Positions 1 to 64,000 of a DNA stretch of 64,000 nucleotides are shown here, piece by piece. How positions within the stretch are numbered: the stretch's first letter is position 1; each line of letters opens with the position of its first letter. The DNA comes from Eledone cirrhosa (Eukaryota): positions 304,730,001-304,794,000 of the forward strand of contig OZ024741.1 in the NCBI GenBank assembly GCA_964016885.1, given 5' to 3'. Both the position numbers and the translations under genes were made by a program. The notes under the pieces are model-generated. The model did not search any database, was not told where the DNA came from, and saw nothing but the letters and a program-made list of their open reading frames with translations.

Positions 1-158
1 CCTACACGTCCCCTTTACAGTGTGGGCTGGGTGCTTTTTTGCCGTGGCACCTCCACGATCACTTTGCAGTGGAATGATAGGGACCCCAGTCCTATCATCT
101 CATTTCTACAGCTGAGTAAACTGTGGAGCAATGTAAAATAAAGTGTCTTGCTCAACAA
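1..158 (-). mobile_element. Partial CORE-type SINE (same family as 43235-43570), cut by window edge
   Basis: Reverse complement matches CORE-like segment (gagcaagacactttattttacattgctcca) and RTE-like 3' segment (gaggtgccacggcaaaaaagcacccagccc) of the copies at 43.2 kb and 50.3 kb. Confidence 0.8.
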
Positions 159-1017
159 CGGCCAGTTTAAATGCTAATGGGTTAAGTTAGCTTTAAATTC
201 AAAATTCTTAACTTGCTCAGCAGTTCTAAAAATAGTCTCTTTGTGGGTACATTGGAAGTGGGGGAAGGGGTGATTCCATGTCAAAAAATGCATATTTTTT
301 TCTGATCTGGAAAAAAAAAAAAAAAAATTCAATAAATAAATTTTAAAAAAAAATCAATGAAATCCAGCACAATATATGGGATTACTAAGATGACAAACCT
401 GACCAAGCATTAATCCAAATGATTAGGGGTTCTTGAAATTTGGGTCAGAATACACACCAAGTGGCCATTTTAAATTTTCTTTCCTTTATAAATTTCAAGG
501 TAATTTCACTATTACTTGACCAATCACTATGAAAAATGGTGCCTGACCCAATTTTCAGGTGAAGGACTCAAACAAAATGTTAAAAATGTACTACTAGCAA
601 TCCATGTTTTTTTTTTTTTTTTTTTTTTTTTTTTTCATTAATAAATATACAGGTGTTCAAATTTCAAGTTTACTAAATCTTGTTGCACAAAATAAACTTT
701 TTCTCAAAGTACTTAACTTGCATTGTAATTTTTTTCTCTTTTTTTTTTAACCCAAGATGGCAGGTAATTGTGCTAATTTCATACAAATAACATTAGCTTG
801 GGTTCTCCCTTTCTTTGAAAGCTATACTACAAACATTTTATATTGCTTTCCCATGAAATGTCTATACTGTGCATCAGGCTTACATAGATGTCATTTCAGC
901 ATCTCAATGAATCTTGAGATATTTGGATGATTTTTTTTTTAAATTGGAATTCAGCTTTATTTTGCATTTTATGTTCAGGACTGATAAATATATCTAAATT
1001 GCATTATCATTTAAAAA

Positions 1018-1200
1018 CGGTGGATTGGCAGTATCGGTAGAGGGTCGGACGCCATGCTTTCCAGCATAGTTACATCCCTTTACGATCTGAGTTCAAATCC
1101 CGCCGAGGTTGACTTTGCCTTTCATCCTTACGGGGTCGATAAAATAAAGTACCAGTAATGCACTGGGTAATTGCTGGCCTTGTGCCTAAAGTAGAAACAA
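1018..1200 (+). mobile_element. tRNA-derived SINE with Nin/Deu-like core
   Basis: A-box-like tggcagtatcggtag, B-box gagttcaaatccc, then core gccgaggttgactttgcctttcatccttacggggtcgataaaataaagtacc; second copy at 3388. Confidence 0.75.
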
Positions 1201-1485
1201 TTATCATTTAAAAACGGTTAACAAGTTACAACTAGCTATTACAAAAGTGAGAAATTGTGGAAATGAAAACTTGAACAAGTAGGAGGCAGTAATTAAGAAA
1301 GTTACTACAATGCTGAAGCTAGCTCCAGATCATCAACCATGAAAGAATAGAGAAAATAAAATAAAGTTGATAACAAAAGCTGGCGATCTTGATTACCTAG
1401 TTTGTGAAATGAAGTAAAAACTCTACATCAACATACTGCCAAAAGCTTCAAATATTGACATTGGCTCCCAAATCATGGTCATTAA

Positions 1486-1691
1486 CCTTTTATCATTTAC
1501 ATTCCTCTATATTTACTATTGTATTTTCATTGTAAAGGCTTTATCTCACATAATATAAAAGCTGCGAGAGTGATGTTATTTATTTTGAGAACAATACCTT
1601 AACATTGGTATGAGTAGCCGATTACAGCTGGTTTGAACAGACAGAGGAGAGAGAATTCTGGCTGGATACGGCCGGTTTAAATGCTAAAGGG
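1486..1691. mobile_element. piggyBac-type MITE inserted into the decayed transposase
   Basis: TTAA on both sides (1482-1485, 1692-1695); terminal inverted repeats ccttttatcattta / taaatgctaaaggg; inverted homologue at 46911-47131. Confidence 0.8.
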
Positions 1692-3387
1692 TTAATGTAT
1701 ACAGCCAAGGAATTTGTAGTGTCCAGGGGTACTATGTGTAAGGCTTGGAACAAAGAGGAATATTGGCTATGCCAGATCTTACTGTTGGAAAGCAATTGAG
1801 TAGTGAAACTAAAACCCCTGTGAGTGTAATGATGAATGCTCACGATTAATACCTGGCAAAAAAGGATTACATAAGTGCCTGTTATGCAACCTTGAAGAGC
1901 TAGATTCACAATTTAAGGCAAAATACCCCAATGTACAGATAAGCTTTTCAACATTCGCATCACTGTGACCAAAGCGGTGCATCATTGGAGGAGCCTCTAG
2001 TACACACACTATGTTTGTATCCATCACCAAAATGTGAAACTTATGTAGCAGGCTTCAAATCTGGACAAAACGTACCATGATTTTATTGACATGATTGATT
2101 GTGACTGTCACAATAGTATTTGTATGATCTATCGTTGTATTAACTTTTTAGAAATGGATAAGTACTGACTGTGCAGACTGGATTTCACAAACATTATCTA
2201 CTTCTGAAATATATCACTATCATGTTCAAATTTAGATACCCTTACAGCTCATTCTTACATTACCAAATCTCAAGCTTCATACTTGTTCTTGAAAGAGAAT
2301 TTAAGTGAAGATGAAATTGTCCTTGGTGATTTTGCAGCAAATTAACAAATTTATTGGGCATGATGAAATTCAAGGGTTTTACTGAAGTAGTTGTCTACAT
2401 TGCACTATTGTTATTTAATATAAACACAACACTGAAATTAAATCAGGTTCATTATGTGTATTATCAGATGATCTTGAACATGTATGTTTTGTTTGGAAAG
2501 TTATGTCTGAATTTTGTTTCCAATATTAAGGAGAATATTTCTATGAACATCAAAATTCATTACTTTTCGGATAGTTGTGCTGCTCAGTACAAGAATGAGA
2601 TATTTCCTTAATTTATGTCACCACCTTGAAGATTTTCAAATCAAATCAAATGCTGGTGGAATGTTTACTGTTACAAGTCACAGGAAGTCCGTTTGCAATG
2701 GAATAAGTGATATTACAAAACAAATAACAGCAAAAATTAATTTCAAGTGATCCAATCCTCTCAACATTCAATATGTTCCAGTTTTGCCAACAAAACATTA
2801 AGTGGCATTAGCTACGTGTTTGTAAACAAAGATGTCATACAAGGTATGAGGTTGACTTCAGAGAAACTTATCTAAAGCACAAACTCTAAGTAGCCAAAGT
2901 TTGCACCAATTTATTCCACTGTTGTATGCATGCATTGTCACTAAAAGAGTTTCTGATGATACATGCTATGCTCAACAGTTTAATTTGGCAGCCAACTATG
3001 TACCCAAAATAAAATTACAGGATATTTGTTGCATACTTTTACAATACACAGAAATTGATTGGGATGGTGTCTGATTTATTAGTTAAATTCAAGCACCCTT
3101 CATACCCAAGTAATTCTTTCATGGCTAAGACATGAAGTTCTAAGTTGAGTTCCCATTACAAATATAATTTCTACCATAAAGTCACTATCACTTTCTTCGT
3201 CTGTATGCCAATATTTTCTAGATGTCCATAATTCAAATCACAGACAGTATTGGCTAATAATCAAACTATGCACAATTATTCTTATGCTTGAAACAATTTT
3301 CTGCACCAAATTGAAGAGATATGTTTTTGTTTTATTTTTCTATACATACTTGTATATACATTTACTGATATGTTATATTGGTGTCAT

Positions 3388-3597
3388 TGGTGGATTGGGA
3401 GTATCTGTAGAGTGTCAGACAATATGCTTTGCAGCAAATAGTTAAGGCCCTTTATGTTCTGAGCTCAAATTCAGCCAAGGCTGGGTATGCCTTTCATCCT
3501 GACGGGGTAAAAAAACTAAAGCACCAGTAACGCACCGAGGTCGATTTAATTGACTTTCTCCTTCCGTCAGATTGCTGGCCTTGTGTGAAATATAGAA
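3388..3597 (+). mobile_element. tRNA-derived SINE with Nin/Deu-like core (second copy)
   Basis: Colinear similarity to 1018-1200 (ggtggattgg...gcctttcatcctgacggggt...gctggccttgtg). Confidence 0.7.
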
Positions 3598-4339
3598 ATA
3601 ACTATTATGCAAATTGAAGTATCAGTATTAAACAAAATAATTTACCTCGATTAAGTAGATAATTTAAGCATAAAACGCTTATTTTGATATAATTGAGCAT
3701 TTTGGAGATGAATGATGTGTTAAGCAAGAAAAGGTTAGCGATATATTAAAGTAGGATTTACTCAAAATCACTAATGGTTAACACCTAATATATAATGAAG
3801 CATAAGAGAACCCAAGACAATTTTTGCATGGATTAAAGTACAACTAAGTATGTTTCAATTAATATACAATTAACCATCATTGAACTAGGATATCAAGAGA
3901 AATTTTTCAAGTCAGCCAGTCAGTTCTTAAGATTTCAAATTTGTCATTTTATGAATTATTAAAAAAAAAAAAAAAAAATATTGGTTTCGCCTTATGATAT
4001 TTTTAATAACATTTTTAAATTCCTTACATCAAAATTGGGTTGGGTACCAAATTTCAATGATTCGATATGAAGAACTTGAGATTTTGAGAAATTGGTATGT
4101 TTGTGGAAATTCAATATGTCCACCATAGCCAGAATAAGGTGATTTCAAGTGAAATTTTGAGATGTAATTATCTTGGAACGAAACATGGTATTTTTTTTAA
4201 TTTTTTTTTTTTTAAGTCCAGATTTCATCAAATTACAATGACACTGGTGTCAGACCCTGTCCACATTGCTGTGTGGCCCTTGCTTGTTGGGAAAACGGAT
4301 GACAAAACTGATTCCATCAGGGAAATGGCCATGTTCCAG

Positions 4340-5030
4340 ATGTAGAAAAGGAGTTGGCATAAATTCTATAGAATGTACACAATGCAGATCTTGAGTACAC
4401 AAAAGGTGTAGTGGGATAGCGGGCAAATTAACAGGTTGGGAAAACTACATATGCAGTAAATGTTCATGAAAATTTGATAGTAGAAATGGCTGTGATAGAC
4501 ACATTTTTCAAATGCAGGTAGGATCTATAGAGGTGGTTGATAGCTTCCGATACCTAGGTGATCAGATTAGCAAGGGGGGGAGGGTGCTTCGAGGCCATAG
4601 TATCTAGAAAAAGGTTGGAAGAAGTTTAGAGAGCTGCTTCCTCTGTTGACAAAGATGTGTTTCTCCCTTCAAACGAAAGGCCGATTATATGATGCCCATG
4701 GGAGATGTGTGAGGCTGCATGATAGTAAGACATAGGCAGCAACTGTGAAGGATATGCGACGGTTGGAGAGAAACTGTGTATAAGAGGGATAAACTGTAGT
4801 GTGCGGGAGAGATGTGATGTGCATGGAGGATGACCACTGGGTAAAGAAGTGCCAAGAAATCCCAGTAGAAGAAACAGTAGAGGAAAACCAAGAAAATCAT
4901 GGGTGGAGGTGGTGAGAGCTGATCACAGAGGAAATGACAAAGGGCCGTGACGAATGGAGAGATGTTGTGATGAAAAAAAAGGACCCGTCCCACCCTTGCA
5001 AGCAAGGAAAAGCGGACATAAAATGATGAC
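4340..5030 (+). pseudogene. Old degraded RTE LINE 3' fragment
   Basis: [29 protein letters not shown] and KGRLYDA remnants with stops and frameshifts; ends acccgtcccacccttgcaagc...aaaatgatgac. Confidence 0.8.
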
Positions 5031-5047
5031 TAAAACTATTAATTCAT

Positions 5048-5085
<38 letters not shown>

Positions 5086-5086
<1 letters not shown>

Positions 5087-6490
5087 CTTCTGTTGCCATT
5101 GACCCCTCCCACTGCTCACTCATCACCTCCGCCTTCTTCAAAGTTACTGACTCCCACTACTACCTCGACTTTACCTCATCCCACCCCACTTCTCCGAATC
5201 CGCGATGCGGACTTTGAAACCCAGGCCCTTTCTCTGGACTCATTTCACTCGGAGAAGTTACCACCTCCCCCTTCCCCTCACCTACCACCCCGCCCTCCAA
5301 CAGACCATTCTACCCCCCCCCCCCCGTCTTCTCACTCCCACTCTTTCAAGTGTGCACCTCTCCCGTTGCCACACATACCCTCACATCAACACCGCTACCT
5401 TCCAGGAGCCCAATGGCCACTCCTTCCATGTCTAGCACCCCTTTCGCTGCACTTCCTTCAGCTTTGTCTACAGACTGCTGCACAGAGTGCGGTGCGACCT
5501 ATGTCTGACAGACGGCATGCCGTTTGGCCAACTGGTTCGCCGCGACATCCGCCTCAGCTGGTCAACCTGTACTTTGGAACCCTAGATTCTTGAGTTGGCC
5601 TGAGCAACAGACAATTTTCCGACTTCAGACCTAGACCACCATAGGTTTGAATTCCCCACCCTTCTTCCTTTAGTCCCCCTACCAACTGATACCACTAACT
5701 TTATTAACCCACCACCTCTTCTCTCCCCTAATACACTAACCTCTCCCATCACCACCTACTCGCACTTCTCTTCCCTTCGTCCCTACTAACGTCACTAACC
5801 TCTACCCACACCTCGTCACCCTAACAACTAATCCTACCCCTACCATCCATTACCCTCTAACCTACTAATAACCACACATACACACCTACCCCCTGGATTT
5901 TTACCATCCACACACAAAACTACGCACCTTGCACTAACCCACAACACCCTGTTACATACCACGCATGTGTTTGTACTTGCCATCTAACTTACACTCCGGA
6001 TTCAACACGTTCTCATCTCATCTGGACCCCTCCATCCACACACACCAACATAGGAACATATACACCATTCCCACACACAATGCCTTTTCAGAACAAACCT
6101 TCACATACACTAGCTTCCTTTCAGACATCTACACATACCTTACCTCCCGCCATCTCCTCCTGGACTGAGTATTTTGCTTCCTCCTCCACCTACACACTAC
6201 CACACCCTTGCCATCCTAGCTCAGACATATACCCCTCCTACCCCCTTTATTTTTATTTGTTTTTAATTTTGTTTTTTCTCTTCATATTGTGTTCTTTACT
6301 TTGTAACTTCCCTCCTTATTCCCTCTTGGAGTTCCTGTTCTCCTCCTATCCAAAGTTTCCTTATGAAGGACGTAAGTCCGAAACATTGAAACCTCCTCCA
6401 CTTCCACCAAGCATGAACTCATTTCAACTACACACACACATACACCACACTGCAAAGAAAATATGAAGTATTTACAATTTACTTTGTGGA
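5086..6490 (+). mobile_element. Degraded Penelope-like element (RT C-terminus, endonuclease remnant, 3' region)
   Basis: TDSHYYLDFTSSHP motif (5146-5187) typical of the PLE RT thumb; C-rich 3' region; decayed hammerhead motif at 6355-6392. Confidence 0.6.
6355..6392 (+). ncRNA. Degenerate minimal hammerhead ribozyme of the PLE
   Basis: gtttc-CTTATGA-a-ggac gtaa gtcc-GAAAc-att-gaaac: stems I and II intact, core CUGAUGA mutated to CUUAUGA. Confidence 0.5.
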
Positions 6491-6656
6491 ACATTTAAAT
6501 GTTTTATTGACTTAACAGTTCCACATTTAAGCAGTAAACATACAGCAGTTGTTGACATCACAAGTGGTACATAAATAAATCAATAAAAAATAGACAGCAA
6601 TAAATCAGTCAATATATCAAAGAAATAACTGCCTTAGACAAGTAGTGCAAAATACC

Positions 6657-6855
6657 TTAATCCTTTGATACCAACCCACCCAATACTGCATCAAGTTCTA
6701 TAAAACAAACTGAAAATTAAAATCAGCATTATTTAATATAAGAACCTTCTGTTAAATTACAAATACCATCTTAATAAAGAATTAATTTTTTATTAATTCC
6801 TCCCCAATCAAATACTGTGTATTTTCATTAAAAATGTGGCAACAAAAAGATTAAA
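6657..6855. mobile_element. TTAA-flanked MITE, second family (CCTTTGATACC...GGYAACAAAAG); related copies near 47451-47626 and 63414-63637
   Basis: ttaatcctttgataccaaccc ... ggcaacaaaaagattaa; similar termini at the other positions. Confidence 0.5.
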
Positions 6856-7300
6856 TAAGCTGAAACATTCAAATACATGTAAGGCAGATAGTAGCACCTA
6901 AGCAATACAATCTTAGTTCATCTAAGAAAGATATTTAATCACAGTGCACAATAACGTAACATAGTTGGGACAAAATTATTATTTTGTCCCAACTATCTAT
7001 TAAAATTGTGCATTCCCAGTAATTAAATATATTGCTTTGATGAACTAAAATCGTATAGCCAAATATCATGTGTTTAGGGATTATGGGGTTTGTCTTAGTT
7101 CTAGTATAGACATTTAGGCCATGATTGGCTTTGTTTTTATGAATGTGTTTTTTTCTTATATCATCTAGATGTTTTGTTTATAGTTGGTTTTGTTTTCTGG
7201 ATGTATCATTTGTGTATAGGGCATTCAATGATGGCTTGCATTTGTTCTGGGTGTGCCTGTGTTCGGATTTGTATGTTTGATGGTCCTACTTGCTTGTTTG

Positions 7301-7477
7301 CATACATACACACACACATATATATATACATACACACACATACATATATATATATACATATATATACACACATACATATATACATATATATACATACATA
7401 CATACATATATATACACATACACACATATATACACATATATACATACATATATACATATATATACACATATATACAC

Positions 7478-7520
<43 letters not shown>

Positions 7521-7530
7521 CATATATATA
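7301..7530. repeat. Mixed (TA)/(CA) microsatellite
   Basis: Direct reading. Confidence 0.95.
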
Positions 7531-9247
7531 GACAGGCATGGAAAGAATGGAAGAACGGGGGGAGCAGGGTACATTACATAGAGACCAAGAGGGAAGCTAG
7601 GCGACAAGTATACTTAGCTAGGAGGGAAGCAGAGGATAGAAAATTCAAGCATGTTTTACAACGCGAGGACCAGAAACAGGAGGTATTCAAGATTGCGAGG
7701 CAGTGTGTCAGAGATAGTTGTGATGTCATTGGAGAGAAGTGTATCCGGAATGATAAAGGTGAGCTTGCCCTCACAAGTGCTGAGAAGAAAGATGCATGGA
7801 AGAGTCATTATGATAGATTACTAAATGAGGAGAATGCATGGGAAGAAGAGACCCTACCCCACGTAGACCCTATAAAGGGACCAGCAGTACAAGTCAGCGG
7901 CAGCGTAGTAAGTAAGGCAATCAGAGATATGAAGATAGGGAAGGCAACCGGTCCATCGGGTATAGCTGCCGAGATGCTGAAGGCATCTGGGTCTGTAGGT
8001 CACACTATAACCACATGTATCGTTAACCAGGTAATACTAGAAGGGGCCATACCAAAAGATTGGTGCAGTAGCATCATTGTCAACTGCTACAAAGGTAAAG
8101 GCGATGCACTAGATAGAGGAAACTATAGAGGTATAAAGTTGATGGACCAGGTCATGAAAGTAACAGAAAGAGTTATAGCACAGCTGATTAGGGACCGGGT
8201 GAATATAGACGAGATGCAATTTGGGTTTGTACCAGGGAAAGGCACCACTGATGCCCTCTTCCTTGTGAGGCAATTACAGGAAAAGTACCTAGCTAAAAGT
8301 AAGCCACTCTACTTGGCATTTGTCGACCTTGAGAAAGCCTTTGACAGAGTTCCACGTGCAGTAATCTGGTGGGCTCTTAGAAAACTAGGAGTAGATGAAT
8401 GGCTTGTGCAAGCGGTACAAGCCATGTATAGGGGAGCAGTCAGCAAAGTTAGGATTAGCAATGAGTATAGCGAGGAATTTAGCATACAGGTTGGGGTCCA
8501 CCAGGGCTCTGTTCTTAGCCCTCTCCTGTTCATCATAGTCCTGCAGGCAATAACGGAGGAGTTTAAGACCGGATGCCCATGGGAACTCCTGTATGCTGAT
8601 GACCTCGCACTCATAGCTGAATCTATGGTAGAACTAGAGAATAAATTCCAAACCTGGAAGCAGGGACTAGAGAGAAAGGGCCTCAAAGTCAACATGACAA
8701 AGACTAAGGTCCTTGTAAGTAGACGAGAAAACAGAACCCAGATCCCCTCAGGGAAATGGCCTTGCTCAGTATGTAGGAAAGGTGTAGGTAGGAACTCCAT
8801 TCTCTGCCCCAAATGCAAACAATGGGTACACAAGAGATGTAGCGGGATCTCAGGAAGCTTAATTAAGAATGTAGGATTCACATGCAGCAGCTGTGCTGAA
8901 ACAGCAAGCAAACAGCCACAGGAAACAAGTACCACCAATCTCTGGGAGGGCCCTGTAGAAACAGTAGACAGCTTCTGCTACCTAGGTGACCGAATTAGCA
9001 ACGGAGGTGGGTGCTCAGAAAGTATAATAACTAGGGTAAGAACGGGATGGAAGAAGTTTAGGGAACTACTACCACTGCTAGCTGCAAAAGGCTTCTCCCT
9101 CAGAATGAAAGGCAGACTGTATGATGCGTGTATCCGAACAGCGATGTTGCATGGTAGTGAGACCTGGGCGCTGAAGGTGGAAGACTTACGTAGATTAGAG
9201 AGAGAGAAACGAAGCCTGCATGCTCCGATGGATGTGTAACAGTAATA
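7531..9247 (+). mobile_element. RTE LINE subfamily B, 5'- and 3'-truncated (RT domain with PHD insert)
   Basis: ORF 7290-9239 non-repeat part: [39 protein letters not shown]; (GA) slip frameshift near 9200. Confidence 0.95.
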
Positions 9248-9249
9248 GG

Positions 9250-9967
9250 TGAGGCAAGAGTGATTGTCTTGCTCGCATAGGACTGTCTGGCAGGTTTTCT
9301 ACAGTTGGATGCCCTTCCTAACACCAACCACATTTACAGTGTGGGTCTGGGAGGTTTTTACCGTGTTGCCTACACGGCCACATTACAGCGTGGACTGTGT
9401 GTTTTTTTGTCGTGACACCTACATGATCTCATTTGTTTCGGCCTGGATGGTGTGGCACCAACATAACTTTACATAGAAGGGGGCGGTGTGGATGGGGTGG
9501 GGGTGGGACGGGGGTGTATTTTGTTAGAGATGTCTGACTGTAGTAGGTTTTACTTTGTATTTAGGTAAGGCGGGTCTTCTCTATTACTGAGTACCGCCAA
9601 AGGTCTCGGTCCAATGACATTGTCTTGGTGAGGTGTAGGTGTGTGAGGTCGGAGTTTATCAGCTCGTCCCAGGTTTTTCTGGGTCTGCCTATTCCGTGGC
9701 TACCGTCTATCTTTATTGCCCTGCACTTTGTTATACAGCTATCGTCCTTCATGCGCATCACGTGACCATACCAACGTAGCCTTCTCTCTAGTAAACAACA
9801 TCTGATCCCTCTTATTTCTAATTTTTTCCTTAGTTCGTTTATGCTTTGTCGTTCACGTATATTACTATTACACATCCAGCGGAGCATGCAAGCTTCGTTT
9901 CTCTCTAGTCTGCGTATATCCTCTGCACACAATGCCCAGGTCTCACTGCGATGCAACATTGCTGTTT
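9250..9967 (-). mobile_element. RTE LINE subfamily A 3' fragment lacking the last ~60 nt and the tail
   Basis: ORF 9561-9959 matches the C-terminus of the full-length copy; 3'UTR stops at tcactcttgcctca. Confidence 0.92.
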
Positions 9968-10710
9968 ACATATATATACATATATACACATACACATATA
10001 CATATATATACATATACATATACATACATATACATATACATATATATACATATACACATACATATATATACACATACATATATACATACATATATACATA
10101 TATACATACACATACACATATATATATACACATACATACATATATATATACACATACATATATATATATACACATACATATATATATATACACATACATA
10201 TATATATATACACATACACATACATATACACATACATATATACACATATATATATATACACATACATATATATATATACACATACACATACATATACACA
10301 TACATATATACACATATATATATATACACATACATATATATATATACACATACATATATATACACATACATATATATACACATACATATATATACACATA
10401 CATATATATACACATACATATATATACACATACATATATATACACATACATACATATACACATACATATATATACACATACATACATATACACATACATA
10501 CATATACACATACATACATATACATACACATACATATATATACACATACATATATATACACATACATATATATACACATACATATATATACATATATATA
10601 CACATACATATATACATATATATACACATATATATAAATATATATACACATACATATATACATATATATAGATATATATATATATACACATACATATATA
10701 CATTCATTCA
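9968..10710. repeat. Mixed (TA)/(CA) microsatellite
   Basis: Direct reading. Confidence 0.95.
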
Positions 10711-10860
10711 TTCATCAACTACTGTCGAGATGACGGATCTGACTCTCATGCCCCAGAATTCAGGAACCCTGGTGCAGTTAGTTGCGAAATCCATCATCTT
10801 TTCAAATAGCTAATAATGTGTGTGGGCGCCACTACTACACACATACATATATACATATAC

Positions 10861-11630
10861 AGTGTCAAAATGGATACGTGACCTAGGCATAGACATGAGC
10901 GATGATGCATCTTTTTCTTCACACATCATGAAAGTGGCGACAATGTGCAGACGACTCGCTGGCTGGATCTTGAGGACTTTCCGGACAAGAGATCGAGACA
11001 CCATGTAGACACTATGGAGGACATTTGTCCTAAGCTGCCTGGACTACTGCTCCCAGTTGTGGTCACCTCATAGTATCAAACTAACCACGGAGCTTGAGGC
11101 AATCCAGCGAAGCTACACCAAGAGGATTGCCAAGATGAGGGAGACAAGCTACTGGGAGAGGCTAAAGGAACTGAACCTCTACTCCTTGGAGCGAAGACAG
11201 GAGTGATACGCAGTAATCTACATGTGGAAAATCCTGGAGGGACTAGCACCAAACTTTGGCATTGGGAGCTGGACCAACCGTCGAACAGGACGTCACTGTG
11301 TGGTGCCAAAGGTCCTGTCTTCCACATCTAGAATAAGGAGCAGGTATTGCAATAGCCTGGGATTCAAGGGCCCTCAACTCTTCAACGGCTGCGAGGGATC
11401 TGAGAGATTTGCATGACTTGGAGGTGGATGTCTTTAAGAAACATCTCGACACCTGTTATCCAGGGACCGGAGGAGCCCACAAAGGGGACACAGAGGGAAC
11501 AAGGGCAGCAACAAACTCCTCTTACACCAGTGGCAACCTATACAGGCTGGAGAATGTAGTAGAAACAAGCTGAGTGTGTTTTGGGTATTATTTAGGGATG
11601 GCTGAAACGGGTAAAAGAGTAAAAGAGTAA
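10861..11630 (+). mobile_element. CR1/L2-group LINE 3' fragment, degraded
   Basis: IRDLGIDMSDD, GWILRTF, LDYCSQLWSP, LEAIQR, SYWERLKELNLYSLERR motifs with stops; (AAAGAGTA)-like tail at ~11613-11630. Confidence 0.88.
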
Positions 11631-12163
11631 TATATACACACATATATATATATATATACACATACAAATATACATATACATACACATATACATACACATA
11701 TACATACATATATACGTATATATATATATACACATACACATATACACATATATATATACATATATATATATACATATATATATATACATATATATATATA
11801 CATATATATATATACATATATATATATACATACACACATACATACATACATATACATACATAAACATATATATATATACATACATACACACATATACATA
11901 CATAAACATATATATATATACATACATAAACATATATATACACATACATATACATATATATACACATACATATACACATACATATATACATATATATACA
12001 TATATATATATATATACATATATACATATATATACATATATATATATATATACATATATACATATATATATATATATACACATACATATATACATATATA
12101 TATATATACACATACATATATACATATATACACATACATATATATACACATACATATATATAC

Positions 12164-12194
<31 letters not shown>

Positions 12195-12195
12195 C

Positions 12196-12226
<31 letters not shown>

Positions 12227-12565
12227 CACATACATATATACATATATATATATATACACATACATATATACATATATATATACATACACATACATATATA
12301 CATATATATATACATACACATACATATATACACATATATATATATACATACACATACATATATACAGATATATATATATCCCCACATACATACATACATA
12401 TATATATATATACCCACATACATACATACATATATATATCCACATACATACATACATATATATATCCACATACATACATACATATATATATATATACCCA
12501 CATACATACATACATATATATATATATATCCACATACATACATACATATATATATATATATCCAC

Positions 12566-12597
<32 letters not shown>

Positions 12598-12738
12598 CCA
12601 CATACATACATACATATATATATACACATACATACATACATATATATATACACATACATACATATATATACACATACATACATACATATATATATACACA
12701 TACATATATATATACACATACATACATACATATATATA
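11631..12738. repeat. Mixed (TA)/(CA) microsatellite with TACA and TCCA variant units
   Basis: Direct reading. Confidence 0.95.
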
Positions 12739-13143
12739 TGGTGGCTGCCAACTCGTTTTCGAGTACGGCCACTACTTTATATCCATGTAGGAGAACCCCT
12801 ACCGATGCGCTGAACGAGTGTGACTTTTTAGTCTCAGCCAGCGACTTGAAAACTGGTACAAACACTACACTTGTGACAATTATTGACACATAGTGCTGGG
12901 CCCATGGTACCATGTGACGACAAGTGCAGAGAGATCTCCAGATATAAAGCAATGCCTGTGCCGTGAAGCTTTTATAGTGAGCAAAGGCACTGCACAAAGC
13001 CAGTCCCACTCTCTTAACCAAGATGATATTTACCAAAAAGAAGAACAAGTCAACATCATTGGATACCATCAGGGTTGCAGGTGTTATATCAGAGTTTTCC
13101 TTCTCCTAGAATTCTGCCTTGACAAAGGCTAAGGGGTCATCTC

Positions 13144-13231
13144 ATATATATATCCACATACATACATACATACATATATATATATATATCCACATACACA
13201 TACATATATACAAATATACACATACATATAT

Positions 13232-13262
<31 letters not shown>

Positions 13263-13277
13263 CACACACATACATAC

Positions 13278-13310
<33 letters not shown>

Positions 13311-13943
13311 TATATATATACACACACACACATACATACATATACACACACATACATACATATATATATATACACACACATACATACATATATATATATA
13401 CACACATACATACATATATATATATACACACACATACATACATATATATATATACACACACATACATACATATATATATATACACATACATACATATATA
13501 TATATACACATACATATATATATATATATACATACATACATATATATATATATACATACATATATATATATATATACATACATATATATATATATATACA
13601 TACATATATATATATATATACATACATATATATATATATATACATACATACATATATATATATACATACATACATATATATATATACATACATATATATA
13701 TACATACATATATATATATACATACATATATATATATACATACATATATATATATATATACATACATATATATATATACATATATATATATACATACATA
13801 TATATATATACATACATATATATATATACATACATATATATATATACATACATATATATATATACATACATATATATATATACATACATATATATATATA
13901 CATACATATATATATATACATACATACATATATATATATATAT
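13144..13943. repeat. Mixed (TA)/(CA) microsatellite
   Basis: Direct reading. Confidence 0.95.
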
Positions 13944-15324
13944 AAGTTGGCGTCCATCAGGGCTCTGTTCTCAGCCCCCTACTATTTATTATTGCCCTTC
14001 AGGCTATAACAGAGGAGTTCAAGACAGGCTGCCCATGGGAACTCCTATACGCAGACGACCTGACACTCATAGCGGAATCAATGGCCGAGCTAGAGAAGAA
14101 ATTCCAAACATGGAAGCACGGCCTAGAGTCAAAAGGACTTAAAATTAACCTGGCTAAGACCAAAGTTCTAGTTTGTAGGAAAGAAAACAAGGCGGCGGTC
14201 CCTTCTGGGAAATGGTCGTGCTCGGTATGTAGGAAAGGCGTAGGTAGAAACTCCATCTTATGTCCTAAATGCAAAGTATGGGTGCATAAAAGATGTAGTG
14301 GGATCACAGGTAAGCTAACTAAGAACATAGACTTTACATGTGGCCGATGTTCTGGTGCAATAAGTAGCAGCAAGTGCCCACAAAATACTAGCTCTTTCAA
14401 TTGCGCAGAGGGTTCTATAGAAATAGTGGACAGCTTCCGTTACCTGGGCGATAAAATCAGCAGTGGGGGAGGGTGCTCTGAAAGTACTGTAGCTAGAGTC
14501 AGAACTGGTTGGAAAAAGTTCAGAGAGCTTATACCACTATTAGCTGCTAAAGGGTTCTCCCTAAAAATGAAAGGCAGGTTGTACGATGCCTGCATACGAA
14601 CAGCAATGTTGCATGGTAGTGAGACCTGGGCATTGTGTGCAGAGGATATACGCAGACTAGAGAGGAACGAAGCTTGCATGCTCCGCTGGATGTGTAACAG
14701 TAATATACGTGAACGGCAAAGCATAAACGAACTAAGGAAAAAATTAGAGATAAGAGGGATCAGATGTTGTTTACTCGAGAGAAGGCTACGTTGGTATGGA
14801 CACGTGATGCGCATGAAAGTCGATAGCTGTATTACAAAGTGCAGGGCAATAAAGATAGACGGTAGCCACGGAATAGGCAGACCTAGAAAAACATGGGATG
14901 AGCTGATAAACTCCGACCTCATACACTTACACCTCTCCAAGACAATGTCACTGGACCGTGACCTTTGGCGGTACTCAGTAACAGAGAAGACCCGCCTTGC
15001 CAGTAGGCATCTCTAACAAACTACACCCCGTCCCGCCACCACCCCCACCCCATCCAGGCCGAAACAAACGAGATCGTGTAGGTGTCACGACAAAAAACAC
15101 AGTCCACGCTGTAATGTGGCCGTGTAGGCAACACGGTAAAAACCTCCCAGACCCACACTGTAAATGTGGTTGGTGTTAGGAAGGGCATCCAACTGTAGAA
15201 AACCTGCCAGACAGTCCTATGCGAGCAAGACAATCACTCTTGCCTCAAGTGGAACTACCCCCGTCCAAATCCATGCAAGCGTGGAACACGGACGTTAAAC
15301 GTTGATGATGATGATGATGATGAT
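13944..15324 (+). mobile_element. RTE LINE subfamily A, 5'-truncated, with (GAT)n tail
   Basis: Near-identical to ~36545-38000; small deletion removes the normal stop (ends RLASRHL*); tail gatgatgatg. Confidence 0.95.
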
Positions 15325-16462
<1,138 letters not shown>

Positions 16463-19073
16463 ATCATCATCATCATCATCATCAACGTTTAACGTCCGTG
16501 TTCCACGCTTGCATGGGTTTGGACGGGGGTAGTCCCACTTGAGGCAAGAGTGATTGTCTTGCTCGCATAGGACTGTCTGGCAGGTTTTCTACAGTTGGAT
16601 GCCCTTCCTAACACCAACCACATTTACAGTGTGGGTCTGGGAGGTTTTTACCGTGTTGCCTACACGGCCACATTACAGCGTGGACTGTGTGTTTTTTTGT
16701 CGTGACACCTACACGATCTCATTTGTTTCGGCCTCGATGGCGCGGCACCAACATAACTTTACATAGAACGGGGTGGTGTGGATCGGGTGGGGGTGGTGGT
16801 GGTGGGACGGGGTGTATTTTGTTAGAGATGCCTACTGGCTGGAGTAGGTTTTACTATATATTTAGGTAAGGCGGGTCTTCTCTGTTACTGAGTACCGCCA
16901 AAGGTCTCGGTCCAGTGACATTGTCTTGGAGAGGTGTAAGTGTGTGATGTCGGAGTTTATCAGCTCGTCCCAGGTTTTTCTAGGTCTGCCTATTCCGTGA
17001 CTACCGTCTATCTTTATTGCCCTGCACTTTGTTATACAGCTATCGACTTTCATGCGCATCACGTGTCCATACCAACGTAGCCTTCTCTCGAGTAAACAAC
17101 ATCTGATCCCTCTTATCTCTAATTTTTTCCTTAGTTCGTTTATGCTTTGCCGTTCACGTATATTACTGTTACACATCCAGCGGAGCATGCAAGCTTCGTT
17201 CCTCTCTAGTCTGCGTATATCCTCTGCACACAATGCCCAGGTCTCACTGCCATGCAGCATTGCTGTTCGTATGCAGGCATCGTACAACCTGCCTTTCATT
17301 TTTAGTGAGAACCCTTTAGCAGCTAATAGTGGTATAAGCTCGCTGAACTTTTTCCAACCAGTTCTGACTCTAGCTACAGTACTTTCAGAGCACCCTCCCC
17401 CACTGCTGATTTTATCGCCCAGGTAACGGAAGCTGTCCACTATTTCTATAGAACCCTCTGCGCAATTGAAAGAGCTAGTAGTTTGTGGGCACTTGCTGCT
17501 ACTTATTGCACCAGAGCACCGGCCACATGTAAAATCTATGTTCTTAGTTAGCTTACCTGTGATCCCACTACATCTTTTATGCACCCATACTTTGCATTTA
17601 GGACATAAAATGGAGTTTCTACCTACGCCTTTCCTACACACCGAGCACGACCATTTCCCAGAAGGGACCGCCGCCTTGTTTTCTTTCCTACAAACTAGTA
17701 CTTTGGTCTTAGCCAGGTTAATTTTAAGTCCTTTTGACTCTAGGCCGTGCTTCCATGTTTGGAATTTCTTCTCTAGCTCGGCCATTGATTCCGCTATGAG
17801 TGTCAGGTCGTCTGCGTATAGGAGTTCCCATGGGCAGCCTGTCTTGAACTCCTCTGTTATAGCCTGAAGGGCAATAATAAATAGTAGTGGACTGAGAACA
17901 GAGCCCTGATGGACGCCAACTTTTACGCTAAACTCTTCACTATATTCGTTGTTAATTCTAACCTTGCTGACTGTTTCTTTATACATGGCTTGTATAGCCC
18001 TCACAAGCCATTCGTCAACGCCTAGTTTTCTAAGAGCCCACCAGATAATGGAGCGGGGGACTCTGTCGAAGGCTTTCTCCAAGTCGACAAAAGCTAAGTA
18101 GAGGGGTTTACCTTTAGCTAGGTACTTCTCCTGTAGTTGTCGTACTATGAAAAGAGCGTCTGTGGTACTTTTGCCTGACACAAACCCGAACTGCATTTCA
18201 TCTAGGTCAATTCTCTCTCTGATTAGTTGCGCTATTACTTTTTCCGTGACCTTCATGACCTGGTCGATTAATTTAATGCCTCTATAGTTACTCCTATCTA
18301 GGGCGTCTCCTTTACCCTTATAACAGTTAACGATGATGCTGCTATGCCAGTCCTTCGGAACAACCCCATTCTGTACGACTTGGTTAACTATGCGGGTGAC
18401 CATGGTGTGTCCCACCGTGCCAGATGCCTTCAGCATCTCAGCAACTATTTCCGAAGGCCCAGCCGCCTTACCAGTCTTCATATCCTTGATTGCCTTACTT
18501 ATTATACTCCCCTCGACTAACACTGCTGGTCCCTCTATTGGGTCGATATGGGGGAGACTGCCTTTCTCCCAATTATTCTCCTCATTTAGTAGCCTTTCAT
18601 AGTGACACTTCCAAGCTACCTTCTTATCAGCGTCGGTGATGGCAAGTGTGCCATCGTCGTTTAGTACACACTTCTCCCCGACAATATCACGGTTTTCCTT
18701 GACGCATTGCCTAGCAATCCTGAACACCTCACGTTTTTGGTCATCGCGTTGTAGAACATGCTTGAACTTTCTTTCCTCAGCTTCCCTTCTTGCTAAGTAC
18801 ACTTGTCTCCTAGCTTCCCTCCTGGCCACTAGATAGTCCTCTCTACTTCCCCCATCCCGCCATACTTTCCAAGCCTGCTTTTTGGCCTTAATTGACCCCT
18901 CCACCTTACTGTTCCACCACCATGTTACTCTCCTCCTGCCTACAGGCCTGCTCCAGCCACAGACTTCGTCTGTCGCCAACAGCAGGTTTGCTTTCAGAAA
19001 TTCCCACTCTCCCTCTATATTGTCCGACTCTAAATGTTCTTCCTTACTGTCGAAAGCATCAAGTAATATGCTT
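16463..19073 (-). mobile_element. RTE LINE subfamily A, 5'-truncated, uninterrupted ORF and (GAT)n tail
   Basis: ORF 16862-19177 non-repeat part differs from the 34243 ORF at only a few residues; tail appears as atcatcatc at 16463-16483. Confidence 0.97.
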
Positions 19074-19816
19074 GTATATATATATATATACACACATACA
19101 TACATATATATATATATACACATACATACATATATATATATACACATACATACATATATATATATACACACATACATACATATATATTATACACACATAC
19201 ATACATATATATTATACACACATACATACATATATATATTATACACACATACATATATATATATATATACACACATACATATATATATATATACACACAT
19301 ACATATATATATATATATACACACATACATATATATATATATATACATACATACATATATATATATATATACACACATACATATATATATATATATACAT
19401 ACATACATATATATATATATATACACATACATATATATATATATATACACATACATATATATATATATATACACATACATACATATATATATATACACAT
19501 ACATACATACATATATATATATACACATACATACATATATATATATACACATACATACATATATATATATACACACATACATATATATATATATACACAC
19601 ATACATATATATATATACACATACATACATATATATATATACACATACATATATATATATATATACACATACATATATATATATATATACACATACATAT
19701 ATATATATATATACACATACATATATATATATATATACACATACATATATATATATACACATACATATATATATATACACATACATATATATATATACAC
19801 ATACATATATATATAT

Positions 19817-19865
<49 letters not shown>

Positions 19866-19872
19866 TATATAT

Positions 19873-19913
<41 letters not shown>

Positions 19914-19930
19914 CATATATATATACACAT
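19074..19930. repeat. Mixed (TA)/(CA) microsatellite
   Basis: Direct reading. Confidence 0.95.
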
Positions 19931-22545
19931 ACAAATTAAGCAAAAACATTCTTGACAGGGTGATACTGCAAATTAAGAACTTGGATTGTGTATCTAACCT
20001 GAGCTTGTGGAAGGGAACTGGAGAGGTTGTTGAGTGGTTTAGGCAAATTAAATATGACAATAATAATAGGTTTATTCAACTTGATATAGCTAACTATTAT
20101 TCTTCTATTACCCCTAGTCTACTAAATAAGGCACTAAATTACGCATTCAAACATACGGACCTAACTAGCAAAGAAATGCATATTATATTATCGGCTAGGA
20201 AAACTTTGATAGAATTTAATGACAAATTATGGACCAGAGCAGATAGAGATAGCAATTTTGACATAACTATGGGATCTTCTGACTCAGCTCAGGTAACTGA
20301 CCTTGTGGGCTTATTTTTAATCAATTCGCTACATAGGAAAATACCTGGTACTACCGGAGGTTTATATAGGGATGACATGCTTTTACTTATTAATAATAAT
20401 AACCCTGAACTAAATAGAAAATGTAAACAAATTACAAAATTTTTTAATTACTTTAACCTTAAAATAGAAATTGAGAACAACCATAGAATAGTCAATTTCC
20501 TAGATATAACATTAAATCTCAACACATGTCTCCACTATCCTTTTCACAAGTTGAATGAAAACTTAAACTATGTCAACTTTAACTCTAACCACCCCAGATC
20601 TGTCAAAAACACTATAGTAAACTCAGTCCAAAAACGTATCTCTAGGATCTCGTCGAATAGAAAGATTTTTGACGAAAAGGCCCAATACTATAATGATGCA
20701 CTAGCTAGGGCAGGGTATGCTGATAAGATTGTGTACATAGATAATGATAGACAAACTAAACAAAGTAACAACTTTTTTAATTACGGCAACAACATTAACA
20801 ACTATAATAGAAAGCATTACAATAATTCCAAAGGACAAAAAAGAAATAGAACTAGGAACATAATTTGGTTTGCCCCCCCCCCCCCCTCTCACTAAACATT
20901 AAAACCCACATCGCTAAATTATTTTTCAAAGCTCTTGATAATCGCTTCCCTAGAACACATAGGTATCACTCAATCTTCAATAGGCATACAATTAAATTAA
21001 CCTACTCATCCACCAAAAATTTAGCACAAAATATTAATAGAATAAATAATAGGAACTTAAAACCTACTGATAATAGCATAAATAATATACAAGTTAACAA
21101 ATATAACTGTAGAGATAGATCTAAATGTCCGTTAAATAACAACTGCTTAGTTAAAAATATAGTATACAATTGTAATGTTAATACTGACTCTAATTCTTTT
21201 AACTACGTCGGTTCCACATCGACGGAATTTAAACTTCGCTATAATAACCACAAGAATTCTTTCACAGATCCAAATAAAAAATCTTCAACGGCACTATCAG
21301 GGGTACTCTGGCAACTTAAGCTAGATAACGTTTGATATTCGACGGCTTGGAATATAGTCTCAAGAGGGATTCCTTTTAATTCATCCTCTGAGACATGTGA
21401 CCTCTGCGCAGAGGAGATATTCTTTATACTAAAATCTAAAAATTCCCTTAACCTACGGACAAATTTATTCAGTTGTTGCAAACATAGATTAAACTCAACG
21501 TTTAAATATAAATTTAAATTTAAAATGTAGTATATTTAGTTTGATTTATATTTATATGAGAACTAGCCGATAAATCTTTTGATCCCTAAATCTTTGATTC
21601 CCTCTTTTTACTCTTTTTATTGTTTAATTTATTTTATTTATTTTTATTTTTATCTAAACATTCCTCATGAAAAATTAAGCTACCCTAAAAGCCGATGCTC
21701 CAAATTTTTTGAATTAACCTTACACTAGATAAACTTCTATATTAAATATAGGAACATATGTAGACATTATTGGACATCATAATCTTTTTGCGATATTCTT
21801 TGCTAGATGTGATTTGATAGATAATTTTTGGCTTTGTCTTGTAATGAACTTGGCAATATATTGTCAATTAACTTTGAAGGGTTGTTCTTTGTGGTTTATT
21901 TTTATTTTTATTCTTTTAGTATTGTAGTATTCTATAATATTTTTATTTTTATTTTATTTTTAATATTTTTATATGCAAATTTTTAATACGTAATATTTTT
22001 TTAATACGTAGTATTTTTAATATGCAATATTTTTATTATGTAATATTCTTTCGTAATATTTTTTTAGTTTTCTATTCTATATTTTTATATATTTTTACTT
22101 ATTATTATTATTATTGTTATCTTTGTTTATAATATAATATATATTTTCGATTAGTATATTGAAATCTGCTCTCTATTTCTGCTTGATAGATAATCTTGTA
22201 GAGTAATCGCAAGAATAATAATACGCTCAAATTTTTTATACCACATTGAGAATGTTTTCCGATAACTTAGAGTTTGCGGAGTGAATCAGTTGGATTCACA
22301 TTGAGATTTGTAGCTGTCACATAGACATATGAATTTTTAAAACTAAACATAAGATAATGAATTTTCACACATTGTGAATACTTGTTTCATTCAGGAATAC
22401 TGATATTTACAATATAGTGTAAGTTTTATAAATACTAATACATTAAAACATAGGGTTTTCTACGCCTCGAATATGTCTGGCTATTTTTAAATTTTTTTCT
22501 CTCTCTATATCTCTCTATATATCTCCCTTACATTAATACTTGAGC

Positions 22546-22588
<43 letters not shown>

Positions 22589-23125
22589 ATGTATCATTGA
22601 TACACTTACTCAAAATGACCTCCCACTACCTAATTTTCTATATATATATATGTATCTATCTCTATTTCCTCTCTCTCTATATATATATATAACTCTTTCT
22701 GTCTCTTTACATGAAGCTCTTCGCTTTATCTATTTTTCCATCTCTCTATTTTGTTCCATGCATTTCTTCTTTTTCTTCTTTTTCTTCGTTTTGTCTTTCT
22801 TTCTTTCTTTTTCCCCTCTTTTCTTTCTTTCTTTCTCTCTGTATTTTCACTGCTAGCGTAAACCTCTTCAAATGAAGTTGATGTTTATTACGGTATGTCG
22901 AATATATTTATCTATAAAACTGTTTATATTGTATTTTGTCTGATGAAGGCATAGCATATTGTTAATATGATATCCCCGAAATATATATAATGAAATAAAT
23001 ATGGTTTTATAAATATAGTTTTCCATTTATTTAACATTGTAAATATACTCCAAATATTTGTAGAGTGCTTTTATATCAGTTATAAATATTTACTAGTTGT
23101 AACCCAACAATTTTAAATATAACTT
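19931..23125 (+). mobile_element. Penelope-like element (Naiad-like), 5'-truncated: RT + C-terminal GIY-YIG endonuclease + AT-rich 3' region
   Basis: [40 protein letters not shown]; frameshift in poly-C at ~20873-20886; then NCR..CPL..CL..VY..YVGST..FKLRYNNH..STALS..W; after an in-frame TGA (21333) the frame continues through CDLC..CKH to TAG at 21528-21530. Clade is from motif recall. Confidence 0.85.
22933..22990 (+). ncRNA. Putative minimal hammerhead ribozyme in the PLE 3' region
   Basis: CTGATGA (22940-22946), imperfect stem II ggcatagcatatt-gtt-aatatgatatcc, GAAA, palindromic TATATA; stem I is weak. Confidence 0.55.
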
Positions 23126-24098
<973 letters not shown>

Positions 24099-27000
24099 TC
24101 TCTCTCTCCTCTCTCTCTCTCATTTCGTATTTCAAGTCCAAATAGCCATTCTATCGCTAAAACAAACTACATTTTCTGTTCCTATTAAGTGCTAAATACG
24201 TTTAGGTTTTTGGACGTATTTAACTGAACAAATTTTGTATTTTTGTTAATCGCTTGTTAAATGCATAGACAAATCTCAATCATTACCTTCTTGCTAGCTA
24301 TTTTCAAACCTTAATTCCTAACGTATTTTCAAACCCCAAAAAAAGCAAAATCCTTTCCTTCTTCCTTCTTCGAAGGCACGGGGCGGTCAAACGCCTAACA
24401 CCCACAGCCATCATGTGGCCCCCTACCCTCGCACTCTCTCTCTCTCTCTCTCTCCCTATAAATATATGATAGGAATTCACTTCGCCAAATTTCATTTCTT
24501 TGCCTGCTGTCCGAACGAAAATCATGTAAACGTAAGGTACAGACTTCATCTCTCTCTCCTCTCTCTCTCTCATTTCGTATTTCAAGTCCAAATAGCCATT
24601 CTATCGCTAAAACAAACTACATTTTCTGTTCCTATTAAGTGCTAAATACGTTTAGGTTTTTGGACGTATTTAACTGAACAAATTTTGTATTTTTGTTAAT
24701 CGCTTGTTAAATGCATAGACAAATCTCAATCATTACCTTCTTGCTAGCTATTTTCAAACCTTAATTCCTAACGTATTTTCAAACCCCAAAAAAAGCAAAA
24801 TCCTTTCCTTCTTCCTTCTTCGAAGGCACGGGGCGGTCAAACGCCTAACACCCACAGCCATCATGTGGCCCCCTACCCTCGCACTCTCTCTCTCTCTCTC
24901 TCTCCCTATAAATATATGATAGGAATTCACTTCGCCAAATTTCATTTCTTTGCCTGCTGTCCGAACGAAAATCATGTAAACGTAAGGTACAGACTTCATC
25001 TCTCTCTCCTCTCTCTCTCTCATTTCGTATTATTTCAAGTCCAAATAGCCATTCTATCGCTAAAACAAACTACATTTTCTGTTCCTATTAAGTGCTAAAT
25101 ACGTTTAGGTTTTTGGACGTATTTAACTGAACAAATTTTGTATTTTTGTTAATCGCTTGTTAAATGCATAGACAAATCTCAATCATTACCTTCTTGCTAG
25201 CTATTTTCAAACCTTAATTCCTAACGTATTTTCAAACCCCAAAAAAAGCAAAATCCTTTCCTTCTTCCTTCTTCGAAGGCACGGGGCGGTCAAACGCCTA
25301 ACACCCACAGCCATCATGTGGCCCCCTACCCTCGCACTCTCTCTCTCTCTCTCTCTCCCTATAAATATATGATAGGAATTCACTTCGCCAAATTTCATTT
25401 CTTTGCCTGCTGTCCGAACGAAAATCATGTAAACGTAAGGTACAGACTTCATCTCTCTCTCCTCTCTCTCTCTCATTTCGTATTTCAAGTCCAAATAGCC
25501 ATTCTATCGCTAAAACAAACTACATTTTCTGTTCCTATTAAGTGCTAAATACGTTTAGGTTTTTGGACGTATTTAACTGAACAAATTTTGTATTTTTGTT
25601 AATCGCTTGTTAAATGCATAGACAAATCTCAATCATTACCTTCTTGCTAGCTATTTTCAAACCTTAATTCCTAACGTATTTTCAAACCCCAAAAAAAGCA
25701 AAATCCTTTCCTTCTTCCTTCTTCGAAGGCACGGGGCGGTCAAACGCCTAACACCCACAGCCATCATGTGGCCCCCTACCCTCGCACTCTCTCTCTCTCT
25801 CTCTCTCCCTATAAATATATGATAGGAATTCACTTCGCCAAATTTCATTTCTTTGCCTGCTGTCCGAACGAAAATCATGTAAACGTAAGGTACAGACTTC
25901 ATCTCTCTCTCCTCTCTCTCTCTCATTTCGTATTTCAAGTCCAAATAGCCATTCTATCGCTAAAACAAACTACATTTTCTGTTCCTATTAAGTGCTAAAT
26001 ACGTTTAGGTTTTTGGACGTATTTAACTGAACAAATTTTGTATTTTTGTTAATCGCTTGTTAAATGCATAGACAAATCTCAATCATTACCTTCTTGCTAG
26101 CTATTTTCAAACCTTAATTCCTAACGTATTTTCAAACCCCAAAAAAAGCAAAATCCTTTCCTTCTTCCTTCTTCGAAGGCACGGGGCGGTCAAACGCCTA
26201 ACACCCACAGCCATCATGTGGCCCCCTACCCTCGCACTCTCTCTCTCTCTCTCTCTCCCTATAAATATATGATAGGAATTCACTTCGCCAAATTTCATTT
26301 CTTTGCCTGCTGTCCGAACGAAAATCATGTAAACGTAAGGTACAGACTTCATCTCTCTCTCCTCTCTCTCTCTCATTTCGTATTTCAAGTCCAAATAGCC
26401 ATTCTATCGCTAAAACAAACTACATTTTCTGTTCCTATTAAGTGCTAAATACGTTTAGGTTTTTGGACGTATTTAACTGAACAAATTTTGTATTTTTGTT
26501 AATCGCTTGTTAAATGCATAGACAAATCTCAATCATTACCTTCTTGCTAGCTATTTTCAAACCTTAATTCCTAACGTATTTTCAAACCCCAAAAAAAGCA
26601 AAATCCTTTCCTTCTTCCTTCTTCGAAGGCACGGGGCGGTCAAACGCCTAACACCCACAGCCATCATGTGGCCCCCTACCCTCGCACTCTCTCTCTCTCT
26701 CTCTCTCCCTATAAATATATGATAGGAATTCACTTCGCCAAATTTCATTTCTTTGCCTGCTGTCCGAACGAAAATCATGTAAACGTAAGGTACAGACTTC
26801 ATCATCTCTCTCTCCTCTCTCTCTCTCATTTCGTATTTCAAGTCCAAATAGCCATTCTATCGCTAAAACAAACTACATTTTCTGTTCCTATTAAGTGCTA
26901 AATACGTTTAGGTTTTTGGACGTATTTAACTGAACAAATTTTGTATTTTTGTTAATCGCTTGTTAAATGCATAGACAAATCTCAATCATTACCTTCTTGC

Positions 27001-30000
27001 TAGCTATTTTCAAACCTTAATTCCTAACGTATTTTCAAACCCCAAAAAAAGCAAAATCCTTTCCTTCTTCCTTCTTCGAAGGCACGGGGCGGTCAAACGC
27101 CTAACACCCACAGCCATCATGTGGCCCCCTACCCTCGCACTCTCTCTCTCTCTCTCTCTCCCTATAAATATATGATAGGAATTCACTTCGCCAAATTTCA
27201 TTTCTTTGCCTGCTGTCCGAACGAAAATCATGTAAACGTAAGGTACAGACTTCATCTCTCTCTCCTCTCTCTCTCTCATTTCGTATTTCAAGTCCAAATA
27301 GCCATTCTATCGCTAAAACAAACTACATTTTCTGTTCCTATTAAGTGCTAAATACGTTTAGGTTTTTGGACGTATTTAACTGAACAAATTTTGTATTTTT
27401 GTTAATCGCTTGTTAAATGCATAGACAAATCTCAATCATTACCTTCTTGCTAGCTATTTTCAAACCTTAATTCCTAACGTATTTTCAAACCCCAAAAAAA
27501 GCAAAATCCTTTCCTTCTTCCTTCTTCGAAGGCACGGGGCGGTCAAACGCCTAACACCCACAGCCATCATGTGGCCCCCTACCCTCGCACTCTCTCTCTC
27601 TCTCTCTCTCCCTATAAATATATGATAGGAATTCACTTCGCCAAATTTCATTTCTTTGCCTGCTGTCCGAACGAAAATCATGTAAACGTAAGGTACAGAC
27701 TTCATCTCTCTCTCCTCTCTCTCTCTCATTTCGTATTTCAAGTCCAAATAGCCATTCTATCGCTAAAACAAACTACATTTTCTGTTCCTATTAAGTGCTA
27801 AATACGTTTAGGTTTTTGGACGTATTTAACTGAACAAATTTTGTATTTTTGTTAATCGCTTGTTAAATGCATAGACAAATCTCAATCATTACCTTCTTGC
27901 TAGCTATTTTCAAACCTTAATTCCTAACGTATTTTCAAACCCCAAAAAAAGCAAAATCCTTTCCTTCTTCCTTCTTCGAAGGCACGGGGCGGTCAAACGC
28001 CTAACACCCACAGCCATCATGTGGCCCCCTACCCTCGCACTCTCTCTCTCTCTCTCTCTCCCTATAAATATATGATAGGAATTCACTTCGCCAAATTTCA
28101 TTTCTTTGCCTGCTGTCCGAACGAAAATCATGTAAACGTAAGGTACAGACTTCATCTCTCTCTCCTCTCTCTCTCTCATTTCGTATTTCAAGTCCAAATA
28201 GCCATTCTATCGCTAAAACAAACTACATTTTCTGTTCCTATTAAGTGCTAAATACGTTTAGGTTTTTGGACGTATTTAACTGAACAAATTTTGTATTTTT
28301 GTTAATCGCTTGTTAAATGCATAGACAAATCTCAATCATTACCTTCTTGCTAGCTATTTTCAAACCTTAATTCCTAACGTATTTTCAAACCCCAAAAAAA
28401 GCAAAATCCTTTCCTTCTTCCTTCTTCGAAGGCACGGGGCGGTCAAACGCCTAACACCCACAGCCATCATGTGGCCCCCTACCCTCGCACTCTCTCTCTC
28501 TCTCTCTCTCCCTATAAATATATGATAGGAATTCACTTCGCCAAATTTCATTTCTTTGCCTGCTGTCCGAACGAAAATCATGTAAACGTAAGGTACAGAC
28601 TTCATCTCTCTCTCCTCTCTCTCTCTCATTTCGTATTTCAAGTCCAAATAGCCATTCTATCGCTAAAACAAACTACATTTTCTGTTCCTATTAAGTGCTA
28701 AATACGTTTAGGTTTTTGGACGTATTTAACTGAACAAATTTTGTATTTTTGTTAATCGCTTGTTAAATGCATAGACAAATCTCAATCATTACCTTCTTGC
28801 TAGCTATTTTCAAACCTTAATTCCTAACGTATTTTCAAACCCCAAAAAAAGCAAAATCCTTTCCTTCTTCCTTCTTCGAAGGCACGGGGCGGTCAAACGC
28901 CTAACACCCACAGCCATCATGTGGCCCCCTACCCTCGCACTCTCTCTCTCTCTCTCTCTCCCTATAAATATATGATAGGAATTCACTTCGCCAAATTTCA
29001 TTTCTTTGCCTGCTGTCCGAACGAAAATCATGTAAACGTAAGGTACAGACTTCATCTCTCTCTCCTCTCTCTCTCTCATTTCGTATTTCAAGTCCAAATA
29101 GCCATTCTATCGCTAAAACAAACTACATTTTCTGTTCCTATTAAGTGCTAAATACGTTTAGGTTTTTGGACGTATTTAACTGAACAAATTTTGTATTTTT
29201 GTTAATCGCTTGTTAAATGCATAGACAAATCTCAATCATTACCTTCTTGCTAGCTATTTTCAAACCTTAATTCCTAACGTATTTTCAAACCCCAAAAAAA
29301 GCAAAATCCTTTCCTTCTTCCTTCTTCGAAGGCACGGGGCGGTCAAACGCCTAACACCCACAGCCATCATGTGGCCCCCTACCCTCGCACTCTCTCTCTC
29401 TCTCTCTCTCCCTATAAATATATGATAGGAATTCACTTCGCCAAATTTCATTTCTTTGCCTGCTGTCCGAACGAAAATCATGTAAACGTAAGGTACAGAC
29501 TTCATCTCTCTCTCCTCTCTCTCTCTCATTTCGTATTTCAAGTCCAAATAGCCATTCTATCGCTAAAACAAACTACATTTTCTGTTCCTATTAAGTGCTA
29601 AATACGTTTAGGTTTTTGGACGTATTTAACTGAACAAATTTTGTATTTTTGTTAATCGCTTGTTAAATGCATAGACAAATCTCAATCATTACCTTCTTGC
29701 TAGCTATTTTCAAACCTTAATTCCTAACGTATTTTCAAACCCCAAAAAAAGCAAAATCCTTTCCTTCTTCCTTCTTCGAAGGCACGGGGCGGTCAAACGC
29801 CTAACACCCACAGCCATCATGTGGCCCCCTACCCTCGCACTCTCTCTCTCTCTCTCTCTCCCTATAAATATATGATAGGAATTCACTTCGCCAAATTTCA
29901 TTTCTTTGCCTGCTGTCCGAACGAAAATCATGTAAACGTAAGGTACAGACTTCATCTCTCTCTCCTCTCTCTCTCTCATTTCGTATTTCAAGTCCAAATA

Positions 30001-33000
30001 GCCATTCTATCGCTAAAACAAACTACATTTTCTGTTCCTATTAAGTGCTAAATACGTTTAGGTTTTTGGACGTATTTAACTGAACAAATTTTGTATTTTT
30101 GTTAATCGCTTGTTAAATGCATAGACAAATCTCAATCATTACCTTCTTGCTAGCTATTTTCAAACCTTAATTCCTAACGTATTTTCAAACCCCAAAAAAA
30201 GCAAAATCCTTTCCTTCTTCCTTCTTCGAAGGCACGGGGCGGTCAAACGCCTAACACCCACAGCCATCATGTGGCCCCCTACCCTCGCACTCTCTCTCTC
30301 TCTCTCTCTCCCTATAAATATATGATAGGAATTCACTTCGCCAAATTTCATTTCTTTGCCTGCTGTCCGAACGAAAATCATGTAAACGTAAGGTACAGAC
30401 TTCATCTCTCTCTCCTCTCTCTCTCTCATTTCGTATTTCAAGTCCAAATAGCCATTCTATCGCTAAAACAAACTACATTTTCTGTTCCTATTAAGTGCTA
30501 AATACGTTTAGGTTTTTGGACGTATTTAACTGAACAAATTTTGTATTTTTGTTAATCGCTTGTTAAATGCATAGACAAATCTCAATCATTACCTTCTTGC
30601 TAGCTATTTTCAAACCTTAATTCCTAACGTATTTTCAAACCCCAAAAAAAGCAAAATCCTTTCCTTCTTCCTTCTTCGAAGGCACGGGGCGGTCAAACGC
30701 CTAACACCCACAGCCATCATGTGGCCCCCTACCCTCGCACTCTCTCTCTCTCTCTCTCTCCCTATAAATATATGATAGGAATTCACTTCGCCAAATTTCA
30801 TTTCTTTGCCTGCTGTCCGAACGAAAATCATGTAAACGTAAGGTACAGACTTCATCTCTCTCTCCTCTCTCTCTCTCATTTCGTATTTCAAGTCCAAATA
30901 GCCATTCTATCGCTAAAACAAACTACATTTTCTGTTCCTATTAAGTGCTAAATACGTTTAGGTTTTTGGACGTATTTAACTGAACAAATTTTGTATTTTT
31001 GTTAATCGCTTGTTAAATGCATAGACAAATCTCAATCATTACCTTCTTGCTAGCTATTTTCAAACCTTAATTCCTAACGTATTTTCAAACCCCAAAAAAA
31101 GCAAAATCCTTTCCTTCTTCCTTCTTCGAAGGCACGGGGCGGTCAAACGCCTAACACCCACAGCCATCATGTGGCCCCCTACCCTCGCACTCTCTCTCTC
31201 TCTCTCTCTCCCTATAAATATATGATAGGAATTCACTTCGCCAAATTTCATTTCTTTGCCTGCTGTCCGAACGAAAATCATGTAAACGTAAGGTACAGAC
31301 TTCATCTCTCTCTCCTCTCTCTCTCTCATTTCGTATTTCAAGTCCAAATAGCCATTCTATCGCTAAAACAAACTACATTTTCTGTTCCTATTAAGTGCTA
31401 AATACGTTTAGGTTTTTGGACGTATTTAACTGAACAAATTTTGTATTTTTGTTAATCGCTTGTTAAATGCATAGACAAATCTCAATCATTACCTTCTTGC
31501 TAGCTATTTTCAAACCTTAATTCCTAACGTATTTTCAAACCCCAAAAAAAGCAAAATCCTTTCCTTCTTCCTTCTTCGAAGGCACGGGGCGGTCAAACGC
31601 CTAACACCCACAGCCATCATGTGGCCCCCTACCCTCGCACTCTCTCTCTCTCTCTCTCTCCCTATAAATATATGATAGGAATTCACTTCGCCAAATTTCA
31701 TTTCTTTGCCTGCTGTCCGAACGAAAATCATGTAAACGTAAGGTACAGACTTCATCTCTCTCTCCTCTCTCTCTCTCATTTCGTATTTCAAGTCCAAATA
31801 GCCATTCTATCGCTAAAACAAACTACATTTTCTGTTCCTATTAAGTGCTAAATACGTTTAGGTTTTTGGACGTATTTAACTGAACAAATTTTGTATTTTT
31901 GTTAATCGCTTGTTAAATGCATAGACAAATCTCAATCATTACCTTCTTGCTAGCTATTTTCAAACCTTAATTCCTAACGTATTTTCAAACCCCAAAAAAA
32001 GCAAAATCCTTTCCTTCTTCCTTCTTCGAAGGCACGGGGCGGTCAAACGCCTAACACCCACAGCCATCATGTGGCCCCCTACCCTCGCACTCTCTCTCTC
32101 TCTCTCTCTCCCTATAAATATATGATAGGAATTCACTTCGCCAAATTTCATTTCTTTGCCTGCTGTCCGAACGAAAATCATGTAAACGTAAGGTACAGAC
32201 TTCATCTCTCTCTCCTCTCTCTCTCTCATTTCGTATTTCAAGTCCAAATAGCCATTCTATCGCTAAAACAAACTACATTTTCTGTTCCTATTAAGTGCTA
32301 AATACGTTTAGGTTTTTGGACGTATTTAACTGAACAAATTTTGTATTTTTGTTAATCGCTTGTTAAATGCATAGACAAATCTCAATCATTACCTTCTTGC
32401 TAGCTATTTTCAAACCTTAATTCCTAACGTATTTTCAAACCCCAAAAAAAGCAAAATCCTTTCCTTCTTCCTTCTTCGAAGGCACGGGGCGGTCAAACGC
32501 CTAACACCCACAGCCATCATGTGGCCCCCTACCCTCGCACTCTCTCTCTCTCTCTCTCTCCCTATAAATATATGATAGGAATTCACTTCGCCAAATTTCA
32601 TTTCTTTGCCTGCTGTCCGAACGAAAATCATGTAAACGTAAGGTACAGACTTCATCTCTCTCTCCTCTCTCTCTCTCATTTCGTATTTCAAGTCCAAATA
32701 GCCATTCTATCGCTAAAACAAACTACATTTTCTGTTCCTATTAAGTGCTAAATACGTTTAGGTTTTTGGACGTATTTAACTGAACAAATTTTGTATTTTT
32801 GTTAATCGCTTGTTAAATGCATAGACAAATCTCAATCATTACCTTCTTGCTAGCTATTTTCAAACCTTAATTCCTAACGTATTTTCAAACCCCAAAAAAA
32901 GCAAAATCCTTTCCTTCTTCCTTCTTCGAAGGCACGGGGCGGTCAAACGCCTAACACCCACAGCCATCATGTGGCCCCCTACCCTCGCACTCTCTCTCTC

Positions 33001-33835
33001 TCTCTCTCTCCCTATAAATATATGATAGGAATTCACTTCGCCAAATTTCATTTCTTTGCCTGCTGTCCGAACGAAAATCATGTAAACGTAAGGTACAGAC
33101 TTCATCTCTCTCTCCTCTCTCTCTCTCATTTCGTATTTCAAGTCCAAATAGCCATTCTATCGCTAAAACAAACTACATTTTCTGTTCCTATTAAGTGCTA
33201 AATACGTTTAGGTTTTTGGACGTATTTAACTGAACAAATTTTGTATTTTTGTTAATCGCTTGTTAAATGCATAGACAAATCTCAATCATTACCTTCTTGC
33301 TAGCTATTTTCAAACCTTAATTCCTAACGTATTTTCAAACCCCAAAAAAAGCAAAATCCTTTCCTTCTTCCTTCTTCGAAGGCACGGGGCGGTCAAACGC
33401 CTAACACCCACAGCCATCATGTGGCCCCCTACCCTCGCACTCTCTCTCTCTCTCTCTCTCCCTATAAATATATGATAGGAATTCACTTCGCCAAATTTCA
33501 TTTCTTTGCCTGCTGTCCGAACGAAAATCATGTAAACGTAAGGTACAGACTTCATCTCTCTCTCCTCTCTCTCTCTCATTTCGTATTTCAAGTCCAAATA
33601 GCCATTCTATCGCTAAAACAAACTACATTTTCTGTTCCTATTAAGTGCTAAATACGTTTAGGTTTTTGGACGTATTTAACTGAACAAATTTTGTATTTTT
33701 GTTAATCGCTTGTTAAATGCATAGACAAATCTCAATCATTACCTTCTTGCTAGCTATTTTCAAACCTTAATTCCTAACGTATTTTCAAACCCCAAAAAAA
33801 GCAAAATCCTTTCCTTCTTCCTTCTTCGAAGGCAC

Positions 33836-33953
33836 GGGGCGGTCAAACGCCTAACACCCACAGCCATCATGTGGCCCCCTACCCTCGCACTCTCTCTCTC
33901 TCTCTCTCTCCCTATAAATATATGATAGGAATTCACTTCGCCAAATTTCATTT
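33836..33953 (+). promoter_or_regulatory. Pol II core-promoter-like module, repeated in every monomer (last copy shown)
   Basis: GGGGCGG GC box, CATGTG E-box-like site, (CT)n tract, TATAAATA at 33913, Inr-consensus CCAAATT with A at 33943 (30 nt from the TATA T), second Inr-like TCATTTC just after. Confidence 0.55.
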
Positions 33954-33987
33954 CTTTGCCTGCTGTCCGAACGAAAATCATGTAAAC

Positions 33988-34203
33988 GTAAGGTACAGAC
34001 TTCATCTCTCTCTCCTCTCTCTCTCTCATTTCGTATTTCAAGTCCAAATAGCCATTCTATCGCTAAAACAAACTACATTTTCTGTTCCTATTAAGTGCTA
34101 AATACGTTTAGGTTTTTGGACGTATTTAACTGAACAAATTTTGTATTTTTGTTAATCGCTTGTTAAATGCATAGACAAATCTCAATCATTACCTTCTTGC
34201 TAG
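33988..34203 (+). other. Candidate 216-nt GT-AG intron present in each monomer; last acceptor abuts the LINE ORF
   Basis: Donor GTAAG at 33988 (alternative AAG|GTACAG at 33993); branch-like ctcaat, pyrimidine tract ttaccttcttg, TAG at 34201-34203. Confidence 0.45.
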
Positions 34204-34247
34204 CTACCCAACACCCCTCCCTCCCACCCCCACACACCACCATTGCT

Positions 34248-34316
34248 ATTACGTGGACCAATCATAAAACAGCCCCCACGTATCACCAGTATTATTACGC
34301 GGACCAATCAGAAACC
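34248..34316 (+). promoter_or_regulatory. Two CCAAT boxes in a direct repeat in the LINE 5' unique region
   Basis: tattacgtggaCCAATcat (34258) and tattacgcggaCCAATcag (34304), NF-Y consensus-like. Confidence 0.4.
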
Positions 34317-34434
34317 AGAGGCCTATACTATCGCTTGCCTGGTTGCCTTTCGATATACGATATATGATGGATGGATGGACTGCGGAATCCTGGAGAGTGG
34401 AGGTGAGAGAGAAAAATCTGGACGCTCAGCGACA

Positions 34435-37400
34435 ATGCCAAAGATAAAGACAAATTCACCCCTTGGACGAGAATGCGAGCACTCCTCATTGTTTCGACCG
34501 CGGACGGCTAACATAACACCATCGCCCCCCGCCCCTCACCGCCCCCAACCCCCAAACGCAATCCAAAACTTCAGAGTTGGTACCATAAATGTAGGCACCC
34601 TAAAGGGTCGCGCTAACGAGGTTGTAGAAATGCTTGAACGTAAGGAGGTCGATGTTTGTTGTATTCAAGAGACCAGGTGGAGGGGTGGGTCTGCTAGGTT
34701 CATTGAGGGTAAAAAACGTTGTTATAAGCTTTTCTGGGTGGGAAACGACGATGGGCTGGGTGGAGTAGGAATCATGGTAGCAGAAAAGTGGGCAGATAAG
34801 ATAATAGACGTAAATAGAGTGAACGACAGAATAATTAAAATACGACTTGTCCTCAATAGAACTACGGTGACAGTAATATCTGCGTACGCACCCCAATCCG
34901 GACTGCCCGGCACTATAAAAGACAGATTCTATGAGACACTGATGCTAACTACCTCCCAAATATCCGACAGTGACTATATAATTATCGCAGGCGACCTAAA
35001 TGGTCACGTTGGACAACATTGTGACGGCTACGACGAAATCCATGGAGGCTATGGGTTTGGTACTAGAAATGAGGAAGGCTCCAGAATCCTGGAATTCTGT
35101 GATGCAAATAACCTAACTATCTGTAACACTAACTTCAAAAAACGTGACAATCACCTGATCACCTATAGATCCGGGGAACACACAAGCCAGGTAGATTATA
35201 TCCTTACCAGAAGACGTGACAGAGTGTCTGTTGTTAACACTAAATCCCTCCCCCATGAAGAATGCACCTCCCAACATAGACTGATAATTAGCGACCTCAT
35301 AGTCAGGACGAGACGTACTCGACAACAGAAGAGGACTATCCTCAGGAGGAAAATATGGAAGTTAAAGGACCCCACAGCCAGGAATAAATTCCAAAGCATA
35401 TTACTTGATGCTTTCGACAGTAAGGAAGAACATTTAGAGTCGGACAATATAGAGGGAGAGTGGGAATTTCTGAAAGCAAACCTGCTGTTGGCGACAGACG
35501 AGGTCTGTGGCTGGAGCAGGCCTGTAGGCAGGAGGAGAGTAACATGGTGGTGGAACAGTAAGGTGGAGGGGTCAATTAAGGCCAAAAAGCAGGCTTGGAA
35601 AGTATGGCGGGATGGGGGAAGTAGAGAGGACTATCAAGTGGCCAGGAGGGAAGCTAGGAGACAAGTGTACTTAGCAAGAAGGGAAGCTGAGGAAAGAAAG
35701 TTCAAGCATGTTCTACAACGCGATGACCAAAAACGTGAGGTGTTCAGGATTGCTAGGCAATGCGTCAAGGAAAACCGTGATATTGTCGGGGAGAAGTGTG
35801 TACTAAACGACGATGGCACACTTGCCATCACCGACGCTGATAAGAAGGTAGCTTGGAAGTGTCACTATGAAAGGCTTCTAAATGAGGAGAATAATTGGGA
35901 GAAAGGCAGTCTCCCCCATATCGACCCAATAGAGGGACCAGCAGTGTTAGTCGAGGGGAGTGTAATAAGTAAGGCAATCAAGGATATGAAGACTGGTAAG
36001 GCGGCTGGGCCTTCGGAAATAGTTGCTGAGATGCTGAAGGCATCTGGCACGGTGGGACACACCATGGTCACCCGCATAGTTAACCAAGTCGTACAAAACG
36101 GGGTTGTTCCGAAGGACTGGCATAGCAGCATCATCGTTAACTGTTATAAGGGTAAAGGAGACGCCCTAGATAGGAGTAACTATAGAGGCATTAAATTAAT
36201 CGACCAGGTCATGAAGGTCACGGAAAGAGTAATAGCGCAGCTAATCAGAGAGAGAATTGACCTAGATGAAATGCAGTTCGGGTTTGTGTCAGGCAAAAGT
36301 ACCACAGACGCTCTTTTCATAGTACGACAACTACAAGAGAAGTACCTAGCTAAAGGTAAACCCCTCTACTTAGCTTTTGTCGACTTGGAGAAAGCCTTCG
36401 ACAGAGTCCCCCGCTCCATTATCTGGTGGGCTCTTAGAAAACTAGGCGTTGACGAATGGCTTGTGAGGGCTATACAAGCCATGTATAAAGAAACAGTCAG
36501 CAAGGTTAGAATTAACAACGAATATAGTGAAGAGTTTAGCGTAAAAGTCGGCGTCCATCAGGGCTCTGTTCTCAGTCCACTACTATTTATTATTGCCCTT
36601 CAGGCCATAACAGAGGAGTTCAAGACAGGCTGCCCATGGGAACTCCTATACGCAGACGACCTGACACTCATAGCGGAATCAATGGCCGAGCTAGAGAAGA
36701 AATTCCAAACATGGAAGCACGGCCTAGAGTCAAAAGGACTTAAAATTAACCTGGCTAAGACCAAAGTACTAGTTTGTAGGAAAGAAAACAAGGCGGCGGT
36801 CCCTTCTGGGAAATGGTCGTGCTCGGTGTGTAGGAAAGGCGTAGGTAGAAACTCCATTTTATGTCCTAAATGCAAAGTATGGGTGCATAAAAGATGTAGT
36901 GGGATCACAGGTAGGCTAACTAAGAACATAGATTTTACATGTGGCCGGTGCTCTGGTGCAATAAGTAGCAGCAAGTGCCCACAAACTACTAGCTCTTTCA
37001 ATTGCGCAGAGGGTTCTATAGAAATAGTGGACAGCTTCCGTTACCTGGGCGATAAAATCAGCAGTGGGGGAGGGTGCTCTGAAAGTACTGTAGCTAGAGT
37101 CAGAACTGGTTGGAAAAAGTTCAGAGAGCTTATACCACTATTAGCTGCTAAAGGGTTCTCACTAAAAATGAAAGGCAGGTTGTACGATGCCTGCATACGA
37201 ACAGCAATGCTGCATGGCAGTGAGACCTGGGCATTGTGTGCAGAGGATATACGCAGACTAGAGAGGAACGAAGCTTGCATGCTCCGCTGGATGTGTAACA
37301 GTAATATACGTGAACGGCAAAGCATAAACGAACTAAGGAATAAATTAGAGATAAGAGGGATCAGATGTTGTTTACTCGAGAGAAGGCTACGTTGGTATGG

Positions 37401-37605
37401 ACACGTGATGCGCATGAAAGTCGATAGCTGTATAACAAAGTGCAGGGCAATAAAGATAGACGGTAGTCACGGAATAGGCAGACCTAGAAAAACCTGGGAC
37501 GAGCTGATAAACTCCGACATCACACACTTACACCTCTCCAAGACAATGTCACTGGACCGAGACCTTTGGCGGTACTCAGTAACAGAGAAGACCCGCCTTA
37601 CCTAA
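34435..37605 (+). CDS. RTE polyprotein: APE endonuclease, reverse transcriptase with inserted C4HC3 PHD finger
   Basis: GTINVGTL, IQETRW, SAYAPQ, GDLNGH, VDYIL, SQHR (APE); [35 protein letters not shown] (RT); C-terminal [15 protein letters not shown] typical of RTE. Frame is open from 34204; in-frame ATGs at 34375 and 34435; choice of start is uncertain. Confidence 0.93.
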   Translation: MPKIKTNSPLGRECEHSSLFRPRTANITPSPPAPHRPQPPNAIQNFRVGTINVGTLKGRANEVVEMLERKEVDVCCIQETRWRGGSARFIEGKKRCYKLFWVGNDDGLGGVGIMVAEKWADKIIDVNRVNDRIIKIRLVLNRTTVTVISAYAPQSGLPGTIKDRFYETLMLTTSQISDSDYIIIAGDLNGHVGQHCDGYDEIHGGYGFGTRNEEGSRILEFCDANNLTICNTNFKKRDNHLITYRSGEHTSQVDYILTRRRDRVSVVNTKSLPHEECTSQHRLIISDLIVRTRRTRQQKRTILRRKIWKLKDPTARNKFQSILLDAFDSKEEHLESDNIEGEWEFLKANLLLATDEVCGWSRPVGRRRVTWWWNSKVEGSIKAKKQAWKVWRDGGSREDYQVARREARRQVYLARREAEERKFKHVLQRDDQKREVFRIARQCVKENRDIVGEKCVLNDDGTLAITDADKKVAWKCHYERLLNEENNWEKGSLPHIDPIEGPAVLVEGSVISKAIKDMKTGKAAGPSEIVAEMLKASGTVGHTMVTRIVNQVVQNGVVPKDWHSSIIVNCYKGKGDALDRSNYRGIKLIDQVMKVTERVIAQLIRERIDLDEMQFGFVSGKSTTDALFIVRQLQEKYLAKGKPLYLAFVDLEKAFDRVPRSIIWWALRKLGVDEWLVRAIQAMYKETVSKVRINNEYSEEFSVKVGVHQGSVLSPLLFIIALQAITEEFKTGCPWELLYADDLTLIAESMAELEKKFQTWKHGLESKGLKINLAKTKVLVCRKENKAAVPSGKWSCSVCRKGVGRNSILCPKCKVWVHKRCSGITGRLTKNIDFTCGRCSGAISSSKCPQTTSSFNCAEGSIEIVDSFRYLGDKISSGGGCSESTVARVRTGWKKFRELIPLLAAKGFSLKMKGRLYDACIRTAMLHGSETWALCAEDIRRLERNEACMLRWMCNSNIRERQSINELRNKLEIRGIRCCLLERRLRWYGHVMRMKVDSCITKCRAIKIDGSHGIGRPRKTWDELINSDITHLHLSKTMSLDRDLWRYSVTEKTRLT

Positions 37606-38000
37606 ATATATAGTAAAACCTACTCCAGCCAGTAGGCATCTCTAACAAATACACCCCGTCCCACCACCCCCACCCGATCCACACCACCCCGTTCTATGTA
37701 AAGTTATGTTGGTGCCACGCCATCGAGGCCGAAACAAATGAGATCGTGTAGGTGTCACGACAAAAAAACACACAGTCCACGCTGTAATGTGGCCGTGTAG
37801 GCAACACGGTAAAAACCTCCCAGACCCACACTGTAAATGTGGTTGGTGTTAGGAAGGGCATCCAACTGTAGAAAACCTGCCAGACAGTCCTATGCGAGCA
37901 AGACAATCACTCTTGCCTCAAGTGGGACTACCCCCGTCCAAACCCATGCAAGCGTGGAACACGGACGTTAAACGCTGATGATGATGATGATGATGATGAT

Positions 38001-38784
<784 letters not shown>

Positions 38785-40004
38785 TTATTCTTCTCTAAGA
38801 ACCTCTCTTGCATTTCTCTCACCAAGAAGAGGGCATCTGTTGTACTCTTCCCAGGCACAAAACCAAACTGCATCTCATCTAGTTTGACCCTTTCTCTAAT
38901 TAGTTGTGCTAAAATCCTTTCTGCCACTTTCATAACCTGATCTATCAGTTTTATACCCCTATAATTGCTCCTCTCCAAAACATCCCCTTTACCTTTGTAG
39001 CAATTTATGAGAATACTGCTGCACCAGTCTTTGGGTATGACACCACCATATATAGCCCGATTGATGATGCGTGCAACCAGTTTAGTGCCTACGTCTCCTG
39101 ATGCCTTCAGCATCTCAGCAACTATTCCCGATGATCCGGCCGCCTTACCATTTTTCATTTCCCTAATCGCCTTTTGGACCCTATATTCGTCAATCTCAAT
39201 AGCTGGTCCCTCTGTCAGATCTACCAAGGGTAATTTCTCTCTCTCCCATTCGTTCTCCACATTCAACAGTCTCTCATAATGACATTTCCAGGCCTCCTTT
39301 TTCTGGTCATTTGTGACACTAAGTACACCGGCATCATCCCGGACACATTTATCTCGAACAACATCCTGATTTGCATTGACACACTGCCTTGCAATGTGGA
39401 ACACTGCACGCCTCTGATCTTCCCGTCGCAGAACATTGGCAAACCTCCTACTCTCTGCCTCCCTGCGTGCTAAGTACACCCGACGTCTAGCTTCTCTCTT
39501 AGTGGCTGTATATTCTTCCCTACTCCCACCCTTTTTCGAAGCCTTCCATGCTAGTCTTTTGTCTCTAATAGCCTTACCTACTGTGCTGTTCCACCACCAG
39601 GTCACTCTCTGTCTGGTTGGAGCTCTGCTCCAGCCACAGGTTTCATCAGTAGCCTGCAGCAAGTTGTCACGTAAGAACTTCCAGTTATTATCTATGTCAT
39701 GCGTCTCTAAATCGTCTTCTTTTTCGTCATATACATCTTGAAGGGCTTTCCTAAATTTGAATTTTAGTGAAAGGTCTTTCAGCTTCCAGACCTTTCTTCT
39801 CCACACCTTCCTATATGTCTCATTCCATCTCTTGCTTACTGAGATATCACTAACAACTAACCTATGCTGTGGGGTACATTCTTCGATGTCTCCGTCCTCT
39901 GTCATTGTGGTTGTTTGCAAAAGTTGCTCATAAAAGCAGTCTTTCTCATCTTTGCCTAGACCTGCTTGGGGAGCATAGACCGAGATGATTGTCAGTAGTC
40001 TCCT
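38785..40004 (-). mobile_element. RTE LINE subfamily C internal fragment (end of APE to start of RT), with in-frame internal deletion
   Basis: ISVYAPQ...EECTPQHRL...WWWN...NYRGIKL..QFGF in ORF 37968-41396; diverged from A and B. Confidence 0.92.
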
Positions 40005-40514
40005 ACATATATACATATACACATACATATATATACACACATATATACAAATATACACACACATATATACAAATATACACATACATATATACATATATAT
40101 ACATATACACACATATATACATATACACATACATATATACATATATATATATACATACATATATACATATATATACATACATATATATACACATACATAT
40201 ATATACACATACATATACATATATATATATATACATATATATATACATATATACACACATACATATACACACATACATATATATATATACACATACATAT
40301 ATACACATACATGTACACATACATATACATGTACACACATACATATACATGTACACATACAAACACATATATATATATACATACATACATATACATACAC
40401 ATATATATATATATACACACACATATATATATATACACACACACATATATATATATACACACACACATATATATATATACACACACACATATATATATAT
40501 ATATACACACACAC

Positions 40515-40545
<31 letters not shown>

Positions 40546-40898
40546 TATATATACACATATATATATACACACACACATATATATACACATATATATATAC
40601 ACACACACATATATATATACACACATATATATACACACATATATATATACACATATATATACACACATATATATATACACATATATATACACACATATAT
40701 ACACACACATATATACACACACATATATATACACACATATATATACACACATATATATATACACACACATATATATATACACACATATATATATACACAC
40801 ACATATATATATACACACACATATATATATACACACACATATATATATACACACACATATATATATACACACACATATATATACACACACATATATAT

Positions 40899-40973
<75 letters not shown>

Positions 40974-41418
40974 TATATATATACACACATATATATATAT
41001 ATACACACATATATATATATATATATACACACATATATATATATATATATACACACACATATATATATATATATACACACACATATATATATATATATAT
41101 ACACACACATATATATATATATATATACACACATATATATATATATATATACACACACATATATATATATATATATACACACATATATATATATATATAC
41201 ACACATATATATATATATACACACACACATATATACACACACACATATATATACACACACATATATATATACACACACATATATATATACACACACATAT
41301 ATATATACACACACATATATATATACACACACATATATATACACACACATATACATATACACACACATATACACATATATATATACACACACACATACAT
41401 ATATATATATATACACAT
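40005..41418. repeat. Mixed (TA)/(CA) microsatellite
   Basis: Direct reading. Confidence 0.95.
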
Positions 41419-43205
41419 AGAGGTGTAATTGGGTAAGGTCAGCTTTTATCACCTCATCCCAGGTCATCTTGCGTCTCCCCACTCCGCGGTTTCCATCGAC
41501 TTCTAGTGCTCTGCACCTTTTTATGCAGCTGTCATCCTTCATCCGCATCACATGTCCATACCAGCGCAACCGCCTCTCCTGCACACAGCATTTGGTTCCT
41601 CTTATGCTCAGTCTCTCTGTCAATTCATTTATGCTTTGTCGTTCACGTATATTACATATCCATCGGATCATGCAGGCTTCGTTTCTCTCTAATCTACGTA
41701 AGTCTTCCACCTGCAGCGCCCAGGTCTCACTACCATGCAACATCGCTGTTCGGATACACGCATCATACAGTCTGCCTTTCATTCTGAGGGAGAAGCCTTT
41801 TGCAGCTAGCAGTGGTAGTAGTTCCCTAAACTTCTTCCATCCTGTTCTTCCCCTAGTTATTGTACTTTCTGAACACCCACCTCCGCTGCTAATTCAGTCA
41901 CCTAGGTAGCAGAAGCTGTCTACTGTTTCTCCAGAGCCCTCCCAGAGATTGGTGGTACTTGTTTCCTGTGGCTGTTTGCTGCATGTGAAGCCTACATTCT
42001 TAATTAAGCTTCCCGAGATCCTGCTACATCTCTTGTGTACCCATTGTTTGCATTTGGGGCAGAGAATGGAGTTCCTACCTACACCTTTCCTACATACTGA
42101 GCAAGGCCATTTCCCTGTGGGGATCGAGGTTCTGTTTTCTCGTCTACTTACAAGGACCATAGTCTTTGTCATGTTGACTTTGAGACCCTTTCTTTCTAGT
42201 CCCTGCTTCCAAGTTTGGAATTTATTCTCTAGTTCTACCATAGATTCAGCTATAAGTGTGAGGTCATCAGCATACAGGAGTTCCCATGGGCATCCGGTCT
42301 TAAACTCCTCCGTTATTGCCTGCAGGACTATGATGAACAGGAGGAGGCTAAGAACAGAGCCCTGGTGGACCCCAACCTTTACGCTAAATTCCTCGCTATA
42401 CTCATTGCTAATCCTAACTTTGCTGACTGCTCCCCTATACATGGCTTGTACCGCTTTCACAAGCCATTCATCTACTCCTAGTTTTCTAAGAGCCCACCAG
42501 ATTACAGCACGTGGAACTCTGTCAAAGGCTTTCTCAAGGTCTACAAATGCCAAGTAGAGTGGCTTACTTTTATCTAGGTACTTTTCCTGTAACTGCCTCA
42601 CAAGGAAGAGGGCATCAGTGGTGCCTCTTCATGGTACAAACCCAAATTGCATCTCGTCTATTTTCACCCGGTCCCTAATCAACTGTGCTATAACTCTTCC
42701 TGTTATTTCACGACCTGGTCCATCAACTTTATACCTCTATAGTTTCCTCTATCTAGTGCATCACCTTTACCTTTGTAGCAGTTGACAATGATGCTACTGC
42801 ACCAATCTTTTGGTATGACACCTAGTATTACCTGGTTAACAATACATGTGGTTTTAGTGTGACCTACAGACCCAGATGCCTTCAGCATCTCGGCAGATAT
42901 ACTCGATGGACTGGTTGCCTTCCCCATCTTCATATCTTTGATTGCTTTACTTACTACGTTGCTGCTGTCTTGTACTGCTGGCCCCTCTATAGGGTGTACT
43001 TGGGGTAGGGTCTCTTCTTCCCATGCATTCTCCTCATTTAGTAATCTATCATAATGACTCTTCCATGCATCTTTCTTCTCAGCACTTGTGAGGGCAAGCT
43101 CACCTTTATCATTCCGGATACACTTCTCTCCAATGACATCACAACTATCTCTGACACACTGCCTCGCAATCTTGAACACCTTACGTTGCAAAACATGCTT
43201 GAATT
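41419..43205 (-). mobile_element. RTE LINE subfamily B, truncated at both ends, with stops, frameshifts and small deletions
   Basis: ORFs 42703-43239, 41894-42601 and the start of 39992-41782 match the 7531-9247 protein. Confidence 0.93.
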
Positions 43206-43234
43206 GTATATATATATACATAAATATATATGAA

Positions 43235-43570
43235 GGCACATGGCTTAGTGGTTAGAGCACTGGGCTTGTAATCGAAAGGTTGTGAGTTCAATTCTCAGAC
43301 CGGGTGATGTGTTGTTTCCTTGGGCAAGACACTTTATTTCACATTGCTCCAGTTTACTCAGCTGTAGAAATGAGATGATAGGGACTGGGGTCCATATCAA
43401 TCCACTGCAAAGTGATCGCGGAGGTGCCACGGCAAAAAGCACCCAGCACTCACTGTAAATGAGGTTGGTGTTATCCAGCTGTAGAAATCAAGCCAGAATC
43501 GGTTCCCGTCCCACTCTTGCAAGCAGGGAAAAGCGGATGCAAAATGATGATGATGATGATGATGATGATG
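43235..43570 (+). mobile_element. tRNA-head CORE-type SINE with RTE-derived 3' end and (GAT)n tail
   Basis: A box tggcttagtggt, B box gagttcaattc, core ccttgggcaagacactt, 3' part shared with the RTE-B 3'UTR (56205-56350), tail gatgatgatg. Confidence 0.88.
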
Positions 43571-44171
43571 ATATGCAAGCATGGGTAGCATAACGATCAA
43601 TCTTAAACTGAACGGTCATATGAGATTTCCCACCTAGCTATTGAAACAATATAAGCCTATTCATCAGGCTACACATCCTATAACAATATTTATGTTTTGG
43701 TTTTCTGAAAGACACCTTATGAGCCATATCTCATGAAGACCACTGCTCATAAAATGATGTCCATGTCTTGTCTTGCTTGACACATACACTCCGATTTACC
43801 AGCCGAGAAGGAGTTTGAAAAAGGATTTTTGATTTGAAACTGCTCACTCTCAACTTACCCATACTAATCCAGCAACAAGGCCCGTAGACCTGTTCACATT
43901 AAATATACTAATCCTAATACTCATCTTTACTCAATTTTTAATTCTATTTTAATTCTAACACACAAACCGCTATCTATACCTCTATCTTCACCTAAACATA
44001 CAATAAAACACGACGGTTACCATTTTCAACAAGTTTTATCTTGCTTATTTGTTTAAGCCATTTCACATCTAGCTTCCCTCATTCCTGTAACACTGTCCGG
44101 AACTATGTGCAATAAATACACAACCTGCTACACATACAAACATGTTGCATGAGATACACCAATGCATATTC

Positions 44172-44211
<40 letters not shown>

Positions 44212-44326
44212 ATACTTTGGGAGGGTCATGTTGCCAATAAGAAACACACGCACCAGTTGCTTTCACTCCAATTTATTATAAATTTCTGGTTGGTTGGTTC
44301 CACAACCAGACGGTTGTTCATATATT

Positions 44327-44367
44327 GTCAAAGTACTTTCGTCACACATTGTGACCTCTTCAGTGAC
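44327..44367 (-). ncRNA. Minimal type-I hammerhead ribozyme (intact core)
   Basis: On -: gtca CTGAAGA g gtcaca-atg-tgtgac GAAA gtac tt tgac; stem I, stem II and palindromic stem III AAAGTACTTT. Confidence 0.8.
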
Positions 44368-45672
44368 TGGGATTCCTTTCTTTGTTTTGTGCCTCTCCTT
44401 TGTTCTGTCCTACGCCAGCTTGTTTTTGTGTGTTATGTGCTTAGTTTGCGCATGTGTTACATCTGGGTGTGTGTTTTTATTTGTTTATTTACATGTTACT
44501 GGTTGGTTGTTTGTTCTATGTGTGTGTGTTTTCATTTTGTCCTTAATTGTAAATTGTGATGTTGCTATTTCATTCATGTTGGAGTTCATTTATGTTTATT
44601 GCCTCTGATTTGTCTAAACATTGCGTCTTTTCTGTGTGTAGATTCTATTTTTATTTCCATGTTCTCTAATTTACTCTTATGTTCTATTTTAGCATGTTGG
44701 TGGAGTATTGATGATTCTTTTCTATCTTTAAGCTCTCGCCAGTGTTCATTTAACCGTTCTCCTATACTACGAGCTGTCTCACCTATGTACACTATATTGT
44801 TATCTTTACATTGTCCTTCAGTAAATCTTATGGTAAATAATGATACAAATAGGACCTGCCCCTTGTATAGGAGCAAATTTTGGAATAGAATAGACAGAAC
44901 TAGGAATAAGGTTAATAGAATAAACTCATGGTATGATAGCAATAAATACCAGAGTGTAATGTTCATCAATACAACCCCTAGAGGTGAATTAGCTTACAAA
45001 TTCAGAAGGGCTCTAGATAAACTTAAACTTAATATTAAGATAGTAGAAAGACCAGATACCTCCATAAAAACATTTATTAGCAATACATACCCTTTTCAAA
45101 GACCTCCCTGTATAGATAAGAAATGCATAATCTGTAAACTAAGCCCCCATATTAACTGTAAAACTAGAAACCTAGTACATAGCATAAGATGTACTGAAGG
45201 ACAATGTAAAGATAACAATATAGTGTACATAGGTGAGACAGCTCGTAGTATAGGAGAACGGTTAAATGAACACTGGCGAGAGCTTGAAGATAGAAAAGAA
45301 TCATCAATACTCCACCAACATGCTAAAATAGAACATAAGGGCAAATTAGAGAACATAGAAATAAAAATAAAATCTACACACAAAAAAGACGCAATGTTTA
45401 GACAAATCACAGAGGCAATAAACATAAATGAACTCCAACCAAAATTAAATAGAAAACATGAATGAAATAGCAACATCACAATTTATAATTAAGGACAAAA
45501 TGAAAACACACACATAGAACAAACAACCAACCAGTAACATGTAAATAAACAAATAAAAACACACAGACATCCGGTTGTAACACATGCGCAAACTAAGCAC
45601 ACAACACACACAAAAACAAGATGGCATAGGACAGAACAAAGGAGAGGCACAAAACAAAGAAAAGAATCCCCA

Positions 45673-45715
45673 GTCACTGAAGAGGTCACAGAATGTGTGA
45701 CGAAAGAACTTTGAC
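45673..45715 (+). ncRNA. Minimal hammerhead ribozyme (second copy, stem III palindrome mutated)
   Basis: gtca CTGAAGA g gtcaca-gaatg-tgtgac GAAA gaac tt tgac. Confidence 0.7.
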
Positions 45716-46399
45716 AATATATGAACAACTGTCCGGTTGTGGAACCTACCAACCGAAAAATTATAAATTTAAAAAAAAAAAAATTTATTTTTGAAATTTT
45801 TTTGATAACATTTTTTAATTTATAATAAATTGGAGTGAAAGCAACTGGTGCACGTTTCTTATTGGCAACATGACCCTCCCAAAGTATAACAATATCGGTT
45901 TCAGCACCCGTTTTCAGATAAAGAATCTTGCTCAACAAATTCAGAAACGAAATTTTATATATATATATGTATATATATACCTACATACACACACACAATC
46001 TATTTCTGAGAGAAATGACCTCTACAGGACTAACAGTGTTCCATTAGGTTGACTTTAAAACTTTCCTGGTGATTTCAACCAAATGAAACGATGCTAGCCT
46101 TGTAAAAGTCATTTCTATCTGAAAAAATTATGTACCCTCTCTACTTATGTTGAATACCTTATTTAACAGTGTTCTTTTTCTGTTCTTCTACAGAAAACAA
46201 GTCTATGTGCAGATATATATCTGATTCAGTTACATAGAATGGAGGAATGAAATTTTACAGTTCATTTACATTTTTTAATCTTTTACTATTCATAACATTT
46301 TTTTTAGAATTATTGATATTAGTAAAATATTTGTGAATATCAGTTAATTTATGTAGTTTCTCTTCCAAATTATTCTAATTCCTATGTTGTTGCTGTCCT

Positions 46400-46690
46400 A
46401 TCATTGGTTCTGATGAGCGTTACATAATTCAAAAATTGAACCCGCTTGCGAAATTAATGTGTATGTGGCTGATCATTCCAGTGTACACTTAATGCAATTC
46501 TCGGAGATTCAACAGGATACACAACAATATGTGACTAAGTTAAATTATAGGAAAGGACTCAATTTTGCCAGCTGAGTGGACTGGAGCAACGTGAAATAAA
46601 GTGTCTCCCATTAAGATAACACACCACTGAAAATCGAACTACAGGCTATATAATGGTGAGTTAAACACCCTAACTTCTCGGCCATGCATT
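46400..46690 (-). mobile_element. Old tRNA/CORE-type SINE; related decayed + copies near 47935-48230 and 62955-63270
   Basis: Reverse complement of tRNA head and core (gctgagtggactggagcaacgtgaaataaagtgtc) plus a shared 3' body. Confidence 0.65.
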
Positions 46691-46910
46691 ATTACAGTTC
46701 CTATGGTAGAATACGGAAAAACTATATAAATAAAAATGATTAAATCAAAAATTTCAGCAAGTTTTTTTTCTATTATAAGAAATTACTACTACCACTACCA
46801 CTGTTTTAATCAGGCTGACCTGAAGTATTTTGCCTTATTTTATCATTTTAAAGCTTAAGCAAAATATTAAATATATAAATATTTTTAAAGTTTTCCAATA
46901 TTGCTTTTAA

Positions 46911-47131
46911 CCCTTTAGCATTTAAACCAGCCATATCTGGCCAGAATTCTCTCACCTCTTTCTGTTCAAACCAGCCGTAACTGGTCACTCATACTGATGT
47001 TAAGGTATTGTTCACAAAATAAATAATATCAAGATCTCATAGATTCCATATTATGTGAGATAATTATGTAAGATAAAGCCTTTACTACAAAAATACAATA
47101 GTATATATAGAGTAATGTAAATGCTAAAGGG
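46911..47131. mobile_element. piggyBac-type MITE (homologue of 1486-1691, inverted)
   Basis: TTAA|ccctttagcattta ... taaatgctaaaggg|TTAA, perfect 14-bp TIR. Confidence 0.88.
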
Positions 47132-50100
47132 TTAAACAGACTATTAATTAAAATTTTTTCATTTTCCTACAATTAATACCAAGCACCAAATAATGAATTT
47201 TTCCTGTGAAAGAATAACTAAGATAAATTTGAACATTTTGGTTTATAAAATAAAGAAAAATAAAAAATGAAATAAATAATCTTGCCTTCTTTTAGAAACT
47301 GATGGTTCAACTAATATAAGAAATCCTTTCCAGTTATAACCTGCAAAAATCAAAAATATTTATCAACATCAAGCTTGGATTTTATGCTAGTAAATATGAG
47401 CTTCTTTAATATATAAGGCAACTAAAACTAAACAAGAAATTTATAAACCCTTAACCTTTTTGATACCAAACCAGCTGAGGTGTTTATATTTTAACTAAGA
47501 ATTTTTGTTCGAAACTTCAGCTCAACAATGAATGAAGATAGCTATATTACTAGATCCCTTCAAATTCCTAATTATTTGAACATCATAGGTATTCTTTTAT
47601 TAGAAATATGGTAACGAAAGGGTTGATGAAGAATTTGGAGTTATTTAGTAAAATATCATTACATTACATTGACATCTGTAACAAAAGATTCTTATTTCAA
47701 ATTATGATGGGAAATTTTAATTAAATATGAACCCTTAAAATTGGTTTAGTTTCATAAAACCAGGGGTAGTTTGAGTTGGGTAGGTACAAAAAGAGTTAAA
47801 AACCTAACTGCCACAGAAATGAAATTCATTAGAACAGACCTATGTGAAAAATGACTTGAAGCAAGCACCATCACAAATTCAAACTTACAAAAATTTATAT
47901 TTATTTGTTGTGATATTAAATTTAAAACACAATCATTAGGTCCTGGTTCGATCCCACTGCATGGTATTTTGGACAAATGTCATTTATCATAGCCTTAGGT
48001 TAACTCATGTATTGAGTGAAATTGGGTAGATGGAAACTGCTTGGAAGCTTATCAGATGGACTATACCTATAATTCAAAGAGCCAGCTTTATCAGTCATGC
48101 TAAATCTCACTGAGAACTACATTAATGGTTCGTGTATTTGTGGAATGCTCAATCACTTACACAATTTCATGAGCAAACTGTTCTGTTGATCGACCAACAG
48201 GAACACTTATCAAAACAGATGGGGATACATTCCTACAAATTTTTTACCCTATCACTTATGCATTGAACACTAGTTTCAAATCAATATCTCACTGATAAAA
48301 TTAAGCAGACTTTTAACTGCTTGTTTTACACAAAATTAACATAGAACTTTGTGTAATGTTAAGTTGAAAACACACACAGAGAAATTAACGACAAATTAGA
48401 TTTTTAAGCAACATAACAAAAATAAATTCCAATGAGTTATTTTCATTGTATAAAAGCTAAATCAGAGATTACTAGGCTAAAATGATATTTTTGTTCTTGT
48501 GGTACTGATCTACCTGGGGAATCAGTTTAATTATGGCACTTTATAGTCTGAGTCCAATTTTCACTCAGACCAACTTTACCTCCAAAGATCAGTAAAGTAC
48601 TGTATCAAGCAACTAATCAGGACAATATGTTTAGATGGCATGGTTTTGAAATTCTCATGAGATAAAATATTTATGAAGTTTTAATATTTTGATGTTTAAA
48701 ATGTTTTACGTGCCATTTAGAATATAGTTTTTTTTTTGTTTCACAATTCCATTAGATAATGAGTTTCCATTACGTTAAGTTTCAACAAGTTTCTCAAATT
48801 TTGGTTTACTTCCAGCCACTTAACATGTTAGGAATACATCGAAAGCAAGAGATCAAATAAGAGAACTTTATATAGGGATTCATAGAGTAGAAGAGGGAGG
48901 GAGAGACAGCGAGTAGGAGAGATGTAGAACAAGAAAAATCAGATTTCAATCTTATGTAAGATTGAAAGAAAAAGTATTAAGTCAGAAAACATGTGTGTGT
49001 GTGTGTGTATGCATGTGATATATATTTATTAAAATATAAGTGACACCCCCCTCTTTACCATCGATGGAGGGGTTTCCGCATATTCTCGGCTTATATTTCA
49101 GAATATACGGTATGTTCCTATGATACATCCATGATGCAAATGGAATTATAACAAGATAGTTTGAATAACTTTATGCATTCTATTAAATCAAAATAAATAT
49201 CCACAACTCAGAATGCTATTCTTATAACAATAGAAAATAAGATAATGGTCTTGATCTATGGTTGAAATTAAAAATATGCCACCCACAATTAAAAAAAAAA
49301 AAAAATGAATGAGGTTCAGTAAATATTCAGCAAAAATTAATTTGGAAGTATCAAAATCTTTTAGACTATTTCAAACCTCTAAGAACCACATGGGATTATA
49401 TGCATGATGGAAGCTGTTGGACCATCTGAGAGACTAGCCCAGTTTGAGTACTATTCTGGTATGTGAAGACCTAAACAACTGTTGCCAGCAGGGAAAGACA
49501 GACATTAAATAATAACTATATATATATATAAAACAAAGATCTCATTTGCATGAAATGCTTTTCTTATATCTAAGTAATGAATTAGAAAAAAGAGCTATGT
49601 GTGAAATGTAAATAAACTAATTAAGCAAAAAGAAAAAAAAATGTTTTAAAGTTGTTTCTGACACCCACATTTTCACATTACAATGTTTTAATAGCTATAT
49701 TTACATACTAGCAAATATGAAAAAAAATATTTCACTATTGTCAACTACTACAATGCTATTTGTGAGACACTCGTGAGCAGAAACTATATACACTTTAAAT
49801 AGGCACACATGGTCAGAGCAGTAATAGGTCATGGCAAAGTTTGAAGGGGAATGAAAATATGTAAAGCTAAGTGATCACATGCAATATTCCTTATACAGAC
49901 AGTCAAGGGAAATAATTTCCCAGGAACAATAGTTAATACTTGATAATTCTTGTAACAATTTAAGACCATGATCCAGTTTCTCAGTTAACAAGTTTCTTTA
50001 CAGAGAAACTGCTTATGAGAAAGGTACACATGTCAGAATATCCCATTGGTCTCCCTCAAAAGAAAAACAATTCTCAACAGTTCTTAACTTCAGCGTGCAT

Positions 50101-50344
50101 GTGTCTGCATTTATGTCCCTAATTTAGCAGTCTCATAAAATTTGGTTATTGCCAAAACTAAAAGGACAAAGAAAGTTGCAGAATCTACTTTTTTCATACA
50201 ACTTTTACAATGACTAATAAAATAAATAAATAAATCCCTTTGTACGTACATGAAGCTAACTGAGGGTAGAAGAATGAGAAGGTAAATCAATAAATAAAAA
50301 TTCAGCACAAAATGGGCAACAGGAATTCATATCATATAAGTGAA

Positions 50345-50600
50345 GGCGCATGGCTTAGTGGTTAGAGCATTGGGCTTGCAATCAAAAGGTTGTGAGTTCA
50401 ATTCTCAGACCAGGTGATGTGTTGTTTCCTTGAGCAAGACACTTTATTTCACATTGCTCCAGTTTACTCAGCTGTAGAAATGAGATGATAGGACTGGGGT
50501 CACTATCATTCCACTGCAAAAAAGCATCCAACACTCATTGTAAATGAGGTTGGTGTTAGGAAGGGCATCCAGCTGAAGAAATCAAGCCAGAATCAGTTCA
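50345..50600 (+). mobile_element. tRNA-head CORE-type SINE with RTE-like 3' end, tail missing
   Basis: Highly similar to 43235-43500. Confidence 0.85.
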
Positions 50601-50653
50601 CTTCTGTATCATAGAACTAGGTAAAGTTTCAGGTAGCTTAGTATCAAAAAAGT

Positions 50654-51326
50654 TACAATATATATTTGAATATAAGCCAAGAAATATGACATTAAAAACC
50701 CATGGACAGCTTATATTTGAGATGAATATTTTGCCCATTTTCACCAACTTCAAATTCTAAGTAAATAAGGTGCTAAAATATCTTGAGTGATTTTATAATG
50801 AAACAATGCTGTTCAACATTGACATTGTCATTTACACATTCTGTTGAAAATATTTCCAACAAATTTTTATAATTTGATCATTTTAATACCTAAATTACCC
50901 CCACATGCATGCACACACACATTTTTCTCTAACTTAATACATTTTCTAAAAATCTTGTGTAAGATTGAAATTTTATTTTATTTTATGGCTCTCGCTCCCT
51001 CCCTTTTCTACTCTATGAATCCTTATATAAAGTTTTCTTAGCAAGTAAACCAAAATTTGAGAAACTTGTTGAAACTAATGTAATGGAAACTCATTACGTA
51101 ATGGAGTTGTGAAACAAACACTATATTCTAAACAACACTTAAAACATTTTAAACATCAAAGTAATAAAACTTCATAAATATACTTTATACTCATGAGAAT
51201 TTCAAAACCACACCATCTAAACATATTGTCTTGATTAGCTTCGACTTATGAGGTTTGGATTTTTGCCCATTTCTCAGGCATAAAATGGAGGGGGGGGGGG
51301 GTTCCTTATATTCAAGTATATATGGT
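50654..51326. mobile_element. pogo/Tigger-like non-autonomous element; inverted copy at 61405-61942, internal fragment at ~48615-48810
   Basis: Termini tacaatatatatttgaatataag / cttatattcaagtatatatggt; internal sequence shared with the other copies. Confidence 0.65.
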
Positions 51327-51915
51327 GAGTGGTAAACATTTCACTGCATCCAATAAAATCAGGTTAACAATAAGTAATTTTTTTTAAAGATATGATAGTA
51401 AAACAGAATTCAGAAAGACTAATGCAAGAAAATTTTAAATGAAGTTATCTTATTAAAAGTGAAAGACTAGATTAGATAGATGGTTGGGCATGAGGAGAAT
51501 AAACTGGATTTGATATTTTATGAATAAATAATTTTAAATTTAGAACTCAATTCTTGCACACACACAACCTTGGTCATCTGATTCTTCCAGCCTCAAGGCA
51601 ATGGGTCACATTTGTCTGAATGTTTGGGATGATGGTTTGCTAATGTTGACAGCTGGTGCCATAGCGTTTATTAAAAAAAAAAAGCCACCCTCTCAGGTGA
51701 TGGGAGAAAATGAACCCAGTACATGCTATAAGGTGGTTCACATTATGGGGAGCATCCAACCTTAGAAACCACACCACAATGAAACATATGAGCAAGACTC
51801 ATCAAGCATGTTTGATCTCAGAACATGACAGCCCATCTAACACATGCAGGCATGGAAGGGATACATAAAATGGTGATTATGATGTACAGTAATATTTAAA
51901 TGAATTAAATGAAGT

Positions 51916-51946
<31 letters not shown>

Positions 51947-52175
51947 CCTGTTTTTTTCTTAATTTAATTTCAACCCCTTACCACCACCAAGACAAAAATT
52001 TTAGCGTTAAAAAGGTATGATAGGAGAATTTTTTTAAGCCGGTAGTGTTGTCGCTGGTTGTGGTGGCGGTGATCTAAATCTCAGGTATTTGTTTAATCAG
52101 GAGAAACATTTTCGTTATCCTCACACCAAAAAGTGGGTATAATTTGGAAGGAATCACAATATTGTGTGTGTGTGT

Positions 52176-52208
<33 letters not shown>

Positions 52209-52385
52209 GTGTGAGGAGAGAAATATTTCCATATTTCTTTTTTGTTATAGTTGTTTATAGTCTGTGGTGATTTCAGAAGGCTATGCCACTACATTGATTC
52301 TAAAGGCAAACTAAGTATAATAATGTTTATGTATGTAAATATGTTTGATTACCGCGTGCTTGCATGTGTCAGTGTGTTAGAATAT

Positions 52386-54460
<2,075 letters not shown>

Positions 54461-54596
54461 TGTTGATGCCCTAAGGACAGACACTGGTCTGTTGGAGATG
54501 CAGGATATGGCAGCGATAATGAGGGACAGAGACTGCTGGAGAGAACTCGTCCATGGATCTCGGGAATTTTACCCGCCTTAGATAGATAGATAGATA
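54461..54596 (+). mobile_element. Extreme 3' end of a different RTE-group LINE with (TAGA)n tail
   Basis: [21 protein letters not shown]-terminus; stop merges into tagatagatagatag. Confidence 0.65.
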
Positions 54597-55420
<824 letters not shown>

Positions 55421-55424
55421 TTAT

Positions 55425-55678
55425 GGTGTTAGGAAGGGCATCCAGCTGTAGAAAACCCGCCAGACAGTCCACGCTGTAATGTGGCCGTGTAGGCAACACG
55501 GTAAAAACCTCCCAGCCCCACACTGTAAATGTGGTTGGTGTTAGGAAGGGCATCCAACTGTAGAAAACCTGCCAGACAGTCCTATGCGAGCAAAAAAATC
55601 ACTCTTGCCTCAAGTGGGACTACCCCCGTCCAAACCCATGCAAGCGTGGAACACGGACGTTAAACGTTGATGATGATG
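55425..55678 (+). mobile_element. RTE subfamily A 3'UTR fragment with internal duplication and (GAT)n tail
   Basis: Matches 37772-38000, preceded by a duplicate of the ggtgttaggaagggcatcc...acagtcc segment. Confidence 0.88.
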
Positions 55679-55688
55679 TATATATATG

Positions 55689-55717
<29 letters not shown>

Positions 55718-55719
<2 letters not shown>

Positions 55720-56461
55720 GAAAGGCAGACTGTATGATGCGTGTATCCGAACAGCGATGTTGCATGGTAGTGAGACCTGGGCGCTGAAGGTGGAAGACTT
55801 ACGTAGATTAGAGAGAAACGAAGCCTGCATGCTCCGATGGATGTGTAACAGTAATATACGTGAACGACAAAGCATAAATGAATTGAGAGAGAGACTGAGC
55901 ATAAGAGGAATCAAATGCTGCGTGCAGGAGAGGCGGTTACGCTGGCATGGACATGTGATGCGTATGAAGGATGACAGCTGCATAAAAAGGTGCAGAGCAC
56001 TAGAAGTTGATGGAAACCGCGGAGTGGGGAGACCCAAGATGACTTGGGATGAGGTGATAAAAGCCGACCTTACCCAACTACACCTCTCAAAGTCAATGAC
56101 ACACGACCGTGACTTCTGGCGTCACGCAGTAATACAGGGTACCCGACCTCCCATGGGTACATGCTGAAGCATATAAACAATATGCCCCCCCCCCCCCACC
56201 GCAAGGTGGTCGTGGAGGTGCCACGGCAAAAAAGCACCCAGCCCACACTGTAAAGTGGACGTGTAGGCGCCACGAAAAAGCACCCAGCACTCACTGTAAA
56301 TGAGGTTGGTGTTAGGAAGGGCATCCAGCTGTAGAAATCAAGCCAGATCAGTTCCTGTATGAGCAAGGCATGGTCAGCCGACCAGACACTGCCCACAACA
56401 GGACAACCCGTCTAACCCATGCTAGCGTGGAAGAACGGACGTAAAACGGTGATGATGATGA
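55718..56461 (+). mobile_element. RTE subfamily B 3' fragment with complete 3'UTR and tail
   Basis: MKGRLYDAC...RLRWHGHV..GRPKMTW..stop 56167; tail gtgatgatgatga. Confidence 0.93.
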
Positions 56462-57333
56462 GTTCTAATTAGCAATTGAAATCTGGCTATAGATTGTGTT
56501 TGACTACTGTTTCGCCACCATATTTCTAATGAAATACAATTTCCATGTTTCGATTAATTTTTAAAATAAAGTTTGGAGGAATTTAGTCAATATTTTCATT
56601 AGTAAATTGGTATTTAGAGCATTACTTAACACTTCATACCAACCTGCTTGAAACTGCCTGTTTCTATGAAACAAAACCAAATACCATCTTCTTAGTAAAT
56701 TCTTCATTAAATACTTAGTATATTTCTAATGAAATACTTTATGTAAAAGATTTTGTATTAACTCTTAAAATATAAAGTTATGCATCAAATGGAACAAAAC
56801 TATCAAACCCATGCTAGCGTGGAAGATAGACAATGATGATGAACACTATAGAACAGGCAGTTCCAAGCAGTTTAGTACCAAAAGTGTTAACTTTTCTCAA
56901 ATCTAATGTGATGTCGAAAATCACCATATTTCAAAATATCTAGCATCTTTATGCTTCAACAAGTCACACATATACACATTCATGAATGCATGCACTGTGG
57001 TTGAATATTAAAAGGTTTGAGCTTATATATCTAAGTATTTTATGTAAAAACAAATTTTGCACTAAAATGTGATATTAAGATTAATTAGCAACAAAATATT
57101 TAAATATTTGATGAAATTATTAGGTTTATTTTATTATACTTCTATAAAACTTTAAATAATTTTATTTAAAAAATCCAACTCAAGCAAATAAATATTTTTC
57201 ACCACAGTATTTCCTTATTCAAATCACAAATTTTATATATATATATTTACATTTAAGTAAGTAAGTAAGTGCCGTACTAAGAGTGAGAAATGAAATTTCG
57301 TTTCATTCTATTCCATTTATATATATATACATA

Positions 57334-58064
57334 TATAATAACTAGAAATTGATTAACATATAAATAAACATGAATAATCACAGGAGATAATTTTTACAAG
57401 TGTGTAAGCACACATAGCTAGTTAGGTAACTAAATAAAGTTAACCAGAACTTCAAAAATAGATACCTTATAATATGATTAATCTTCCCTGTATATATTCC
57501 ATTAAAGAAATATATTTCACCAATTAATCGAATGGTAAACCATGGCGGCCGGTACTTGGATTTTCAACAAGGAAGGAGTCCAGCGATCTATGTTTACACT
57601 TCAAATTCAAATCAGCGACTGGCCAGCAACACGTGCTGTATCTACTAGAAATACACACATCATACCAGCTTCGTCACAGTGGCGTGAATAGGGTTATCGA
57701 CAACTAGAAACAGCAGTCAAATCCTTTCAACAGAGTTAGCTCTACAATAAGGAGCCGTATTTATATATCTATATTCAAAATTAAGATAATCAAAATTATG
57801 GGTGTCATGCCAGAAAGACATGCGCCATATCACCTTGAAAATCCAAGTACCGGCCTCCATGGTTTACCATTCGATTAATTGGTGAAATATATTTCTTTAA
57901 TGGATATACAGGGAAGATTAATCATATTATAAGGTATCTATTTTTAAGTTCTGGTTAACTTTATTTAGTTACCTACCTAGCTATGTGTGCTTACACACTT
58001 GTAAAAATTATCTCCTGTGATTATTCATGTTTATTTATATGTTAATCAATTTCTAGTTATTATA
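57334..58064. repeat. ~230-bp near-perfect inverted repeat (57334-57567 / 57835-58064)
   Basis: tataataactagaaattgattaac...ggtacttggattttcaa vs ttgaaaatccaagtaccgg...gttaatcaatttctagttattata. Confidence 0.93.
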
Positions 58065-58168
58065 AAATGCTCGAACTTATTCGTTGGAATCTTAAAGCTT
58101 ATTTTGCGGGTGATATTGGGCTATGTCTTTCTGGCGTGACACTCATAATTTTGGATATAGATATATAT
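57762..58168. mobile_element. MITE-like element with ~60-70 bp TIRs in TA context
   Basis: caaaattatgggtgtcatgccagaaagacat..atatcacc vs ggtgatatt..atgtctttctggcgtgacactcataattttg. Confidence 0.6.
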
Positions 58169-61100
58169 ATATACACACACATTGTTTTTACATCTGCTTT
58201 CCATGCTGGCATAAATTGGACAGGTTGTCACAGACTGAGACCACATATTGCTCATACATTCTGTATGTGGCATGGTTTCTATGGCTGGGTGCCATTCCTA
58301 ACACAAATCACCTTGATAGAGTGTACTGGGTGCGTGGTTTTTGTTGCACCAACACTCTTTTAAAAGGCTGACAGGATGCATTTTACTATGGCACTAGCAC
58401 TAGAGAAGTTGTCACATGATTGTCCAAACTGAAGAGCCCCTCTTAGACCCTACATTACTCAATCACCAAACACTAGCCTCAGGTTGCTCACGATACATAC
58501 ACACAAACAATCTAGTAGAATACCTGGTATTGCCCAACTTGACCAATATCTATAAATGAACTAGAGTGCATCACTGTACTACAAATATGCTAGACAGGTC
58601 AAGTGACTGTCTTGACCATATCAGTCTTTGGCTTGGTTTTTTTATAGCTGAATGATGTTCTTAATACTAACCACCTTAGAGTAGACTGCATGCTTTTTTA
58701 TTGTAGCTCCAACTTGACCATTTTACAGGGTGAACATAAGCATAGTTGTGTGGTTAAGGAGTTTACTTCACCACCACATGGTTTTATGCTTCAGTGGCAC
58801 TGTGCGACACTTTGGGCAAAAATTATAGCCTTAAATTGACCATTGCTGTGTGAGTGAAATTTGATTAAATGCACATTTGCAGACTTGTTAGCTCATGAAA
58901 CCATTGCAACAGATTATCATGTACTATCATCATCACTGTTTACAGGATAACATTACATTAATGGAACTTTCAGACTAAAAATTGTCCAAACAGAATTCTC
59001 ATGAAAAAGCAATCAGATTCCTTGTTACAGTGTGACATACCACAATAAGTAGATCAGGTTGCTTGCAGAAAGTTGAAACACTTTTCCTCAAAATATTTGT
59101 TAACTAAAACTTGTAATCATGTAGAAGAATGCAAGCAGAAAAATGTGTTTTGCTGACATTGGACTCAAGGTAAATGAATTTAGCTGATGAGTAAATCTGT
59201 AGGACAGCAGATAAGAAGGAGACTTACACAGCAAGTGTAATAACATATTAGTGCAATCAAGATATGTTTACAATGTCATATTCTATTCTCATGCTTCAAG
59301 TATTATGAAACTGCTCCATGCTGACTCATTCAACATTTTACAGAGGTGTCATTTAGATTCAAGTTACTCATTCCTTCATTTATCATTTCATAACTAACTG
59401 CTAAATATAGTTAACTTAAATCAATCTATTATAAACAAAAAAGTTGAGACAGTTTTCCACAATATATATATGTAACCAAATTAGAAATCAAACAAGACTT
59501 TTACCATTATAAGAAAGAGGCAGGCTATGTTAACTAGTCCTAATTAGAATAAACTAGCAGAAAAACACCCTTCGGGAAGTTTTCTGCTAGCGTGTGTAGT
59601 GTGTATATTGATATTATACGCAGGTATATATGCATGTAGATATGATACATCAAATAAAATCGTAATTGACAATATACACAGAAATTGAACGTACACTGTC
59701 TTATGTAATCAGTAACGTAATCCATGATACATTAAAAAAAGACGATATTATATATAAACTGCATTGGGAAAAAATTAGTGATGGAAATATAAATGTTTAT
59801 TTAAGTGATCGTTAACCGGAAGTGTTGACATTTGAACATTTTAAAGAAGTGAATCTTTAAGTAATAAAATATATTTAATGAACAGCCACAAAATTTAGTA
59901 GATAAATTACGTAATATTAATTCATTATTTATTCAAAGTAATCCAACTTATTTTACAAACGGGATAAAAAAATATATATTCTGGACGCAGTACGGCGCTC
60001 CTTACTTTATTATAGTTTAGATAACTATGTAATGAGCCATATCTTCATATGGATAGTATTGAACTTGTACATTTTTAACAGAAACTATTCAACTATTATT
60101 GCACCGTTTAACATCTATTTTCCACACTTTCATGGGTTAGATAGGTTGTCACATTTATGATGCTAGATTGGTCAGGTTAACAAGTCTTGCTCATTTGGTC
60201 AATTTTGGGCTTGGTTTCTATGGTTGAATGCCTTTCCTAACACCAACCACTTTATTGACTCCAGCACTACCACCTTAAAAAGTGGACTGGGTTTCTTTTT
60301 GATGCTGCACTATCATCACCTTACAGAGTGAACCAGGTGTTTTTTGTTGTGGCATCAACACTACCACTCTACAGTGCAATGATACTAACTTCCATTAAAT
60401 CTTGTGATAGAACTGAATTTGTGCTGTAGTGCTGCTCTCAGTTTCTATAGAAAATCCAAACTACAATGTAAAAGATAGTTTTATCTTTAAATTTGTTTCT
60501 AAATTTCAAATTAACATCAAAGATGTTATAAGACTAATAGCCATTGAAAATTTTATGTGATTATTATTTGAATTAACTCACTTAAAATGTCTGATTTGCA
60601 CAATTACAATCACTTATTTGTACTGGTCAACTGGAATGATTGCAAGACAGTCAAAAGTTTTAGTCTGCTAATAACTGAAGCATTTATGAAAAAAAAAAAA
60701 ATATTTTAAAATCAAAAACTACATGGATTGTAGTTCTTTAGTCACATATCAGCTTCGAACAAACACACCTATAATGAAACGTACTACAATCATGACAATC
60801 ACATCTTTGTTACATAAGACTTAAATTGTCCAATAAATTTTTTTTTTTAATTATGAAAAGTAGGACAAAATTAGAGAGAAATCACTATTTCCAGCAAGTT
60901 GAGTAGAAGTTCTCTCACTCGTTCAGGACATGGTCAGTCACCTGATGTATAAACAGTTTTTACCATTTTAGGAAACCTTACAAATGATCTTAATACACTA
61001 AGCTATTTTTCCTTTCATTCAGCTATAACAAAAGAACTACAACTAAACTATTCCACCAATATTTGTGCACCTGCTTATCATTGAAATTAAATATCTTTAC

Positions 61101-61404
61101 AGCTATAGCTTGTTTCAATTCAACCGTAAACATAGCAAGCATACCTAACCCACAAGCACAATACCACAGGTCATTAGTTCAGCAACTTAAGGAATTAAAA
61201 TATTAGAAGACAGCTGTGTGATTAAGAAGTTTGCTTTGTAACCATATGGTTCCAAGTTCAATTCCACTGCCAGTGACCTTGGGAAAGTGTCATCTGCTAC
61301 AGACTCAGATTCGAGTGAAATTTAGAAAGCAAAACTACACAGAGATTAGTAATATACATGTGTGTAGAAGCAAAGTAATGGCTGGTAAAAGCCATTCAAT
61401 AAAA

Positions 61405-61942
61405 TACCATATATACTTGAATATAAGCTGCTCTGGATATAAGCTGACTCCCGCCTCCATTCTGTTTGCCATTCCCGCTGGAGAAATAAGCAAAAATCTA
61501 AACCCCATTTATAAGCTGAGGTAGCTAACACACATTTAAATGGTGAAGTTTTAAAATTCTCAAGAGTGGAAAATATATGAAGTTTTAATATTTTGATATT
61601 TAAAATGTTTAGAGTGTAGTTTTTGTTTCACAACTCCATGACTCAAGGATTTTTATACCAATTTCCAACCATTTTGAAGGCCATATATATTCAAAACTTA
61701 TCAAAAACAATAGGAAAAATTAATTTCACATAGAAAGTGAAACCAGTGCAATATTCACTTCCAAAGTGAAACCGGTGTAATATTCACCTCCAAAGCAAAA
61801 ATACCTCATTTATGCAGAATTTTGAAGTTGGTAAAATTCAGTAAAATATTGACCTCAAATATAACCCACGCACCCATCCAATTTTACCATTGATTATTTT
61901 TTTTTGTTATATTTCTCAGCTAATATACAAGTATTTATGGCA
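61405..61942. mobile_element. pogo/Tigger-like non-autonomous element (inverted relative to 50654-51326)
   Basis: taccatatatacttgaatataag terminus; internal homology to 51040-51320 and 50680-50770. Confidence 0.6.
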
Positions 61943-62225
61943 AGTATCAAAGTACTGGAATCAACTAAAACAGTAAAAGAATGCATGATTTTAAAATTGA
62001 TAGCATTAGTCAGCTTAATATATTTTTCAAATGTATTTCAAAACAAAGCTTTTTAATGTGCAAATAGTAATGGATTCATAATAAACTGAAAAACTGCTTT
62101 TATTCACTAATATAGAATCATTCATATATCACCCACTATTCAAACTTTATACAAATTTAACAATCAAAATCTTAAAATAAGTCTTTAAAAAAAAATAAAT
62201 AAATTAAAAAAAAAAAAATAATAAT

Positions 62226-62261
<36 letters not shown>

Positions 62262-64000
62262 ATTTTTATATACAGTATCATCAATTAATATTTATTTTCC
62301 ATGCTTGCATGGGTTAGACAGGTTGTAACGTTATGAGACAAGTCAGGTCCGGGGACCATGTCATGTTCATACAGATCTGTATTTCGGCTTGGTTTATATA
62401 GCTGGATATGCTTCCCAACATCAACCAATGTTAGTGTGTACTGGGAGCTTTTTGTGACACTTTATAGGGTGAACTGGGCACTTTTTGTTATGTCACCAAC
62501 ACAACCACCTTACAATGTGGATAAAATTGTGAATTGACAGAGACGTTAGGTCAGAATGTAAACCTTGACAAAAATGGAACTTACAAACAAAATATCATTC
62601 TTAACTTACGCAGGAGTGCAGTAACACTCATTTGAATCATGACAACCTGTCCAAGCCATGCTGTCATGAAAAGGTATTATGTAAAATGATGATAACATCG
62701 TATTGCAAATCGTATAGTCTATCACAATTTTTCAACCTGTACCAGTTTGTCAGTGAGAGATAATACTTACAGATCATGTCTTGCTAATTCTTAAATCTTT
62801 TTTGAGTGATATAACCACTGTACAGAACATCTAAATAATGCTTTTAATGCCAAACCACTTTTTCAGATTATCTGCACCTTATCTTCTTGTATTATCCCCA
62901 TCTGAAAAAATTCACCCCATCTTCCGTAACTATATAGCATTATACTCCTATTGACACAGCATGACTGAATAGTTAAGAAGTTCGCTTTACAATCATTAAG
63001 TCTTGGGTTTAATCTTATTGTGTGACATTTTGGGTTGACACATGCTTTGTGAGTAAAACTGGGTAGATGGAAACTGTTTGGAAGCCTGTCAGATAGACTG
63101 TACTTTAAAAGACCAGCCTTGTCACTGTCATGCTAAATTTTAGTATATTAAGGATACACATGTCTGTGGCATGCTCAGCTACTTACACATTCATTTCATG
63201 AACAGGCTGTTTCATCGACAGAAGAATTGGAACATGCATCACTGAAGCCTATACCGATAGAGGTCCATTCCATCCCACACATTTTGCAGCTTTGTAATTA
63301 ACTTGTACTTTGGACTTCACCCTACTGAACTTTAAGCTTTTTAATGTTAGAGCCACAAACAATTCATGTTCTACAAATTGATACAGACTTAACTGATCAT
63401 ATGATATGCAATGTTAATGCTTTTGATATCAAACCACCCTTGGTATACAATACAAAACTTAATTTTTAAGTTATATCTATCTGAAAACCTTCCAACAACA
63501 TTTTTTATAACAACCTTTAAGTTAAGTTACACTCTAAACATGAGCTTAACACCGAGAAAGTTACATAAGTAAATCCCTAAAAATTCTCTATTTTCTAAAT
63601 CATTTGCATATTAGAAATTTGGTAACCAAAGAGTTAATAACAACAGCACAGCAGTATGATCAAGAAATTTGCTTCACAATCTCTTGCTTCCACTGCACAG
63701 CGCACTGATCAAATATAGCCTCAGGTTGATCAATACCATGAGTAAAATTTTGTACAGAGAAATTATGCCAGACTGACATTTATGTGCGAGTGTGTGTGTA
63801 TTTATGCCTGTGCATACTGTTGTGTTAAGTTACCTATTTATGCCCCAAAGGAAAATAAAAAAAATCTTCACTATTCGATAAACATAAAATATGTCATTGA
63901 AATAAATTCTGTGGTTGATATGATTGACTAAAATCTTGAAACCAGTAAAATGGAGTAAATTTCACCAGGAAGAAAAATTAAAATTTTTAAGAAACTAAAT

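Follow-up and report, generated by a model that had tools for sequence, protein, structure and literature searches.

Variable tandem arrays of monomers at the 5′ end of a young RTE-like LINE family in Eledone cirrhosa, a putative renewable promoter

Analysis of a 64-kb window of the Eledone cirrhosa genome (the whole stretch of 64,000 nucleotides that was analysed) points to a tandem array of variable length that forms the 5′ end of a young LINE family with a single ORF. We consider it likely that this array acts as a putative renewable promoter. According to this explanation, transcription would begin in one of the upstream units, so that every new copy would inherit the units that lie downstream of it. 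Once a copy is inserted, unequal exchange or replication slippage would increase or decrease its number of whole units, and a gain would restore the promoter that is lost in retrotransposition. Such gain or loss of whole units is possible because any copy with more than one unit contains a direct repeat. The features of the window are as follows.

23126..24098, no strand: CATA/TA minisatellite that makes up the 5′ half of the host tract targeted by the element (TRF; 5′ ends of the family adjoin (TA)n)
24099..34206, plus strand: tandem array at the 5′ end of the LINE, 450-bp monomers in 22.4 copies, 5′-truncated within a unit (TRF; junction at 158 genomic sites)
33836..33950, plus strand: candidate promoter block of the last monomer with GC box, (CT)n, TATAAATA and Inr (A at 33943) (sequence, shuffle test)
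34207..34374, plus strand: tether/5′ UTR with a 46-bp duplication and two CCAAT boxes (GACCAATCA at 34256 and 34302)
34375..37605, plus strand: intact single ORF of 1076 aa with AP endonuclease (~70-305), RT (600-800) and PHD finger (816-859)
37606..38000, plus strand: 3′ UTR, ending in (TGA)8
37999..38788, no strand: CATA/TA minisatellite that makes up the 3′ half of the host tract targeted by the element (TRF)

TRF gave a period of 450 with 22.4 copies and 99% identity at 24099-34206. Twenty of the 22 whole monomers are identical and the other two carry a 3-nt duplication. The array passes without a gap through the 168-bp tether into the intact ORF, in agreement with the initial annotation, which had described about 22.4 near-identical units running gapless into an intact LINE and had stated that the array does not resume 3′ of the element; indeed, no 450-bp monomer is present in the rest of the window. 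The candidate promoter block recurs in every unit, the first at 24380-24494, and the GC box (GGGCGG in 24380-24386), TATAAATA (24457) and Inr A (24487) of the first unit were all located as described. The 5′ edge of the array, earlier placed about 60 nt past the predicted start, lies ~56 nt downstream of the predicted Inr. Rfam models of structured RNA did not match 33300-34600 at E≤1. The 3′ tail consists of (TGA)8 (37976-38000). The CATA/TA tract that had been noted on both sides of the element is present but not special to it: the flanks match because the family habitually lands in (TA)n tracts, and (TA)3 or longer lies no more than 30 nt from 93 of the 110 5′ ends that were mapped. For this map (TA)n was masked, the position of ten ends was judged by eye and three loci were left out (gap; end not reached; internal deletion).

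The ORF harbors AP endonuclease (PF03372/PF14529), RT (PF00078) and PHD finger domains according to Pfam. Its best PDB match is L1 ORF2 (E 5e-29), and its ESM Atlas matches are generic RT/endonuclease clusters only. With an AP endonuclease and a non-LTR RT in one ORF, the element is an APE-type non-LTR retrotransposon (LINE). Copies of the family are dispersed and 5′-truncated with a fixed 3′ tail, and 46 of 74 LINE bodies retain a stop-free frame of at least 1050 aa. A domain search of the window element gave no match for ORF1 or RNase H. The single ORF lacking both, and a 3′ end of (TGA)n instead of poly(A), are RTE-type traits; the element thus looks like an RTE, an assignment made from ORF layout and tail. 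Membership of the L1 clade was rejected, as there is neither an ORF1 nor a poly(A) tail. RTE-clade LINEs (RTE-1, BovB and octopus RTE-2_OV) likewise encode APE and RT in one ORF and end in a 3′ microsatellite. RTE-2_OV has a 1109-aa ORF with a zinc finger (PMC9115989), and tail-linked target choice is described for RTE (PMC6007223). The Eledone element differs in the PHD finger after its RT. No description of a tandem 5′ monomer array on an RTE was found in the literature searched.

It is confirmed that the array belongs to the LINE and not to a satellite in which the LINE landed. Across the 3.0-Gb genome, 158 sites carry exactly the same monomer-LINE junction; of the 826 monomer matches, the first 100 include 32 clusters, every one of which adjoins a LINE; and each of the 74 UTR-probe copies on contig C1 has monomer sequence directly upstream. 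The alternative that the LINE was inserted by or into an unrelated satellite, or that the array is an assembly artefact, could be based on the almost perfect identity of the window units and on one array of ~38 units on C4 with no LINE behind it. However, the latter array, the sole candidate for a free satellite, terminates in a 200-N assembly gap, and no free satellite of the monomer is confirmed. Furthermore, the junction is spanned by contigs of two other runs, X4 and X6, in support of the type of junction seen at 34206, and in X1 contigs the end of one unit is followed directly by the start of another. The junction is also present in a further organism (organism C). The probability of this alternative is negligible, and for the linkage itself satellite insertion is ruled out by the repeated identical junctions. 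The proposals that the monomer is part of the LINE 5′ end, is not mainly a free satellite and is also carried by other copies hold up: it is attached at every resolvable locus checked, no free array was found, and no copy with a window-type tether was without monomer sequence.

The monomer copy number varies between LINE copies from <1 to ~100 units, as had been anticipated. Monomer-derived heads range from 27 bp to 47.6 kb (~101 units without a gap) with a median of ~0.6 kb; among 114 heads, 75 are longer than 500 bp, 21 exceed 2 kb, 11 exceed 5 kb and 6 exceed 10 kb. Most contain ~1-1.6 units, and a minority has 5-100 units with block duplications. Loci with long arrays include the one in the window and C4:234.45-234.50 Mb. 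Units are near-identical inside one locus and different between loci. Multi-unit block repeats occur in loci L053, L056, L107, L108 and L137, duplicated blocks of 8 to 12 units are present, and a 1547-bp triplication in L145 includes ~800 bp of host flank. These block duplications, one including flank, indicate that growth of the long arrays took place at the DNA level, most probably once the element had inserted. Maintenance of the monomer by tandem amplification, as initially proposed, is supported. Also in favor of growth as DNA, arrays carry fewer substitutions than expected from the private changes of the bodies (0.40 versus 0.74 per kb, P=0.011), a comparison in which private body changes may derive from unsampled source copies and L108 was parsed for only 7 of ~22 units; L107 (12 versus 0) and L078 (4 versus 0) go in the opposite direction. 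Array length shows an inverse trend with age that is not significant (rho -0.13, P=0.17). Additionally, in the related copies L065 and L104 the upstream units, and only these, are missing 26 nt close to the unit end, and this common deletion points to RNA-level inheritance of more than one unit.

Arrays might also arise at insertion, with the reverse transcriptase re-copying one RNA unit repeatedly and no later DNA recombination. This would account for locus-private variants that run through whole arrays, and for the 3′-most unit of L065, L104, L129 and L099, which retains sequence deleted from the upstream units. It is at odds with the duplicated blocks of 8 to 12 units, the L145 triplication reaching into the flank, the existence of a 47.6-kb array, and locus L060, where four substitutions are common to all 13 units, the 3′-most one included, and a 1780-bp ORF segment is identical to that of six siblings. 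We regard such an origin as quite improbable.

Related lineages carry other monomers. Subfamily B has a diverged unit of ~555-640 bp with its own arrays, and family C has an unalignable unit of ~395 bp without TATA in arrays of up to 10.5 kb; the arrays are attached to a LINE in 17 of 17 cases in B and 10 of 10 in C. The units of A and B are identical in 324 of 412 aligned columns, and their ORFs are 96-99% alike. Units diverge ~6x faster than the ORF yet track it (Spearman 0.75, non-independent pairs). We infer that the monomer sequence turns over fast and is replaced between sister lineages. For family D (~64% aa), no tandem unit was found within ~1.2 kb upstream, a distance covered by 3 of 7 loci. 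A chimeric A/C head considered for L078 was rejected; this locus is an A element inserted into a C monomer.

Copies are 5′-truncated at varied points within units, mostly in (TA)n tracts, which fits the expectation for RNA-templated insertion. The 5′ ends form four clusters, of which the one in the predicted-Inr register (184-196) is not the largest: it holds 8 of 112 ends (expected 3.0), whereas registers 35-58, 374-386 and 408-428, all A/AAAT-rich, hold 21, 12 and 13, respectively. These data bear on a narrower form of the renewable-promoter explanation, in which each unit is a captured host TATA promoter firing at the Inr (24487/33943), so that one promoter is lost every round and DNA amplification is obligatory. 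The 30-nt TATA-Inr spacing and the GC box are in favor of it: in 2000 dinucleotide shuffles, TATA plus Inr at 28-33 nt was obtained in 3.1%, the GC box in 0.9% and both in 0/2000, with motifs chosen post hoc. Register 186-189 accounts for six 5′ ends, half of which lie in the last unit, register 59-185 has few, and the ends per 100 nt drop from 0.16-0.24 to 0.03-0.08 past ~800 nt, about the position of the second unit's Inr. However, an equal peak (10 ends) is found at a non-start AAATTT site (377-382). Among 20 older copies spanning the region, TATAAATA is found in none, CAYGTG in 2 and GGGCGG in 9; the GC box and CATGTG are often absent, and older copies have a (TA)n tract in place of TATAAATA. 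Family C lacks TATA, no host source locus for the monomer promoter was seen, and the donor-like GTAAG and acceptor-like unit end left no spliced copy in the loci examined or genome-wide. The TATA-capture detail is weak because of the (TA)n tract in older copies and the 5′ ends at several AAAT sites; capture of a host TATA-type promoter, as initially proposed, was not upheld, and the narrower form is doubtful.

The GACCAATCA CCAAT box, found twice in the window tether, is present in all 16 tethers of subfamily B and in 25 of the 27 of family C; these conserved boxes sit in the tether and not in the window monomer. Their retention while the monomers differ or are unalignable would suit a core promoter in the tether, with monomers, copied from upstream or read-through transcripts, as upstream enhancer or truncation buffer and with long arrays as neutral satellite-like growth. 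Probe counts that climb from 327 in the tether via 456 to 691 at the ORF start are in line with such an arrangement, but subfamilies confound this rise: one ORF-probe copy examined has a different 5′ region of its own. Moreover, monomer sequence continues upstream in all 74 copies on C1 that match the CCAAT-region probe, hence their RNA began upstream of the tether, and no shared host flank was noticed upstream of arrays when read by eye. We consider a tether promoter of this kind unlikely. The cross-family CCAAT boxes, the excess of ORF-start over tether-probe copies and the stronger clustering of 5′ ends away from the predicted Inr are nevertheless counted against the units as putative promoters.

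Drosophila HeT-A avoids promoter loss by drawing on sequence that lies 5′ of each copy. In HeT-A this sequence is the 3′ end of a neighbouring whole element, whereas the Eledone LINE repeats a 5′ unit only. The A-module of Dictyostelium TRE5-A can be tandemly repeated. Like the Eledone monomer, it is a 5′ module of a non-LTR element; it has plus-strand promoter activity (PMC5391098, PMC4559204), and clade and target are different. Expansion of an internal retroelement repeat to long arrays is also described for satellites derived from transposon UTRs, such as pea PisTR-A from Ogre (PMC9659126, PMC6947457). In contrast, no free array is confirmed in Eledone, where arrays stay on the 5′ end of largely intact LINEs.

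The parallel drawn earlier with mouse L1 is apt: both systems have tethered tandem monomers in variable number and monomer types that differ between lineages. The L1 literature describes mouse and rat monomers (A, F, TF, GF) that are joined by a tether to the ORF, vary in number and are 5′-truncated inside units, related mouse subfamilies with different monomer types, and rare very long arrays ascribed to unequal crossing-over (PMC6454616, PMC9022269, PMC5381506). Mouse monomers are promoters whose growth is partly attributed to unequal crossing-over (PMC6454616, PMC9022269), and renewal of L1 monomer arrays is called unclear (PMC6454616). Promoter activity is proven for the mouse monomers; those of Eledone are candidate promoters by sequence. 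The Eledone element has one ORF and no ORF1, and its units (395-640 bp across lineages) are AT-rich (~38% GC) and not CpG islands.

The Eledone genome contains hundreds of very young, often intact copies with at least two unrelated monomer types. With heads of <1 to ~100 units and locus-private variants, amplification at versus after insertion becomes directly testable. If the units are promoters, LINE clades that are far apart have hit twice upon the same answer to promoter loss. The long heads also show how the 5′ end of a LINE can give rise to arrays on the scale of satellites. We tentatively suggest, as a possibility with somewhat less than even support, that a promoter lying partly outside the transcript and rebuilt by post-insertion DNA amplification has an origin of its own in an RTE lineage, separate from that in mammalian L1, that unrelated monomers replaced one another, and that heads swell to locus-specific satellites of up to ~48 kb. 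Long heads are found in 11 of 114 sampled Eledone copies (>5 kb), compared to 7 of 5765 mouse loci with >10 monomers, and the maximum is ~101 units (47.6 kb) in Eledone versus 50 units (~11 kb) in mouse.

The element in the window is laid out as follows.

24099-34206: 450-bp tandem array, 22.4 copies (TRF)
Contiguous with the array end and followed by the ORF: tether, 168 bp of 5' UTR
34375-37605: ORF of 1076 amino acids with AP-endonuclease, RT and PHD domains
3' of the ORF: 3' UTR, then a (TGA)8 tail

TRF and the reading of the ORF bear out the gapless 22.4-unit array joined to an intact LINE ORF that the initial annotation described, and the GC box, TATAAATA and Inr of the monomer were found where it had placed them. 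Twenty of the 22 whole units are identical and the other two carry a 3-nt duplication; no monomers occur elsewhere within the 64-kb window. The anatomy of the LINE fits RTE. The matching flanks are also real, but they represent the usual target of the family, with (TA)n adjoining 93 of 110 mapped 5' ends. At one locus (L063) the flank on the 5' side is the reverse complement of that on the 3' side, with (TA)n in the middle, a pattern that insertion at the centre of a palindrome would leave. The window further contains copies of this LINE that are truncated at the 5' end, along with fragments of more distantly related families (9250-9966, 13941-15324, 16463-19073, 55461-55678; 7533-9247, 38795-39665, 41419-43187), mostly adjoining (TA)n/CATA tracts. 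Fragments at ~19950-20895 and ~44586-45476 carry a stretch similar to RT and a 'YIGETAR' motif that is GIY-YIG-like, and presumably resemble Penelope-type elements.

The monomer-derived head is real, intrinsic to the LINE and lineage-wide. In the 3.0-Gb assembly, in which the window lies on contig C2, there are 158 exact matches to the 33 nt that span the monomer-tether junction. Among the sites listed, 99 others were fetched, and at the 59 on contigs C1 and C2 that were aligned to the window body the LINE bodies are ~98-99.9% identical to it. Two linkage tests were free of the junction assumption. A monomer-first search with a GC-box probe gave 826 matches, and the 100 at the head of the list fall into 32 clusters. 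The exact junction is present in 18, and the remaining 14 likewise adjoin a LINE 5' end, so that all 32 agree with the linkage proposed initially. The tether-first test spans the copies matched by a UTR probe (327, as compared to 691 matches for an ORF-start probe): monomer sequence lies immediately upstream of all 74 on C1, none thus being a monomer-free copy that would contradict the proposal. Thirty-three of these were new, two of them with just ~20-50 nt of monomer. Five of five extra copies on C2 likewise have monomer directly upstream. Support for the junction beyond the assembly comes from spanning contigs of runs X4 and X6, which carry another organism label; in contigs of run X1, possibly the sample that was assembled, the end of one unit meets the start of another. 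A free satellite was considered and rejected, the sole array with no LINE behind it among those checked ending in a 200-N assembly gap. The larger number of ORF-start matches qualifies this linkage: one such copy, L111 (ORF probe at 7357, plus strand), is 93% identical and has its own, remotely related 5' region, in which a 168-bp segment is triplicated.

The 114 heads measured have a median length of ~0.6 kb, with 75 exceeding 500 bp, 21 exceeding 2 kb and six exceeding 10 kb. The longest (G000:C4:234.452-234.499 Mb; L137, L195, L283, L286-L287) belongs to a single LINE and holds ~101 units in 47.6 kb of gapless sequence, and its common 472-bp unit variant is absent from every other sampled locus. 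A single reverse-transcription event is an implausible source of a 48-kb insertion. Any one locus has near-identical units, but unit length varies between loci, mostly from 450 to 560 bp. Several signs point to array amplification at the DNA level: variants recur at periods of 5 to 12 units (L053, L056, L107, L108, L137), a 1547-bp triplication at L145 includes ~800 bp of flank, and four substitutions are common to all 13 units of L060 although its ORF segment is identical to that of six siblings. The substitution count is also low: 19 arrays, 110.8 kb in total, hold 44 substitutions, as compared to 25 private changes in 33.8 kb of the corresponding bodies (P=0.011). The window array has 0 versus 9.7 expected and L137 4 versus 26.7, with L107 and L078 going in the opposite direction. 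More than one unit passes via RNA as well: in L065 and L104, which are nearest neighbours, 26 nt are missing from the upstream units only. In family A, to which the window element belongs, 5' ends are ~3 times commoner per base 400-800 nt upstream of the junction than in the junction-nearest 400 nt. The family-A element at L078/L158, with a 20-unit head, is inserted within a monomer of the more distant family C.

Older family-A copies (body identity 94-98%) have longer homologous units, mostly fewer than 1.5 each. In the close subfamily B, whose ORF is 96-99% identical, the unit measures 555-640 bp and matches the window unit in 324 of 412 aligned columns; the 17 distinct arrays, of up to seven units, all adjoin a LINE. 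In family C (65-69% amino-acid identity) the unit is ~395 bp long; it gave no alignment to the window's unit and shares only a ~14-19-nt motif with B. All ten fetched C arrays adjoin a C LINE. The longest (G000:C1:378.740-378.751 Mb; L273-L274) has 26 units in 10.5 kb with block duplication. Units diverge ~6 times faster than the ORF, yet track it. At ~79-96 kb on contig C1432 (L284, L285) the monomer arrays of head-to-head B-type and C-type elements abut.

The head is intrinsic to the LINE, truncated within units, variable in number, block-duplicated and replaced between lineages. We consider it probable that transcription starts in an upstream unit of this 5' head and that whole-unit expansion and shrinkage restore promoters. 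Inserts would usually retain 1-1.6 units, and because a direct repeat is present the head could then gain or lose whole units, expansion renewing the promoters.

HeT-A and the tandem TRE5-A A-modules are comparison systems. The mouse L1 monomer system has the same layout as this monomer-tether head, which would work alike, but the element is not an L1. Mouse L1 monomers are proven promoters (PMC9022269, PMC6454616), average 2.7-3.1 with a maximum of 50, and grow partly by unequal crossing-over (PMC6454616). Further literature served for comparison (PMC5381506, PMC4559204, PMC5391098, PMC9115989, PMC6947457, PMC9659126, PMC6007223). Within the open literature, as distinct from Repbase reports and the bulk of subscription journals, no RTE with tandem monomers at its 5' end was found described.

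The start of the copied RNAs must lie within the units or farther upstream. This start, the mouse L1 layout and the motif set, which is rare among sequence shuffles, indirectly support the monomers as candidate promoters. Eight of 112 mapped 5' ends fall at register 184-196 of the unit (expected 3.0), around the predicted Inr A at 187, but larger clusters lie at 35-58 (21 ends, a bin inflated through a ~36-nt insertion in longer variants), 374-386 (12) and 408-428 (13). These clusters are all A/AAAT-rich, so sequence bias explains the peaks equally well. The 5'-end rate drops beyond ~800 nt, which fits a transcription start near the Inr of the second unit and also fits whole-unit shrinkage of arrays until little overlap is left. 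The tether, with a CCAAT box conserved across A, B and C, offers a real rival as putative promoter. Capture of a TATA-type promoter, as first proposed, is the weaker version of the promoter reading: older copies have a (TA)n tract in place of TATAAATA and often lack the GC box and CATGTG, and the family-C unit has no TATA box. No spliced genomic copy was found, despite a donor-like GTAAG in the window monomer (~33987-33995) and an acceptor-like pyrimidine-CTAG at the unit end (34190-34203); subfamily B is similar in these motifs.
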